Source: Bacillota bacterium (GTDB taxonomy: Bacteria > Bacillota > Dethiobacteria > DTU022 > UBA8154). Taken from it: a stretch of 64,000 nucleotides of DNA. The notes beneath the pieces are model-generated. The model did no database searches, had not been told where the DNA came from, and saw nothing but the letters and a program-made list of their open reading frames with translations. This document shows positions 1-64,000 of this stretch, one piece after another. Made by a program: the position numbers and the translations under genes. How positions within the stretch are numbered: the first letter of the stretch is position 1; each line of letters begins with the position of its first letter. The stretch lies in NCBI GenBank assembly GCA_012728375.1, contig JAAYFF010000025.1:13741-77740 (forward strand), in the 5' to 3' direction.

Positions 1-792
1 ATTCATGTCAGTGATCGCTCCTATTTTCCTGATATTGATGACGAGGAGATTGAGTGTATTCTCATTCGTGCCCAGGAGATTCCCCGTTATACACAAAGCG
101 GGATTCTGGATGCCGGTATCTCCGGAAAGGACTGGATTACGGAAACAGGTGCCGATGTTGTTGAAATTACAGATTTGACCTATTCAAAGCAGGGCTTAAG
201 ACCGATCAGGCTGGTGCTGGCCGTTCCCAGAGATTCAGAGATTAACAGCGTGGAGGACCTTCAGGGGAAAAAAATTGCCACGGAGCTTGTGGAGGTGACG
301 AAAAGATATCTTGAGGAAAAAAATATCCAAGCTTCTGTGGAGTTTTCCTGGGGGGCAACGGAAGTAAAACCTCCCGCCCTTGTCGATGCCATTGCCGAGC
401 TTACGGAAACAGGGAGGTCGCTTAAGGCAAATAACCTGAGGATCATCGAAACAATACTTACATCCACGCCGCGTTTTATTGCCAATAAAGATAGCTACAA
501 AGTCGACTGGAAGAGAAGTAAAATTGAGCAAATCTCCATGCTTTTACAGGCAGCTCTGATGGCGGAGGAAAAAGTCGGGCTGAAAATGAACATACATAAA
601 GAAAAGCTTCCGGCCATACTTCCTCTGCTTCCTGCTTTGAGAAGGCCGACAATTTCTCCTCTTGATGAAGAGGGATGGGTAGCCGTGGAAACGGTAATTG
701 ATGAAAAAAAGGTCCGCGAGCTGGTTTGTAAATTAAAACAGGCTGGTGCAGAAGGAATTATTGAATATTCTTTAAATAAAATTATTCCGTGA
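1..792 (+). CDS. hisG: ATP phosphoribosyltransferase HisG, long form with C-terminal regulatory domain (5' end outside window)
   Basis: Frame 1 is open from nt 1 ([30 protein letters not shown]...), continuous with listed ORF 175..792. The pattern is the HisG catalytic C-terminal part plus the HisG_C regulatory domain. Stop at 790-792. Confidence 0.8.
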
Positions 793-815
793 AAACGCGC
801 GTGAGGATGACTTAA

Positions 816-2195
816 ATGCCTTTATTTAAGCTTCCTGGTTTAAGCAAATGTGTGGGACTGGGAGAACGGGAAATTGTCTCTGCTTACGGCGCAGGTGGGA
901 AAACATCTTTTCTTTTGCGCCTGGCGGAGGAGCTTTCACAAGAAAACAAAAAGGTTATCTTGACGACGACTACCCATATCCTCCCTCCCCGGAACTTTCC
1001 CCTGGTCATCACTTCAGATTTCGCTGAAGCAAGGAGAAAACTTCAAAGTTATTTGCAGCGCGATAACGTTGTTGCGTTGGGAAGCGCTATGCTTCCCGGC
1101 GATAAAGTAAAGGGGATAGAGGCCGCCTGGGTTGACGAGTTTTTTTCCGAGGGTTTGGCTCCATATATACTTGTGGAAGCGGACGGAGCGGCAAGGCGGC
1201 CCATCAAGGGGTATGCTCCGTATGAGCCCGTTATTCCTCAATCTTCGACAACTATAGTTCCTGTGCTTGGAGCCGATGCTTTAGGATTGCCTATTGAGGC
1301 GGGCTTTGTCCACCGGCCGGAACTGCTGGTCCATCAGATCGGTGCCGCGGAGGGCGGGCTGATTGGAACGGATCATTTTATCCGCTGCCTCTTCTTTATG
1401 CTTGAGAGGGGCAGGAGGCAGGCTCCATCTGCCCGGGCGGTTCCTGTTGTCAATAAAGCGGACCTAATGAAAGATAAGGAACTGCTTTATGCTGTTGTCG
1501 GAGCCTTTTCCGCCTCTTCCCTGTCGGGTGTGTCACGCCTGCTTTTTACAGCCCTTTCAGAAGAATTCCCCGTACAATATATATGGGGGAAGCCTTTTTT
1601 AAAACCGTTCGTTTCCTGTGCAATTCTTAGCGCGGGTTTTTCCAGAAGGATGGGGGAAGACAAGCTGTCTCTCCGCTTTGGAGAGAAAACTATACTTGAG
1701 CATGCTGTGGGAAATGCCCTGCAAGGCGGTGCAGACGAAATATTTATTGTTACCCGTCCTGAACAGGAATGGGTGGAAAAACTTTTCTCCGGGGACAAGA
1801 TCAGGGTCGTAAAGAATCCTTTTTCAGCGCAGGGAATGTCCACCTCCATAAAAGCTGCCATCAGTGCTTGCAACCCTCTTGCCCAAGGGGTTATTTTTGC
1901 CCTGGGCGACCAGCCGTTTATTGACCCGGAGGTTTACCGGGCCTTAATCAAAAACTACAGTAGGAATTTAAATCTGGTTACTTATCCTTTATTTCAGGGA
2001 AAAAAAGGTAACCCCCAGATTTTTGACCGCAGAACCTGGCCACTACTATTGACCCTCCAGGGCGACCGTGGAGGCAGAGGAATTATTCCTTTGCTTCCGG
2101 AGGGGGAGATTCGGGGAGTGGAAACGCCTTTTCCCGGTGTTACCGTTGATATCGATACTGCGGAAGAATATATGAAATACCGGCCCCCGGAGTAA
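816..2195 (+). CDS. Fusion protein: YqeC-family selenium-dependent molybdenum-hydroxylase accessory domain (N-terminal) + MobA/MocA-like molybdenum-cofactor nucleotidyltransferase domain (C-terminal)
   Basis: 459-aa ORF. The N-terminal half has a P-loop-like GAGGKTSFL and ILVEADGA pattern typical of YqeC (TIGR03172-like). The C-terminal half (AGFSRRMGEDKL...IFALGDQPFI) looks like a MobA-like NTP transferase. A hairpin, CCGGAG-TAA-CTCCGG, overlaps the stop codon. Confidence 0.55.
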   Translation: MPLFKLPGLSKCVGLGEREIVSAYGAGGKTSFLLRLAEELSQENKKVILTTTTHILPPRNFPLVITSDFAEARRKLQSYLQRDNVVALGSAMLPGDKVKGIEAAWVDEFFSEGLAPYILVEADGAARRPIKGYAPYEPVIPQSSTTIVPVLGADALGLPIEAGFVHRPELLVHQIGAAEGGLIGTDHFIRCLFFMLERGRRQAPSARAVPVVNKADLMKDKELLYAVVGAFSASSLSGVSRLLFTALSEEFPVQYIWGKPFLKPFVSCAILSAGFSRRMGEDKLSLRFGEKTILEHAVGNALQGGADEIFIVTRPEQEWVEKLFSGDKIRVVKNPFSAQGMSTSIKAAISACNPLAQGVIFALGDQPFIDPEVYRALIKNYSRNLNLVTYPLFQGKKGNPQIFDRRTWPLLLTLQGDRGGRGIIPLLPEGEIRGVETPFPGVTVDIDTAEEYMKYRPPE

Positions 2196-2282
2196 CTCCG
2201 GATAGATTAAAAACTTGCAACTTTTTATGTTTTTTTGCACCGATATTTTTATTTTCTGGAAAAAGGGTTTTTTACAGAGAGA

Positions 2283-2306
2283 GTCGAATTAAAAAAGTGG
2301 ACATGA
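2283..2306. promoter_or_regulatory. Conserved element copy 1 (GTCGAATTAAAAAAGTGGACATGA), upstream of the sigma-54 activator gene and overlapping a sigma-70-like TGGACA-N15-TATAAT (2298-2324)
   Basis: It matches 4499-4523 at 18 of 19 positions and lies 55 bp upstream of ATG 2360. Confidence 0.35.
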
Positions 2307-2359
2307 AAAAGAAATATTTATAATATGTGTTAAATATTTTAACGAGGTTTAATTGCGCA

Positions 2360-4294
2360 ATGAAAAAAGCCCGCATAGTTATGATTTCCCCCCTTCCCGA
2401 GTTAACCAGGCTTGCCCGGCAGATTTCCAGGGAGCAAAATTTTAAACTGGAGATCGTGGAAGCTTTTCTGGATAAGGGAGTGGAAAAGGGCAAAAGGTTC
2501 GAACAGGCGGGTGCGGATGTAATTATCAGCCGCGGTCCCACGGGCGTGCTCCTCAAAAGAGAACTTTCCATTCCCGTTGTTTTAATCCAGATGACCAATT
2601 TTGATATTATTCGCGCTCTCTACCAGGCCAAGCAGTTAGGCCGGAAAATAGCTTATTTTGACCACATTAAGTGCAAGGAAATTTATGATTTTAAAATGAT
2701 CGATGAAATCCTTTCCCTGGAGGACCTGAGCTTTTTCTTTTACCGGGACGAAAGGGAGCTTGAAGCGCAGATACAGAGAGCGCAGGATGAAGGGGTAGAA
2801 GTTATTGTCGCCTCGGGTATTTGCATTCTGCGCATGGCCAAAATCCGCGGCATGAAGGGCGTGATGGCCTTTCCCTCCCGGGAAGCCGTTATTGAAGCCC
2901 TGCAGTGGGCCCAGGATGTTGTGCGCATGCGCGAAAAGGACCGGGAGAAAGCGGAATTTCTTAAAACCATTATTGATCATACATACACAGGCGTTATTGC
3001 CGTAAATAAAAAAGGTGAAGTAACACATTTCAACCGTTCTGCAGAAGAAATTTTCAAAGTTTCCCGCAATGATGCGGTTGGCAAAAAGGTGGAGAACCTG
3101 CCGATTCCCCTGCTGAAAATTTTTTACCAGGCCTCCGGGGAGGGGAAAGAGGAGGTACATAAAATCGGGGGTAAGCAAATCCTCTTTCACCGTATTCCCA
3201 TTTACATCGACAATGAGAAACACGGGACAGTCATTACCTTCCAGAGCGTTCACAAGATTCAGAACCTCGAGGCTACCATCCGCAAGAAACTCCATAGCAG
3301 CGGCCTTGTTTCACGCTACACCTTTAATCATCTCGTCGGCTCCTCACCGGAAATGGTAAAAACAATAAACCGTGCCAAAAAATTTGCAGCTTCCGGTTCA
3401 ACAGTTTTAATTATCGGGGAAAGCGGTACCGGAAAAGAGCTTTTTGCCCATAGCATTCACGCTGAGAGTCCTCGTCGCGAAGGACCGTTCGTGGCTATTA
3501 ACTGCGCCAGTATTCCCAAAGAATTGCTGGAAAGCGAGCTCTTTGGTTATGAAGAGGGCTCGTTTACAGGAGCCAAGAAAGGCGGGAAAATAGGGCTTTT
3601 TGAGCTTGCACACGGCGGAACGATTTTCCTGGACGAGATATCTGAGCTCTCTCCCCCTCTGCAGCTAAATCTGTTGCGGGTTCTCCAGGAAAAAGTGGTG
3701 CGCCGCATCGGCGGGGAACGGATTATTCCTGTAGATGTGAGGGTGCTCGCCGCCACAAACCGTTTTTTAGCCGGGGAAGTAAAAAAGGGGAATTTTCGGG
3801 AAGATCTTTTTTTCCGCCTTAATGTTTTAAACTTGCATATCCCTCCTTTGCGGCAGCGTAGAGATGATATTCCCCTTTTGATTGAACATTTTTGCAGGAA
3901 GTATAGGGGGAGCAGGAGCGGCAGCGAAGAATTCCCTCCCTCCATTATTCGCTATCTTTGTGAATATGACTGGCCGGGCAATGTCCGGGAGCTGGAAAAT
4001 TTCATTGAAAAATATGTTTTTCTTTCCGAAGAGGGTGCGGATAATTTTCGTTTAATTGAGGAACTGGTTGATGAGCTTTACCGCTACAGGGAAGACGAGC
4101 AGGGTCTCGTGCCGGCCGGAGAACAATATTTAACTATTGGTGTAGGAAAGATGGAAGATATGGAGAGGCAAATTATTGAAAAGCTTTATAAACAGAGCAA
4201 GCGGGACAAGAAGGATCTGGCCCGGCAGCTTGGAATCAGCCGCACGACTCTCTGGAAAAAATTAAAAAGCATTGAATCCGGTTCTGTGAAGTAG
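2360..4294 (+). CDS. Sigma-54-dependent transcriptional activator, PrpR-like (PrpR_N sensor, PAS, AAA+ sigma-54 interaction domain, Fis-type HTH)
   Basis: Walker A GESGTGKE, a GAFTGA-type loop (EEGSFTGA), ELENFIE, and a C-terminal HTH (DLARQLGISRTTLWKKLK). The N-terminus is PrpR_N-like. ATG 2360 (MKKARIVMIS) is preferred over the track start 2327. Confidence 0.9.
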   Translation: MKKARIVMISPLPELTRLARQISREQNFKLEIVEAFLDKGVEKGKRFEQAGADVIISRGPTGVLLKRELSIPVVLIQMTNFDIIRALYQAKQLGRKIAYFDHIKCKEIYDFKMIDEILSLEDLSFFFYRDERELEAQIQRAQDEGVEVIVASGICILRMAKIRGMKGVMAFPSREAVIEALQWAQDVVRMREKDREKAEFLKTIIDHTYTGVIAVNKKGEVTHFNRSAEEIFKVSRNDAVGKKVENLPIPLLKIFYQASGEGKEEVHKIGGKQILFHRIPIYIDNEKHGTVITFQSVHKIQNLEATIRKKLHSSGLVSRYTFNHLVGSSPEMVKTINRAKKFAASGSTVLIIGESGTGKELFAHSIHAESPRREGPFVAINCASIPKELLESELFGYEEGSFTGAKKGGKIGLFELAHGGTIFLDEISELSPPLQLNLLRVLQEKVVRRIGGERIIPVDVRVLAATNRFLAGEVKKGNFREDLFFRLNVLNLHIPPLRQRRDDIPLLIEHFCRKYRGSRSGSEEFPPSIIRYLCEYDWPGNVRELENFIEKYVFLSEEGADNFRLIEELVDELYRYREDEQGLVPAGEQYLTIGVGKMEDMERQIIEKLYKQSKRDKKDLARQLGISRTTLWKKLKSIESGSVK

Positions 4295-4330
4295 TTTCAC
4301 CATTTTGAACAAAGGGAGAACTTCTCTTGT

Positions 4331-4346
4331 TGGCATATAAATTGCA
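4331..4346 (+). promoter_or_regulatory. Sigma-54 (-24/-12) promoter: TGGCAT-N5-TTGCA
   Basis: tTGGCATataaaTTGCAtat matches the consensus TGGCAC-N5-TTGCW, with GG and GC 10 nt apart. It lies immediately downstream of the activator gene and upstream of the thiolase operon. Confidence 0.55.
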
Positions 4347-4498
4347 TATTTTCATTAATAGTAGACAAATTCCCCTTTTATAAAAATCTGGGTTTAACAT
4401 ATAAAAGCCCTGTTTAGTAGATAATTTGTAGGCTTATCAAGGAAAGGCATAAGGAATAAAAGAAAGGGGGGTTAAAAAAGTAAACATTGTTTCCGCGT

Positions 4499-4523
4499 GT
4501 CCAGTTAAAAAAATGGACATGAC
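4499..4523. promoter_or_regulatory. Conserved element copy 2: inverted repeat GTCCA-N10-TGGAC containing TTAAAAAAATGGACATGA (candidate activator-binding site / UAS)
   Basis: Near-identical to 2289-2306. It sits between the sigma-54 promoter (4331) and the thiolase start (4674). Confidence 0.4.
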
Positions 4524-4673
4524 TTCTCGCCAAAGCCGGAAATCAAGACGCTTATCAAGGCTTAAAAGGGAAGAGGAGGCATTATTTTTCAGTAAAAGAT
4601 GGGGTTAGGTTTTTGCATCTATAAAAAAATAGAAGGGAGGAAGTCCCGAAAGTGAACGCTTTCGGGGAAACAA

Positions 4674-5855
4674 ATGAAAAACCCAGTAATTGTAAGTGCC
4701 GTAAGGACTATCGCCGGCAGCTTTGGCGGCAGCTTAAAGAGCAAGACCGCTGCTGATCTGGGAGCAGCAGTTGTTGCCGAAGCTGTTAAGAGGGCGGGGA
4801 TCTCTCCTGAGGATGTGGATCAGTTAATTTTCGGTTGCGGTTGGCAGGCGGGAATTGGCCCGAATATTGCCCGTATCTGTGCTGTTCGGGGAGGGCTTCC
4901 TCACAAAGTGCCCGCCTATACAGTCAACATTCGTTGCGCTTCCAGCCTTCAGGCGATTATTGACGGATGCCGGTCCATTATGTGCGGCGATAATAATGTG
5001 TTGGTTGTGGGCGGTACCGAATCCGGTTCCAACGTTCCCTTCCTGATTCCCCAGGCCCGCTGGGGCGCCCGCATGTGGGATTTCCCCGTTTATGACGGTT
5101 TGCACTATGATGGTTTTAAGTGTATGCTGGCAGGAATGTTTATGGGCAATACCGCTGAACTCCTGGCAGAGAAATACAACATCAGCCGGCAGGAGCAGGA
5201 CGAATTTGCCCTGTGGAGCCATCAGAAAGCAGCGAAAGCTGTTGCTGAAGACAAATTCAGGGATGAAATTGTTCCCATTGAAGTTACCCAAAAGAAGAAG
5301 ACAGTGATCGTGGATCAGGAAGAAATTCCCCGGGCCGATGCTTCGTTGGAAAAAATGCTCAAGTTGCCCCCGGTATTTAAAAAAGACGGCACGGTAACGG
5401 CCGGCAATAGCTGCGCACTCTGCGACTGTGCATCCGCCCTGGTGATTATGTCTGAAGAAAGAGCTAAGTCCCTGGGAGTTACACCTATCGCCCGCATTGT
5501 GAGTTATGCTGAAGCAGGGGTAGATCCCATGTACATGGGAATTGGCCCGGTTGCCGCCATTCCTAAAGCCCTGGAAAGAGCCGGACTGAAGCTGGATGAT
5601 ATCGATCTCATTGAGTTAAACGAAGCTTTTGCCGCCCAGTATTTAGCCTGTGAAAGGGAACTGAAATTTAACCGGGAGAAAATTAATATCCACGGCGGAG
5701 CCATCGCCCTTGGTCACCCTGTGGGGGCCACCGGTACCAAACTCGTTACCACCAACCTCAATACCCTGAAACAATATGGCAAGACCCTTGGCATGACCAG
5801 CATGTGCGTGGGCGGCGGCCAGGGATTGGCTGTCATCGTAGAAAGATTAAACTAG
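4674..5855 (+). CDS. Acetyl-CoA acetyltransferase (thiolase)
   Basis: MKNPVIVSAVRTIAGSFGG... The thiolase active-site regions are present (NIRCASSLQAI, GNSCALCDCASALVIM, GHPVGATG). 393 aa. Confidence 0.9.
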   Translation: MKNPVIVSAVRTIAGSFGGSLKSKTAADLGAAVVAEAVKRAGISPEDVDQLIFGCGWQAGIGPNIARICAVRGGLPHKVPAYTVNIRCASSLQAIIDGCRSIMCGDNNVLVVGGTESGSNVPFLIPQARWGARMWDFPVYDGLHYDGFKCMLAGMFMGNTAELLAEKYNISRQEQDEFALWSHQKAAKAVAEDKFRDEIVPIEVTQKKKTVIVDQEEIPRADASLEKMLKLPPVFKKDGTVTAGNSCALCDCASALVIMSEERAKSLGVTPIARIVSYAEAGVDPMYMGIGPVAAIPKALERAGLKLDDIDLIELNEAFAAQYLACERELKFNREKINIHGGAIALGHPVGATGTKLVTTNLNTLKQYGKTLGMTSMCVGGGQGLAVIVERLN

Positions 5856-5908
5856 GCTCTTGTATATTTTAATCATATAAATAAAAGTATTTGAGAGGAG
5901 GAAATTTT

Positions 5909-6793
5909 ATGGATATTAAAAAAGTATTTGTTCTGGGTGCCGGGATCATGGGTACAGGTATTGCGCACCTTTGTGCCCAGCAGGGATTGAACGTTGTCCT
6001 TGTTGATATTAACGAGGATATCCTCAAGCGCAGCATTAGCAATATCGAGGGGATCCTGAACAAGAGAGTCGAGAAGGGTAAAATAACTGCCGATGCAGCC
6101 AAAGAACTTGTCGGACGGATTAAAACTTCCACCGATAAAAAAGAAGCTGCCGGCTGCGATTTCGTTATTGAAGCGGTTACTGAAAATGTCAAGCTCAAGC
6201 AACAATTATTCGCCGAGCTTGACGAGATCGTTCCCGCAGGGATAATTCTTGCCACCAATACGACCGCCTGTTCCATTTCTGAGGTTGCTTCCGCAACCAA
6301 GGATCCAAGCCGGGTAATCGGAATGCACTTCTTCAATCCCGCAGTGGTCATGAAACTGGTGGAAATTATGCCCGGCCTGGCGACTAAACCTGAAGTTGCT
6401 GCGACAACCAAGGAACTCGTTGAGTTTTTAGGCAAAGAACCCGTTGTAACCGCCAAGGAAGGGATTGCCGGGATCGCCAGCCGCGTCCTGGCCGGTATGT
6501 TGAATGAAGCGGTTTGGGTGTTGGAAGAAGGGATCGGTACAGCCGCGGATATCGATAAGGCTATGAAGATGGGCTCCAATCTGCCCATGGGTCCCCTGGC
6601 GCTCATCGATATGATTGGAATCGATACCCACCTGGCCAAAACCAGAACCCTTTATGAAAAGCTGGGCGATGCCCGTTACCGTCCCTGCTACCTCCTGGAG
6701 AAAATGGTTCATGCCGGTTATCTGGGACGCAAATCAGGGAAAGGTTTCTATGATTACAGCCAGGATCCGCCCGTGCCCACAGTGTTAAGATAA
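5909..6793 (+). CDS. hbd: 3-hydroxybutyryl-CoA dehydrogenase
   Basis: [20 protein letters not shown] carries a Rossmann GxGxxG. The 3HCDH N and C domains are recognisable. RBS GAGAGGAGG precedes ATG 5909 (the track start TTG 5891 is rejected). Confidence 0.9.
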
Positions 6794-6906
6794 GTGCGGG
6801 TATAACGCGATACGCGAAAAACTTAAATTTTGAAAAATGCTGTTTTTGCAGGCTTGAGCCGGCGGCCAAGCTTTCAGAAAGGGCGAAAAAAAAAGGAGGT
6901 TATTTT

Positions 6907-8061
6907 ATGGATTTTGAACTGAATTCCGAACAACTGGCAGTGCAAAAGATGGTCCGCGAATTTGTTGAAAAAGAGATTACCCCCAATGCCAAGCAATGGG
7001 ACCTTGATGAGAAGTTCCCCATGGACACATGGAAGAAGATGGGCGATCTCGGAATTATCGGTACATCCATCCCCGAAGAATACGATGGTAGCGGAATGGA
7101 TTTCATCTCCCACGCTATTGTCGCGGAAGAGCTTGGTTACGGATGCTCCTCCATGCGGGGTTCTTATTCCGTGAATATCTCTCTGGTGGCCAAGACCATT
7201 TTGAAGTGGGGAACCGAAGAACAAAAGAAAAAGTACGTCCCCCCCATTGCCCGGGGAGAAGCTTTTGGCTGCTACGGCCTTACCGAGCCGGATTCGGGAA
7301 GCGATGCCGCCAGCTTGAAAAGTGTCGCGGAAAAGGATGGGGATTATTATATCCTCAACGGCAACAAAATGTGGATTACCCATGCCAATATGGCTGATGT
7401 TTCTCTTATTTTTGCCAAAACGGATAAAGATGCCGGAGCAAAGGGTATTACCTGCTTCCTGGTGGACAAAGGTACTCCTGGTATGAACCCGCAGCCCATT
7501 CATGAAAAGATCGGTCTTCGCGCCCAGGATACCGGCGAGATTTACATGGAGAACGTGCGCGTCCACAAGGACCAAATTTTGGGACCAATCGGCAAAGGTT
7601 TTGCCGTTGCCATGTCAGCTCTCGATAATGCACGTTTCACTGTTGCTGCAGGTTGCGTAGGCACCGCGCAGGCTGCTTACGATATTGCCAAGGCCCATGC
7701 CAAGGAAAGGGTTCAGTTTGGCAAAGTGATCGCCAGCCGTCAGCTTGTCCAGTCATTGCTGGCCAACATGATTCTGAATATAGAACTGGGCCGGATGCTC
7801 GTTTGGAGGGCCGGCTGGCTGAAGAATAAAGGAGTTCCCAATACCCGTGAGACCTCCATGGCCAAGTATTTCTGCGGCGAAATGGTTAACAAGGTTTGTT
7901 ATGATGCTATGCAGATACTGGGAGGCTACAGCTTCTCGGGCGAATATGCCCTGGAAAGAATGTACCGCGATTCCCGCATCAATACCCTTTACGAAGGCAC
8001 ATCCCAGATCCAGCAACTGATTATCGGCAATGCCGAGCTGGGAATTCCTGCTTTTGCATAA
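6907..8061 (+). CDS. bcd: Acyl-CoA dehydrogenase (short-chain/butyryl-CoA dehydrogenase type)
   Basis: 384 aa. ACAD N, M and C domains, with the catalytic-Glu context near the C-terminus (YEGTSQIQQLIIG). RBS AAAGGAGG. Confidence 0.9.
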   Translation: MDFELNSEQLAVQKMVREFVEKEITPNAKQWDLDEKFPMDTWKKMGDLGIIGTSIPEEYDGSGMDFISHAIVAEELGYGCSSMRGSYSVNISLVAKTILKWGTEEQKKKYVPPIARGEAFGCYGLTEPDSGSDAASLKSVAEKDGDYYILNGNKMWITHANMADVSLIFAKTDKDAGAKGITCFLVDKGTPGMNPQPIHEKIGLRAQDTGEIYMENVRVHKDQILGPIGKGFAVAMSALDNARFTVAAGCVGTAQAAYDIAKAHAKERVQFGKVIASRQLVQSLLANMILNIELGRMLVWRAGWLKNKGVPNTRETSMAKYFCGEMVNKVCYDAMQILGGYSFSGEYALERMYRDSRINTLYEGTSQIQQLIIGNAELGIPAFA

Positions 8062-8094
8062 AAGGCGAGAATTGTTATAAACTATTTCTAAAAG

Positions 8095-8153
8095 TATGGG
8101 GAAGGGGGAAAGGGAATTATCCCTTCCTCCATCCCCATTTTTTGTTACTTAGA
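8095..8153 (+). terminator. Long imperfect GC-rich hairpin followed by TTTTTTG (possible attenuator/terminator between bcd and crt)
   Basis: ATGGGGAAGGGGGAAAGGGAAttaTCCCTTCCTCCATCCCCAT, then tttttg. Confidence 0.35.
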
Positions 8154-8177
8154 CTTTAAAAAAGAGGAGGTATGGAG

Positions 8178-8957
8178 ATGTACCAGTTTATTAAATATGA
8201 AAAAGAAGCGCCTCTGGCGATTATTACCGTTAATCGCCCGGAAGTCATGAATGCTATGAATAATGCCCTTGTGGAAGAGTTTGCCCAGGCCTTTAAAGAA
8301 GCGGAAAATGACGATGAAGTAAGAGCGCTGATTATAACCGGGGAAGGCAACAAGGCTTTCATGGCCGGTGCGGATATCAAGGAAGTACAGGCTAGAGACT
8401 TTGTTCTGGGGCGCAAACAGACCCGCAGGCGCCAGGAAGTATTAAACATGCTGTATGAAATGCCCAAGCCCGTAATCGCCGCTATTAACGGATTTGCCCT
8501 CGGGGCCGGCTTGGAGACGGCACTGGCCTGCACACTGCGCATTGCCTCTACCAACGCCAAACTGGGCGCTCCGGAAGTAAACCTGGGGATTATTCCCGGC
8601 GACGGTGCCACCCAGCGTCTTCCGAGAATGATTGGCTTTGGCCGTGCAATGGAGATGGTTTTAACGGCGCGTATGGTGGATGCCGAAGAGGCCTACCGCA
8701 TCGGGCTGGTAAACAAGGTGGTGCCCCAGGAAGAATTAATGGAAGAAGCTAAAAAAATGGCCGGCAGCATTATCAACAAATCGCCTCTGGCCATCCAGTA
8801 CGCCAAGGAAGCAGTCAACCGCTCCATGGAAATGGGTCTTTATGAAGGAATGGCCCATGAGTCTTACCTCCACGCCCTGGCCTGTGCCACGGAGGATAAG
8901 AAAGAAGGAGTTGCCGCATTCCTGGAGAAGCGTAAAGCCCAGTATCAAGGGAAATAA
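8178..8957 (+). CDS. crt: Enoyl-CoA hydratase (crotonase family)
   Basis: The crotonase fold is recognisable (LAIITVNRPEVMNAMN, FMAGADIKE, ING-A-GAGLETALACTLRIA). RBS GAGGAGG at 8164-8170 favours ATG 8178 over 8172. Confidence 0.9.
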   Translation: MYQFIKYEKEAPLAIITVNRPEVMNAMNNALVEEFAQAFKEAENDDEVRALIITGEGNKAFMAGADIKEVQARDFVLGRKQTRRRQEVLNMLYEMPKPVIAAINGFALGAGLETALACTLRIASTNAKLGAPEVNLGIIPGDGATQRLPRMIGFGRAMEMVLTARMVDAEEAYRIGLVNKVVPQEELMEEAKKMAGSIINKSPLAIQYAKEAVNRSMEMGLYEGMAHESYLHALACATEDKKEGVAAFLEKRKAQYQGK

Positions 8958-8981
8958 AATAATTCGATACATGATGCTTAT

Positions 8982-9018
8982 ATGCAAAAAAGTCCAAAAA
9001 ATTTGGGCTTTTTTGCAT
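8982..9018 (+). terminator. 17-bp AT-rich hairpin ATGCAAAAAAGTCCAAA-AAA-TTTGGGCTTTTTTGCAT downstream of crt
   Basis: Perfect stem except for one G.T wobble. The T-run lies in the 3' arm. It starts 25 nt after the crt stop. Confidence 0.5.
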
Positions 9019-9030
9019 GTACAAGTATAT

Positions 9031-9060
9031 TTCCACTATGTGAAAAAAATGTGTTATAAT
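9031..9060 (+). promoter_or_regulatory. Sigma-A type promoter with extended -10 (TGtTATAAT) for gatCAB
   Basis: TTCCAC-N18-TGT-TATAAT at 9031-9060. Confidence 0.4.
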
Positions 9061-9096
9061 TTGTGTATGTCACAACAGTAAGGATGGTGAAGATGA

Positions 9097-9384
9097 TTGG
9101 AAATTTCCCGGGAAGAGTTCATGCAAGCGTCGTGGGATGCCCGTCTGGAACTGATGCCGGAAGAATTGGAAGGATTGGAGAAACAGACAAAAAATATCTT
9201 CGAACAGGCAACTTTTTTGCAAAGTAGTGCGCTGGATGATGTGGAAGCCACATATTTTCCCCTTGCACAGAAAAATACAGTGAGAGAAGATCTCGCTGCA
9301 CCTTCTTTACCGCTGGAAACAGCGTTGTCGAATGCTCCTGGAGCTGAATCGCCTTACATCCAGGTTCCAAAGATTGTCGAGTAA
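9097..9384 (+). CDS. gatC: Asp-tRNA(Asn)/Glu-tRNA(Gln) amidotransferase subunit C
   Basis: 95 aa with a GatC-like sequence. TTG start at 9097 directly follows an in-frame TGA. AGGA lies 12 nt upstream. Confidence 0.8.
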   Translation: MEISREEFMQASWDARLELMPEELEGLEKQTKNIFEQATFLQSSALDDVEATYFPLAQKNTVREDLAAPSLPLETALSNAPGAESPYIQVPKIVE

Positions 9385-9416
9385 GGTATATTATAATTGA
9401 AGGGAGACCTGATTTT

Positions 9417-10865
9417 TTGGATTTCTATAAACATATCGTTCAAAAACTCGCCGGGGAAGTCAACGCCAAAGAGGTTTCCCCGCAACAAATCGGAGAAGAT
9501 GTGGCGCGGCGTTGTGCTGCAGTACACGAAAAGTGCAATGCCTTCATTAAATTTGACCCCGAATTGATTGAGAAAGGAATAAAGGACATCTCGCAAAAAA
9601 TTGCGCAGAATAAAAAACTGCCGCTGGCCGGTGTTTCCTTTGGTCTGTCCGATGCAATCTGCGTAGGCGGAACGACGACGACCTGTGCCTCACGGATGCT
9701 GGAATCTTATCGACCTCCTTTTGAAGCGTCGGTTGTCTTGAAATTGAAGGAATGGGGAGCTTTTCCTGCCGGCAAAACCAATATGGATGAGTTCAACCTT
9801 GGAGCAACCGGAAAAAACTCCTTTTTCGGGGAAATAAAAAATCCCTGGGATACAGAATATACAGCCGGCAGCGGAGCTGCGGCAGCTGTCTCAAGTCGTG
9901 CTGTGAATTTTGCCCTCGCTCCGGACGGATGCGGTGAGTTGAGATATTCCGCCTCCTACTGCGGTATTCCTGCCCTTAAGCCTACGTATGGCAGAGTTTC
10001 CCGTAAAGGTTTGGTTGATGTGGCTCCCTCCCTGGATCAAATCGGCATTATGGCCCCATCTGTCCTTGATCTTGCCGCAATTTTGGAGGCTATTAGCGGA
10101 TATGATCCGGAGGATCCCACTTCATTTGCCCATGAGGTACCTTCATATACATTGCTACTGCAGGAAAAAGAAAACATTGGTCCCTTTAAGGTTGCTGTTC
10201 CGGAGAACTGGGCGGAAGCTCCTTATCTGGAAGAGGGGATTAAAAAAGCCTTTCTTGAGACATTGGAATATTTAAAGAAGGAAAATTTCCAGGTACAAAT
10301 GGTTTCCTTGCCGAATTTTTCGCATTCCCTTGTCACTGCTGCCATAATTCGTGCTGTGGAGGCCTTTTCTTCTCTGGGCAATTATGATGGTGTGCGATTT
10401 GGGCTCAGGGTAGAAGGAAGCCATCTGCAGGAAATGTACAGAAAAAGCCGCACAGAAGGTTTTGGCAGCAACCTGAAACAGTTCCTGACTTTTGGAGCCC
10501 TCATCTCCGCGGGAAACTACTACGGCATGGTTTTCCAAAAAGCACAAAAGATGCGCACCCTTATTATTAAGGAATTGGAAAGCTGCCTGCAGTCATTTGA
10601 TCTGCTCTTTATTCCTGCCGTTCCCTTTCAGGCGCCGCTGCTGAGCAGCAACGACAAGGCATGTTTGCTGCCCGACCCCGCGGGCTATTACACTGCTGCA
10701 GCAAACCTTGCCGGCCTGCCGGCAATCACCATTCCGGTGCCTGCCGAATCTGTTAGCGGCTCAGCCGGAGTGCAATTTATCGGGAAGGCCTTTGATGAAG
10801 CAAAACTTTTACAAGCCGGCCTGCTCCTTGAAAAAGAAAACCCTCCGCGTTTTCCCAATGTTTAA
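9417..10865 (+). CDS. gatA: Glutamyl-tRNA(Gln) amidotransferase subunit A (amidase family)
   Basis: Amidase signature (GGSSGG-like GSGAAAAVSS, KPTYGRVSR). TTG start with GGGAG RBS. 482 aa. Confidence 0.9.
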   Translation: MDFYKHIVQKLAGEVNAKEVSPQQIGEDVARRCAAVHEKCNAFIKFDPELIEKGIKDISQKIAQNKKLPLAGVSFGLSDAICVGGTTTTCASRMLESYRPPFEASVVLKLKEWGAFPAGKTNMDEFNLGATGKNSFFGEIKNPWDTEYTAGSGAAAAVSSRAVNFALAPDGCGELRYSASYCGIPALKPTYGRVSRKGLVDVAPSLDQIGIMAPSVLDLAAILEAISGYDPEDPTSFAHEVPSYTLLLQEKENIGPFKVAVPENWAEAPYLEEGIKKAFLETLEYLKKENFQVQMVSLPNFSHSLVTAAIIRAVEAFSSLGNYDGVRFGLRVEGSHLQEMYRKSRTEGFGSNLKQFLTFGALISAGNYYGMVFQKAQKMRTLIIKELESCLQSFDLLFIPAVPFQAPLLSSNDKACLLPDPAGYYTAAANLAGLPAITIPVPAESVSGSAGVQFIGKAFDEAKLLQAGLLLEKENPPRFPNV

Positions 10866-10938
10866 GGAGATTGGCTGTGTTATCCGGTTTAAAGTCTACC
10901 ATTTTTAGAAGTGTTCAAGATTAGAAGGAGGGATTTTT

Positions 10939-12387
10939 TTGCACGAATATGAAACCGTAATCGGACTGGAAGTTCATGTGGAACTGTTGACCGATACGAA
11001 ATTGTTTTGCGGATGCAGTACCGCCTTTGGAGCCGAACCGAATACGCAGGTCTGCCCAATATGCCTGGGCCTTCCCGGAGGTACACTGCCTCTGTTAAAT
11101 AAAAAAGCGGCAGAATTTACCATTAAAGCCGCTTTGGCGCTCAACTGCGAGATTGCTCCAAAGATTGCTTTTGACCGGAAAAATTATTTCTATGCGGATT
11201 TGCCCAAGGGCTTTCAGATTTCTCAATATTTTTATCCCATGGGGAGAAATGGTTATATAGAATTCCTGGTTAATGGAAAAACAAAAAGAGTCGGTATTCA
11301 CCAGCTCCACCTGGAAGAGGATACGGGCAAGCTTTCCCATATTGGGGACGACATTATCTCTTCTCCCTCCAGCAGGGTTGATTTTAACCGGGCCGGAGTG
11401 CCGCTGATGGAAATCGTCTCCGAGCCGGATATTCGATCTGCAGAAGAGGCACGGCTTTTTCTGCAGAAACTGCGCTCCATCATTCGTTACCTGGACATTT
11501 CGGATTGTAAAATGGAAGAGGGCTCCATGCGTTGCGACGCCAATATCAGCATACGCCCCGTTGGCTCCACTGAGTTTGGGAAGAAAACGGAGCTAAAAAA
11601 CATGAATTCCTTCCGCTCAGTTTATCGCGGTATAGAATACGAGGCAGAGAGGCAACGTTCCGTTGTGCTTTCGGGAGAAAGCGTTATTCCCGAAACCAGG
11701 CATTGGGACGAAGCCAAGGGTGTGACCCGGGCAATGCGCAGCAAGCTTGTTTCGGCAGATTATCGCTGTTTCCCTGATCCCAATATTCCACCCTATCCTG
11801 TTACTGAAGAATGGATACAAGAAATTAAAAAGACTATTCCCGAGCTTCCTGACGAGCGCTACAAGCGTTTAACAGAAGAGCACGACCTTCCGTCTTCAAC
11901 TGCAGAAGTGCTCACCAGCTCAAAAGAGTTGGCTGATTTTTATGATGCCGTCCTCTCCGTTCACAATGAGCCCAAAACGGTCAGCAACTGGATTGTAAGC
12001 GAGTACCTGGGCCTTCTCAACGCAGCAGGCATGGATATTACGGAATCAAAGATAACGCCCGCCGGGCTCGGAAAGCTTTTGCAAAGCATCGCAAAAGGTG
12101 AAATAAGCGGAAAAATAGGGAAAACAGTCTTTGAAGAGATGTTTAACACCGGCGAAGATCCGGCGCTGATTATTGAAAAAAAGGGGCTCAAGCAGATATC
12201 CGATACAGATACCCTCTCCCGGATTATCTCCGCGGTCCTGGCCGCAAACCCGCAATCTATTGAAGATTACCGCAAAGGTAAAAAAAGAGCCATGGGCTTT
12301 CTGGTCGGTCAGATTATGAAAGAAACAAAGGGTCAGGCCAATCCACAGCTCGTCAACAAGCTGCTCATGGAGGAGCTGAACAAGTAG
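10939..12387 (+). CDS. gatB: Aspartyl/glutamyl-tRNA amidotransferase subunit B
   Basis: MHEYETVIGLEVHVEL is the canonical GatB N-terminus. TTG start with GAAGGAGG RBS. 482 aa. Confidence 0.9.
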   Translation: MHEYETVIGLEVHVELLTDTKLFCGCSTAFGAEPNTQVCPICLGLPGGTLPLLNKKAAEFTIKAALALNCEIAPKIAFDRKNYFYADLPKGFQISQYFYPMGRNGYIEFLVNGKTKRVGIHQLHLEEDTGKLSHIGDDIISSPSSRVDFNRAGVPLMEIVSEPDIRSAEEARLFLQKLRSIIRYLDISDCKMEEGSMRCDANISIRPVGSTEFGKKTELKNMNSFRSVYRGIEYEAERQRSVVLSGESVIPETRHWDEAKGVTRAMRSKLVSADYRCFPDPNIPPYPVTEEWIQEIKKTIPELPDERYKRLTEEHDLPSSTAEVLTSSKELADFYDAVLSVHNEPKTVSNWIVSEYLGLLNAAGMDITESKITPAGLGKLLQSIAKGEISGKIGKTVFEEMFNTGEDPALIIEKKGLKQISDTDTLSRIISAVLAANPQSIEDYRKGKKRAMGFLVGQIMKETKGQANPQLVNKLLMEELNK

Positions 12388-12422
12388 CGAAATTTCTTGG
12401 GCTGCAGGACGATATAACGTTT

Positions 12423-12448
12423 GAAGCCCCCTTAAAAAAGGGGGCTTC
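12423..12448. terminator. Hairpin GAAGCCCCC-TTAAAAAA-GGGGGCTTC between convergent gatB and the 4Fe-4S gene
   Basis: Perfect 9-bp GC-rich stem. The flanking U-tracts are weak. Confidence 0.45.
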
Positions 12449-12455
12449 TACAGAT

Positions 12456-13169
12456 TTATTCAAGTATCTCTCCCTCTATGCTGATAACAACAACTTCCAG
12501 GGGTATTTGTTTGCCGCTGCCTTCTATTGCCTGTTCCAAAAGGCGCTTTAATCCGGAACAGCAGGGCACTTCCATAATAAGAGCGGTTATTTTTTGTATT
12601 TCGTTATCCTTGATAATTTTAGTTAGCTTTTCCAGGTATATTATTGTATTGTCAAGCTTGGGACAGCCGACGCAAAGGGCCGTCCCTTCGCCCAGAAAAG
12701 TACGGTGAAAATCGCCATAGGCAAAGGGAACGCAGTCCGCAGCAACGATAAGATTTGCTTCCCGAAAAAATACGGCATTTGTCGGAAGGAGGGCCAGTTG
12801 TACCGGCCATTGGCGCAGAAGGGAAGGTGCCCTTTCCCCTTTTTCAATTGGAAAAGGACGGCTGGTGGTTCTTGCCAAAGAGGAAGGACATCCGCTGACC
12901 GGAGAGCAAAAGTCCAGCGCTGTTGCCTGCATGCTGCTTAGATGTTTCTTGACTGCTTCCTCATCGTACGCCTCAGCATCACGCTCCACAATGGTGATTG
13001 CCCCGTGCGGACATTCCTTCAGACAGTCTCCCAGGCCGTCACAGAGTTTTTCGGCAATAAGGCGCGCTTTTCCATCAATAATTTGTATTGCTCCCTCGTG
13101 GCAGGCCGGGATACATATTCCGCAACCAGTGCATTTATCTTCATCAATATGCACAATTTTCCTTTTCAA
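12456..13169 (-). CDS. 4Fe-4S dicluster-domain protein, uncharacterised
   Basis: N-terminal CTGCGICIPACHEG and CDGLGDCLKECP ferredoxin motifs, plus a Cys-rich C-terminus (CVGCP, EVPCCSG). TTG start with GGGGGAGG RBS. Confidence 0.6.
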   Translation of the reverse strand: MKRKIVHIDEDKCTGCGICIPACHEGAIQIIDGKARLIAEKLCDGLGDCLKECPHGAITIVERDAEAYDEEAVKKHLSSMQATALDFCSPVSGCPSSLARTTSRPFPIEKGERAPSLLRQWPVQLALLPTNAVFFREANLIVAADCVPFAYGDFHRTFLGEGTALCVGCPKLDNTIIYLEKLTKIIKDNEIQKITALIMEVPCCSGLKRLLEQAIEGSGKQIPLEVVVISIEGEILE

Positions 13170-13228
13170 AATGTCCTCCCCCTAAAGTTTTTAAAATTAA
13201 AAAAGTTTTGGATATACGGGAATGGAAA

Positions 13229-14224
13229 TTATACATTTAACTCGACAATGTCCCCGTCTTCCAGGACATAATCCCGGGCTACCGATTGCCCGTCATATTT
13301 GGAGGAACCCCAGATACGGGCATTTTTTAGGCGGTTCGGAAAATCCCGGTGAATGTTGTAGGCCAGATCGAGGACTGTTTCTCCCCTTTTAAGGACAAAG
13401 GGAGTGCCCATATCGGGCTGTTTTCCCGGAGCTTTGGTATAAACCCGGATGATTTCCAGCGCTTGAAAAATCTTTTCTTTCAGCGCATTAAGGGTTGTTT
13501 CGTCGTTAACGGATACCTGAAGAAAGGAAAGGTTTGGATTTAGTTCCTGCAAAATTTTTAAGTTTTCCCGGCTTTGCGGGTGATCAGATTTTGTCGCGGC
13601 AATGAGGAAAGGAAGAACTTGTATTTTTCCAATCTTACCGTCTTCCGCGGGAGGACGCTTGCCGGACAGATCGTAAATTACTTTTTTATTGAGCAAAAAA
13701 GAAAGCGTTTCTTCCGTTTGTTCCAGGCAGAGGTCCGAGCTGGTATCAATGGTAATTAGCAGCAGATCCCCCCCCCGGAGCGTATTTAACAGGCCTGGCG
13801 GAGGTCCTTCGCTGCTGATGGGCGGTGTATCGACCAATTGAATAAAAATATCTTGATATGGCATCATTCCTGCCAAGGGGAAGGAAGTTGTAAAGGGATA
13901 TTCGGCTACTTTGGCTTTAGCCCTGGTGAGGGCTGATAGGAGGGATGACTTGCCGGTATTGGGATAACCTACCATAACAACTTGCCCCGCGCCTTGTTTT
14001 TCTACAAAGAAAGGATTATAACGGCTGCCCTTGGCTTTTTTCTCGCCTTCCTCTTTTAATTTGGAGAGGCGTCGTTTAAGGTCAGCCTGCAGTTTTTCCG
14101 TCCCTTTGTGTTTGGGTATCACGGCCAGCATTTCCTGAAGGGCTTCAATTTTTTCCTCGAGCGTGGAAGCTTTCTTAAAAGCTTCTTCAGCAGCATGGTA
14201 CTGAGGTGTAAGGTTAGCCGGCAT
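13229..14224 (-). CDS. Obg-family GTPase with C-terminal TGS domain, DRG/Rbg-like
   Basis: G1 GYPNTGKSSLLSAL. N-terminal coiled-coil region like DRG proteins. C-terminal TGS-like segment (VLEDGDIVEL). Confidence 0.65.
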   Translation of the reverse strand: MPANLTPQYHAAEEAFKKASTLEEKIEALQEMLAVIPKHKGTEKLQADLKRRLSKLKEEGEKKAKGSRYNPFFVEKQGAGQVVMVGYPNTGKSSLLSALTRAKAKVAEYPFTTSFPLAGMMPYQDIFIQLVDTPPISSEGPPPGLLNTLRGGDLLLITIDTSSDLCLEQTEETLSFLLNKKVIYDLSGKRPPAEDGKIGKIQVLPFLIAATKSDHPQSRENLKILQELNPNLSFLQVSVNDETTLNALKEKIFQALEIIRVYTKAPGKQPDMGTPFVLKRGETVLDLAYNIHRDFPNRLKNARIWGSSKYDGQSVARDYVLEDGDIVELNV

Positions 14225-14331
14225 TGAACTTTCCCTACCTCTTTTAGTAAATAAAATATTTAAGTTCTAAATATTTCCGAAGGGCTTTACCCCTTCCCTT
14301 ATATTTATTTTATCTTGAAATGGTGATAAAA

Positions 14332-17220
14332 TCAATGCCCTGGAGCTTCATCCCCTGATAACCCGTAGTTTTGGGAGAGTATGTTCAGATCAAGGTTATT
14401 AACAAAACCGTCACCGTTCAGGTCGGCAAGAGAATTCCAGTTTTTATCGCCGGGTTTGGTAAAATAAGCCAGGGATAAGAGGGAGAGGTCCGTCAGATCG
14501 ATTTTGTTGTCGTTGTTCAGATCCCCTGCTAGCATCTTGATGGGGCCCAGGTTAATAAACTTTTGTTTTTCCCACAGCTCTATCCCAATTACTTTTGTAA
14601 GATGCTGTCTGCTGCTTATCACTAGCAAATAAGAGCCCAGGGGAAGGTTAAGGTCAAAAGAACCGTCTTTGGCAAAAGATGTAACGGGAAAGATTTCTTT
14701 AGTGTCACGGCAGATAAAACGGGCGGAGATCCTTTCTCCGTTTAATGATGGCTTTCCCTGGAGCTGTATTGTCCCGGTGATACGGGTTCCTTTTTTGATT
14801 ATGTAGGAAAACTCCGAGACAGGCCCTGGAATGGTGCCCAAGTAGGTCCGGGTTTTTAAGATGCTCGTTTTGTCGATGACAATGGGTCTTTCATAGACGG
14901 TGCTTTTTTCATGGGGATCGGTGCCGTCAAGGGTATAGGTTATTTTTTCTCCGCTGCCCGCCTGCAAGCTGATCTCAACCGTATTGATATATGTTCCCGG
15001 GTCGGGATGGGGGACGGCAGGTTTTATCTCCACGACGGCAATCTTAAATTCTGCAGATTTGTCGTTAAACGTTCCCCGGATAATACTTTCTCCCGGAGCA
15101 AGACCTGTAATGACGCCATTTTCAACCCGGGCAACGGCCGGATTGGATGAATGCCAGGTTACCAGCTCAGGTTGGATTTCTTTAAGTATGCGGGAAGAAA
15201 ACATGGCCTCTGCCCTTACAGCGGTTTCCTCACCCAGGGCTATTTTTGTTTTTTCCGGCGTTAGCCTGAGGCGATCGAGAGCCCTTAATGGCAGCGGATA
15301 CGCTTTAAGCGTCAGATCATCAATGTGCCATCCCATTCCTGAACCGTTATTATCGCTCTGAATCCGAAAACGGAGATAGAGGGAATTCGCTTCCCCCGGA
15401 CAGCTGAGGGGAATGGAAAAAGGTTCAAGTTTGCCGTTGCTTCCTGAAAAACGGTAGAGGATGGACCAGTTAATGCCGTCAACGGAAATTTCTACATAAG
15501 CATAGTCTTCACTGTCTTCGGTTTTTGCGAGGCCATAACAATGTTGAAAAAAAAGGACAGGGCTGTGGTATCCGTCTAGGAGGATAGGTTTTGCCGTAGC
15601 AATCCAGGAAGACGTATTGTTATTATAATCTTCCCATGGAGAGTCGGCAAAGGAAAATCTTCCGCTTCCCGCCAGTTCCCTGGTAATTTTCCAGGGGGTT
15701 TCCGGAGAGGTTTTCCAGTTAATGATTCCTTCTTCCGCACCGTCAAAAAAAAGAAGCTCCGGCGGCATGAGAGGCTCGTGTTTAACTGCGGCGTAAACGT
15801 CCGGAAGGCCGTAACCATAAACATTATTGGGACGGGAGCCGGAATTGTCCCAGAGGGGATCCCAAAAGGAAGTACTTTTTAGAAGGTATTTTATCTCTGC
15901 TGGGGAAAGATCGGGCTTGGCCCCCAGCAGAAGGGCAGCTGCTCCGGAAAGGTGAGCTGCTGCTGTGGATGTGCCGTCCTGGATAGCGTATTTTTTGCCG
16001 GGCCAGGTGGAAACGATATTTACGCCCGGTGCAACCAAGTCCGGTTTTATGTAAGAAATATCCTGCCAGCGAACAGGACCCTTGCTGCTGAAATTTGCTG
16101 CTTCAAAGCGGTCGCCCGCCTGTTTAAGGGCGCCTGCACAAAAAGAGTGGGGGTAACTGGCCGGGCTGCCGGGGCCTTCCTCACCGTTGTTGCCGGAGGC
16201 AAAAATTACCGTAATGCCAGCTTTTTCTAAAGTATATAAAATATCCCAATGAAGGAAATCTTCTGCAAATTCAGGTCTTGATGCCCAGGAACAATTGATG
16301 ATGTCCGGGGCATGATCGGGGTTCCCCCCGGGGGCAAGAAGCCATTGAAAGGCCAGGGCGATATGAGAATCCCAGGCATATCCATCGGAAAAGATGTTGA
16401 CGGCAATCCAGCGCGCTCCCGGCGCAATGCCCAGCGGCTTTTCTTTGCTGCCGCCCACGATAATCCCGGTAATATGGGTGCCGTGGCCGTGTGTATCTAC
16501 GGGCCCTTCCGCAGAGTTGGGTAGGGTTCCCGTGGCGTCGAACCAGCTGTCTTTATGGCTGTGGCCCGGGAGATTGCCGCGGTAATTTTGTTCCAGGTCG
16601 GGATGGTTCAGGTCTACCCCCGTATCCATAACGGCAACGACGACACCGTCCCCAAAATAACCTTCCTTCCAAAGGGGGGGTACATTTATAGCCTGCAGAT
16701 TAAAAAGATCTTTGCCTCTGCCGGGGAATTCATCCAAGAACATGCTTGCCTGAAAGACAGCCCGTTCCGGTTTGGAAACAGCGGAGAGGTAGCCGCGGCG
16801 ATGATCCAGGGTGATTGTTTTTATCTGGGGAAGTGCGCAGAGGCGTTTTAAGCCTTCTTTATTTATCTGTGCTGAGAAAGCGTTGATTACCCATAGGGAT
16901 TTGTAGCCGCGAAGGTTTCCATTGGCAGTTTCTTCTTTTAAAATGGGGAGTATTTCTTCCTCAGCAACTTTATTTGCCCTTTGTAATTCTTCAACTGCCG
17001 CACGCCCTGAAGCGGCCTTCATATCGGCAGGATCTTGCCCGGGGAGGGCCTTTTTTTTGAAAAAGGCAATGACAGGGACAAACGGTTCGGAGTCCAGGTA
17101 TTGTAAAACTTCGGGAGAGACGGTATTTTCTGTGTTTTTACCCAGGCAGTAAGTGAAAGGGTTAACAAGAAAAAATGTGATAAGAATTAGAATAGCCGGT
17201 GTTCTAACCTGCTTTAACAT
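14332..17220 (-). CDS. Secreted subtilisin-family (S8) serine protease with Big_2 and Fn3/CHB_HEX_C-like domains and a C-terminal type-I dockerin
   Basis: Signal peptide. The D/H/S triad is present (VMDTGVD, HGTHITG, GTSTAAAHLSGAAALL). The C-terminal DLNNDNKIDLTDLSLL...DLNGDGFVNNLDLNIL tandem Ca-binding repeats are dockerin-like. Confidence 0.85.
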   Translation of the reverse strand: MLKQVRTPAILILITFFLVNPFTYCLGKNTENTVSPEVLQYLDSEPFVPVIAFFKKKALPGQDPADMKAASGRAAVEELQRANKVAEEEILPILKEETANGNLRGYKSLWVINAFSAQINKEGLKRLCALPQIKTITLDHRRGYLSAVSKPERAVFQASMFLDEFPGRGKDLFNLQAINVPPLWKEGYFGDGVVVAVMDTGVDLNHPDLEQNYRGNLPGHSHKDSWFDATGTLPNSAEGPVDTHGHGTHITGIIVGGSKEKPLGIAPGARWIAVNIFSDGYAWDSHIALAFQWLLAPGGNPDHAPDIINCSWASRPEFAEDFLHWDILYTLEKAGITVIFASGNNGEEGPGSPASYPHSFCAGALKQAGDRFEAANFSSKGPVRWQDISYIKPDLVAPGVNIVSTWPGKKYAIQDGTSTAAAHLSGAAALLLGAKPDLSPAEIKYLLKSTSFWDPLWDNSGSRPNNVYGYGLPDVYAAVKHEPLMPPELLFFDGAEEGIINWKTSPETPWKITRELAGSGRFSFADSPWEDYNNNTSSWIATAKPILLDGYHSPVLFFQHCYGLAKTEDSEDYAYVEISVDGINWSILYRFSGSNGKLEPFSIPLSCPGEANSLYLRFRIQSDNNGSGMGWHIDDLTLKAYPLPLRALDRLRLTPEKTKIALGEETAVRAEAMFSSRILKEIQPELVTWHSSNPAVARVENGVITGLAPGESIIRGTFNDKSAEFKIAVVEIKPAVPHPDPGTYINTVEISLQAGSGEKITYTLDGTDPHEKSTVYERPIVIDKTSILKTRTYLGTIPGPVSEFSYIIKKGTRITGTIQLQGKPSLNGERISARFICRDTKEIFPVTSFAKDGSFDLNLPLGSYLLVISSRQHLTKVIGIELWEKQKFINLGPIKMLAGDLNNDNKIDLTDLSLLSLAYFTKPGDKNWNSLADLNGDGFVNNLDLNILSQNYGLSGDEAPGH

Positions 17221-17359
17221 TTCTATGTATTCCGGTCCTTTCTGAAGTGTTTATGTGTTAAAAAGGCGCCAAAGTTATAAATCCACCGTATTAAAAGACG
17301 GTTTATAATGATTATGGTTTTGCAAAAAAAAGCAATATCCTCGATCTTTTTAAAAACCT

Positions 17360-17387
17360 TTGCAGTATCTTTTGAAAAAGGTATAAT
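17360..17387 (+). promoter_or_regulatory. Sigma-A type promoter (TTGCAG-N16-TATAAT) about 300 nt upstream of rnfC
   Basis: Leaves a long leader from 17388 to 17684. Confidence 0.4.
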
Positions 17388-17684
17388 AAACTAGGATTTC
17401 ATTAGTCAAGAGCCTGCCGCTTGGTTAAGAATGGACGGGCTTAAAGGGGGTGTTGCAGTAAGGCGGGTATTTGATTTTCAAAGGATTCGCCTCCGTAAAG
17501 GGGCACGATTCTTGTAAGGCCTGATGAAACGTATGGTTATGTAACCAAGCCCTATGGAGCAATTTTTGCAGAAAGAAGATGCGGAGGAAGGAATTCTCGA
17601 GAAAATCACGAATTAAAGATGTTGGCAGGAGGTATGTAGTAGTTAGAAAAATTCAAAAATGAACAAAAAGGGGTGAATTAGTGG

Positions 17685-19013
17685 ATGAGTGAAAGGACTT
17701 TTGTAGGGGGGATCCATCCCGGTTACTTTAAAGAGAGCACTTCCGGGATACCTATTGCTCCCGCCAAGGCTCCTTCACAGGTGATTATACCGCTCCAGCA
17801 GAATATTGGGGCTCCCTGTGAAGCTATTGTCAAGGTGGGGGATGAGGTAAAAATGGGGCAAAAGATTGGTGAACCAAAAGGTTTTGTTTCCGCTCCTATT
17901 CATGCCAGCGTTTCAGGGAAAGTGTCCAAAATTGAGCCTTTCAACCACCCGATGGGTACTCAGGTCCTTGCCGTTTTTATCGAAAATGACGGCCAGGATA
18001 CACCTGACGAGGGTATGAAGCCTAATAAATCCCTGGAGGAACTAACGCCTGAAGAAATTAAAGCAATTTCTAAAGAGGCCGGGCTGGTAGGTATGGGTGG
18101 TGCAACATTTCCTACCCACGTAAAGTTGTCGCCGCCACCGGAAATTCAAATTGATACCGTAATTATTAATGGTGCGGAATGCGAACCTTTTCTTACGGCA
18201 GACCACCGGCTCATGTTAGAAAGGGCGGATGATATTGTCTTTGGTTTGCAGGCATTTATGAAGGCTTTGGGGGCTACCAGGGGGATAATCGGTATTGAGG
18301 ACAATAAGCCCGATGCTATCAGCAGTGTCAGGAAAGCTGTGGCCGAGAGCAGCGGGGATTATAATATTGAAGTCCATCCCTTGCACACCAAGTATCCCCA
18401 GGGCGCTGAAAAAATGCTTATTAAAGCGACAACGGGGAGAGAAGTGCCGCCGGGTGCCCTTCCGATGGCTGTTAACGTGGTTAATCAGAATACCGGGACC
18501 GCTATTGCCATGGCGGAAGCTATTAAACTCGGTAAGCCTCTCTATGAGAGGGTGGTAACAGTTACCGGGCCGGGCATCAAGAAGCCGGGCAATTTGCTGG
18601 TTAGAAACGGAACTCTGATCCGGGATATCATCGAGCAATGCGGCGGCCTGACCAGCGATGCGCGCAAGCTGGTTTTGGGCGGGCCCATGATGGGATTAGC
18701 CCAGCCAACCGATGAAATTCCGGCCATTAAAGGGACCTCAGGCGTGCTTGTTCTGACCGAAGAGTTTGTGAAGGAGCAGCCTATCGCTTCGTGCATTAAA
18801 TGTGGAAAATGCGTGGAAGTTTGTCCTATGAACCTTCTCCCCAGCTTTATCGGAGCGGCATCGGAGAAAAAAGTTTATGATTTGGCCGAAAAATATGGTG
18901 CGATGGATTGTTTTGAATGCGGATGCTGCACATATACCTGTCCTGCCAAGAGACCTCTGGTTCAGTGGATCCGGATCGCCAAAGGCGCTATTGCGGCCAG
19001 CAGGAAAAAGTAG
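17685..19013 (+). CDS. rnfC: Rnf electron-transport complex subunit C
   Basis: MSERTFVGGIHP..., NADH-binding region, and two C-terminal 4Fe-4S motifs (CIKCGKCVEVCP, CFECGCCTYTCP). Confidence 0.9.
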   Translation: MSERTFVGGIHPGYFKESTSGIPIAPAKAPSQVIIPLQQNIGAPCEAIVKVGDEVKMGQKIGEPKGFVSAPIHASVSGKVSKIEPFNHPMGTQVLAVFIENDGQDTPDEGMKPNKSLEELTPEEIKAISKEAGLVGMGGATFPTHVKLSPPPEIQIDTVIINGAECEPFLTADHRLMLERADDIVFGLQAFMKALGATRGIIGIEDNKPDAISSVRKAVAESSGDYNIEVHPLHTKYPQGAEKMLIKATTGREVPPGALPMAVNVVNQNTGTAIAMAEAIKLGKPLYERVVTVTGPGIKKPGNLLVRNGTLIRDIIEQCGGLTSDARKLVLGGPMMGLAQPTDEIPAIKGTSGVLVLTEEFVKEQPIASCIKCGKCVEVCPMNLLPSFIGAASEKKVYDLAEKYGAMDCFECGCCTYTCPAKRPLVQWIRIAKGAIAASRKK

Positions 19014-19038
19014 CACGTTATGAAGGAGGGATAAATTA

Positions 19039-19968
19039 ATGGATAGAAAGCTGGTAGTCTCTTCGTCCCCGCACATCAAATCACCGGAAACTATTCGGAG
19101 CATCATGATCGATGTTCTGGTTGCTCTTTTCCCCGTAGCTTTGATGGCTGTTTTTCTCTTTGGTTTTCGTGCCCTGGCAACGATGATTATTGCCATGGTA
19201 GCGGCTATGGCTACAGAAGCAATTATTTTACGTAGAAAAAACCTTTTCGGTGACGGCAGTGCGGCGGTTACAGGTTTGCTCCTGGCGATGACTCTTCCGC
19301 CGGCCCCGCCCTGGTGGGTAGTGGTCATCGGTTCTGTCGTTGCCATTGGCGTTGGAAAACATATTTATGGAGGTTTAGGTAACAATATTTTTAACCCGGC
19401 CCTGGTAGGGCGGGCGGTACTGTTTGTCTCCTGGAGTACTCATGTCGCCGGAAATGTCTGGATTAAGCCGGTCCCCTTCGGTTTTACAGCGGATGCGGTA
19501 ACCCAGGCATCTCCCCTGGTCACATACGATGCTTCCCTGGGAGACCTTTTTATAGGTACTGTGAGCGGTGCGTTAGGTGAAACATCGGCCCTGGCCCTGA
19601 TTATCGGAGCCATATGGCTGTTTTACCGCGGCCATATTGACTGGCGGATCCCGGGAAGCTTTATTGGGATCGTGTTTATCCTGGGCCTTTTCGACGGAGG
19701 CCTTTACATGGGGCTTTACCACGTCCTGGCGGGCGGCGTGATGCTCGGCGCTTTGTTTATGGCAACGGATATGGTTACTTCTCCGGTTACACCGGCAGGG
19801 AAACTTATTTTTGGCCTGGGGTGCGGGATCGTTACTATGGCAATCCGTATGTTCGGTGGAATGCCTGAGGGTGTAACCTTTGGGATTCTTCTTATGAATG
19901 GTCTTACCCCCCTTATCGATAACATGACTTTGCCTAAGAAGTTCGGGGAGGTGAAGAAGAGTGCGTGA
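19039..19968 (+). CDS. rnfD: Rnf complex subunit D
   Basis: Polytopic membrane protein, NqrB/RnfD family. The FMN-attachment threonine context (TGATPL-like ...VTQASPL) is present. Confidence 0.9.
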   Translation: MDRKLVVSSSPHIKSPETIRSIMIDVLVALFPVALMAVFLFGFRALATMIIAMVAAMATEAIILRRKNLFGDGSAAVTGLLLAMTLPPAPPWWVVVIGSVVAIGVGKHIYGGLGNNIFNPALVGRAVLFVSWSTHVAGNVWIKPVPFGFTADAVTQASPLVTYDASLGDLFIGTVSGALGETSALALIIGAIWLFYRGHIDWRIPGSFIGIVFILGLFDGGLYMGLYHVLAGGVMLGALFMATDMVTSPVTPAGKLIFGLGCGIVTMAIRMFGGMPEGVTFGILLMNGLTPLIDNMTLPKKFGEVKKSA

Positions 19969-20494
19969 GAGCGGACTGCGCATGGCTTTAACGCTATTGA
20001 TCATCGGTGCAATCTGCGGAGGGCTTCTTTCCATGGTAAACGGGTTTACTGCCCCTGTTATCGAGGAGAGGGCAATGACCGAGTTTCTGCAGGCATTGGA
20101 AGGGTTCTTTCCTGAGGTTGAGGATTATGAAGCGCAAGAAATCGGAGATGAAGTATTTTATTACTGTACAGACAACAGCGGCAACTTCATCGGTGTAGTG
20201 GGACAGGTCAAGGCAGACGGCTATGGAGGAAAAATTTCCTACGATTTAGCTGTCAATAACAGCGGTGATATTATTGGGATGCGGATCAGCTCCCACGGCG
20301 AAACCCCCGGTATCGGCGATGTCATTACAAGGGAAGAATTTCAAAGCCGCGTTATTGGCTTAAACTATGCCGATCCCATTTCTCCCGGCGTTGATGTAGA
20401 TACCGTTTCGGGTGCCACAATTTCCACCGGTGGGATGCTCAGCTCCATTCGCCGGGTGATGGATATTATTGGCGAGAACTTTATGACAAATTAG
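19961..20494 (+). CDS. rnfG: Rnf complex subunit G (FMN-binding)
   Basis: N-terminal TM, then an FMN_bind domain ending TVSGATIST (the flavinylated-Thr motif S/TGAT). GTG start overlaps the rnfD stop. Confidence 0.9.
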   Translation: MRESGLRMALTLLIIGAICGGLLSMVNGFTAPVIEERAMTEFLQALEGFFPEVEDYEAQEIGDEVFYYCTDNSGNFIGVVGQVKADGYGGKISYDLAVNNSGDIIGMRISSHGETPGIGDVITREEFQSRVIGLNYADPISPGVDVDTVSGATISTGGMLSSIRRVMDIIGENFMTN

Positions 20495-20524
20495 GACAGA
20501 TAATCACATTGGAGGTGAAAATAG

Positions 20525-21127
20525 ATGAGTACACTGGCTCAGGAGTTCAGTAAGGGGCTTTTAAAAGAAAACCCTACTTTTCGCCTTTTGTTGGGGATGT
20601 GTCCGACCCTTGCCATTACCACGTCGGCATTTTTCGGGTTTGGTATGGGCGTTTCCGTCTTTTTTGTTCTGCTGTGTTCCAATATTGTTATCTCTGTTAT
20701 ACGGAATTTTGTCCCCGACAAGGTTAGAATGCCGGCTTACATTCTTGTTATCGCTACATTCGTGACCATTACAGATATGGTTCTTAATGCTTTTGTCCCG
20801 GAGCTGCACAAAGCTTTGGGGATCTTTATCCCCCTCATTGTGGTGAACTGCATTATTATGGGTCGGGCGGAAGCCTTTGCCCGTAAGAATAATGTTATCC
20901 GTTCTATCTTAGATGCCCTCGGAATGGGCGTCGGAGTCACAATGTCCCTGACTCTCGTTGGAATTATCCGGGAACTGTTCGGTGCAGGAAGCATTTTTGG
21001 TTACAATATTATGGGTACGGCATTTGAACCCATGGGGGTGCTGGCCACCCCGCCCGGTGCGTTTATTACCCTGGGCATCCTGCTTGGATTGTTCAACTAT
21101 GCTTTTAAACGCCTGGGTATCGAATAG
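20525..21127 (+). CDS. rnfE: Rnf complex subunit E
   Basis: RnfE/NqrD family membrane protein, 200 aa. Confidence 0.9.
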   Translation: MSTLAQEFSKGLLKENPTFRLLLGMCPTLAITTSAFFGFGMGVSVFFVLLCSNIVISVIRNFVPDKVRMPAYILVIATFVTITDMVLNAFVPELHKALGIFIPLIVVNCIIMGRAEAFARKNNVIRSILDALGMGVGVTMSLTLVGIIRELFGAGSIFGYNIMGTAFEPMGVLATPPGAFITLGILLGLFNYAFKRLGIE

Positions 21128-21148
21128 GAGAGTAAAGGAGGTCTAAAG

Positions 21149-21727
21149 ATGCATCTGCTGGCGATTATTTTCGTGGCGATTTTGTCAAATAATATTGTTT
21201 TAAGCCAGTTCCTGGGTATTTGTCCGTACTTGGGCGTCACCAAGCGGATTGATACATCTGTAGGGATGGGAATGGCTGTTATTTTTGTCATGACCATGGC
21301 GGCTATTGTAACGTGGGTGCTCGATCTTTTTCTTCTGCAGCCATTTGGCTTGGAATTTCTGCGGACTATTGCTTTCATCCTGGTTATCGCCGGTTTGGTC
21401 CAGCTGGTGGAAATGATCCTGAAAAAGACCAACCCTGCTCTTTTCCGGGCGTTGGGGATTTATCTGCCCCTTATTACCACCAACTGTACTATCCTTGGTG
21501 TAGCGCTGCTCAATGTTCAGTCCGGGCATAATATTATTGAAACTGTTGTTTACTCGATTGCTACGGGGATTGGATTTACGCTGGCCATGGTTATTATGGC
21601 GGGTATACGGGAGAGGCTTGAACTGGTCAATATGTCAAACTATTTAAAAGGAGCCGCAGTGACACTGGTTTCCGCCGGGATCCTCTCCTTGGCTTTTATG
21701 GGCTTTAAAGGAATGGTAACACTTTAA
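21149..21727 (+). CDS. rnfA: Rnf complex subunit A
   Basis: RnfA/NqrE family membrane protein, 192 aa. Confidence 0.9.
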   Translation: MHLLAIIFVAILSNNIVLSQFLGICPYLGVTKRIDTSVGMGMAVIFVMTMAAIVTWVLDLFLLQPFGLEFLRTIAFILVIAGLVQLVEMILKKTNPALFRALGIYLPLITTNCTILGVALLNVQSGHNIIETVVYSIATGIGFTLAMVIMAGIRERLELVNMSNYLKGAAVTLVSAGILSLAFMGFKGMVTL

Positions 21728-21745
21728 CCTGGAGGTGAAAGAATA

Positions 21746-22561
21746 GTGGATCTGACCATGTCCATAGTTATTATCGGCGGGCTGGGGGTGCTTTTCGGCG
21801 GATTGCTTGCTTATGCTGCCAAGCGGTTTGCCGTAGAAGAAGATCCCAGGGTTGAAGTAGTAACGGATCTTCTTCCCGGTGCCAACTGCGGTGCCTGCGG
21901 CCTTGCCGGCTGCAGCAGCGCAGCCGAAAAAATCGTTGCCGGCGAAATACCGGTGGATAGTTGCATCCCCGGCGGGAAAAAAGTTGCCGATAGTATTTGT
22001 GAGGTTTTGGGAATTGAGTCTGTTGCCTCGGGAGGCAGAAAAGTTGCCGAAATTCATTGCCTGGGCACCAAAGATGTTGCTCCCGATAAATTTGATTACC
22101 AGGGTGTCAGGGATTGCAAGGCCGCAATGATGTACAGCGGTGGTTTTAAAGCCTGTGCTTACGGATGCCTGGGCCTCGGTACCTGCGTGGAGGCCTGCCC
22201 CTTTGAAGCTCTTTCCATGGGCGCAAACGGGCTGCCGCAGGTTGATACGGAAAAATGTACCGGCTGCGGTGTTTGTGCCAAAGCCTGTCCGCGGAATGTT
22301 ATTCATATTGAACTTGCTGACAGGAAAGCAAAATATATCCCCTGCAATTCAAAAGCCAGCGGCAAAGTTGTCCGTCAGGCCTGTGAAGTGGGATGTATCG
22401 GCTGCAGGGCGTGTGTCAAGGCCTGTCCGAATGAGGCTGTTACCGTGGAGAATAACCTGGCAGTCATAAATAGAGAAAAATGCACTGACTGCGGAAAATG
22501 CGTGGAGGCCTGCAAGCGCGGCATTATTAAAGACGTGGGCACGGTTCTCGTTTTGAAATAA
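21746..22561 (+). CDS. rnfB: Rnf complex subunit B (polyferredoxin)
   Basis: N-terminal TM, then multiple CxxCxxCxxxCP motifs. GTG start with GGAGGTG RBS. Confidence 0.9.
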   Translation: MDLTMSIVIIGGLGVLFGGLLAYAAKRFAVEEDPRVEVVTDLLPGANCGACGLAGCSSAAEKIVAGEIPVDSCIPGGKKVADSICEVLGIESVASGGRKVAEIHCLGTKDVAPDKFDYQGVRDCKAAMMYSGGFKACAYGCLGLGTCVEACPFEALSMGANGLPQVDTEKCTGCGVCAKACPRNVIHIELADRKAKYIPCNSKASGKVVRQACEVGCIGCRACVKACPNEAVTVENNLAVINREKCTDCGKCVEACKRGIIKDVGTVLVLK

Positions 22562-22602
22562 AATATAATTAATACATTATTATTTAAGTTTCATAAACGG
22601 TT

Positions 22603-22630
22603 AAAACGGCAAGGGAAACCTTGCCGTTTT
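22603..22630 (+). terminator. Rho-independent terminator AAAACGGCAAGG-GAAA-CCTTGCCGTTTT after rnfB
   Basis: Perfect stem with a GAAA tetraloop, followed by a U-tract. Confidence 0.65.
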
Positions 22631-22726
22631 CCGGTCCTTTGGGAAATATATTTGTCATATAAAAGAGTAAAAGGAGGGAAGCGGCATTTTTCCCATAGAC
22701 TTGTCGGCGGAAAATGCCAAAAGAAG

Positions 22727-23224
22727 TTGGATGAAAAGAATTTTACCCATTTTAATATCCAGGGCCGCGGGCGGATGGTCGATGTTACGGAAAAAAGCAT
22801 TACTGTTCGGGAGGCCCGGGCACAGGGGAAAATCCGCATGCATAAAAATACCCTGCAAAAGATTAAGGAAGGAACAATGGCCAAGGGAGATGTGCTGGGG
22901 GTGGCTCAGGTAGCAGGCGTTCTCGGAGCCAAACAAACGCCGTCATTAATTCCCATGTGTCATCCGCTGTTCATTACAGGAGTGGATCTTCACTTTTCTT
23001 TTGAAGATGAACGGACGCTGGTAATTGATGCTACTGTAAAAACCAGCGGACAAACCGGTGTGGAAATGGAAGCACTGACAGCGGTAAGTATTGCCGCGCT
23101 GACTGTTTATGATATGTGCAAAGCTGTGGATAGGGACATGGAAATTTTGCAAATACGTTTGATGGAAAAAAAAGGCGGTAAAAGCGGCCATTATATTCGA
23201 AGTGAGGCAAAATCTGAAGGATAG
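22727..23224 (+). CDS. moaC: Cyclic pyranopterin monophosphate synthase MoaC
   Basis: ...FTHFNIQGRGRMVDVTEK...MCHPL...TGVEMEALTAVSIAALTVYDMCKAV is the conserved MoaC core. A TTG at 22727 gives an N-terminus that aligns with known MoaC. The track ORF starts at 22652 (TTG), so the start is uncertain. Confidence 0.8.
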   Translation: MDEKNFTHFNIQGRGRMVDVTEKSITVREARAQGKIRMHKNTLQKIKEGTMAKGDVLGVAQVAGVLGAKQTPSLIPMCHPLFITGVDLHFSFEDERTLVIDATVKTSGQTGVEMEALTAVSIAALTVYDMCKAVDRDMEILQIRLMEKKGGKSGHYIRSEAKSEG

Positions 23225-23487
23225 TATTAATAAATAGTCGATATAGCAAGGATTCTGAAGGTTTGAAATGCCTGTTATTACCCGGGAAATTTTCTTGCTT
23301 AACCCCTTTAAAAATGATAGTATTTGTAGAAAGAAAGTAACTGCTTCGCAGTCCAATCGATAATCTGTCATTGCCGCGAGACGGTTCCATCGTCTATAAA
23401 CTTTTTAGACTGAGCAGTTACAAAAAATGAATTAATTGTTAAAACATTACTGAAAACGTCGAACTAAGAAAGGAGCCATCCGGGCAG

Positions 23488-24558
23488 GTGAAAAGATCAA
23501 AGCAGAGAAAAAGGCACGTACAGGTACTGATGATCTTGTGTATCTGTTTGCTCTTTTCTGCTTTGGGTTGCAGACCCGGCAATCCTGACGATGACAAGAC
23601 AACAATAACCCGTTTGCTAATGGATACCCGGGTTGACCTGACCCTGTATGGAATTGACAAGAAAACTTCTGAACGCATTGCCGGTGAGGTATTTGCCGAA
23701 ATGGAACGGTTGGAAAGCATTCTTAGCCGGACAGTTGCGGCAAGCGATCTTGACCGAGTTAACCGGGCAGCAGGCGAGGAGTGGGTTGATGTAAGCCCGG
23801 AACTTTTTTTCGTCCTCAGCAAAGCACTGGAATTTGCCGAACTGTCGGGAGGGGCCTTTGACCCCACAGTTGCCCCCCTCTTAGAACTCTGGGGATTTGG
23901 GACAGCTCATCCCAGGGTGCCTTCCGGAGAGGAGCTGCAAAAGGTTCTTCCCCTGATTGATTACCGACTGGTTGAGCTGGACGAAGACCGGTCAGCGGTT
24001 TTTCTGCCCCTTAAAGGGATGAAGCTTGATTTAGGCGGGATTGCTAAAGGTTTTATTATTGACCGGGGTATAGAGGTAGTCCGGAAATTTGATGTTCAGG
24101 CTTCTTTTCTCAATGCCGGCGGCGATATACGCATATATGGGGAAAAACCCTCCGGCGAGAGGTGGACGGTTGGTATACAAGACCCCAATGTTAACGGGAA
24201 GGGTTCAGATAGAACCTATATTGCCGCCCTCCGGCTGGAGGGGGAGGGCAGCGTCGTTACTTCGGGCGATTATCAGCGATTTTTTAAAAAAAACGGGAAA
24301 AAATATCATCACATTTTAAATCCTGCAGATGGAAAGCCGGCGCGTCAGTTAACAAGCGTTACCATTGTTGCAGGCGATGCCCTGACGGCAGACGCCCTGT
24401 CAACCGCTGTTTTCGTTTTGGGAAGGGAAAAGGGCCTGTCTTTGCTCAAACATTTTCCCGGGGTAGATGGTGTGATTGTTGACCAAGAGGGCAAAGTGCA
24501 TTATTCACCCGGCTTGGAGGATAAAATACAGTTAAATGCCCAGCAGACGGGGAGATAG
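23488..24558 (+). CDS. apbE: FAD:protein FMN transferase ApbE (lipoprotein)
   Basis: Lipobox LFSALGC. The ApbE family pattern is present (TRLLMDTRVDLTLY, DLGGIAKG, SGDYQRFF). GTG start with AGGAG RBS. Confidence 0.85.
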   Translation: MKRSKQRKRHVQVLMILCICLLFSALGCRPGNPDDDKTTITRLLMDTRVDLTLYGIDKKTSERIAGEVFAEMERLESILSRTVAASDLDRVNRAAGEEWVDVSPELFFVLSKALEFAELSGGAFDPTVAPLLELWGFGTAHPRVPSGEELQKVLPLIDYRLVELDEDRSAVFLPLKGMKLDLGGIAKGFIIDRGIEVVRKFDVQASFLNAGGDIRIYGEKPSGERWTVGIQDPNVNGKGSDRTYIAALRLEGEGSVVTSGDYQRFFKKNGKKYHHILNPADGKPARQLTSVTIVAGDALTADALSTAVFVLGREKGLSLLKHFPGVDGVIVDQEGKVHYSPGLEDKIQLNAQQTGR

Positions 24559-24597
24559 AAGTTGACAATACATCCGAGCTGGGTTTGGAGATGAGGA

Positions 24598-25137
24598 ATG
24601 GAACAGCTGCGGACTTTAAAAATGGTATACCTGGCCATTCTTGTCGCCTTTGCTGTAGGCGTGCATACAATAGAAGCCGTTCTTCCGGTGCCGCTGCCTG
24701 TTCCAGGAGTCAAGCTCGGGCTGGCCAATATTATTACGCTGCTGACCATTGTTTTGTACGGAACCCGTAGCGGCCTTTTGGTCGCCTCTTTGCGCAGCGT
24801 TCTGGGAAGCCTTATTTCGGGAAGTTTTTTAGGCTTCGGTTTTTATCTCAGCTTTGGGGGATCTGTGTTAAGCTGTCTGGCCATGGGAGGCATGATGGAG
24901 CTGTACCGCAGGAAAAAGATAACGCTTATTTCGGTGAGTATTGCTGGTGCGGTTGTTTTTAACGTTGTCCAGCTGGTATTGGCATCGATGCTGGTACAAA
25001 ATATCCTCTTATTTAGGGGATATCTTCCCTTTCTGTTGTTGCTGTCGGTGCCGACCGGTCTTTTTACCGGCATGGCTGCAATTTATCTGGCGAATGTCAT
25101 CCGGCGCATCGGCAGGCCGAATATTTTTTCGTTCTGA
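24598..25137 (+). CDS. Gx-transporter / heptaprenyl diphosphate synthase component I-like membrane protein
   Basis: 179-aa polytopic membrane protein (…PVPLPVPGVKLGLANIITLL…) of the type commonly found next to apbE and FMN-binding genes. Confidence 0.55.
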   Translation: MEQLRTLKMVYLAILVAFAVGVHTIEAVLPVPLPVPGVKLGLANIITLLTIVLYGTRSGLLVASLRSVLGSLISGSFLGFGFYLSFGGSVLSCLAMGGMMELYRRKKITLISVSIAGAVVFNVVQLVLASMLVQNILLFRGYLPFLLLLSVPTGLFTGMAAIYLANVIRRIGRPNIFSF

Positions 25138-25179
25138 ATAAGTTCTAGCAAATTCTCCTGGCCAGTTGGAGGTGTACGC

Positions 25180-25746
25180 TTGAAAAGATTGATTCTAGCT
25201 TCCGCTTCGCCGCGGCGGGCTCAATTGCTGGAGCAAATTGGGCTGAAGTTTCTCGTGGTTAAAAGCGGTTTTTCGGAGCCGGGGATTTACAGTGAAGAAG
25301 ACGTAGAAGAAATGGCCTTGGCCAAAGCCAGGTGGGTCCGCAAAGACTTTCCGGGAGAATTTATCCTCGGGGCTGATACAGCTGTGTTCAATGGGGGAAA
25401 AGCTTTAGGCAAGCCCCGGGACGAGAAGGAAGCTGCGGAAATGTTGAGATCCTTAAGCGGGCGGGTTCACAGCGTCATTACCGGCCTGGCTTTAATAAAA
25501 GACAACCGGGAAGTTACCGTAAGGGAGAAAACTCTTGTTCGAATGCGCCCACTGGATGAAGAGGAAATTAGGGCATATGTTTTTTCAGGTGAGCCGATGG
25601 ACAAGGCAGGGGCGTATGGCATTCAGGGCAGGGGAGCTCTTTTTGTGGAAAAGATAGAGGGTTGTTATTTCAATGTCGTAGGCTTGCCGCTGTCCAGGCT
25701 TGCCGCAATGCTGAAGTCGGAAGGCTTCCCCATCTGGGGAAATTAA
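25180..25746 (+). CDS. maf: Maf-like nucleoside triphosphate pyrophosphatase (septum formation protein Maf)
   Basis: MKRLILASASPRRAQLL...GADTAV...YGIQG. TTG start with GGAGGTG RBS. Confidence 0.85.
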   Translation: MKRLILASASPRRAQLLEQIGLKFLVVKSGFSEPGIYSEEDVEEMALAKARWVRKDFPGEFILGADTAVFNGGKALGKPRDEKEAAEMLRSLSGRVHSVITGLALIKDNREVTVREKTLVRMRPLDEEEIRAYVFSGEPMDKAGAYGIQGRGALFVEKIEGCYFNVVGLPLSRLAAMLKSEGFPIWGN

Positions 25747-25816
25747 GGAGGAGATTGCCGCGGAAAAGAAATTAACCATCAAGGACCTGCCCCTGGAAGA
25801 GCGCCCAAGGGAGAGA

Positions 25817-26449
25817 ATGAGGGAATTAGGTGCGGGGAGTCTTTCCAATGCAGAATTATTGGCTATTATTTTGCGGACAGGCTATCGGGAAGAGAGCGTT
25901 GTCCATTTGGCTGAGCGCATTCTGGCTCAGGCCGGAGGATTACGTTTTTTACCGGATTTGACTCTGGAAGAACTGCAAAAGATTAAAGGGGTCGGCCTGG
26001 CAAAAGCAGTACAGATAAAAGCTGCCCTGGAGTTGGGCAGGCGCATGGTTTTATCCCTGAAGCCGGAAGGCATATCCCTTACTTCTCCCTGGGAAGTTGC
26101 CAATTTCCTCATGGAAGAAATGCGTTATTACAATAAAGAGTACTTTAAGATTGTTCTTTTGAATACGAAAAACCAGCTTATTTCTCTGGAAGATATCTCT
26201 GTGGGAAGTTTAAATTCCTCTATTGTTCATCCCCGGGAAATTTTTCATTATCCAATTAAAAAAAGCGCTGCAGCCATTATTCTGGTACATAATCATCCCA
26301 GCGGTGATCCGACTCCAAGCCGGGAAGATCTTGATGTAACGAGAAGGCTTGTGGAAGCCGGAGAAATTTTAGGAATAAAGGTGCTTGATCATATTATCAT
26401 CGGAGAAGGTAAACATTTAAGTTTTAAAGAAAAGGGACTAATTCCCTAA
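25817..26449 (+). CDS. radC: RadC-like JAB-domain protein (UPF0758)
   Basis: HhH (GVGLAKA) plus a JAMM motif (HNHPSGDPTPSREDL). The conserved N-terminal segment KLTIKDLPLEERPRER lies in frame upstream of ATG 25817 with no canonical start (see findings). Confidence 0.8.
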   Translation: MRELGAGSLSNAELLAIILRTGYREESVVHLAERILAQAGGLRFLPDLTLEELQKIKGVGLAKAVQIKAALELGRRMVLSLKPEGISLTSPWEVANFLMEEMRYYNKEYFKIVLLNTKNQLISLEDISVGSLNSSIVHPREIFHYPIKKSAAAIILVHNHPSGDPTPSREDLDVTRRLVEAGEILGIKVLDHIIIGEGKHLSFKEKGLIP

Positions 26450-26471
26450 AGAAGGAAAGGGGAAGCATTAG

Positions 26472-27506
26472 ATGCCGTCTTTTTCTAAATTTTTTTCAAG
26501 AGATATCGGGATTGACCTTGGCACTGCCAATACCCTTGTTTATGTTAAAGGAAAAGGTATCGTCCTGAGGGAACCATCCGTAGTGGCCATTCGGAAGGAT
26601 ACGGGCTCTGTTTTAGCGGTGGGAAATGAAGCTAAAAAAATGATTGGCAGGACCCCGGGAAATATTATCGCCATCAGGCCGATGAAGGATGGAGTTATTG
26701 CAGATTTTGACGTAACACAGACTATGTTGCGGCATTTTATCAGCAGGGCCTATCGTCGGCGCACTGTGTTCCTGCCCCAGGTAGTGATCTGTGTTCCCTC
26801 GGGTGTTACGGAAGTCGAGAAAAGGGCAGTGCTGGATGCGACAAAACAAGCCGGGGCCAAAGAAGCATTTCTGATTGAGGAACCTATGGCTGCAGCAATG
26901 GGAGCAGGCCTTCCTGTTGAGGACCCGACGGGAAGCATGATTGTTGATATAGGAGGCGGGACAACGGAGGTAGCTGTTATTTCCCTCGGCGGTATTGTTA
27001 CCAGCAAGTCAATCCGCGTTGGCGGAGACGAACTGGATGATGCCATTATCAACTATATTAAAAAATCTTACAATTTAATGATCGGGGAACGTACAGCAGA
27101 AGAGATCAAAATGCAAATCGGTTCAGCCTATCATGCCGAGCAGGAAGAGCATTTTGAAATTCGTGGCAGGGATCTGGTCAACGGCCTGCCAAAGGTATTG
27201 ACCATCAGCTCCTGGGAAATCGAAGGTGCCCTTTCCGAACCCGTTGCCGCGATTTTAGAAACCGTAAAAACAACTTTGGAGCGAACGCCTCCCGAACTGG
27301 CAGCTGATTTAATGGAAAAAGGGATTGTCATGTCAGGGGGAGGCTCGCTCTTAAAGGGCCTGGATAAACTTATTTCCGGGGAAACAGGTATGCCCGTTTT
27401 CCTGGCGGAAAACCCTCTGGACTGCGTTGTTCTCGGAGCAGGAAAAGCCCTCTCCGCAATAGATCTTTTAAAACGGGTTTCTATTTCTCCTAAAAGAATA
27501 TTTTGA
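26472..27506 (+). CDS. mreB: Rod shape-determining protein MreB
   Basis: Actin-fold motifs ([20 protein letters not shown]). Confidence 0.9.
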
Positions 27507-27543
27507 GATATAGTTGCGGTTTTCGGGGAGGCGGTGTGAAGCG

Positions 27544-28419
27544 GTGAATCCGTCCGTCTGGAGAGTAGTTGCCATCCTGGGGGTTGGGGTTATACTTTTA
27601 GCACTTTCTCTGGTTTTTTTTACAGGGGAAGATCTTGCCCATGTTAATCTGGTTAAAGATACGTTTTTAACAGGCTTTTCACAAGTGCAGGGATTTGTTG
27701 CCAGGTTAGGAGCGAGTACGGCCGGTTTTTTTCAGGGGATTTTTGATTTCAGGAACCTGCAGGAAGAAAACAAGGAATTGCGGAAAGAATTGGCTGAGAG
27801 GGAAAATCTTCGCCATCAGATCCTGGAACTTCAAAAGGAAAATTACCGGTTAAGAGGAATGCTTGATTTTAAAGAACGAACAGAATACGAGCTTCTTCCG
27901 GCCGAAGTAATTGCCAGGGATCCCAGCAACTGGTTTGAGACGATTACGGTTAACCGGGGGGCCCTTCACGGCGTCAAAAAAAACATGCCCGTAATCACTT
28001 CCCAGGGGCTGGTGGGGAATATTCTTAAAGTATCGAGGACTTCTTCAAGGGTTCTGCTTCTTACGGACTCCAGGCGTGCTGTGAGCGCTCTGGTCATGCG
28101 TTCCCGGGAGCCCGGCGATGTAGGTATCGTGGAGGGTTCTTCCGGAGAAAGCGCTTCTTTGCGCATGACCAATCTTCCGCCGGAAGCCAATATCCAGCCT
28201 GGTGATACCGTTATTTCTTCAGGTCTGGGAGGTATTTTCCCCAAGGGTTTGGTAATTGGTACTGTCCTCGAAACCGGACTTGATCAGTATGGGTTGCTTC
28301 AGCAAGCGGTTGTTCTTCCTGCAGTTAATTTTAACCGTTTGGAGGAAGTTTTTATTGTCATGGACTTTCCTCATGAGAACGAGGAGCAGGAAGCAGAGGG
28401 GCACGAAAATGAAGGGTAG
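27544..28419 (+). CDS. mreC: Rod shape-determining protein MreC
   Basis: N-terminal TM, a coiled coil, then the beta-barrel domain (GLVGNILKVS, GLGGIFPKGLVIG). GTG 27544 with GGGGAGG RBS is preferred. The track start is TTG 27514. Confidence 0.8.
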   Translation: MNPSVWRVVAILGVGVILLALSLVFFTGEDLAHVNLVKDTFLTGFSQVQGFVARLGASTAGFFQGIFDFRNLQEENKELRKELAERENLRHQILELQKENYRLRGMLDFKERTEYELLPAEVIARDPSNWFETITVNRGALHGVKKNMPVITSQGLVGNILKVSRTSSRVLLLTDSRRAVSALVMRSREPGDVGIVEGSSGESASLRMTNLPPEANIQPGDTVISSGLGGIFPKGLVIGTVLETGLDQYGLLQQAVVLPAVNFNRLEEVFIVMDFPHENEEQEAEGHENEG

Positions 28420-28425
28420 AGGTGT

Positions 28426-28968
28426 ATGGCAGTGAGCGTTTTAGGAAACAAACTGCCGTTTAAAGCATTTTTTGTTTTATTTATTCTTATTTGTTTTACC
28501 TTGATCATAGAAGGCTCATTTTTCTCATTTATCTTTGCCCGGAGCATGGTGCCCGATTTGCTTCTTATTATTGTCGTTTGCCTGGCATTTTTATGGGGGG
28601 AAAAGAAGGGGATTGTCCTGGGGCTTATCTGCGGTTTTCTTCAGGATCTTTTTTATGGACCTGCTATCGGCTTTTTTAGCCTGGCTAAAATGATCTCCGC
28701 GTATTTTTCCGGACTTTCTTCCAGGGAAATTTATAAAGACCAAATTTTCGGCCCAATGCTGACAGTTTTTTTGGCAACCTTTGTCCACGAATTTATTGTT
28801 TATTTTCTGGTTGAACTCTTCTGGGGAAACAAGTTTTCTTTTTTCTTTGCCTTGGATCAAATTTTTATCCCCCGCGCCCTATACCACCTTTTCCTGACGT
28901 TGATGATTTACCCCTTGCTTTACCGGGCCGAGCAAAAAAGTTACTTTTATCCCCTATCCGGTAAGTAA
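28426..28968 (+). CDS. mreD: Rod shape-determining protein MreD
   Basis: 180-aa polytopic membrane protein immediately after mreC. Confidence 0.75.
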   Translation: MAVSVLGNKLPFKAFFVLFILICFTLIIEGSFFSFIFARSMVPDLLLIIVVCLAFLWGEKKGIVLGLICGFLQDLFYGPAIGFFSLAKMISAYFSGLSSREIYKDQIFGPMLTVFLATFVHEFIVYFLVELFWGNKFSFFFALDQIFIPRALYHLFLTLMIYPLLYRAEQKSYFYPLSGK

Positions 28969-29021
28969 CTTGATTCCAATTGCTCATATTCCAAAATAAC
29001 ATGAATCCCGGAGTGGCTTTG

Positions 29022-30869
29022 ATGGATAAGGAAATGCTGCGAAGAACAAGAATATTTATTTTTGTTGTGATACTTGTTTTCTTGTTGCTCGTTTCCAGGC
29101 TGGCGTACCTGCAAATTATTAATTATGAGTATTATTGGGAAAAGGCGGAAAAGAACCGTTTGCGCATTTTACCTATTACAGCACCCCGAGGTGAAATTTT
29201 CGATAGACAAGGCCGACAACTGGTTACCAACAGGCCTGGTTTTACTGTATCTCTCGTTGATCTGGGAAGCGGTTACGATGATGAGACAATAGTTCGCCTC
29301 GCTGAGCTGCTCGAAATGGAAGAAGAGGAGATTCAAAAAAAAATTGACCTTCAATATTACCGGCGTTATCTTCCAGTCCGCCTGAAAATGGATGTAGATT
29401 TTGAGACGGTTTCCAAAATTGCCGAGCACCGCCTGGACCTTCCCGGAGTGGTTATCGAAGTGCAGCCGATCAGATACTATGTTTTGAATGATTTTGCTGC
29501 TCATGTTTTAGGATATCTCGGCGAGGGAACCGTTGCCGGCACGGTAATAGATTTTTGGAACGAGGCCGGCTATGTCTATCGGGAGGGCGATTTGGTGGGC
29601 CAGGCTGGCTTGGAAATGGTATGGGAACCATTTTTAAAAGGAGAAGACGGTGGACTACAGGTTGAGGTCAATTCAACCGGGCAGGCGATCAGGGAGTTTG
29701 AACGGGTAGAGCCGAAGCCAGGGGCCAATCTTTTCCTGACCCTGGATGCTTCTTTGCAAATTGTAGTGGAGGAAGCCCTGCATGAAGCTGTCAGGTTGCA
29801 GTGGGAAGATAACAATTTCTATGCAGGAGAAGCCGGGGCAGTAGTCATTGACCCGCGCAACGGAAAAATTCTTGCCATGGCCAGTATCCCTTCTTATAAC
29901 CCCAATACCTTCAGTGAAGATTATACTACACTTTTGCAGAGCTCCGGCAGGCCCTTGGTTAATAAAACTATTGAGGAACATTATCCCGTTGGTTCTGTTT
30001 TTAAAATGGTTACCGGTATTGCGGGGCTCGAAGAGGGAGTTATTACTAGTACGGAAAGGTTGTATTGCGGGGGAAGAGTAACGCGTTTTGGCGCGACCAA
30101 GTCCTGTTTTCGCGGAACTGCGCACGGTTCCCTTAATATCGTCCAGGCGATAGCCAAATCATGCAATATTTTTTTCTATGAACTGGGACTTCGGGTAGGG
30201 ATTGACGATCTGGCCAACTATGCCCGGGAATTCGGTTTTGGGCAACCTACCGGTCTAAAGGATATTTTCGGCGAAAAAGGCGGTATTGTTGCCAGCCGTA
30301 AATATAAGGAGCAGTCTTTCAACGAGCCCTGGTACCCCGCGGAAACTATGGATGCCTCCATCGGTCAGAGCTTTCATAGCATTACCCTCCTGCAACTGGC
30401 CAACTATGTCTCCATGATCGCCAATGGAGGAATTCACTATCGTCCCTACCTGGTCGACAGGGTTGTGGACAGCGATGGTAATGTGCTGATGGTAGCAGAG
30501 CCGGAAGTTCTGCACAAAATGGAAGTAATGGATTTAAACTGGGAAATCATCCGTGAAGGTATGAAGCAGGTAACTATGCCGGGAGGAACTGCTTCCCGCC
30601 TGGCCAATCTCCCGGTAAAAGCCGCGGGTAAAACCGGATCCGCGCAGGTTGCGGGACGGGGGAGCGACATCCCTTCCCATGGGTTTTTTGTGGGATATGC
30701 GCCCGCGGATAATCCTGAAATAGCGCTTGTTGTTTTTATAAAATACGGTGGTACCGGGGGGGCAAGCGCCGTGCCGGTAGCGGAAAAAATACTGGAAAGT
30801 TATTTTGCGGATGAGACTGCTCAGGAATCGGAAGAAAGCAGTTTAGCAATTGAAAAAGACCTGGAATAG
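29022..30869 (+). CDS. mrdA: Penicillin-binding protein 2 (elongasome transpeptidase)
   Basis: PBP dimerisation domain plus a transpeptidase with SxxK (GSVFK), SxN (SCN) and KTG (KTGSAQ). ATG 29022 with GGAGTGG RBS. Confidence 0.85.
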   Translation: MDKEMLRRTRIFIFVVILVFLLLVSRLAYLQIINYEYYWEKAEKNRLRILPITAPRGEIFDRQGRQLVTNRPGFTVSLVDLGSGYDDETIVRLAELLEMEEEEIQKKIDLQYYRRYLPVRLKMDVDFETVSKIAEHRLDLPGVVIEVQPIRYYVLNDFAAHVLGYLGEGTVAGTVIDFWNEAGYVYREGDLVGQAGLEMVWEPFLKGEDGGLQVEVNSTGQAIREFERVEPKPGANLFLTLDASLQIVVEEALHEAVRLQWEDNNFYAGEAGAVVIDPRNGKILAMASIPSYNPNTFSEDYTTLLQSSGRPLVNKTIEEHYPVGSVFKMVTGIAGLEEGVITSTERLYCGGRVTRFGATKSCFRGTAHGSLNIVQAIAKSCNIFFYELGLRVGIDDLANYAREFGFGQPTGLKDIFGEKGGIVASRKYKEQSFNEPWYPAETMDASIGQSFHSITLLQLANYVSMIANGGIHYRPYLVDRVVDSDGNVLMVAEPEVLHKMEVMDLNWEIIREGMKQVTMPGGTASRLANLPVKAAGKTGSAQVAGRGSDIPSHGFFVGYAPADNPEIALVVFIKYGGTGGASAVPVAEKILESYFADETAQESEESSLAIEKDLE

Positions 30870-30950
30870 GAGGAGGTTTATCTTCTATTCGGACAGCGGT
30901 CTATGGTGTAAGAAGAGTTTTTTTCGGAAGTTCCGAAAGGAAGGAAACGA

Positions 30951-32051
30951 ATGTTTGATCGCCGCCTCTTAAAAAATTTTGACTATCAGCTGCTCATAAT
31001 TGTCCTGGTAATTTGTTCCTACGGCCTACTGGTAATCAGCAGCGCTACCCGGGGGGATGGCGCCGAATCGTTTGTTTATCTGCAGAAGCAGGCTATTTCT
31101 ATCGGCATCGGGCTCTTTGCCATTCTCGTTATTATCAGCATTGATTATCTGGACTTTTACCGCCTGTCCTGGTATTTATACGCCTTTAATTTTGTCTGTC
31201 TGGGCCTGGTTCTTTTTATTGGGAGAGAAGGCGGGGGGTCATACCGCTGGATTGACTTAAAAGTAATTGATTTTCAGCCTTCGGAAATGGCTAAAATTAT
31301 TATTATTATTACTCTGGCCCGTTTGCTTGTGGAGCAAAAGGAAAGGTTGGCCAACCCCGTTCAGCTTATTCCCCTGTTCTTGCATGTCCTTATCCCGATG
31401 ATTCTTATTTTCTTGCAGCCAGACCTGGGAACAGCCCTGGTGTTCGCGGCGATCTTTCTGGGTATGCTCTATATGGCGGGGGTCCCGGTAAAGAATCTCC
31501 TTATTGTCATCTGTTCCGGAATAGCAGCTTTCCCCTTGCTATGGTTTAGGCTAATGGATTACCAGAAAATGCGCCTGATTGTTTTTTTTAATCCTGATAT
31601 TGACCCTCTCGACCAAGGTTATCAGTTGACCCAATCCATGATTGCCATTGGTTCCGGCGGTCTGACAGGAAAAGGGCTTTTTGCCGGGACGCAGGCAAGG
31701 CTGCAATTTCTCCCCGAGCATCATACTGATTTTATTTTTTCCGTTCTGGGTGAAGAATTGGGCTTTCTTGGCGGGGTTTTTTTATTGTTCCTTTATCTTC
31801 TGTTAATTTACCGCATCCTGAAGATTGCCTCTTTTTCCAAAGACAGTTTTGGATCCTTGATTTGTGCCGGTGTAGCCACAATGCTTACTTTTCAAATATT
31901 GGTGAACGTAGGTATGACCCTTAGTATCATGCCGGTAACAGGGCTTCCCTTGCCCTATATGAGTTATGGGGGCAATTCCATACTGATGAATATGATTTCT
32001 ATCGGGTTTGTGCTCAATGTAGGGATGAGGCGGCACAAAATTCAGTTTTAG
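30951..32051 (+). CDS. rodA: Peptidoglycan glycosyltransferase RodA (SEDS family)
   Basis: FtsW/RodA/SpoVE family. 366-aa polytopic protein. Confidence 0.85.
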   Translation: MFDRRLLKNFDYQLLIIVLVICSYGLLVISSATRGDGAESFVYLQKQAISIGIGLFAILVIISIDYLDFYRLSWYLYAFNFVCLGLVLFIGREGGGSYRWIDLKVIDFQPSEMAKIIIIITLARLLVEQKERLANPVQLIPLFLHVLIPMILIFLQPDLGTALVFAAIFLGMLYMAGVPVKNLLIVICSGIAAFPLLWFRLMDYQKMRLIVFFNPDIDPLDQGYQLTQSMIAIGSGGLTGKGLFAGTQARLQFLPEHHTDFIFSVLGEELGFLGGVFLLFLYLLLIYRILKIASFSKDSFGSLICAGVATMLTFQILVNVGMTLSIMPVTGLPLPYMSYGGNSILMNMISIGFVLNVGMRRHKIQF

Positions 32052-32111
32052 CATAAACGCGTTTCCCGGAGAATATATTGTACAGGCAGCACTACTCCGG
32101 GAGGGTCTAAT

Positions 32112-32936
32112 GTGTTAGAAAAATTTCGGCAGAAATCGTTTCCCCGTTTTCATCTAAGGGCGCGTTTAGATGAATATGATAACTTACGGGAGAAGAGATA
32201 CTGGGGTGAAGGCGGAGAATTTGAAGGCAGGGGGAACCGATCTTTTTTTGACCTCTTTCCCTTTTCGGTTTTGAAAGAAATGCACAGTTTCCTTCTTTTT
32301 AAAGTTACCTTTGTGGTTTCCATCATCCTCATTGTCTTTCTTCTCTCACTGCTTAATTTTTCTTTTGCCCGGGCACTAATTAAAAATATAAACTATTTAA
32401 CTACCTGGAAGACGGATTTTATTGCCATCGGCAGGAAGGCTGCCCCTGTGATAAGCGACCTATGGGAGGGAAACCCGGAAAGGGGGCTTGCAGTGCTGGC
32501 CCCTTTGGTTGGCGAAAGGAAAGAAGAAGGCAGCGTCCTGCGGTTTGCCATGCCTTTGGAAGGACGAGTTGTGAAAAACTTTGGCTATGGTTATAATCCC
32601 AAACTGCAGATGGATGATATGACTTATGGAATAGTTTTCAGCGCTTCAGGGGAAAGGGATATTACCGCTTCCGCGGCGGGAAAGGTAAGCAAGATCAAGA
32701 ATGATCCCTACTACGGCTTACTTTTAGTGTTGCAGCATTCAGGGGGCATGGAAACATGCTATGGCTACTTAAAGGAAACCTATGTAAAAGAGGGCGAAGA
32801 AGTCAGGCAAGGTGCCAGAATTGCCCGGACAGGACCGGATATGGGGGTGCAGAATTCTTTTTTATATTTTGAAGCCCGGGATAAGGGGAAACCCTTTGAC
32901 CCGTTGCCCTATTTGACGGAACAATCTGGGCCTTAA
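32112..32936 (+). CDS. M23/LytM-domain peptidase, SpoIVFA-like by position
   Basis: N-terminal TM and a C-terminal LytM domain (VLQHSGGMETCYGYL...GARIARTG). GTG start with GGGAGGG RBS. It lies directly upstream of an M50 protease gene. Confidence 0.65.
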   Translation: MLEKFRQKSFPRFHLRARLDEYDNLREKRYWGEGGEFEGRGNRSFFDLFPFSVLKEMHSFLLFKVTFVVSIILIVFLLSLLNFSFARALIKNINYLTTWKTDFIAIGRKAAPVISDLWEGNPERGLAVLAPLVGERKEEGSVLRFAMPLEGRVVKNFGYGYNPKLQMDDMTYGIVFSASGERDITASAAGKVSKIKNDPYYGLLLVLQHSGGMETCYGYLKETYVKEGEEVRQGARIARTGPDMGVQNSFLYFEARDKGKPFDPLPYLTEQSGP

Positions 32937-32992
32937 GCAAAGCTGCAATTCAGATTATGGCAAGATATTAAAGGCAAACAGGAGGTTTTTTT

Positions 32993-33922
32993 TTGAGCTG
33001 GTGCCTGGCGAAAATTAAGGGGCAGAAAATTTTGCTCCACCCCTTTTTTTTACTCTTTCTATTCCTCTGGCTGCTGGCAGGATTGCCGCTGCAAACCCTT
33101 TTCCTTTTTATTTTTGTTTTATTGCATGAACTGGTGCATTCTTTGGCAGGATGGTTTTGCGGTATTAAGTTCGATAAGATCGAGCTTTTTCCCTTTGGGG
33201 GAGCGGCGCATCCGGCCAAACCTTTGGAATTCGAACCCCTGAAAGAAATTTTTGTTGCGGTAGCCGGGCCGCTTTTTAATCTTTCCGTGTTTTTGTTGCT
33301 GTATAACTATCAAGAGCTTTTCTCTCTTTTTTCCCCTCTAGCCCGCAGCTCATATTATCCGTTTATGCTCAGGGCCAATCTTTTTCTCTTTTTTTTCAAT
33401 TTGCTTCCAGGGCTGCCCCTTGACGGGGGCAGAATTCTCCGGGCCTTGCTCAGTTCCAGAATGGGCTTTTACCGGGCAACGGAGGCTTGCGCGGGTTATG
33501 GCAAGATCCTGGGAGGAGGGTTTTTTATTGCCGGCTTGCTGTTATCATACTATGACTTTTTAATTCTCTCGGTTTCTTTAATAGGTCTTTTCCTTTATTA
33601 TGCAGCAGGGCGTGAACAGCAATCATCCATTTATCTCTTTTTGCGCTACCTGGTGAGAAAAGAAAGAATGCTGCAAAAAACAGGAATTCTGAAAGGAGAA
33701 CAGCTAGTGGCGCTGGAAAGCACGGCAATTATTGATGTTTTAAAAAGGTTCAAACCGTCAAAATACCACCAGATAATCGTTCTGAGCCGAACCTGCCGCG
33801 TCATCGACGAGCTGTCGGAAAGCCAGCTTCTCTCCGCGGCTTTGCTGAAGGGCATCCATCTGCCCCTGCGCCATCTCTGCCGCGACAGGACCAGGCAAAC
33901 AAAACGACCACCGGGTGCTTAA
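32993..33922 (+). CDS. spoIVFB: Site-2 (M50) zinc metalloprotease with C-terminal CBS-like domain, SpoIVFB-like
   Basis: HELVH zinc motif in a TM helix, and LPGLPLDGGRIL (the LDG motif). TTG start with GGAGG RBS. Confidence 0.6.
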   Translation: MSWCLAKIKGQKILLHPFFLLFLFLWLLAGLPLQTLFLFIFVLLHELVHSLAGWFCGIKFDKIELFPFGGAAHPAKPLEFEPLKEIFVAVAGPLFNLSVFLLLYNYQELFSLFSPLARSSYYPFMLRANLFLFFFNLLPGLPLDGGRILRALLSSRMGFYRATEACAGYGKILGGGFFIAGLLLSYYDFLILSVSLIGLFLYYAAGREQQSSIYLFLRYLVRKERMLQKTGILKGEQLVALESTAIIDVLKRFKPSKYHQIIVLSRTCRVIDELSESQLLSAALLKGIHLPLRHLCRDRTRQTKRPPGA

Positions 33923-33966
33923 TATATCCGGTTCATTGAATATTTTGTTGTATCTACGCGCCCCTA

Positions 33967-35259
33967 CTAAGCAAAATCCCTGTTTAATTTCCTGTGCTTA
34001 AAAGTTTTGGTGCGGTTGGCATAATCCTCGACAATATGGCCGTTTCCTATTAGTTTGTATTTATAGATCACCAATCCGTCAAGGCCTACCGGCCCCCTGG
34101 AGTGAATCTTGCCGGTGCTTATCCCAACTTCCGCGCCGAATCCATAGCGGAAGCCGTCACTAAAGCGCGTCGAACAGTTCCAAAAAACATTCCCCGAGTC
34201 CACATAATCCATAAAACGGAGAGCCCTTTCTCTGTCCCCGGTTATGATGCTGTCCGTGTGTCCTGATCCATAGGTATTAATATGCTCAATAGCTTCCTCC
34301 AGCGTGGATACGATTTTAATGGACAGTTTGTAATCGAGGTATTCTGTTTTCCAGTCCTCAGGGGTTGCAGGGGCGACGGGAATTATAGACTGAGTCCGGG
34401 GGCATCCGACTATTTCCACCTTCTTGCTGTCCAGCAAATTTTTTAATGCGGGTAAAAAAGCAGGCGCGATACTTTCATGCACCAGAAGGGTCTCTGCAGC
34501 ATTGCATACGGCCACGTACTGGGTTTTTGAGTCAACTACGATTTTTGCAGCCATATTCAGATCCGCCTTCTCATCCACGTAACAGTGGCAGATCCCGTCT
34601 GCATGGCCCAAAACAGGAATTCGCGAATTGTCCATGATATAACGTACAAACTCATTTGAACCCCTGGGAATGATAAGGTCAATATAGCCGTCCATTTTAA
34701 GCATATCATTGACATCGGATCTTGTTTCCAGAAGTGCCGCCCAGTACTCCGGAATGCCGGCCTTCATTGTTGCATCTAAGATAACCTCGGCCAGGATGCG
34801 GTTGGTTTCCATGGCTTCTGATCCACCTTTTAGAAGAACACCGTTTCCGCTTTTAAGGCAAAGGGTTGCTATTTGTACAAGTGCATCCGGTCTCGATTCA
34901 AAAATGACCCCAATGACCCCAATGGGGCTGGTTACCTTGTACAGCTCCAACCCCTCGTCCAGCTCGGTAGAGAGCAAGGTTTTTCCCACGGGATCTTCAA
35001 GCTTAATCAGATCGTGGATGCCGTCCACCACATCCGCGATTTTCTCTTCATCAAAATTTAACCTTTTCAATAACGGCGCAGATAAATTTTCTTTCTCGCT
35101 CCTGTCCAGATCCAGACGGTTAGCTTTTATTATTTCGTTTTTTCTTTCAGTTAAAGAAGCGGCAATAAACTCAAGGGCTTTATTTTTAACTTCTGTCGTT
35201 GCCGCGGCCAGCCTGATTGAGGAATCCTTAACCCGGCGGGCAAGCTCATCCATGTTCAT
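33967..35259 (-). CDS. proA: Gamma-glutamyl phosphate reductase
   Basis: 430-aa aldehyde-dehydrogenase-fold ProA (…VCNAAETLLVHE…, catalytic Cys context). Confidence 0.9.
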   Translation of the reverse strand: MNMDELARRVKDSSIRLAAATTEVKNKALEFIAASLTERKNEIIKANRLDLDRSEKENLSAPLLKRLNFDEEKIADVVDGIHDLIKLEDPVGKTLLSTELDEGLELYKVTSPIGVIGVIFESRPDALVQIATLCLKSGNGVLLKGGSEAMETNRILAEVILDATMKAGIPEYWAALLETRSDVNDMLKMDGYIDLIIPRGSNEFVRYIMDNSRIPVLGHADGICHCYVDEKADLNMAAKIVVDSKTQYVAVCNAAETLLVHESIAPAFLPALKNLLDSKKVEIVGCPRTQSIIPVAPATPEDWKTEYLDYKLSIKIVSTLEEAIEHINTYGSGHTDSIITGDRERALRFMDYVDSGNVFWNCSTRFSDGFRYGFGAEVGISTGKIHSRGPVGLDGLVIYKYKLIGNGHIVEDYANRTKTFKHRKLNRDFA

Positions 35260-35451
35260 GGCAATCCCTCCTTGTACAATTATCTTATAACTTTACAAAA
35301 AAGAAATCAATGTAAAATGTATGATCCAAATGGTATGATATAATAGTCAAAGGATGGTAAGGCAGCAAAAAATTTTAAAGGAATTATTTTCCTTTGTCCC
35401 GGTCTAGAATAAAGGATAAACAAAACTTTATTATTATGGAGCAGTGAACAT

Positions 35452-37305
35452 ATGAGAAAACTTGATTACCGGGCTCTCTTGGATAAAGTGCAGAAACCGG
35501 CCCGCTACCTGGGAAAAGAGATCAATGCCGTGCATAAAGATCCGGATGATGTCCAGCTGCACATTGCCTTGGCCTTTCCCGATCTTTACGAAGTTGGAAT
35601 GTCTCACCTGGGATTGAAAATCCTTTATGCCCTTAGCAACAATATCCCCGGTGTTTACGCTGAAAGGGTTTTTGCCCCGGCCCGGGACATGGAGGAACTT
35701 TTGCGTGCCGGGGGACTGCCCCTTTTTAGTTTGGAGACCTGGACTCCCCTGCATGCTTTTGACCTGGTCGGCTTTACAATACAGTATGAATTGTGTTATA
35801 CTGCCATTTTAAACATGCTGGAGCTGGGCGGGATTCCCTTGAGAAGCAAGGAGAGAAAAGACGGGGACCCGTTTATCGTTGGAGGAGGGCCTGGCGCATT
35901 TAATCCGGAACCTTTGGCTCCGTTTTTTGATTTTTTTGTCATCGGTGACGGCGAAGAGGTCCTGCCCGAACTCCTTGAGGAATACCAACGGTGGAAAAAA
36001 AGCGGGGATCAGCAGAGGATATCTTTCCTACGCCGGATTGCGTCCATTCCCGGTATTTATGTGCCCTCCTTTTATGAACCCTTGGAAAAGGATGGAAAAT
36101 TTGTCGGTATTAAACCGCTGCTAAGTGGTATACCCTCCAAAATTACTAAAAGAACGGTAGACCTTGAGCATAGCTTTTATCCGGAAGCTTTTCCTGTTCC
36201 TTATATGAAAGTGGTTCACGACCGGGCCATGTTGGAACTTTTCCGGGGTTGCACGCAGGGGTGCCGTTTTTGCCAGGCCGGAATCATCTATCGGCCGGTA
36301 AGGAACCGCTCGATCCCCAGGTTGAGGCAGCTGGCGGGAAATATTATTGCCAGGACGGGATTTGAGGAGCTTTCTTTGACTTCGCTCAGCAGCGGAGATT
36401 ATCCTGGAATTGAAGAACTTGTGGACGAGTTGAAGGAAGAGCTTGAGGGTAAAGATGTGCAGCTTTCCTTTCCTTCTCTACGGGCAGAGTCTTCTGCCCT
36501 GAAGCTGGCAGACCGGGTACAAAGAAATCGGAGCGGCGGGGTTACTTTTGCTCCGGAAGCCGGGACACAGCGCCTGCGAAATGTTATTAACAAAAGGATT
36601 TCCCGGGAGGAAATATTAGGTGCTGCGGCTGAAGCCATCTCTTCCGGGAGAAACCATGTTAAGCTTTATTTTATGATCGGTCTTCCCACGGAAAAAGACG
36701 AGGACATCCTGGGGATTGTCAAACTTGTACAAGATACTTTGGCGATTTATGAAAAGAGAGACAAGAAGAACAGAGGCCCTTTTCGCATCACCGTCAGCAC
36801 AGCAACTTTTGTTCCTAAAGCGCATACACCTTTCCAATGGGAGCCGCAGATCCCCCTTAAGGAGATTAGACGCCGTCAGGCATTGCTAAAGCGGGAATTT
36901 CGCCCTCTGCGAAAGGTGGATTTTACCTGGCACGAAGCGGAAATGAGCTTTCTTGAAGCTGTTTTTGCCCGGGGAGACCGTAAACTGGCCCCTGTCCTGG
37001 AAAAGGCCTACCGAATGGGCAGCCGGCTGGATGCCTGGAGCGATAAGTTTTCTTTTTCCCTGTGGAAAAGGGCCTTTGAAGCGGAAGGGCTTGACCCGGA
37101 GTATTACACAGAGTTCCAACCCGGTTATGACGACCCCCTTCCCTGGGATCATATCGATACCAAAGTAAGCAAAGAGTATCTAATAAAAGAGCACAGACGT
37201 GCCATCAGGGGCGAAACAACCGGCGATTGCCGGGTGGAAGGCTGCAGGGGCTGCGGAATAAAAAACTGCCCCGGAATGGGGGTGGATGGCAATTTATCGC
37301 TATAG
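35452..37305 (+). CDS. B12-binding-domain radical SAM protein, TIGR03960 family
   Basis: CTQGCRFCQAG is the CxxxCxxC motif. 617 aa. Conserved partner of the downstream TIGR03936 gene. Confidence 0.8.
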   Translation: MRKLDYRALLDKVQKPARYLGKEINAVHKDPDDVQLHIALAFPDLYEVGMSHLGLKILYALSNNIPGVYAERVFAPARDMEELLRAGGLPLFSLETWTPLHAFDLVGFTIQYELCYTAILNMLELGGIPLRSKERKDGDPFIVGGGPGAFNPEPLAPFFDFFVIGDGEEVLPELLEEYQRWKKSGDQQRISFLRRIASIPGIYVPSFYEPLEKDGKFVGIKPLLSGIPSKITKRTVDLEHSFYPEAFPVPYMKVVHDRAMLELFRGCTQGCRFCQAGIIYRPVRNRSIPRLRQLAGNIIARTGFEELSLTSLSSGDYPGIEELVDELKEELEGKDVQLSFPSLRAESSALKLADRVQRNRSGGVTFAPEAGTQRLRNVINKRISREEILGAAAEAISSGRNHVKLYFMIGLPTEKDEDILGIVKLVQDTLAIYEKRDKKNRGPFRITVSTATFVPKAHTPFQWEPQIPLKEIRRRQALLKREFRPLRKVDFTWHEAEMSFLEAVFARGDRKLAPVLEKAYRMGSRLDAWSDKFSFSLWKRAFEAEGLDPEYYTEFQPGYDDPLPWDHIDTKVSKEYLIKEHRRAIRGETTGDCRVEGCRGCGIKNCPGMGVDGNLSL

Positions 37306-37999
37306 GCTTTGTTTTTCCAAGGAAAAAGAGATGAAGTATATTTCTCATTTGGATCTCCAGCGCGTTTTTACACGGGCTTTACGCCGCGGAGCAATCCCGG
37401 TAGCATTTAGCCAGGGTTTTAACCCGCAGCCGCGCTTGGTATTCGCAGCTCCCCTGGCAGTAGGGCTCGAAGGAAAAAATGAGTACCTTGATCTGTATTT
37501 AACCAGTTGCTGGGAAAAGGAGGTGCTAAAACAGGTTTTACAGGAGCAGCTCCCCGGGGGGCTTGCTATTAAAACAATTACCTTCGTTGATTTGTCTGCT
37601 GAGCCATTATCCGCGCTCGTAGAAGCCGCGCTTTATGTAGCTCTCTTCCCAAGTTTTTCTGAACAGTACGTCTTAACCGTCGCTGATATCCTCCAAGCAA
37701 AAGAGATCGTGGCTGTAAGAACAGGTAAAAAGGAGAGAAAAGTGGATATCCGGCCCTTTATTTACAGCCTGAAAATAAAAAATGATTCAGGCGGGGCTCA
37801 ACTTTTTATGCTGCTTGCCGCGGGGAGCAAGGGAGGGGCCAGGCCGGAAGAGGTTTTATCACTTTTCCCCGGGGGAAAAGAAACGGCAAAAGTATTCCGG
37901 GAGAACATTTTTTTGCGAAACGGAGAAACGCTATTAACTCCTGCAGGAGAAACCTATGAAGAGTACCTGCAAAAAGTGCAGCTGTTTTTGCCGGCTTAA
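37286..37999 (+). CDS. Radical-SAM-associated protein, TIGR03936 (DUF2344) family
   Basis: MAIYRYRLCFSKEKEMKYISHLDL... It overlaps the upstream gene by 20 nt. Confidence 0.75.
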   Translation: MAIYRYRLCFSKEKEMKYISHLDLQRVFTRALRRGAIPVAFSQGFNPQPRLVFAAPLAVGLEGKNEYLDLYLTSCWEKEVLKQVLQEQLPGGLAIKTITFVDLSAEPLSALVEAALYVALFPSFSEQYVLTVADILQAKEIVAVRTGKKERKVDIRPFIYSLKIKNDSGGAQLFMLLAAGSKGGARPEEVLSLFPGGKETAKVFRENIFLRNGETLLTPAGETYEEYLQKVQLFLPA

Positions 38000-38047
38000 G
38001 CTGCTTTCTTTTTATATTTTTGATTCTTAGATATCCAGAGGTTTAAT

Positions 38048-39733
38048 ATGGAACAAAAAATTATTGTCAATTATGATCATAGGGAAACCAGAGTTGCCCT
38101 GCTGGAAGACGGACGCCTTGCTGAGATTTATATTGAGCGCCCCTTGCAGCAAAGGATGGTTGGAAATGTCTATAAAGGTTTGGTAGAAAATGTTATTCCC
38201 GGGATGCAGGCAGCATTTGTCAACATCGGTGAAGAAAGAAATGCTTTTTTATATGTTGATGATATCCCGCAGCTACGGGGTGAGGGCTCTCCGAGTGAAA
38301 GGATGCCCATTCAACGCCTTCTTCACGTTGGTAAAGAAATAATGGTCCAGGTGATGAAAGAACCTTTTGGCAGCAAGGGGGCTCGCTTGACGGGTAATAT
38401 CTCTCTTCCCGGTCGCTATCTCGTCTTGATGCCCGGCTTAAATTATGTGGGGGTTTCCAAGCGTATAAGCTCACAGGAGGAAAGGGAGCGGTTGAAAAAA
38501 GAAACGGAAAGGATAAAGCCCGAAGGAGTGGGTGTAATTGTCCGGACTGCCGCTGAGGGAATCGACGGGGAGAGTTTAATGAATGATTTGCAGTTTCTCC
38601 TCCAGCTCTGGGAAACAACAAAAGAGCTGTATTGCCGTGAAAAGTCGCCTGCTCTGCTTCACCGTGATGCCGCTTTAATTTACCGTATTATCCGGGATCT
38701 TTTTAATGACCGCATTAGCCAGTTCATTATCGATAACGAACAAGAATATGTAAAAGTCCTGGAGATCCTGGAAATGCTTTCGCCGCAACTTAAAAATAGA
38801 GTCTTTTATTACCGCAATAAAGAACCAATTTTTGAGCGTTTCTGTATTGAAGAGGAAATAGACCGCTCTTTGAGCCGGGTGGTCTGGCTGCGCTGCGGAG
38901 GATATCTGGTTTTTGACGAAACGGAAGCGTTAACGGTAATTGATGTTAACACGGGAAAGCACACTGGGAAGGTAAACCTGGAGGAAACGATATTTAAAAC
39001 AAATATGGAGGCAGCCGTGGAGATTGCCAGGCAGATACGCCTCCGGGATATCGGAGGAATTATTATCGTAGATTTGATTGATATGAACTCCCCGAACCAT
39101 CGCCAAAAGGTACTGGAATGCCTCAGGGAAGAGATGAGCCGAGATCGCACTAAAAGCCAGGTTTTAGGTATTACCAATCTCGGCCTTGTAGAAATTTCCA
39201 GGAAAAAAGTCAGACAGGGCCTTTCCGCCAATATGCAGCAACCCTGTTCTTACTGCTACGGCAAGGGCAAGGTTCTTTCTCCGGAGGCGGTTTGCAGCAA
39301 AGTGGAGAGGGAATTGAAAAAAATACTTAAAGACAGTAAAGTCGAAGCTGTTTTAGTGGAAATGAACAGCGAAGTCGCGGCACTGATGATCGGGAGCGGC
39401 GGGCTATATTTAAAAAAAATGGAGGCAGAAACGGGCAAAAATATTTTTGTTCGGGGATCAGATAATCTCCATATTGAAAAGTATAAAATATTAATGACCG
39501 GCAAATTAGGCGAGGTTGAGAGGCACGCTCTGCCTGTGGAAGAAGGGGGTATTTACCGGGTGCGGGTAGAAGAGCAGCATTCATCCCATCCCGAGCGGGG
39601 GATAGCCAGGCTGCACGGTTATATCCTTGATATTGAGGGGGCGGGGGAAATGGTCGGTGAAGAGGTTTTGGTCGTCATTAAGGAGACGAACAGGACATCT
39701 GCCAAAGCTGTTCTCTGGGAAAAGCAAGGATAA
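38048..39733 (+). CDS. rng: Ribonuclease G/E family endoribonuclease (Rne/Rng)
   Basis: S1 domain (GNVYKGLVENVIPGMQAAFVNIG), RNase E/G catalytic core (DVNTGK...). 561 aa. Confidence 0.85.
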   Translation: MEQKIIVNYDHRETRVALLEDGRLAEIYIERPLQQRMVGNVYKGLVENVIPGMQAAFVNIGEERNAFLYVDDIPQLRGEGSPSERMPIQRLLHVGKEIMVQVMKEPFGSKGARLTGNISLPGRYLVLMPGLNYVGVSKRISSQEERERLKKETERIKPEGVGVIVRTAAEGIDGESLMNDLQFLLQLWETTKELYCREKSPALLHRDAALIYRIIRDLFNDRISQFIIDNEQEYVKVLEILEMLSPQLKNRVFYYRNKEPIFERFCIEEEIDRSLSRVVWLRCGGYLVFDETEALTVIDVNTGKHTGKVNLEETIFKTNMEAAVEIARQIRLRDIGGIIIVDLIDMNSPNHRQKVLECLREEMSRDRTKSQVLGITNLGLVEISRKKVRQGLSANMQQPCSYCYGKGKVLSPEAVCSKVERELKKILKDSKVEAVLVEMNSEVAALMIGSGGLYLKKMEAETGKNIFVRGSDNLHIEKYKILMTGKLGEVERHALPVEEGGIYRVRVEEQHSSHPERGIARLHGYILDIEGAGEMVGEEVLVVIKETNRTSAKAVLWEKQG

Positions 39734-39753
39734 CAGGTTGAGGAGGAATATCT

Positions 39754-40458
39754 TTGCAGATCTGCGGTTTTCAAAAGACCAGCCTTGTGGACTTTCCCGG
39801 GGAAGTCTGTTCCACGGTTTTTGTGGGCCGGTGCAATTTGCGGTGCCGGTTTTGTTTCAACCGGGATCTGGTTTTACACCCTGAAACCCTTCCCTCATAT
39901 ACAGAGAAAGAAATTTTTGACCTTTTAAAAAAACGTATGCATGTTCAGGGAGCCCTTTGTATCACCGGCGGGGAACCGGCTTTACAGGAGGATCTTATCG
40001 CTTTTATCGCCGGGGCCAAAGAAGTAGGCGTAAAAGTTAAGCTCGATACCAACGGCACCTTTCCCGAAGTTCTGGAACAGCTTCTAAAAGAGGGAACCTT
40101 GGATTATGTAGCTGTGGATATAAAAGCTCCCCCGGAAAAATACGATCTCATTGCCGGAAGAAAAGTTAATTATGGGAAAGTTGAGCAGACAATACTATTA
40201 CTAAAGAATTCAAATGTAAGATATGAATTTCGAACAACAGCAGTTCCCGGGCTTTTGGAAAAACAAGATCTGGTGAGGATAGCCAAAATTTTGGAAGGCT
40301 CCCCCCTTTATGTATTACAACAGTTCAAAAGGAACACCGTTGTTTTAGATGAAAACTTGCCGGTGAAGGAGTTACAGTTATATACGAGGGAGGAGATGGA
40401 AGAAGTCGCCTCCTTGTGCCGTGCTTATGTTGAGGCAGTTTTACTGAGAAGTTTTTAA
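39754..40458 (+). CDS. Radical SAM activase, NrdG-like (anaerobic ribonucleotide reductase activating protein family, TIGR02495-like)
   Basis: GRCNLRCRFC (CxxxCxxC), LCITGGEP. 234 aa. TTG start with AGGAGG RBS. No nrdD in the window. Confidence 0.7.
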   Translation: MQICGFQKTSLVDFPGEVCSTVFVGRCNLRCRFCFNRDLVLHPETLPSYTEKEIFDLLKKRMHVQGALCITGGEPALQEDLIAFIAGAKEVGVKVKLDTNGTFPEVLEQLLKEGTLDYVAVDIKAPPEKYDLIAGRKVNYGKVEQTILLLKNSNVRYEFRTTAVPGLLEKQDLVRIAKILEGSPLYVLQQFKRNTVVLDENLPVKELQLYTREEMEEVASLCRAYVEAVLLRSF

Positions 40459-40465
40459 ATAATTT

Positions 40466-40509
40466 ACCCCGGAAGGGGAAGGTTTTCCGCTTCCGGGGTA
40501 CTTTTTTTT
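40466..40509. terminator. Bidirectional rho-independent terminator ACCCCGGAAG-(loop)-CTTCCGGGGT + T8
   Basis: Perfect 10-bp stem, then TTTTTTTT. Lies between the convergent nrdG-like and aspC genes. Confidence 0.7.
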
Positions 40510-41704
40510 AGGTCAGCTCGCGGAGAAAAGATTCGAGGCGGTCAAGCCCCGCAGCAATAATTTCCTCGGAAGTGGCATAAGAGAAGCGGGCATATTCCGG
40601 CGCTCCGAAGCCTTTTCCCGGTACAATGGCCACCCGATAATGTTCAAGGAGCAGGGCTGCAAAATTGTCGCCATCACCGATAAGCGTTCCCCTGAACTTT
40701 TTGGCAAACGTTTTTCCCACATGGATAAAAAGATAAAAGGCACCTTCCGGTTCAACAGCAGAAATAAAAGGAAAACTTTTCAGCCTGTTTAGCATGTAAT
40801 CCCTGCGCCGGGTAAAAGTGCGGCGCATTTCTTCCACACAATCCTGAGGGCCGTTTAAGGCTGCCAGAGCTGCTTTTTGGGCAATAGAATTGGGGTTCGA
40901 GGCAGCATGGCTCTGGAGATTGGCCATGGCATTTGCTAGGGGCAAAGACGAGGCGGTATAGCCGATTCGCCAGCCGGTCATGGCGTAGGACTTGGAAACG
41001 CCGTTAACAATGATAGTCTGCTCCTGAACCTCCTTGCTTAGGGAAGCAATGGAAACATGCTCATTTTCCCCGTAAATCAACTTTTCATAAATTTCATCGG
41101 AAACGATATAAAATTGGTGTTTTAATGCCAGATGCGCGATTCCCTCCAGTTCATCCCTGGTATAAACACAGCCTGTGGGATTGTTTGGGCTGTTTAAGAT
41201 AAAAGCTTTGGTCCGGGGAGTGATGGCTTTTTCCAGTTCATCTGTGCGCGCTTTATAGCAATTGTCCTTCTTTGTTTCCAGGATGACGGGGACTCCGTCA
41301 TTCAATTTTACCAGTTCCGGATAGCTGACCCAGTACGGGGCGGGGATGATGACCTCGTCTCCCTTATTTAAAATGGCGGCAAAAACATTGTCAAGGGAGT
41401 GTTTGGCTCCATTGCTGACGACGATTTGTCCCGGCTGAAATTCCAACCCGTTATCTTTCCTTAGTTTTTCGCAAATGGCCTTTTTAAGCTCCGGTATTCC
41501 GCTGGCCGGCGTGTATCTGGTAAAACCCTCATCAATGGCATTTTTGGCGGCCTCCCGAATATGTAAAGGAGTATCAAAATCCGGCTCGCCGGCGCCGAAG
41601 CCAATGACATCTTCCCCCGCACTTTTTAATTCTTTAGCCCTGGCATCAATAGTCAAAGTGGGAGAAGGTGAAATCGCTGAAACTTTTTGTGAAAGTGTCG
41701 GCAT
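40508..41704 (-). CDS. aspC: Aspartate/aromatic aminotransferase (class I PLP)
   Basis: MPTLSQKVSAISPSPTLTIDARAKELKSAGEDVIGFGAGEPDF is the canonical N-terminus. SKSYAMTGWRIGY is the PLP-Lys region. Start ATG at 41704 with GGAAGGAG RBS; the track's 41827 extension is rejected. Confidence 0.85.
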   Translation of the reverse strand: MPTLSQKVSAISPSPTLTIDARAKELKSAGEDVIGFGAGEPDFDTPLHIREAAKNAIDEGFTRYTPASGIPELKKAICEKLRKDNGLEFQPGQIVVSNGAKHSLDNVFAAILNKGDEVIIPAPYWVSYPELVKLNDGVPVILETKKDNCYKARTDELEKAITPRTKAFILNSPNNPTGCVYTRDELEGIAHLALKHQFYIVSDEIYEKLIYGENEHVSIASLSKEVQEQTIIVNGVSKSYAMTGWRIGYTASSLPLANAMANLQSHAASNPNSIAQKAALAALNGPQDCVEEMRRTFTRRRDYMLNRLKSFPFISAVEPEGAFYLFIHVGKTFAKKFRGTLIGDGDNFAALLLEHYRVAIVPGKGFGAPEYARFSYATSEEIIAAGLDRLESFLRELT

Positions 41705-41726
41705 AATCTTCACTCCTTCCGGCTTT

Positions 41727-42821
41727 TCAGGCTTTGTGTTTGTTGCAGAAGTCCTCCATAAATTGGGCAAGGGTTTCGCAGCCTTCCAGGGGCATGGCAT
41801 TGTAGATGGAGGCTCGTATACCGCCAACGGAACGGTGTCCTTTTAATCCCATTAGCCCTTCTTTGGCGGCTTCTTCCAGAAACAGTTTTTCCATTTTTTC
41901 ATCAGGAAGGCGAAAAGTGATATTCATCGTTGAACGGCATTCTTTTTGTGCGTGTCCCCTGTAGAAATTTTCGCTCCGGTCAATTGCTTCGTATATAAGC
42001 GAAGCTTTTTTTTCATTAAGGATTTCAATGGCTTTGAGCCCGCCCTGGTCTTTGAGCCATTCCATAACCAGCTGAAGAATATAGATGGGAAAGCATGGCG
42101 GAGTGTTGTAAAGGGAGCCGGATTCAGCATGGACTTTGTAGCTGAATATGTTGGGAATATTTTCGGGAACTCTTTCCAGCATACTTTTGCGAATGACCAC
42201 CGCAGTAACCCCGGCAGGGCCGAGGTTTTTCTGTGCGCCTGCGTAAAACAAAGAAAACTTGGTTAAATCTATTTCCCGGGAAAGAATATCGCTGGACATA
42301 TCCGCCACCAGTGGAACATCCCCGCAGTCAGGGATATATTTCCACTGTGTCCCGTAAATAGTATTATTTGTCGTCAGATGCACGTACGCAGGGTCCGGAC
42401 TAAAGGACAGATCTTCTTGACGGGGTATGGAGCGATACCCGGTGTCTTTTGTACTGGCAACAATGTGAGTTTTGCCGATACGGGACGCTTCTTTTTGAGC
42501 TTTTTCCGCAAAAATCCCTGTTTCAATGTAGTCTGCCGTTTTCCCGTCGGGAAGGAAGTTGTAGGGCACCATCATGAACTGAAGGCTGGCGCCTCCCTGC
42601 AGGAAAAGTACCCGGTAGTCCCGGTTGTTCAGACCGGCAAGTTCCAAAAAGGAAGCTTCTGCGGAGGTAATAATCTCTTCAAAGTCGCTGGAACGGTGGC
42701 TGATTTCCATGACGGACATGCCTGTCCCCCTGTAATCCAAAAGTTCCTCACGGGCTTTTTCCAGCACCGGCAGGGGAAGGGTGGCTGGGCCCGGGTTAAA
42801 ATTATAAACTCTATGTATCAA
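41727..42821 (-). CDS. serC: Phosphoserine aminotransferase
   Basis: (M)IHRVYNFNPGPATLP is the canonical SerC N-terminus. TTG start at 42821 with GAGGAGG RBS 8 nt upstream. The track start 42887 lies upstream of the predicted -10. Confidence 0.85.
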   Translation of the reverse strand: MIHRVYNFNPGPATLPLPVLEKAREELLDYRGTGMSVMEISHRSSDFEEIITSAEASFLELAGLNNRDYRVLFLQGGASLQFMMVPYNFLPDGKTADYIETGIFAEKAQKEASRIGKTHIVASTKDTGYRSIPRQEDLSFSPDPAYVHLTTNNTIYGTQWKYIPDCGDVPLVADMSSDILSREIDLTKFSLFYAGAQKNLGPAGVTAVVIRKSMLERVPENIPNIFSYKVHAESGSLYNTPPCFPIYILQLVMEWLKDQGGLKAIEILNEKKASLIYEAIDRSENFYRGHAQKECRSTMNITFRLPDEKMEKLFLEEAAKEGLMGLKGHRSVGGIRASIYNAMPLEGCETLAQFMEDFCNKHKA

Positions 42822-42938
42822 TAATAAAACCTCCTCACGGTTCAAATTGTCTCCTTTCCTGGTGGATAAACAGGTAAGTGGCATCAACTTATTATACCTG
42901 ATACCGGGACAAATAAAAATAGCAAATACGTCAGACCT

Positions 42939-42985
42939 GTCATTTTTTTGTTCGTCATTTTTTGGCTAACTTAGCGGCAAGGGGC
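42939..42985 (-). promoter_or_regulatory. Upstream regulatory module of serC: GTCAT(T7)G x2, palindrome CTAACTTAG, CAAGG
   Basis: It shares GTCAT-(N)-CTAACTTAGCGG-(N)-CAAGG with the nfu upstream region at 47157-47186. Confidence 0.35.
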
Positions 42986-43112
42986 AGTACATATAAAGGA
43001 AAAAGTAGAAAATAAAGGTAAACTTGACTTTATAGTGCCGCTTTGGTACAATTCACATAAATAATAAGAAGTAAGCGGAATAACTTTTTCGGGAAGGGGG
43101 GTAGACACCCCG

Positions 43113-44342
43113 TTGTTTGTTAACTTTTTTTATGAGCTGAAAAGATCCGGAGTTCCTGTTTCCCTGACTGAGTGGATGACCTTGATGGAGGCTCTCAGCA
43201 AGGGCCTGGCTTATTCCAGCCTGAACAGTTTTTACTATCTGGCCAGGGCTGTGCTGGTTAAGAGCGAAGCATACTTTGATAGCTACGACCAAGCCTTTTA
43301 TAACTACTTTAAGGATATAGAAACGCCCGATGAGGTGGTTGAAAAGGCTTTAAAATGGATGGAAAAAGATAAAAAAGTGATCCAGCTAATGAGCGAAGAT
43401 AACGAAGATGAAGAGGACCCCTTACAGGATCGGAAGATTAGAAAATTGAAAAAAGAAGCGGTAAAGCACAAAGTGGATGATAAAGGGGAGAAGAGAGACC
43501 TTGCTTCGCCTGCCGGCACAAAAGGCGGTGAAGGCGGAGGAGCGCGGGTCGGGCAGGGAGGTTATACCCCTACTGGCGGTATACGCATTGGCGGTAATCC
43601 TTCCGGTGGTTCAGCTGTGAAAGTGGCGGGTGATAGGCTTTACCGGGGTTATCGCAGCGATGTAATCATTGGTGTAAGGAGATTTGAGGCTGCGTTGCGC
43701 GTTCTTCGTCAGCTTTCCAATCGCAATGACGCCCCAAAAGACGAATTCGATTTAGACGGCACCATCGAGGCAACGAGCAAGAACGCCGGCCGTCTGGAAA
43801 TTGTCTGGGATCGCCCGCGCAAGAACAAGCTGAAAGTGCTCCTTGTGATGGACTCGGGGGGCTCGATGGACAGTTATATCAACCTTTGCAGCCAGCTGTT
43901 TACCGCGGTAAAGCGCTCGACTCATTTTAAAGAGCTTCATTTTTATTATTTCCATAATTGTATTTATGAAAATATTTATATAAAACCCGCTTGCATTTCC
44001 AGCAATGCCATAAAAACAACTGAATTCTTACAAAAGCACGATCCGGATTGCCTCTTGATTATTGTAGGCGATGCCAGCATGGCTCCGGCTGAACTTACCA
44101 TGGTTGGCGGTTCGATTGATTGGGATGTAAATGATAATGAACCGGGGTTGGTCTGGTTGGAGCGCGTCATCAGCCATTTTAAGCATGCAGTCTGGCTCAA
44201 CCCAATACCCGCCACGGCATGGGATGAGACCAAAAATTACCGTGCGAAGAGCATCAGTATGATCCGCACTATTATCCCCATGTATGAACTGAGCCTCGAA
44301 GGGCTTCATAGCGCCATAAAAAAGCTGAAAGTGCGCGCCTGA
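43113..44342 (+). CDS. VWA-domain protein, CoxE-like (VWA_CoxE family)
   Basis: The N-terminus FFYELKRSGVPVSLTEWMTLMEAL is CoxE-like. MIDAS motif in LVMDSGGSMD. A Gly-rich low-complexity linker. TTG start with GGGAAGGGGGG RBS. Confidence 0.7.
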   Translation: MFVNFFYELKRSGVPVSLTEWMTLMEALSKGLAYSSLNSFYYLARAVLVKSEAYFDSYDQAFYNYFKDIETPDEVVEKALKWMEKDKKVIQLMSEDNEDEEDPLQDRKIRKLKKEAVKHKVDDKGEKRDLASPAGTKGGEGGGARVGQGGYTPTGGIRIGGNPSGGSAVKVAGDRLYRGYRSDVIIGVRRFEAALRVLRQLSNRNDAPKDEFDLDGTIEATSKNAGRLEIVWDRPRKNKLKVLLVMDSGGSMDSYINLCSQLFTAVKRSTHFKELHFYYFHNCIYENIYIKPACISSNAIKTTEFLQKHDPDCLLIIVGDASMAPAELTMVGGSIDWDVNDNEPGLVWLERVISHFKHAVWLNPIPATAWDETKNYRAKSISMIRTIIPMYELSLEGLHSAIKKLKVRA

Positions 44343-44366
44343 ACCCCGCTCTATTAATAAATTTTA

Positions 44367-45548
44367 TCATACCCCCGCCATTTTCTCAGTTAATTGTTTT
44401 AAACCGGAAATTACCTCATTAATCCTTTGTACCGCTCTAGTGATCTCTTCCTGTGTTGTCCGCGCAGAAAAGCTAAAGCGGACAGCCCCTTCCATTTCCG
44501 CCCTGCCGAGCTTCATTGCCTGCAGGACATGGCTTTCCCCTTTGCTGTTGGAGTGGCAGGCTGAGCCTGTAGAGGCATAAATCCCCTGTTCCTCCAGGGC
44601 GTGGACAATAATTTCCCCTTTTAGCCCCGGGAAGGAAATGTTGACAATATGCGGCGCGCTTTCCTTTTCATCAACTCCGGGTCCGTTGATCCTGATCCAC
44701 GGGTGCCGGGTTTGCAGGTCCGAAATGAATTGCTTTTTCATCTGGCGAAGTTGAGCTGCTTTTTTATTAATTTCCACAAAACTGTAACGGGCAGCCAGCG
44801 CCATACCTGCGATTCCGGGCGTGTTTTCCGTTCCTGCCCGCAGCCCCCTCTCGTGCCCTCCACCCAGCAGAAGAGGTTCGATCATTATCCCGCTTTTTAA
44901 GTAAAGGGCACCGGTTCCCTTTGGTCCGTGCAGCTTGTGAGCGCTGATACTGAGGGCGTCAATCCCCTGAAGGCCCGGAGGAAGGGTTACTTTGCCAAAT
45001 GATTGCACTGCGTCCACATGAAATATGATTTCAGGTTTTTCCCTTTTCAGGATCCCGGAGATTTCTTGAATGGGTTGTATGGAGCCCACTTCATTATTGA
45101 CATGCATGATGCTCACGAAGATGGTTTCCGGTTTTAAGGCCTTCAGGAGGTCTTGCGGAGCGATAACCCCCCTGGAATCCGGCGTCAGGTATGTGACTTC
45201 GAACCCTTCTTTTTCCAACAATTGAAAAGGTTGCAGGACGGAGGGATGCTCAATTGCTGTTGTAATCAGGTGTTTACCTCTCCTGAGGTAACGCCGGGCG
45301 ATTCCCAGGATAGCAAGGTTGTTTGACTCCGTTCCCCCGGAGGTAAAGATGATTTCGCTGTCCCGGACGCCCAGAAAGTCGGCCAGTACTTTCCGGGAGG
45401 TGGTGAGTACCCTTTCACCTTCCCTGCCCTTGCGGTGAAGGGAGGACGGGTTGCCGTAGATCTGCAAGGCTACTCTGGCCATTTCTTCCATGACGCGAGG
45501 GTCTATGGGAGTGGTCGCACTATTGTCCAGATAAATCTCTTCATTCAT
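44367..45548 (-). CDS. Cysteine desulfurase (NifS/IscS class; NifZ-like by context)
   Basis: MNEEIYLDNSATTP. PLP-Lys region SISAHKLHGPKG. Active-site Cys STGSACHS. ATG 45548 with GGAGG RBS. Confidence 0.85.
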   Translation of the reverse strand: MNEEIYLDNSATTPIDPRVMEEMARVALQIYGNPSSLHRKGREGERVLTTSRKVLADFLGVRDSEIIFTSGGTESNNLAILGIARRYLRRGKHLITTAIEHPSVLQPFQLLEKEGFEVTYLTPDSRGVIAPQDLLKALKPETIFVSIMHVNNEVGSIQPIQEISGILKREKPEIIFHVDAVQSFGKVTLPPGLQGIDALSISAHKLHGPKGTGALYLKSGIMIEPLLLGGGHERGLRAGTENTPGIAGMALAARYSFVEINKKAAQLRQMKKQFISDLQTRHPWIRINGPGVDEKESAPHIVNISFPGLKGEIIVHALEEQGIYASTGSACHSNSKGESHVLQAMKLGRAEMEGAVRFSFSARTTQEEITRAVQRINEVISGLKQLTEKMAGV

Positions 45549-45588
45549 TTTTCTTGCCTCCAGTGTAGTAGTCTTGCATGTCAAACCT

Positions 45589-46755
45589 TTAGGGGTTAAC
45601 TGTTCTTGTTTCTATCTTCTCCAGGCATGAAGCCAGTAATTCATCCAGGGGGATTTTCTTTTCTGCTTTTTCCAGCTCTTCCGGTTTTGGCCTGGTCACC
45701 GGGTGTTTGGGCACGAAAAGGGTACAGCAATCTTCAAAAGGAAGGGTGGAGATGGAATAGGTATTAATTTGTCGGGAAATATTGACGATTTCTTCTTTGT
45801 CAAATCCAATGAGCGGCCTTAAAACCGGTATGGAAACAACTCTATCTATTCCCGTCAGATTCTCCAAAGTCTGGCTGGCTACCTGTCCCAGGCTCTCACC
45901 GGTGAAGAGGACTTCTATACCCCTTCGCGCGGCCAATTTTTCTGCAATGCGAAACATGGCCCTGCGCATAAGGGTGATGGTCATCGACTCCGGGCAGTGA
46001 AGGCGGATTTGCGTTTGAATTTCCGTAAAGTGTGCCAGGTGGAGCTTAATCTTTTCTCCGTAAGAAGCCAGAACCCGGCACAAATCGTTTACTTTATTAA
46101 CGGCAGCTTCCCCTGTAAAGGGAGGGCTGTAAAAGTGAAGCGCTTCCAGAGTAACTCCTCTTTTTAATGCCATATAACCGGCAACAGGACTGTCGATTCC
46201 ACCGGAAAGCAAAAGGAGCCCCCTTCCGGTAACACCGACGGGCAGCCCTCCCGGCCCGGGGTATCTTTCGCAAAAAAGATAAGCTACTCGCTCCCTGATC
46301 TCAATTTGAATAAGAATTTGCGGTTGATGGACATCGACTTTTACATCCAGACCGCTTTTCAAAATAAAAGCGCCGACTTGGCTGTTGACCTCGGGGGAGG
46401 GGTAAGGAAACCGTTTATTGACCCTGTTGGTCTCTATTTTAAAGCTGACTCCCGGAAAGTAGCTATTTCGGAGAAGAGCGAGGGCTTCTTGGCAGATTGC
46501 AGCCAGCTCCGGTTCTGCCGGGTAGGCCGGGCTGACGGAGACAATTCCAAAGACCCTGCGAAGCCTTTCCTGGGCGGAAAAGAGCCTTTCCCCGCCAATA
46601 TGCAGGAAAAAACGTCCCCGCTGAAATATTAGCTTAAAGGGCTCCAAACCGCGGAGCGCTGTTTTTATGTTTTGCTCTAGTTTTTTTTCAAAAAAGGGCC
46701 TGTTTTTTCCTTTCAGAGCTATTTCGCCGTAACGAATCAACAGTATTGCGTCCAT
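45589..46755 (-). CDS. thiI: tRNA 4-thiouridine(8) synthase ThiI (no rhodanese domain)
   Basis: THUMP domain plus PP-loop SGGIDSPVA. 388 aa. Confidence 0.85.
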   Translation of the reverse strand: MDAILLIRYGEIALKGKNRPFFEKKLEQNIKTALRGLEPFKLIFQRGRFFLHIGGERLFSAQERLRRVFGIVSVSPAYPAEPELAAICQEALALLRNSYFPGVSFKIETNRVNKRFPYPSPEVNSQVGAFILKSGLDVKVDVHQPQILIQIEIRERVAYLFCERYPGPGGLPVGVTGRGLLLLSGGIDSPVAGYMALKRGVTLEALHFYSPPFTGEAAVNKVNDLCRVLASYGEKIKLHLAHFTEIQTQIRLHCPESMTITLMRRAMFRIAEKLAARRGIEVLFTGESLGQVASQTLENLTGIDRVVSIPVLRPLIGFDKEEIVNISRQINTYSISTLPFEDCCTLFVPKHPVTRPKPEELEKAEKKIPLDELLASCLEKIETRTVNP

Positions 46756-46779
46756 GGGGTTTTTTGCCCTCCTTCCTAA

Positions 46780-46822
46780 AAAAAAAGCCCCGCTTAAGAC
46801 AGCTGATGGGGGCGGTTTTCAA
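46780..46822 (-). terminator. Possible terminator after nfu (GC stem, then T9 on minus strand)
   Basis: Minus strand reads CCGCCCCC...GCGGGGC TTTTTTTTT. The stem is weak (5 bp). Confidence 0.3.
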
Positions 46823-46865
46823 GCTAAGCTTTCGTTCCAAAGGATTTCTCGCTTTTCCCGGTGGA

Positions 46866-47087
46866 CTAAGCCTGAACGACTTCCTTTACCCCAGGGACTT
46901 CACTTTTGAGCAGGCGTTCAATCCCCTGTTTTAAAGTCATGGTGGACATGGGGCATCCGCCGCAGGCGCCGGTTAATTGCACCTTAACGGTGCCGTCCTC
47001 ATCGACATCGAGAAGGATCACATCCCCTCCGTCAGCCTGCAATGAGGGGCGAATTTTTTCCAACGCTTTTTCGACCTGTTCTTTCAT
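46866..47087 (-). CDS. NifU-like C-terminal domain (Nfu) Fe-S cluster carrier protein
   Basis: 73 aa. LQADGGDV...GACGGCP is the Nfu CxxC motif. Confidence 0.75.
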
Positions 47088-47131
47088 GGCTTTAAGCCTC
47101 CCGTTTTCTTTAAGTTTAACAAACTATATTT

Positions 47132-47186
47132 ATTATATCATAATACTTTGTATTTTGTCATGCACTAACTTAGCGGTTTGTCAAGG
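47132..47186 (-). promoter_or_regulatory. nfu promoter (ATGACA-N18-TGaTATAAT on minus strand) preceded by palindrome CTAACTTAG and CAAGG
   Basis: The -10 is at 47137..47132 and the -35 at 47161..47156. The CTAACTTAGCGG module is at 47165-47176. Confidence 0.4.
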
Positions 47187-48929
47187 TCACTTTGCCGCAG
47201 CAGCCCTCGCCAGAACGTCATTTTTTAGCGCGGACATTTTGGCCTCCGCCTCTTTTTGGGAGGAAGCATTAACGGAAAAGTAGTATTTAATTTTTGGCTC
47301 CGTTCCTGATGGGCGGATGGAAAACCAAGCGCCTCCTTCAAGGGCAAAGAAGAGGACATCCGAGCGCGGCAACAGGAGTTCTCCTTCCTTCCCCGTAAGC
47401 ATGTTGAAGAACTTCCCCTGCCTGTAATCCCTACGCTCCTCTATTTTCAGCCCCCCGATCATCTCCATGGGGTTATCCCGGAAAGAGCGGAGTATTTCTG
47501 CAGCCTGGGCGATATTTTCCAGCTGAATGGACTCCAGCACTTCCAGATGGTAGCCATGTTTGCTGTAAAGCTCTTCCAGGACTTCGAGCACATTTTTCCC
47601 TTGTTTCTTATAATAGGCGGTCATTTCTACGAGCAGGGATGAAGAAATGACCGCATCCTTATCTCTCACAAAGGTTCCGGCCAGATAGCCGCAGCTTTCT
47701 TCGTATCCAAAAAGAAACCGGCGCTCCCCTGTGGAATCATATTCTTTCATTTTTTCTCCGATGTATTTAAATCCCGTCAGCGTTTCCACTGTTTCCACTC
47801 CATAGGAGGCAGCGATCTTTTTCCCAAGGTTCCCTGTAACAATGGTTTTAATCATCACCCCGTTGTCGGGAATGCCGCCTTTTTCTTGCAGCCGGCCGAG
47901 GAGATACTCCAACAACAGGGCTCCAACCTGATTGCCGTTTAAAAAGGCATATCCCTGACCGGGAGCTTTGACCGCGCAGCCCACCCGGTCGGCATCCGGG
48001 TCGGTTGCCAGGACGAGATCAGCATCTTTTGCTTCCGCAAGCCGCAGCGCCAGGTCAAATGATTTTCTTTCCTCCGGGTTGGGAGATTCCACGGTGGGGA
48101 ACGCGGGGTCCAAAGCGGCCTGTTCCTCTACAATAAAAACGTTCCGGTAGCCAAGCTCCTTGAGCAGGCGGGGAATGAGAAACAAACCTGTTCCATGAAG
48201 AGGAGTATAAACCACTCTTATGTCTTTATCGCCCTGGTTCAAAGAAAGAGATTTAATCTTTTCGAGATATATGCTGTCAAAATTTTCTTCTATATATTTC
48301 CACAAACCCCTTTCTATTGCCTCATTTTTGGAGAGAAGGTTTATGCCCGTGAAATAATCCACTTCCTTAATTTTTGCGGACAGTTCTGCAGCCAAGTCTG
48401 TTGCCGCCTGGCCTCCGTCCTCACCGTAAACCTTAAAGCCATTGTACTGAGGAGGGTTGTGACTGGCGGTAATTATTACTCCCGCCTGGCAGCCCAATTC
48501 CCTGACAGCAAAGGAAAGCTGGGGGGTGGGGCGCATTTCCCTAAAAATAAGCGCTTTAATTCCGTTTCCTGCAACAACGCGCGCTGTCTCCTCGGCAAAT
48601 TCACGGGAGTTAAAGCGGGAATCATAGGCAATAGCCACTTTTTTTTCTTTTATCTCTGGGTATTGTTGATTTATATAGTTGGCCAGCCCCTGCGTGGTTC
48701 TGCGGATGACATACTTGTTCATTTTGTTTGTCCCCGCGGCCATGATACCCCTAAGGCCGCCGGTACCAAATTCCAGCTCTGCAGCAAACCTTTCCATAAT
48801 TTCATCCTTATTATCTTTTATCTGAAGGAGTTCTTTTTTGCTCTCCTCATCGAGCGCTTCGCTGTTAAGCCATGTTTCAAAGGATATTTCCCACTGCTGT
48901 TTTTGCCTTTTGTTACTGCTGTCGTACAT
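47187..48929 (-). CDS. pgcA: Phosphoglucomutase (alpha-D-phosphohexomutase family)
   Basis: TASHNPPQYNGFKVY is the phosphoserine loop. A metal-binding DPDADR motif is present. 580 aa, PgcA-like overall. Confidence 0.85.
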   Translation of the reverse strand: MYDSSNKRQKQQWEISFETWLNSEALDEESKKELLQIKDNKDEIMERFAAELEFGTGGLRGIMAAGTNKMNKYVIRRTTQGLANYINQQYPEIKEKKVAIAYDSRFNSREFAEETARVVAGNGIKALIFREMRPTPQLSFAVRELGCQAGVIITASHNPPQYNGFKVYGEDGGQAATDLAAELSAKIKEVDYFTGINLLSKNEAIERGLWKYIEENFDSIYLEKIKSLSLNQGDKDIRVVYTPLHGTGLFLIPRLLKELGYRNVFIVEEQAALDPAFPTVESPNPEERKSFDLALRLAEAKDADLVLATDPDADRVGCAVKAPGQGYAFLNGNQVGALLLEYLLGRLQEKGGIPDNGVMIKTIVTGNLGKKIAASYGVETVETLTGFKYIGEKMKEYDSTGERRFLFGYEESCGYLAGTFVRDKDAVISSSLLVEMTAYYKKQGKNVLEVLEELYSKHGYHLEVLESIQLENIAQAAEILRSFRDNPMEMIGGLKIEERRDYRQGKFFNMLTGKEGELLLPRSDVLFFALEGGAWFSIRPSGTEPKIKYYFSVNASSQKEAEAKMSALKNDVLARAAAAK

Positions 48930-49126
48930 CGGCTTTTCCCTCCTGTAATGCTCTTTTAAGGGTAATATAATCTTTTATTTAAAAGTTATGTCCAAAAGAA
49001 TTATTTTGTATGTTTTTCCTAAAATTCTACAGCTTGAGACCTTTCCCCTACCTTTACATACTATTTTATTCCACAATAGGACCGAATTACCTCCTCTTAA
49101 TCCTGTTACGGTGCGGAGAGTTTCAA

Positions 49127-49156
49127 TTGACTTGGTAAGGATTCAATTAGTATAAT
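49127..49156 (+). promoter_or_regulatory. Sigma-A type promoter TTGACT-N18-TATAAT upstream of trxB
   Basis: ttcaaTTGACTtggtaaggattcaattagTATAATtgg. Confidence 0.45.
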
Positions 49157-49282
49157 TGGCCGCCGGGAAGGCAATGTTTAAAGGAGCACTTTTAATCATG
49201 ACCGATAATGACTTAATAATTTGCTTTCTCAGTATTAATCTGGTAAAATTTATAACGTAAGTGATAAAAAGGGGCGAAAAGA

Positions 49283-50248
49283 ATGGATTCTCGGGACAAT
49301 AAGGAAAAAATATATGATATGATCGTTTTGGGGGCAGGACCGGCCGGGCTTTCGGCGGCTATTTACGGTGGCAGGGCTCAAATGAGCACACTGGTTATTG
49401 AACCGAGAATGGCCGGTGGGGAAATTACCCTAACGGATAGGCTGGACAATTATCCCGGTTTTCCGGAGGGTATCAGCGGCTTTGAGTTCGGCTTGCTCCT
49501 TGAAAAACATGCTGCCCGTTTTGGTGCGGAAATGGTTTCGACTTTTGTAGAAAGGGTGGAGCCTGAAGGCAGGGTTAAAAAGGTTATAACTTCTTCCGGA
49601 GCTTTTTTTGGACAAACTCTTGTCATCGCTACAGGGACTGCACCGCGCACACTTGGGGTTCCAGGTGAAAGCATTTTTACCGGAAGGGGTATTTCTTTTT
49701 GCGCAACATGCGACGGCCCTCTTTTCCGGCAAAAAAGATTGGCGGTCATCGGGGGGGGCGACGCTGCTGTAGAAGAAGCCCTTTACCTTTCCAGGTTCGC
49801 TGCAGAGGTTATACTTATTCACCGAAGGAATACTCTGAGAGCTGTTCCGTATTTGCAGAAAAAACTGTCGGAAAATCCCATCATTAAATTTCTTGGCGAA
49901 ACGGTAGTCAAAGAATTTAAAGGGAATCAGAAACTGGAAAAAATTGTTCTTAAAAATGTAACCGATAATAAAGTTTCGGAAATCAGCGTTGACGGAGCCT
50001 TCTTATATATCGGGCGCGTGCCCAGCAGCGGGTTTATTGATGGTGTAGAAAAAGATAGTCAAGGATATATTATAACCAATGAGGCAATGGAAACATCCAT
50101 TTCCGGTGTCTTCGCAGCAGGCGATATCCGGCAGAAAGTCCTCCGCCAAGTTGTCACCGCTGCGGCGGATGGAGCTATCGCTGCCACCATGGCCCTTAAG
50201 TACATACAAAATAATCTAACCCTCACGGGGTACAAGAATGTTACATAG
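49283..50248 (+). CDS. trxB: Thioredoxin-disulfide reductase
   Basis: GAGPAG FAD site, redox-active CATC, and GGGDAA NADPH site. Confidence 0.9.
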   Translation: MDSRDNKEKIYDMIVLGAGPAGLSAAIYGGRAQMSTLVIEPRMAGGEITLTDRLDNYPGFPEGISGFEFGLLLEKHAARFGAEMVSTFVERVEPEGRVKKVITSSGAFFGQTLVIATGTAPRTLGVPGESIFTGRGISFCATCDGPLFRQKRLAVIGGGDAAVEEALYLSRFAAEVILIHRRNTLRAVPYLQKKLSENPIIKFLGETVVKEFKGNQKLEKIVLKNVTDNKVSEISVDGAFLYIGRVPSSGFIDGVEKDSQGYIITNEAMETSISGVFAAGDIRQKVLRQVVTAAADGAIAATMALKYIQNNLTLTGYKNVT

Positions 50249-50293
50249 AACTTTAAAAAGGAGGTGCGCCCTGGTTGAAAAACCAGGAAAACT

Positions 50294-50620
50294 ATGGATG
50301 GAAAACCCATTGACATCGGAGACAGCCAATTTTCAGATGAAGTTTTAAATGTGGATTCACCTGTTCTGGTAGATTTTTGGGCTTCGTGGTGCGGGCCGTG
50401 CCGTATGGTAGCGCCGGTACTGGAAGAGGTTGCCAAGGATTACCAAGGCAAACTAAAGGTTGTCAAAGTAAACGTAGATGATAATAGCGAGACGGCTTCA
50501 CGCTACGGAATTATGAGTATTCCCACGATGATGCTTTTTAAAAATGGAAAACCGGTGGAAACAATTGTCGGTTTTCGCAAGAAAGAGGAACTCAGCGATA
50601 TTATTGACAAGAATCTGTAA
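50294..50620 (+). CDS. trxA: Thioredoxin
   Basis: WCGPC active site. 108 aa. Confidence 0.9.
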   Translation: MDGKPIDIGDSQFSDEVLNVDSPVLVDFWASWCGPCRMVAPVLEEVAKDYQGKLKVVKVNVDDNSETASRYGIMSIPTMMLFKNGKPVETIVGFRKKEELSDIIDKNL

Positions 50621-50681
50621 TAAAAGGAGCCGTATACGGAACCCCTTTTACCGGGATAATAGGGTAAAGGGGGATTTTATT

Positions 50682-51524
50682 TTGCGAGCGATGTGGAAGG
50701 GTTCCCTCAGTTTTGGCTTGGTCAATATTCCTGTGCGCCTTTTTGCCGCCACAGAGAATAAGGGCTTGAAATTCAGGTATTTGCATCTTCCCTGTCACAG
50801 CCCGGTAGAATACAAAAGGGTCTGCCCCGTCTGCGGAAAAGAGGTGCCATGGGAAGAGCTCGCCCGCGGCTTTGAATATGAAAAAGGGGCTTTTGTTATT
50901 TTGGATGAGCAGGAATTTAAAGCTGCTGCCGGAGAAAGCGAGCACCTCATCGAAATTCAAGATTTTGTCCGGATCGAAGAAATCGATCCTGTTTATTTTC
51001 AAAGTACCTACTATCTCTCTCCCGACGGGACCGGCCGGAAACCATACGCCCTTTTGCGCAAGGCCATGGAAGATACGGGCAAGGTCGCGGTAGCCGGGAT
51101 TACCATACGAACAAAAAAGACACCTGCTGTGGTAAGGGTTTACAGGGATATTCTTGCTCTGTCAACCATGTTTTTTCCCGATGAGGTGAGGAATACCCGA
51201 GAACTTCCGGACATTCCGGGAGAGGAAACAATTCGTGACAGGGAATTGGAGATGGCCAGAGACCTCATTGAAAATCTGGCAACTCCTTTTGTTCTGGAAA
51301 AATTTCATGATACATACCGGGAAAAACTTTTGGAGATAATTGATGCCAAGATCAAAGGCAAAAAGATTGCCGTAGCACCATCGCCCGAAAGGGAAAAGGT
51401 CGTAGATTTGTTGGAAGCACTTCAGGCCAGCGTGGAAAAAGTGCGGGAAAAAAAGAGCAAAGAAACGGCAGCTCAGGAGGGGAAACCCCCGAAGGAAAAA
51501 GTAACAACAACATCCCGGCGGTGA
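50682..51524 (+). CDS. ku: Non-homologous end joining protein Ku
   Basis: MRAMWKGSLSFGLVNIPVRLF is the canonical Ku N-terminus. TTG 50682 with AAAGGGGGA RBS. The track start 50544 is rejected. Confidence 0.85.
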   Translation: MRAMWKGSLSFGLVNIPVRLFAATENKGLKFRYLHLPCHSPVEYKRVCPVCGKEVPWEELARGFEYEKGAFVILDEQEFKAAAGESEHLIEIQDFVRIEEIDPVYFQSTYYLSPDGTGRKPYALLRKAMEDTGKVAVAGITIRTKKTPAVVRVYRDILALSTMFFPDEVRNTRELPDIPGEETIRDRELEMARDLIENLATPFVLEKFHDTYREKLLEIIDAKIKGKKIAVAPSPEREKVVDLLEALQASVEKVREKKSKETAAQEGKPPKEKVTTTSRR

Positions 51525-51554
51525 TCGTTTATCTTTAAAAAATATATTATTCCT

Positions 51555-52442
51555 ATGGAGCCGCAGGCCAGCCGGATTTTGCCCCAGGAGCCGTCCTGCG
51601 TTTACCAGGTTAAATGGGACGGAATGAGGCTGCTGGCATACTGGGACGGAGTTAAGCTTTTGCTCCAGGGGAAAAGCCTTAAAGATAAAACAGCATCTTA
51701 TCCGGAACTGGCCGTATTGCCGGAGCTGGTAAAAGGGCAAAGTTTTCTGCTCGATGGGGAGTTGATTTCTTTAAAAGGGGGAAAGCCCTGTTTTTTTACT
51801 CTCATGCAGCGGGAAAACAGTTCCCCCTTTTCCCGCATACCTGTTTACTACATGGTATTCGACCTACTGCTGTTGGACGGCACTTGGCTGCTGGAAAGGC
51901 CCTGGGAAGCCCGGCAGGAATTGCTGCAAAACTCCTTGGAAAAACACGACCTCGTTTCCGTAACAAAAAATTATGCAGACGGGAAAAATTTGCTGGAAGC
52001 GGTTGCTGAAAGGGGAATGGAAGGGGTAGTCACCAAAAAAAGGGGGACTCCCTATGTTCCCGGTCCCCGCAAATCAAGTTACTGGATAAAAACCAAACTG
52101 CAGCAGACCCTGGAAGCCTGCGTCGGAGGAATATACTTAAAAGGGAAAAAACCGATTTCTTTGCTTCTGGGGGTGGAAGAAAACAGCGGCGGTGACGGAG
52201 CGGGAAAAGTTCGCTACATAGGAAGTGTAAGCAGCGGCCTGACAGAAACAGAACTTGATTTATGGCTCCAATGGGGGCTGGAAAACTCTTCAGATTACCC
52301 TCTTTTTTTTAATCCTCCTCCCAAACAACCGGGAAGAAATATTTTATGGGTAAAACCCGTCCGGAGGGTGCAGGTGCTTTTCAGCGAGTGGACCCCGGGT
52401 TTAAAACTGCGCTCTCCCCGCATAAAACATTGTCCTGCTTAG
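51555..52442 (+). CDS. ligD: ATP-dependent DNA ligase, LigD ligase-domain-only protein
   Basis: Motif I KWDGMR (adenylated Lys). 295 aa. No polymerase or phosphoesterase domain. Confidence 0.8.
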   Translation: MEPQASRILPQEPSCVYQVKWDGMRLLAYWDGVKLLLQGKSLKDKTASYPELAVLPELVKGQSFLLDGELISLKGGKPCFFTLMQRENSSPFSRIPVYYMVFDLLLLDGTWLLERPWEARQELLQNSLEKHDLVSVTKNYADGKNLLEAVAERGMEGVVTKKRGTPYVPGPRKSSYWIKTKLQQTLEACVGGIYLKGKKPISLLLGVEENSGGDGAGKVRYIGSVSSGLTETELDLWLQWGLENSSDYPLFFNPPPKQPGRNILWVKPVRRVQVLFSEWTPGLKLRSPRIKHCPA

Positions 52443-52458
52443 TAAGGAGCAATCTTCA

Positions 52459-53343
52459 ATGACCTCTTTGCTGGAAACAAGAGGGAAGAAAATAACGCTT
52501 ACCAATTTAAAAAAAGAGCTTTGGCCGGGCGAAGGGATTACTAAATATCACCTGATCAAATATTATCTGGAAGTATCCGCCTTTATGCTGCCCCACTTAG
52601 AAAACCGCTTTTTAGTTATTCAGCGCTTTCCTGAAGGAATCCACCGGCCGGGTTTTTTTCAAAAAAATATCCCCGAAGGAGCCCCGTCCTGGTTAAAAAC
52701 AGCTGTTTTTCAGGGCAGTGAAAAAGAAACCCGCTATCTGCTGTGCAGTGATCCTGAAACTCTGGCCTGGCTTGGGAATCAGGCCTGCCTGGAAATCCAT
52801 CCCTGGCTTTCATCCAGACACACTCCGGAAAAACCTGATTATGCTGTTTTTGATTTGGATCCCCCGCAGGGAGTTTCTTTCAGAAAGGTGTGTTTGGTTG
52901 CCCTGGTTTTGCATAAAATATTAAAAAAGAAAGGGCTTAAAGCCTATCCGAAAACTTCAGGTTCACGTGGGATACAGGTTTATCTTCCTTTAAAGCCTGT
53001 CTATTCCTATGAGCAGGTTAGAGACTTTACTGCCGCTGTTTTTAAAATTGTAGAAAACGAGCTTCCGGATATAACAACCACAGAAAGGAAAGTTTCCATG
53101 CGGGGGGGAAAAATTTATCTCGATCATCTGCAGAACGCCCGGGGAAAAACCCTTGTTGCGCCTTACTCGCCCCGGCCGTTGAAAGGGGCCCCTGTTTCAG
53201 CTCCACTGTTATGGGAGGAGCTTACTAACCCATCTCTTATACCTTCCTCATTTACCATTCACACCATTCTTCCCCGCCTTCGCTCAAGGGGTGAATTGTT
53301 TGCCCCGGTTCTTCATGACCGTCAGGAGATACCGAAAAAATAA
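52459..53343 (+). CDS. NHEJ polymerase/primase, LigD polymerase-domain-only protein
   Basis: The pattern is LigD Pol-domain-like (…VFDLDPP…, YSPRP). 294 aa. AAGGAG RBS. Confidence 0.8.
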   Translation: MTSLLETRGKKITLTNLKKELWPGEGITKYHLIKYYLEVSAFMLPHLENRFLVIQRFPEGIHRPGFFQKNIPEGAPSWLKTAVFQGSEKETRYLLCSDPETLAWLGNQACLEIHPWLSSRHTPEKPDYAVFDLDPPQGVSFRKVCLVALVLHKILKKKGLKAYPKTSGSRGIQVYLPLKPVYSYEQVRDFTAAVFKIVENELPDITTTERKVSMRGGKIYLDHLQNARGKTLVAPYSPRPLKGAPVSAPLLWEELTNPSLIPSSFTIHTILPRLRSRGELFAPVLHDRQEIPKK

Positions 53344-53364
53344 GTTTTTCCGCCCTTACTGCAG

Positions 53365-53393
53365 TTGACAAGTCTTGCTTATTTTAATAAAAT
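53365..53393 (+). promoter_or_regulatory. Sigma-A type promoter TTGACA-N17-TAAAAT upstream of the M24 peptidase
   Basis: gcagTTGACAagtcttgcttattttaaTAAAATtg. Confidence 0.4.
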
Positions 53394-53439
53394 TGAGAAA
53401 ATAATTAAATAAATTGAGAGAAAACGGGGTGTATGAATT

Positions 53440-54636
53440 TTGAATTTTACACCGGCGGAAGAGCTGCTGAGACGTCAGGGCAGGCTTCAGGAGAGAATTG
53501 GGCTGGAATTCCTTGACGGTGCCCTTTTAACGGAAAATATGGATCTTTTTTATTTTACCGGCTCGATGCAGCAGGGTTTTTTATTTATTCCGGATGAGGG
53601 GAATTCTCTTTATATGGTCAGGAGAAATTTTGCCAGGGCCCTGGATGAATCCGGATTGGAAATAATACGCCCCCTGAGAGATATGAAACAACTGCAAGCT
53701 TATATAAATGATTTTCGCGGTAAAAAAAAGCTTAAAAGGATTGGTCTGGAACTGGACGTTCTCCCGGTAAAGTCCTTTAGACGTCTGGAGGAAATGTTCT
53801 CCGGGGTGGAGTTTGTAGATATTTCAGGCATTATCAAGGAAATTCGCATGGTCAAGTCCGAATATGAAATAAATTTTTTTAGGAAAGCCAATGAAATAGC
53901 CTGTAGAATTTTTGAACAGATCCCTGGATTTTTGCAGGTGGGAAAGCCGGAAGCGGCCGTGTCCGCGGAGATTGAAGCCCTTTACCGGAAGGCGGGGCAC
54001 CAGGGACTGGTGCGCATGCGCACCTTTAATATGGAGATATTTTTTTGCCATGTTTTTTCCGGTGAAAACGGTACGATGAGCTCGTTTTTGGACAGCTGTA
54101 CCGCTGGGAGGGGTATTTCCCCGGCCAGCCCCCAGGCAGCCGGATGGAAGGCGCTGGCCCCCCACGAGCCCATTGGAATAGATTATACCAGCATTTATGA
54201 AGGTTATATTCTGGATCATACCAGGATCTTTTCTATCGGCGCGCTTTCTGCTGAGCTGGAGAGGGCATACCGGCTTGCCGTATCAATTCAAAATGAGATT
54301 GTTGCCAGAGCCCGCCCGGGATTAGCATGTAAGGACCTTTACCGGCTGGCTGTGGAAATGGCAGCCGGAGAAGGTCTTGATGACTACTTTATGGGGTATG
54401 GGGAGGGGCAGGTTAAATTTATTGCTCACGGTATCGGCCTCAACCTTGATGAATTTCCTGTTTTCTCTCAAGGAACGCCACATCTTCTCCAACCGGGGAT
54501 GGTCTTTGCCTTGGAACCAAAGTTTATCTTTCCGGGTAAAGGAATGGTGGGACTGGAAAACGTTTGGCTTGTAACGGATTCAGGTTTGGAAAGACTTACT
54601 ACCATGCCCGACGACTTGGTGACAATCGATTACTAA
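53440..54636 (+). CDS. Xaa-Pro aminopeptidase / M24 family metallopeptidase (creatinase-N + M24 domains)
   Basis: 398 aa with M24 metal-ligand contexts (HGIGLNLDE, ALEPK). TTG start with ACGGGGTG RBS. Confidence 0.8.
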   Translation: MNFTPAEELLRRQGRLQERIGLEFLDGALLTENMDLFYFTGSMQQGFLFIPDEGNSLYMVRRNFARALDESGLEIIRPLRDMKQLQAYINDFRGKKKLKRIGLELDVLPVKSFRRLEEMFSGVEFVDISGIIKEIRMVKSEYEINFFRKANEIACRIFEQIPGFLQVGKPEAAVSAEIEALYRKAGHQGLVRMRTFNMEIFFCHVFSGENGTMSSFLDSCTAGRGISPASPQAAGWKALAPHEPIGIDYTSIYEGYILDHTRIFSIGALSAELERAYRLAVSIQNEIVARARPGLACKDLYRLAVEMAAGEGLDDYFMGYGEGQVKFIAHGIGLNLDEFPVFSQGTPHLLQPGMVFALEPKFIFPGKGMVGLENVWLVTDSGLERLTTMPDDLVTIDY

Positions 54637-54655
54637 AAATAAAGCGGGGTTTAAT

Positions 54656-55366
54656 ATGGCGCTAATCAGTTATTTCGAAATTGCTTTTCGTCTCTTTTTA
54701 GCCCTGCTTCTTGGAGGAATTGTAGGCTTTGAGAGGGAGAGCCAGAACCGGCCGGCGGGTTTCAGGACCCATATACTGGTATCTGTGGGTTCTGCCCTGG
54801 TGATGCTGGTTTCTGCTTATAGTTTTTCCGGCGAAAATGTAGATCCGTCACGGATTGCCGCCCAGGTAGTCACAGGGGTAGGTTTTTTAGGAGCCGGGAC
54901 AATTCTCCGCCACGGGAATACCGTCACCGGACTCACTACGGCCGCGTCCCTCTGGATTGTTTCCGGAATTGGGCTTGCCGTGGGAATTGGTTTTTATATG
55001 GGCGCTGTTTTTGCCACCTTAATGGTTTTAATCAGCTTGATCGTGCTTCGCAGCCTGGAAAGCTACTTTACCCGAAAGAGATGCTTGCGCAGGCTCTGGG
55101 TAAAAGGTTTTTACCAGCCGGGACTTTTGGGTCGGGTTGGCGGCGTTTTAGGAGAACTGGGGATTTATGTCGTCAAGGTTGACCTGGGAGACGCCCAGTA
55201 CCTGGAGAGTTTTCAAAGGGATGTTATTACCATTGAGTTTGTCTTAAGATTGCCCCAGAGGACAAATGTATCCGATTTTTTATACAGGGTGGCCGTATTA
55301 GAGGGAATAATAGAGGTCGGATGGGACGGAGACGAAGTACCGGTAAATATGACAGTTAAAAAGTAA
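54656..55366 (+). CDS. mgtC: MgtC/SapB family membrane protein
   Basis: The N-terminal MgtC domain (LLLGGIVGFERE...GFRTH) plus a C-terminal ACT-like domain. Confidence 0.8.
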   Translation: MALISYFEIAFRLFLALLLGGIVGFERESQNRPAGFRTHILVSVGSALVMLVSAYSFSGENVDPSRIAAQVVTGVGFLGAGTILRHGNTVTGLTTAASLWIVSGIGLAVGIGFYMGAVFATLMVLISLIVLRSLESYFTRKRCLRRLWVKGFYQPGLLGRVGGVLGELGIYVVKVDLGDAQYLESFQRDVITIEFVLRLPQRTNVSDFLYRVAVLEGIIEVGWDGDEVPVNMTVKK

Positions 55367-55477
55367 CTTCCCAAAATGTGACCCGGGGATGAATGAATCC
55401 GGCAAAACTAGGCTATGATATAAAGGTGATCGGGCAATGGTCAGCTTTGAGTTATTTGCTCCGGGGGGAAGTAAATC

Positions 55478-55798
55478 ATGAAAGTCGTTAGTTTTCAGGA
55501 GAAAAAGAAGAAAAAGCTGGAGGATAATCTTGCTGTTTTTCAAGAGCATTTTTGGGAATGGGTTTTTGCTTACCGTTGGAAACCATGCCCCAATTGTACT
55601 CGTTTACTTATGTCCATGTTAGGCCAGGAACATCTCTGGTCGAATCTTTGCACCAGCTGTTGTTCATATTTTTATTTCTATCAGGTACTTTATGTCAGAG
55701 CAATTAAAACAATTTGCCGAAGGGGGGAAAAAGTTCCTTCCTTTCGGGAACTTGAAGACTGGTATTATGAGCAGGAGCCTTTTAAAGAAAAAGAATAA
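55478..55798 (+). CDS. Hypothetical small Cys-rich protein (CPNC...CTSCC)
   Basis: 106-aa ORF with a good SD (GGGGGGAAG, 6-nt spacing). The region is followed by a strong terminator at 55914. No recognisable family. Confidence 0.35.
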   Translation: MKVVSFQEKKKKKLEDNLAVFQEHFWEWVFAYRWKPCPNCTRLLMSMLGQEHLWSNLCTSCCSYFYFYQVLYVRAIKTICRRGEKVPSFRELEDWYYEQEPFKEKE

Positions 55799-55913
55799 GC
55801 TAAAGCTTGCCCATTGCCGGAAGGCGGGTGTTTGGACCTGCTCAGCAAGGCAAAATAGTTTGAAGCAATATTCCAGCTATGTCCCGGCGTATCTATGACC
55901 GGGCTTCCTAGAG

Positions 55914-55938
55914 AGGGGCCGACCAGAGGGCGGCCCCT
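55914..55938 (+). terminator. Rho-independent terminator AGGGGCCG-(loop)-CGGCCCCT + TTT..TTTT
   Basis: Perfect 8-bp GC stem followed by tttagaattttattt. Confidence 0.6.
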
Positions 55939-56058
55939 TTTAGAATTTTATTTGCAAATAAAAAGAGTATTTCCGAGAGATTCTTGTTGAGAATGAGAAA
56001 AAAGAACAAAACCTGCATTATTTTAAGAAAAAGCCATCAAAATAAACTTAGATTATAT

Positions 56059-56089
56059 TTGCATTATTAGGGGGAAAAAGGAGTATAAT
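56059..56089 (+). promoter_or_regulatory. Sigma-A type promoter TTGCAT-N19-TATAAT of the ctsR operon
   Basis: Located immediately upstream of the CtsR operator. Confidence 0.45.
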
Positions 56090-56097
56090 ATGAGTAA

Positions 56098-56116
56098 AGG
56101 TCAAAGATGGTCAAAG
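56098..56116 (+). promoter_or_regulatory. CtsR operator (tandem heptad AGGTCAAA-GAT-GGTCAAAG)
   Basis: A near-exact match to the CtsR box A/GGTCAAAnAnA/GGTCAAA, placed just downstream of the -10 and 38 nt upstream of the ctsR ATG. Confidence 0.85.
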
Positions 56117-56153
56117 ATATAACCTGTTAATTAAAAGAAATGGAGACGCAGCG

Positions 56154-56627
56154 ATGAGCAATTTAGCAGATGGAATTGAGGACTACTTGAAAAAGCTGCT
56201 TACCTTAAGCGCCTCCGGTTATATAGAGATTAAAAGAAAAGAACTGGCTGCAAAATTTTCCTGCGTTCCTTCCCAGGTAAATTATGTTTTGGAGACGCGT
56301 TTTACCATGGAAAGAGGTTTCCTTGTGGAGAGCAAAAGGGGCGGGAAAGGTTTTGTCAGCATTAAAAAATTAAACTTACCTGCTAAGAAGTTGCTGTCCA
56401 TGTTAATGCCGGAGATTCAGGAGGGGCGGATTAACGATAAAAAAGCAAAAATGCTCCTTAGAAAAATTTATGAAGAAAAATATATTTCCTTCCGGGAGCG
56501 AAAGCTTATGGAATCCGCTCTTGAAACACTTAATTATCTTGAAGAAGAATATATGCAGGCAAAGTTAAGGAGCCTGCTGCTTAGAAATATGTTGACTGTT
56601 TTAGCAGGACAGGTTCACTTTGATTGA
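56154..56627 (+). CDS. ctsR: Class III stress-gene transcriptional repressor CtsR
   Basis: MSNLADGIEDYLKKLL..GYIEIKRKELAAKFSCVPSQVNYVLETRFT is the CtsR winged-HTH N-terminus. 157 aa. Confidence 0.9.
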   Translation: MSNLADGIEDYLKKLLTLSASGYIEIKRKELAAKFSCVPSQVNYVLETRFTMERGFLVESKRGGKGFVSIKKLNLPAKKLLSMLMPEIQEGRINDKKAKMLLRKIYEEKYISFRERKLMESALETLNYLEEEYMQAKLRSLLLRNMLTVLAGQVHFD

Positions 56628-56752
56628 AGTTTGAATGAAGTTTGAAAACAGGGAAACAGGCAAAAGATTTTTGTCAATTTTTAACAAAGGGGGGAAAGCG
56701 GCGGTAGCGTGCAGCTCTCGTAAAATTGCACATTTATCGTCCGGAAAATAAA

Positions 56753-57304
56753 ATGCTATGTCAGTCTTGTGGCAAGAATAATGCTTCTGTGCATGTTACG
56801 CAAATAGTGAATGGGGAAAAGACAGAAGTTTATCTTTGTGAAGCTTGTGCCAGGGAAAAGGGTGAAATAATTGATTTCCCCTGGGAGGGAAAATTTCCTC
56901 TACACCAGTTTTTTTCAGGATTTATGGGGCTTGTTCCCCATGGAGGCGGGGGAACTGCCAAGAAGGCTGCTTCCAGTGGCTTGCAGTGCAGTGCTTGTGG
57001 TCTGACCCATGCACAATTCGGCCAAATCGGCCGCTTCGGCTGCAGCCGCTGTTATGAGGCTTTCGGTGAAGCACTGATTCCCCTTTTCCGTCGCCTGCAC
57101 GGAAACCCGAAACACATGGGGAAAATTCCTGCCAGGGCTGGAGCTGACGTAAAGATAAAAAAGGAAATTGAACGTTTGCGGCAGGAGTTGCAGAAAAAAA
57201 TTGCGGAAGAAGCCTTTGAAGAGGCGGCGCAAATAAGAGACGAAATCCGCAGGCTGGAAAGCGGCGGCCGTCGTTTGGGAGGTGGTAGCTTTGAGCAGCG
57301 ATAA
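56753..57304 (+). CDS. mcsA: Protein-arginine kinase activator McsA (zinc-finger + UVR domain)
   Basis: MLCQSCGKN...CEAC and CSACG...CSRC Cys pairs, plus a C-terminal UVR motif FEEAAQIRDEIRRLE. ATG 56753 is preferred over track TTG 56726. Confidence 0.8.
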   Translation: MLCQSCGKNNASVHVTQIVNGEKTEVYLCEACAREKGEIIDFPWEGKFPLHQFFSGFMGLVPHGGGGTAKKAASSGLQCSACGLTHAQFGQIGRFGCSRCYEAFGEALIPLFRRLHGNPKHMGKIPARAGADVKIKKEIERLRQELQKKIAEEAFEEAAQIRDEIRRLESGGRRLGGGSFEQR

Positions 57305-58448
57305 CCATGAAAAGCATGAAGAAAAACAAACTTTTTCCGGTAAAAGTTCCCTGGAAGAAATTGTTCGTCAAAACAAAGAACTGGAGGAGCAGGAGGAAGA
57401 GCGAAGAAAAGAGCTGTACAGTCGATGGATGGAGGGGACGGGGCCTGACGCGGAATTCGTCATCAGTACACGGGTAAGGTTGGCTAGAAATATTTGCAAT
57501 TTCCCCTTTCCCTCCCTCGCTTCAGATGAGCAGCTGGAGAAAATTTTCGGGATGGTAGAGAGGACCTTCCGGGAGCATCAGGATAAATTGCCCGGGTTTC
57601 GTTTCCTTAATATTCATGCACTTCCACCTGTGTACCGGCAGGTACTGGTGGAAAAACATTTAATCAGTCCGCTGCTTACCAAAGAGACATATGCCCGGGC
57701 CCTTGCTGTTGCGGAGGACGAGGTAGTCAGCTTTATGGTTAACGAGGAAGATCATTTTCGCATTCAATGCATTCTACCGGGCTTACAACTGGAACAGGCA
57801 TGGCTCACAGCTTCGCGGTATGATGATCTTCTTGAATCCCAGGTGGATTACGCTTTTCATGAAGAATTAGGCTTTTTGACAGCTTGTCCTACCAATGTGG
57901 GAACAGGTTTGAGGGTATCGGTAATGCTGCACCTTCCTGCGCTGGTAATCACCAGAAGAATTAACCATATTTTAGCTGCCGTCAACCAGGTGAGTCTCGC
58001 TGTACGAGGTTTGTATGGAGAAGGAACGGAGATGACCGGAAATTTGTTCCAGATTTCCAACCAAATTACCCTGGGGCAATCGGAAGAAGAAATTTGGCAG
58101 AACCTTTATGGTGTGACGAGACAGCTGATTAATCAAGAGAAGAAGGCCAGGGAACAGCTGCTCAATGAAGGAAGAGAGAAGCTGGAGGACCGGGCCGGCA
58201 GGGCTTTCGGTATTCTCCTGCACGCGCGGCTTCTCACTTCGCAGGAAGCAATGCAGCTTCTTTCGGATGTTCGCCTCGGAGTAGATCTGGGGCTTATCAA
58301 AAAAATTCCCACCAGAGTATTAAACGAGCTTTTGGTAGTCACCCGACCCGGATGCTTGCAGTATCTCAAGGGAAGGCCTCTAAATGCTTATGAACGTGAT
58401 TTGGAAAGAGCGGTTCAGATACAAAAAATTTTACAAGACTACAAATAA
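57291..58448 (+). CDS. mcsB: Protein arginine kinase McsB
   Basis: Phosphagen-kinase-like domain ([18 protein letters not shown]). TTG 57291 with GGGAGGTGG RBS overlaps the mcsA stop. The track start is GTG 57282. Confidence 0.9.
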
Positions 58449-58468
58449 GAGGAAAGGAGTGCAAGGAA

Positions 58469-60949
58469 ATGTTTATGTTCGGAAGGTTTACTGAAAGGGC
58501 GCAACAGGTTTTGGTGTTGGCCCAGGAGGAAGCAAAAAGGTTAAATCATAACTTTATCGGAACAGAACATATTCTCCTGGGACTTATCCGGGAGGGTTCA
58601 GGTATCGCCTCCAGGGCTTTGCAAAATATGGGCATTGAGTCGTCCCGGATCCGTTCCGAGATAGAGAAAATTACAGGTAAAGGTGATAAAGGTATTATTC
58701 AAGGGATCAGCTATACACCCAGGGCAAAAAAAGTAATCGAACTGGCCATCGAAGAAGGACAAAATTTTGGGCATAATTATGTAGGAACCGAACATCTCCT
58801 GCTGGGCCTCCTGCGGGAGGGAGAAGGGATTGCCGCCCAGGTGCTGACCAATATGGGTATTGACTTAAAGAAGACCAGGCGGGAGGTGATTCAGCTCCTC
58901 GGAGGTGAACCGCAAATTGGAGGGGGACCTGTAGGAAAAAACGTTCCCCAAACCCCCACAGTTGATGCCTTTGGGCGCGACCTTACCAAACTGGGCAAGG
59001 AAGGAAAACTGGACCCTGTTGTCGGCCGCGATCAGGAAATAGAAAGGGTAATCCAGATCTTAAGCCGCCGGACGAAGAATAACCCGGTTTTAATAGGGGA
59101 ACCGGGGGTCGGAAAGACGGCGATTGTTGAAGGGCTGGCCCAGAGAATAACCGAGGGCAACGTTCCTGATATCCTGCTGGAAAAAAGAGTGGTTACCCTG
59201 GAGCTGGCTGCAGTTGTGGCCGGAACAAAGTATCGGGGTGAATTTGAAGAGCGCCTGCGCAAATTAATGGTTGAGCTTCAGCAGGCCGGAAATGTAATTA
59301 TTTTTATTGACGAGCTGCATACCATTATCGGGGCCGGTGCAGCCGAGGGAGCGATTGACGCCTCCAATATCCTTAAACCGGCCCTGGCCAAAGGGGAACT
59401 TCAAGCGATTGGGGCGACCACCCTGGATGAATACAGGAAATATATTGAAAGGGACCCTGCACTGGAGAGGCGTTTCCAGCCCATAGTCGTAGGGGAACCT
59501 TCTGTAGAAGAGAGTTTGGAGATTCTCAAAGGGCTGCGCGATCGCTACGAAGCTCATCACCGGGTTAAAATTACCGATGAAGCTCTGGAAGCTGCAGTAA
59601 AGCTGGCCGACCGGTATATACAAGACCGTTTTTTGCCGGATAAAGCAATTGACCTCGTTGACGAAGCGGCTTCCAGGGTCAGGCTCCGCAATTATACAGC
59701 GCCTCCTGATTTGAAGGAGATGGAGGAAAAATTGGAAAATATACGGCAAGAAAAAGAGGCCGCGGTCCGGAGCCAGGATTTTGAGCATGCAGCCCAGCTG
59801 CGGGATAAAGAACAGCAGTTTAAAGCCAGGCTGATGGAGCTGAAGAAAGAATGGGAACAAAAAAAGGTTGTTTCCGATCAAGCGGTTGTAACTGAGGATG
59901 ACATTTCGCATATTGTTTCCAGCTGGACCGGAATTCCGGTGAAAAAACTGGCTGAAGAAGAGTCGGAGCGCCTGCTTCGCATGGAGGAAATTTTACACCA
60001 GCGCGTTATTGGTCAGCATGAAGCGGTGCAGGCTGTCTCCCGGGCAATCCGGCGCGGCAGGGCGGGTCTGAAAGACCCCAAGCGGCCGATAGGCTCCTTT
60101 ATTTTCCTGGGTCCCACCGGAGTGGGTAAGACAGAGCTGGCCCGCAGTCTGGCCGAGGCGATTTTCGGTGATGAGGATGCCATGATTCGTTTGGATATGT
60201 CCGAGTATATGGAAAAGCATACCACTGCCCGCTTAATCGGAGCGCCCCCGGGATATGTGGGGTACGAAGAAGGAGGTCAACTGACCGAAAAAGTGCGGCG
60301 CAAACCCTACAGCGTCATCCTGCTGGATGAAATTGAAAAAGCCCACCCCGATGTTTTTAACATCCTGCTGCAAATTTTGGAAGACGGCCGTTTGACGGAC
60401 GGAAAGGGGCGGACGGTAAACTTCCGCAATGCAGTGATCATTATGACTTCCAACGTTGGGGCAAACCTTATCAAAAAACAGCCGACAATGGGCTTTCAGC
60501 CGGACGATGTGGAAAAAAGCTATGAAGACATGAAGGGCAGACTGCTGGAGGAACTAAAAAGGACTTTTCGCCCTGAATTTCTAAACAGGGTTGACGATCT
60601 CATTGTCTTTAAACCCCTGACTAAAGAAGAAATTGCTCAGATTGTGGACCTGATGCTCGCCGATCTTTCCAAGCGTATTGCCGATTACGGCTTACAGCTT
60701 GACGTATCCGCAGAGGCTAAGGAGCTTCTGGCGCGGGAGGGGTTTGACCCCACCTATGGTGCCCGCCCCTTAAGGCGTGTAATCCAAAAAAGGCTGGAAG
60801 ACGGAATTTCCGAGGAGTTGTTGAGAGGAACGTTTACAGCCGGCGATACAATCAGCGTGGAGAAAGAAAAAGAAGAAGAGAAGCTGGCTTTTATTAAAAA
60901 AGGTGCGAAAAAGGAAGAACCTGCAACAAACTCTCCTGAAACAGCATAA
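58469..60949 (+). CDS. clpC: ATP-dependent Clp protease ATP-binding subunit ClpC
   Basis: [15 protein letters not shown]. Two Clp_N repeats, two AAA+ modules ([16 protein letters not shown]), and a UVR motif in the linker. 826 aa. Confidence 0.95.
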
Positions 60950-60960
60950 TGAAACAGCCG

Positions 60961-60993
60961 CCCTTTAAGATCCCGCAAGGGGTCTTTTTTTTT
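60961..60993 (+). terminator. Rho-independent terminator AAGATCCC-GCAA-GGGGTCTT + T9
   Basis: 8-bp stem with one G.U wobble, a GNRA loop, and then TTTTTTTTT. Confidence 0.7.
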
Positions 60994-61088
60994 AAAAAAA
61001 CCGGTGCAGGAATAAAAATGACCCGTAGCGAAATAGCTACCAAAACAAAATCCTGTGAACTTATTTTCAGGTTAGGAGGCTGGCGCTG

Positions 61089-63302
61089 ATGCCCATCTGT
61101 CGGGCAGGAAAGAATAAATGGGAAAATTCTTTTGACAAAATATATGAATGGGTAATAGAATGTTCCCGGCCTCCTCTGGCGCTTTTTCAAAAAGCCTATA
61201 ACGGCGTTGTTGCCGCTATCTGCTCTGCTAAGTACGAGCTTCGCCGATCGCTCTTAACCTTTGGGCAGGATTATCCCGTCAGCTTCCCTGAAACGGATTA
61301 TTATTTACCTGTCATAAGGAGTTTAAGCGGTGAAAAAGTGACCAGGCTGGGTGAACTGGCTCCCATCTTAGACCGTGTCCGAAGCCGGATAAAAAAAGAG
61401 CTAAACTTCGGTAACGCACTTCTTTGTGGGGAGGCTACCGCTTATGCCGAGGAAATTGTGGAAGCTCTCCGCTGCCTAAATGGCAGGGATGCCCGGACCG
61501 GTGTTGGAGCGCGTTTCCCCGGCGACTCTCTTTTGCGCAGCTGTGGGATTCTTCTGGCCGATTGGAGCATTCCCGGTCAAGCTATCCTGATGGGCAAGGC
61601 GAAGTCAGCCGAATTATTGCAGAAGGTGGTTGCTGACCTGCAGGCTAAAGGCTTCCTTATTTTCCTGGCCGGCGAGGTGGCAGAACAGGCTGTTGAAGCC
61701 GGAATTAAGCTGGGCGAAGATTATCTGACCTTTGCCCTGGGCGGATTAACAGGTGCGGTTCACGCTCTGGGCTTTGCTCTGCGGGTCGGGCTTGCTTTCG
61801 GCGGGATTGCACCGGGAGCAAGGGATGAACAGCGCGATTACCAGTGGCGCAGGATCAGGGCCTTTGTCCTGCATTTCGGCCAAAGGGATGATCTATGTGT
61901 GGCCAATCACTTTGCCGCTATTTTTCTCGGGTTCCCTGTCCTGGCAGATCACAAACTTCCCGGGGACGAACAGATTCCTGACTGGTACATTTCACATCCC
62001 TATTATGATACTCTTATCCGCAAGGCTATGGAAGTGCGGGGGATTAAACTTAAAATTGCCCATATTCCCGTCCCCTTTGCCGTTTCTTACGCCTTTGAAG
62101 GGGAAGCGATCCGGGAGGAAGAGATGTACCTGGAGCTCGGAGGCAGCCGCGCACCTTTCTTCGAATTGGTGACAATGGTTGACGAAAGCGGGATCGAGGA
62201 CGGCAAAGCGGAGGTGATTGGCCCTGATGTGGACAGGGTTGAGGAAGGGGTAACCTTAGGCGGCGGCATCTGCGTAAAGGTTTACGGCCGCAGGATGCAG
62301 AAAGACTTTGAAGCGGTGATCGAGCGGCGCATCCATGAGTTTATCAATTGGGGCCAAGGCCTCCGGCATGAAGGGCAGCGCGATGCCTGCCGCTACCGGG
62401 TCAGCAGGGATTGCGTAGCCAGGGGCTTTAAATTCCGCCACTACGGGGAACTTCTCATTGCCAGGATCAAAGAGGTTTTTTCGGAGATTGTTGATCGCGT
62501 TCAGGTAACCGTTTATACTGATCCCAAAGCTGCAAAGGAAAAACTTGAAGAGGCAAGGGGGATTTACGCCGCGCGGGACGCCAGGCTGGCAGGACTCACC
62601 GATGAATCGGTGGAGGTTTTTTATTCCTGTGCCATCTGTCAGTCTCTTGCTCCCAACCATATCTGCATTATTACACCGGAACGCCCCGGACTTTGCGGTG
62701 CTGTAAGCTGGCTGGACGCCAAAGTTTCCTTTGAGCTCAACCCCGCGGGCCCCCACCGTTTGATCGGGAAACAAGGGCTGATTGACGCAGAAAAAGGAAT
62801 CTGGAAAAGTATAAACGATTTTGTCTTTCAAAATAGTAATGGTACTGTTAAAACCTGTTCCTTGTATTCCTTTCTCGATCATCCCACGACCTCCTGCGGA
62901 TTTTTTGAGTGCATTACGGGGATTGTGCCCGAAGCCAACGGCGTGATGATTACCACGAGGGAGCACCGGGGAATGACCCCCTGCGGGATGGATTTTTCCA
63001 CCCTGGCCGGTTTTGTGGGCAATGGCGTCCAGACCCCGGGCTTTATGGGGCATGGCAAGGACTATATTTTAAGTAAAAAATTTATCAGGGCAGACGGGGG
63101 ATTGGCCCGTGTCGTCTGGATGCCCTGTGAACTTAAAGGCCGCCTGGGTGACGGCCTGCGCAGAGCTGCCGTATCCCAGGGCCTGGGGACCGGTTTTGTT
63201 GATAAGATTGCCGATGAGGCTGTCGGTGCAACCGTTGCGGAAATCCTGCCTTTTTTAAAGGAGAAAGGTCATCCCGCGCTGAGAATGAAGCCTTTAATAT
63301 AA
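61089..63302 (+). CDS. acsB: CO-methylating acetyl-CoA synthase catalytic subunit (ACS, A-cluster protein)
   Basis: The whole 737 aa is colinear with Moorella-type AcsB (…ETDYYLPVIRSLSG…, FYSCAICQSLAPNHICIITPERPGLCGAVSWLDAK, …TSCG…, GHPALRMKPLI). AGGAGG RBS is 9 nt upstream. Confidence 0.9.
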   Translation: MPICRAGKNKWENSFDKIYEWVIECSRPPLALFQKAYNGVVAAICSAKYELRRSLLTFGQDYPVSFPETDYYLPVIRSLSGEKVTRLGELAPILDRVRSRIKKELNFGNALLCGEATAYAEEIVEALRCLNGRDARTGVGARFPGDSLLRSCGILLADWSIPGQAILMGKAKSAELLQKVVADLQAKGFLIFLAGEVAEQAVEAGIKLGEDYLTFALGGLTGAVHALGFALRVGLAFGGIAPGARDEQRDYQWRRIRAFVLHFGQRDDLCVANHFAAIFLGFPVLADHKLPGDEQIPDWYISHPYYDTLIRKAMEVRGIKLKIAHIPVPFAVSYAFEGEAIREEEMYLELGGSRAPFFELVTMVDESGIEDGKAEVIGPDVDRVEEGVTLGGGICVKVYGRRMQKDFEAVIERRIHEFINWGQGLRHEGQRDACRYRVSRDCVARGFKFRHYGELLIARIKEVFSEIVDRVQVTVYTDPKAAKEKLEEARGIYAARDARLAGLTDESVEVFYSCAICQSLAPNHICIITPERPGLCGAVSWLDAKVSFELNPAGPHRLIGKQGLIDAEKGIWKSINDFVFQNSNGTVKTCSLYSFLDHPTTSCGFFECITGIVPEANGVMITTREHRGMTPCGMDFSTLAGFVGNGVQTPGFMGHGKDYILSKKFIRADGGLARVVWMPCELKGRLGDGLRRAAVSQGLGTGFVDKIADEAVGATVAEILPFLKEKGHPALRMKPLI

Positions 63303-63321
63303 TTGGAAAGAGAGGAAAAAA

Positions 63322-64000
63322 ATGGCTTTAACAGGATTGGATATTTTCAAGCTTCTGCCCAAGACCAACTGTAAAAAGTGCGGCTATCTTACCTGCCTTG
63401 CCTTTGCGATGGCTTTGGCAAACGGCAAGTCTTCTGTTGACGCCTGCCCGGAGCTTTCAGCGGAGGCGAGGGAAACGCTTTCTTCCGCTGCTGAACCCCC
63501 CATCAGATCGGTTAACATCGGCAGCGGGGAAAAGATTGTGAAAGTGGGCGGCGAAACGGAGCTTTTCCGCCATGATAAGCGCTTTAACCATCCTGTGGCG
63601 ATCGCTGTTGCTGTCAACGATAACGAAGATGTGGAGGCAAAGATAGATAAAATTAACAGCCTTTCCTTTGAGCGGGTCGGCCAGCATTATGAAGTAGATA
63701 TGGTTGCCCTTATGAACACCTCCGGCGATGCTGCCGTTTTTAAAGAAGCAGCTGTGAAGGCCGCGGCCGGGACGGATAAAAACTTTATCCTGGTTACCCG
63801 TGACACCTTAGCCATGGAAGCAGCCCTCCAGGTTCTCGGCCCTCGAAAACCGCTTCTTTATGCGGCAGATGGGGATAATTATGCGGAGATGACCGAACTG
63901 GCCAAAGCGCATGGTTGTGCCCTCGCCGTGAGAGCCGGGGACCTTCATGCCCTTGCCGAACTGACGGCAAAGGTTATTGCCCTGGGATACCGTGAATTGG
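63322..64000 (+). CDS. acsC: Corrinoid iron-sulfur protein large subunit (CFeSP gamma), 3' end outside window
   Basis: MALTGLDIFKLLPKTNCKKCGYLTCLAFAMALANGK is the N-terminal 4Fe-4S motif of AcsC. The ORF is open to the end of the window. Confidence 0.85.
   Translation, partial: MALTGLDIFKLLPKTNCKKCGYLTCLAFAMALANGKSSVDACPELSAEARETLSSAAEPPIRSVNIGSGEKIVKVGGETELFRHDKRFNHPVAIAVAVNDNEDVEAKIDKINSLSFERVGQHYEVDMVALMNTSGDAAVFKEAAVKAAAGTDKNFILVTRDTLAMEAALQVLGPRKPLLYAADGDNYAEMTELAKAHGCALAVRAGDLHALAELTAKVIALGYREL

Follow-up and report, generated by a model that had tools for sequence, protein, structure and literature searches.

The signature enzyme of the Wood-Ljungdahl pathway (WLP) is AcsB, whose gene serves as a marker of acetogens and of syntrophic acetate oxidisers. 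Canonical Cys597 bridges both nickels of the A-cluster. It is a key ligand of the distal nickel, Ni_d (PMC8910529). The residues F229, I146, F512, V149 and G145 form a CO alcove that is highly conserved in WLP bacteria (PMC11321310), and the roles of F512 and V149 in the alcove and gate have been described (PMC11321310, PMC12289521). In the enzyme of C. autoethanogenum, Trp405 stacks on the adenine of CoA (bioRxiv 10.1101/2024.08.05.606187); we equated it with Moorella Trp427 from the Gly399/Gly421 spacing, not by structural superposition. The canonical operon of Dethiobacteria-like bacteria reads cooC-acsA-acsB-acsC-acsD-acsE-metV-metF. Dehalococcoides and other Dehalococcoidales have an incomplete pathway, with an ACS homolog and the genes of the corrinoid Fe-S protein (CFeSP) and no CODH (PMC7005905, PMC7857596), in which the methyl group is passed to a methionine synthase of the MesB/core-MetE type (PMC7857596). 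The locus described here resembles both systems in part.

We analysed a DNA stretch of 64 kb (the window), which encodes an AcsB ortholog with three domains and a degenerate nickel site (hereafter the variant AcsB, Table 1). The protein matched all three Pfam domains of the family, CODH_A_N, CdhC and ACS_CODH_B_C (PF18537, PF03598 and PF19436), and passed NCBIfam NF040764 with 909 bits (curated cut-off 800). Using phmmer, we found it colinear with the Moorella thermoacetica ACS (1mjg_M/1oao_C) over residues 14-736, with an E-value of about 1e-276. It shares with the bacterial enzymes of known structure (M. thermoacetica 1MJG/1OAO, Carboxydothermus hydrogenoformans 1RU3/7ZKJ) about 60% identity, the domain order, the four cysteines of the [4Fe-4S] cluster, Cys595, and an operon with acsC, acsD, acsE, metV and metF. 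It differs from them by Phe in place of Cys597, Leu in place of Phe512, Ala in place of Val149 and Arg in place of both Trp427 and Trp418, by the lack of adjacent acsA and cooC, and by the loss of 32% of the near-invariant positions. The sequence-only reading had noticed that the Cys-Gly-Cys tripeptide reads Cys-Gly-Phe here, and had worried that the motif might be misaligned. The codons of the segment (TGC GGA TTT TTT GAG TGC, in the acsB frame) bear the observation out, and the phmmer alignment places TSCGFFEC opposite Moorella TSCGCFEA, i.e., Phe605 opposite Cys597. The same comparison confirmed that the protein is colinear with AcsB and that the [4Fe-4S] ligands C506, C509, C518 and C528 of Moorella are present as C514, C517, C526 and C536. 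These four are kept in every member of the variant clade, as is the equivalent of Cys595 (C603), so that the five cluster cysteines other than Cys597 are all conserved. Position 597 is Cys in 130/130 canonical close relatives and Phe in the six variant-clade sequences examined (6/6), where the tripeptide is either C-G-F (window, P0002 and P0122) or C-R-F (P0006, P0013 and P0124).

Table 1. Features of the variant acsB locus (window coordinates; residue numbers of the variant protein, with Moorella equivalents where a replacement is given).
Feature	Position	Strand	Remark
clpC	58469..60949	+	final gene of ctsR-mcsA-mcsB-clpC; left border conserved between variant and canonical lineages
Intrinsic-terminator-like hairpin and T-run	60967..60993	+	end of the clpC transcript
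Conserved upstream element GGTGCAGGAATAAAAAT-N6-TAGCGAAATAGC	61003..61037	+	in the canonical operon, found upstream of cooC
Variant acsB	61089..63302	+	full length, 737 aa
N-terminal helix segment Ile44-Glu50	61218..61238	+	T33, S34, Y35, I38 and L39 (invariant in canonical relatives) all replaced
Ala157 for gating-helix/alcove residue Val149	61557..61559	+	alignment
Arg426 for Trp418	62364-62366	+	alignment
Arg435 for Trp427	62391..62393	+	probable adenine-stacking Trp of the CoA site; alignment
Intact [4Fe-4S] motif C514-x2-C517-x8-C526-x9-C536	62628..62696	+	Leu520 lies inside the motif
Leu520 (CTT) for alcove/gate residue Phe512	62646-62648	+	CQSFAPNH to CQSLAPNH
Degenerate Ni-binding segment Cys603-Gly604-Phe605-Phe606-Glu607-Cys608	62895..62912	+	canonical Cys595-Gly596-Cys597-Phe-Glu-Ala/Cys
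TTT codon, Phe605 for Ni_d/Ni_p ligand Cys597	62901..62903	+	window, L001-L004, L015, L005, L006
acsC, 5' part (CFeSP large subunit)	63322..64000	+	runs past the window end; N-terminal CX2CX4C...C motif present

The Phe605 codon opens a run of six T (62901-62906), and a single G-to-T change turns TGT into TTT, which is why a base-call error had been proposed. Homopolymer errors mostly take the form of indels, and these would disrupt the frame. We found the same protein, with the same TTT codon, on contigs of four different samples (ERZ27280784, ERZ773358, SRR3499604 and SRR3184677), which differ by at most 1 nt across the gene. A relative with 87% identity (run ERR10905743) also has CGF with a TTT codon, and two relatives at 67-68% identity have AGG/AGA-TTT, i.e., C-R-F. 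The codon thus recurs in four independent assemblies of one population and in three diverged lineages (87%, 68% and 67%), accompanied by dozens of further clade-specific substitutions, and a sequencing or assembly error has almost no chance of being the explanation. The loss of Cys597 is a real, inherited and fixed change.

The sequence-only reading had further suggested that a ligand was relocated to Cys608, three residues downstream of the lost cysteine, in which case the enzyme might work normally. A cysteine occupies this position in 88/130 canonical relatives, where it co-exists with Cys597, and the crystallised Moorella enzyme has Ala. Cys608 is therefore not a novelty, nor is it a ligand; it belongs to the family background rather than being a compensation, and its recruitment to the nickels is very improbable. 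The comparison of the variant clade with the canonical alignment revealed no newly fixed Cys or His.

The genomic context identifies the gene as the operon's own acsB. The genes acsC, acsD and acsE lie directly downstream, followed by metV and metF, which places the CFeSP and methyltransferase partners beside the variant acsB; the full acsC, on contig L001, matched PF04060 and PF03599. The closest canonical cluster (P0003, labelled Dethiobacteria; locus L016 on a 3.3 Mb contig of GCA_900198705.1) encodes an AcsB with 68% identity and has the same surroundings as the variant loci: ctsR-mcsAB-clpC and the conserved upstream element on the left, acsC-acsD-acsE-metV-metF-HD-TPR-M23-pyrB on the right. 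It differs in having cooC-acsA directly upstream of acsB, where the variant loci lack both, a DUF3786 gene downstream, and the canonical CGC, F512 and W427. Hence, the variant gene corresponds by synteny to canonical acsB, as its ortholog and not as a spare copy. Among the three options raised from the sequence, a catalytically altered paralog came closest: the alteration stands, and by synteny the gene is no spare copy. A scan of GTDB species representatives recovered loci of Dehalococcoidia and Euphemobacter alone, all of them distant.

Both cooC and acsA were lost at this locus, and the upstream control element was retained. Neither acsA nor a CooC/AcsF-type nickel-insertion ATPase was present at any variant locus or in the 64 kb window. 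Searches of the variant loci with tblastn for cooC, acsA, DUF3786 and ABC transporter remnants returned only noise: no remnants of cooC, acsA or DUF3786 were found, and there was no CODH or CdhA/B in the window or at the variant loci. Pfam scans of 30 window ORFs matched no CODH and no MesB-type synthase, and CODH/Cdh genes were likewise not found when about 10 kb of flanks was added to the 64 kb. The clpC-acsB spacer had no match to the sigma-70 consensus or to Rfam, and held no known RNA element.

Measured against its neighbours, the evolutionary rate of the variant AcsB is raised about threefold. Identity within the clade is 67-70% for AcsB, 77-88% for AcsC/D/E and MetV/F, and 93-96% for ClpC. 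The ratio dN(AcsB)/dN(AcsC) is 1.6-1.75 in the clade vs 0.53 in a canonical pair, and root-to-tip lengths are 0.71-0.75 for the variant AcsB vs 0.40-0.52 in the comparison. AcsB has thus shifted from among the most conserved genes of the operon to the least conserved one. Still, the ORF is intact in every lineage, with undisrupted frames, and omega (dN/dS) within the clade is 0.17-0.24 (dS 0.27-1.24), not about 1 as in a pseudogene; acsC, acsD and acsE have omega values of 0.07-0.16. The variant AcsB is under relaxed yet real purifying selection.

These rates bear on the idea that the gene is a functionless, redundant relic drifting towards loss, with a functional ACS/CODH (e.g., of the archaeal Cdh type) encoded elsewhere. 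The strong acceleration and the loss of many invariant residues would fit such a fate, and the relatives P0004/L020 do combine a bacterial acsB operon with archaeal-type cdhA/B/C, whose CdhC has a canonical site. We consider it quite improbable, given that ORFs stayed intact in at least four lineages at dS of 0.3-1.2 under this constraint, that none of the five remaining cluster cysteines has been lost, and that the window and its flanks contain no CODH/Cdh genes. Published data point the same way: a DTU022 Dethiobacteria bin with 89.6% completeness encodes acsBCDE and no cooS (PMC11932165), its identity with the present lineage being unproven. In the table of that study, 'acsA' is ticked and 'cooS' blank for bin R2.15 (JAAZPQ01 sp012797175); 'acsA' may there stand for an acetyl-CoA synthetase that is AMP-forming.

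The erosion extends beyond the nickel ligand. In total, 42 positions with at least 95% conservation among the 130 canonical relatives differ in three or more of the four variant lineages, including C597F, F512L, W427R/C, W418x and V149A/L. Over 364 conserved columns the clade keeps 68%, vs 83-99% in control quartets, and 27 conserved columns are changed in all four lineages vs none in the controls. The position of Trp427 is occupied by Arg, Arg, Cys and Cys in the four variant lineages, and by Trp in 129/130 canonical relatives. Of the residues that form the CO alcove and gate, the clade retains G145, I146 and F229, and all its members have A/L at V149 and L at F512. The replacement of Phe512 by Leu520 is a second active-site change, absent from the sequence-only reading. 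We had also considered Trp418, given as the CoA residue in older literature, and dropped it in favour of Trp427 because canonical Dehalococcoidia AcsB has Met at position 418. Erosion is strongest in the N-terminal domain, which keeps 61% of its invariant positions vs 68% and 77% in the other two. A domain-specific relaxation was rejected: dN is elevated in each of the three domains, and the erosion therefore reaches beyond the CODH-binding domain.

Could the variant AcsB still be catalytic, with a remodelled metal site, e.g., a single Ni on Cys517(509) and Cys603(595)? Such an enzyme would cleave or form acetyl-CoA, or accept the corrinoid methyl group, without a dedicated CODH, in the manner of Dehalococcoides. 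The retention of Cys595, Cys509, Gly145, Ile146 and Phe229 leaves room for a mononuclear or otherwise altered metal site. Purifying selection persists (omega about 0.2), and the CFeSP, AcsE and MetVF genes are adjacent and constrained. There is also a partial precedent: an uncultured Dehalococcoidales clade has lost Cys597 (C-E-W) and Trp427, has CFeSP genes beside the ACS gene and no CODH, and its fhs-RACo-folD-acsD-ACS-acsC cluster is apparently in active use. CODH-free acetyl-CoA cleavage has been reported (PMC7005905), for D. mccartyi, the Cys597 loss being seen in the uncultured clade. The Dehalococcoidales proteins differ from the variant AcsB in being of the CdhC type, with about 417 aa and no N-terminal domain, and in keeping Phe512; their genes sit with fhs, RACo and folD, whereas the window lineage keeps acsE and metVF. 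Against a remodelled site, the lost cysteine ligates both nickels and is universal in the canonical relatives; the probable CoA-stacking Trp427, Phe512 and Val149 are gone too; cooC is missing from the locus; AcsB has fallen to the bottom of the operon in conservation; and the clade has no fixed substitute ligand. We therefore regard continued catalysis as unlikely.

The reading we favour, and think probable from the sequence data, is that the variant AcsB has a degenerate nickel site, no longer makes or cleaves acetyl-CoA, and is retained as a corrinoid-linked Fe-S protein. The ancestral operon, in a Dethiobacteria-like lineage of anaerobic digesters, would have consisted of the control element followed by cooC-acsA-acsB-acsC-acsD-acsE-metV-metF. 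The lineage has dropped cooC (a gene of the Ni-insertion ATPase type) and acsA (CODH) and kept the control element, and in the same lineage Cys597 of the A-cluster has become Phe, with Phe512, Val149 and the probable CoA-stacking Trp427 also lost. Since Cys597 is absent, neither the N2S2 site of the distal nickel nor the three-thiolate site of the proximal nickel is predicted to form. Hence the Ni-Ni pair is most likely not bound, and acetyl-CoA synthesis and cleavage are most likely lost. What persists is an intact protein able to carry a [4Fe-4S] cluster. Because it is kept by selection beside a conserved corrinoid protein, methyltransferase and methylene-THF reductase, its role is probably nickel-independent and tied to the corrinoid protein or the methyl branch, e.g., in docking, scaffolding or electron transfer. 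The normal constraint on the corrinoid protein, AcsE and MetVF would also suit a working methyl-transfer partnership. The retention of CFeSP could be explained otherwise by MesB-type methionine synthases (PMC7857596); we found no mesB in the window.

Other AcsB/CdhC-like proteins have lost nickel cysteines as well, e.g., P0155 (SGY), P0156 (CSY), P0166 (CGF), P0164 (CGR) and P0170 (SGL). As in the variant AcsB, the four Fe-S cysteines are retained, Cys595 and/or Cys597 is absent, and F512 and W427 are gone in most cases. Identity to the window protein is no more than 35-42%, and the losses are independent. Several of their genes lie beside metF/metV, folD or acsC and none beside a CODH, in contexts that range from methyl-branch operons to orphan genes. 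Across the family, a nickel cysteine and F512 tend to be lost together (7/40 vs 40/55, p=1e-7), as do a nickel cysteine and W427 (7/37 vs 29/39, p=1e-6), and the four Fe-S cysteines remain. The literature that we searched contained no description of a natural ACS without nickel ligands, these proteins included. We tentatively raise the possibility, which is more doubtful than our reading of the variant AcsB itself, that [4Fe-4S] derivatives of AcsB/CdhC lacking the nickel ligands and the CoA tryptophan form a widespread, repeatedly evolved and undescribed functional class with a nickel-independent job linked to corrinoid and methyl-THF. Suggested jobs include docking to, or acting as redox partner of, the corrinoid protein or MetVF.

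The variant acsB clears every curated annotation threshold, and yet it lacks the residue that ligates both catalytic nickels. With Cys597 lost and the CODH and nickel-insertion genes deleted alongside, a gene that is counted as a working carbon-fixation enzyme probably does not encode one. Claims of a complete or near-complete pathway in Dethiobacteria-like digester bacteria that have this degenerate acsB, at a locus without CODH or nickel-insertion genes, would thus be wrong or at least unproven. If the nickel-less class is real, the presence of acsB overstates Wood-Ljungdahl capacity in many metagenome-assembled genomes, including those of putative syntrophic acetate oxidisers of biogas systems. 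The independent recurrence of these losses, in Dehalococcoidales and in many other lineages, points to an unstudied nickel-independent role of the ACS scaffold. Such proteins are natural 'mutants' with which the parts of ACS, i.e., methyl transfer, CO handling and CoA binding, may be dissected.

Codons TGC GGA TTT TTT GAG TGC encode Cys603-Gly604-Phe605-Phe606-Glu607-Cys608 in frame with the variant acsB of the window (acsB*, a name we also use for its orthologues in the related variant lineages). AcsB* is colinear with the CODH/ACS alpha subunit of Moorella thermoacetica (1mjg_M, 1oao_C) over residues 14-736 (E ~1e-276), has the Pfam domains CODH_A_N, CdhC and ACS_CODH_B_C, and scores 909 bits with the NCBIfam equivalog NF040764 (cut-off 800 bits). 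Its TSCGFFEC aligns with TSCGCFEA of Moorella, which places Phe605 at the position of Cys597 (Moorella numbering), a key ligand of Ni_d (PMC8910529). Cys595 and the four cubane cysteines are retained, and another active-site residue, Phe512, is replaced by Leu520, a change that the sequence-only reading does not mention. The sequence-only reading had described a Cys-Gly-Cys motif changed to Cys-Gly-Phe in a protein colinear with AcsB and keeping its four [4Fe-4S] cysteines; translation and alignment bear this out exactly. The antisense ORF lying wholly within acsB* is most likely a chance ORF opposite a coding region, and not a gene.

Features of the window and of loci in relatives
Feature	Location	Strand	Size or type
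acsB*	window 61089..63302	+	737 aa, full-length AcsB
Altered nickel motif	window 62895-62912	+
Antisense ORF	window 62256-63053	-	265 aa
Ala110 to Glu121	window 61449-61451
Conserved element	window 61003-61037; L016 about 6958-6992		GGTGCAGGAATAnAAnT-N6-8-TAGCGAAA
Sigma-54 activator and fatty-acid-type genes	window 2327-8957
Subtilase	window 14332-17220	-	962 aa
Rnf cluster	window 17685-24558
Ku and split LigD	window 50544-53343
P0027 acsB	L021 6632-8836
AcsB-like genes beside metF	L022 5414-10154; L025 4087-10677; L023 7173-11128
C-E-W Dehalococcoidales clusters	L012 4387-13489; L014 4355-13582
cdh, POR and acs genes	L020 1-9937

A base-call error at Phe605, one of the explanations first offered, is ruled out: the same protein occurs on contigs of four separate samples, with no more than one nucleotide difference between the copies of its gene, and the TTT codon recurs in diverged relatives. 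One of these (87% identity, another sequencing run) has C-G-F, two others (67-68% identity) have C-R-F (AGG/AGA-TTT), and additional cluster members agree with the variant motif. Relocation of the ligand to Cys608 also fails, since an equivalent Cys is already present in 88 of the 130 canonical (Cys-Gly-Cys-bearing) close relatives and is Ala in Moorella. No newly fixed Cys or His was found in the variant clade. Cys597 is present in all 130 canonical relatives, and Leu at position 512 in all four variant lineages.

We compared the variants with these 130 relatives, taking as conserved the positions at least 95% identical among the latter. Forty-two such positions differ in three or all four of the variant lineages. 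Of 364 near-invariant columns, 249 (68%) are kept by every member of the variant quartet, versus 83-99% in canonical control quartets, and 27 columns are changed in all four variants, versus 0 in the controls. Changed positions include Cys597, Phe512, Val149 and Trp427; the tunnel residue Ala265 is changed in three lineages (N, N, V) and unchanged in cluster P0006; the invariant residues T33, S34, Y35, I38 and L39 of an N-terminal helix are altered, as is Trp132. Gly145, Ile146, Phe229, Cys509 and Cys595 are preserved. In the ACS of C. autoethanogenum, Trp405, which lies six residues past Gly399, stacks against the adenine of acetyl-CoA; because the spacing of Gly421 and Trp427 in Moorella matches, Trp427 is the putative equivalent of this residue. 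One more change in the former CO tunnel is confined to the lineage of the window, where Glu121 replaces the tunnel residue Ala110; all 130 canonical relatives and the remaining variant lineages have Ala here. Among canonical CGC sequences, P0027 has Tyr for Phe512, sits on a long branch (root-to-tip 0.64) and retains fewer of the invariant positions (the control quartet including it keeps 83%), and its acsB is preceded by CO_dh(CdhB-like)-POR-ferredoxin genes, not acsA; it may represent an intermediate state of relaxation.

Variant loci with sufficient flanks share the order ctsR-mcsA-mcsB-clpC / acsB*-acsC-acsD-acsE-metV(DUF5981)-metF-HD-TPR-M23(-)-pyrB. The locus of the nearest canonical relative (cluster P0003, members labelled Dethiobacteria; 3.3 Mb contig) has clpC, five ABC-transporter genes, cooC, acsA (658 aa product with a Prismane domain) and acsB, followed by acsC-acsD-acsE-metV-metF-HD-TPR-M23(-)-DUF3786-pyrB. 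Remnants of cooC, acsA and DUF3786 were undetectable in the variant loci, and neither these nor the 64 kb window contain CODH or CdhA/B-like genes. In a neighbour-joining tree the variants form a single clade that branches from within the canonical group. The gene acsB* is the original acsB of this operon, and its lineage has lost cooC and acsA from the locus; the earlier idea of a catalytically altered paralogue is right in spirit and wrong on paralogy. In every variant lineage an element with the core GTGCAGGAATA.AA.T ... TAGCGAAA precedes acsB* by ~85 nt; in the canonical operon it precedes cooC by ~180 nt. The control region was thus kept while the operon's first two genes were removed. 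The element matches neither the sigma-70 consensus nor any Rfam family, and may serve the acs operon as an operator or an unusual promoter.

The NHEJ genes, which encode Ku and a LigD split into ligase and primase-polymerase, lie immediately 5' of the peptidase M24/MgtC/ctsR-clpC block and are conserved in variant loci. Elsewhere in the window, the gene of a sigma-54 activator whose sensor domain is PrpR_N precedes genes for thiolase, 3-hydroxyacyl-CoA dehydrogenase, acyl-CoA dehydrogenase and enoyl-CoA hydratase, in what looks like a regulated butyrate/beta-oxidation-type cluster. The Rnf cluster starts with a Pfam-confirmed rnfC; the next five ORFs are putative rnfDGEAB, whose sizes they fit, and MoaC and ApbE genes come after them. 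The organism therefore probably has ferredoxin:NAD+ energy coupling at its disposal. The subtilase has Fn3-associated, CHB_HEX_C and type I dockerin domains; dockerin-bearing proteases are unusual outside cellulosome producers.

Protein identities (%) within the variant clade and in one canonical pair (L016-L019)
Protein	Variant clade	Canonical pair
ClpC	93-96
AcsB	67-70	84
AcsC	77-81	71
AcsD	82-86	77
AcsE	85-88
MetV	82-87	75
MetF	80-83	89
TPR protein	87-92	61.5

AcsB* is the least conserved protein of the operon in the variant clade, whereas AcsB is among the most conserved in the canonical pair. The dN(AcsB)/dN(AcsC) ratio is 1.6-1.75 in variants versus 0.53 in the canonical pair, a roughly threefold relative acceleration, and root-to-tip distances are 0.71-0.75 versus 0.40-0.52. 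The corrinoid protein, AcsE and MetVF show normal constraint. Since omega of acsB* is 0.17-0.24 (dS 0.27-1.24) and all ORFs are intact, the gene is under relaxed but real purifying selection, which rules out a pseudogene.

The same pattern recurs in independent lineages. We examined the 150 top-ranking representatives of clusters at 50% identity. Practically without exception they carry the four Fe-S cysteines, and Cys595 and/or Cys597 are missing in ~40 of the 95 that cover the site. The flanking PMTS...FECI motif stays in register in the multiple alignment, which rules out an artefact of aligning. Phe512 is retained in 40/55 representatives with both cysteines and in 7/40 lacking a nickel Cys (Fisher p 1e-7), and Trp427 in 29/39 and 7/37 (p 1e-6), the representatives being phylogenetically non-independent. 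Five neighbourhoods of proteins lacking nickel cysteines have no adjacent CODH: fchA-folD-metF-(Pyr_redox_2)-AcsB-like in P0155 (SGY), fchA-folD-metV-metF-AcsB-like-acsC in P0156 (CSY), a position immediately 5' of fused metV-metF in P0166 (CGF), an orphan with C1 genes absent nearby in P0170 (SGL), and neighbours without annotation in P0164 (CGR). At three loci such full-length genes directly adjoin genes of methylene-THF reductase, present as metF, as metV-metF or as a metV-metF fusion; two of these loci also have fchA-folD upstream. This hints at a functional link with the enzyme. A species-rich CdhC-type clade of uncultured Dehalococcoidales has C-E-W in 16 clusters (90% identity) and S-E-W in one more, with Trp427 lost and Phe512 kept, in fhs-RACo-folD-acsD-ACS-acsC-(AcsE-like) loci without CODH; unlike it, canonical Dehalococcoidia AcsB keeps both CGC and Trp427. 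In NCBI annotation, several C-E-W homologues go under 'hypothetical protein', while 'ACS complex subunit beta' is used for others. At one locus, L020, the archaeal-type cdh genes, encoding a CdhA-like Prismane protein, CdhB, a CdhC of 395 aa with canonical CGC/F512, a CdhD-like protein and an 897-aa DUF166+Prismane fusion, and then POR genes stand directly upstream of a bacterial acsB-acsC-acsD-acsE-metV operon, so that two ACS systems lie side by side.

AcsB* is thus an AcsB orthologue that passes all annotation thresholds and fails the defining nickel-ligand test, in a CODH-less acs operon. The main rival reading is that its site was remodelled and would still be catalytic, in the manner of the 'incomplete Wood-Ljungdahl' pathway that is reported from D. 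mccartyi. We infer instead, from the loss of the thiolate bridging both nickels, the Ni-insertion ATPase and the probable CoA-stacking Trp, that AcsB* would no longer assemble the Ni-Ni site or interconvert acetyl-CoA. It would survive as a [4Fe-4S]-capable protein whose function needs no nickel and is linked to the corrinoid protein or the methyl branch. Separate reasons may account for the retention of the corrinoid protein and AcsE, e.g., methyl donation to MesB-type methionine synthases (PMC7857596; PMC7005905); no mesB was seen in the window. A Dethiobacteria/DTU022 bin from a biogas reactor (89.6% complete) with acsB, acsC, acsD, acsE and metF but no cooS (PMC11932165) is consistent with a CODH-less acs operon, its identity with the window's lineage being putative. 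The full-text literature searched, with incomplete coverage, yielded no description of natural ACS homologues that lack a nickel cysteine. Genes of this type affect pathway calls for digester bacteria, their products are natural active-site mutants, and they suggest that the ACS scaffold has repeatedly been put to a nickel-independent use that is so far unstudied.
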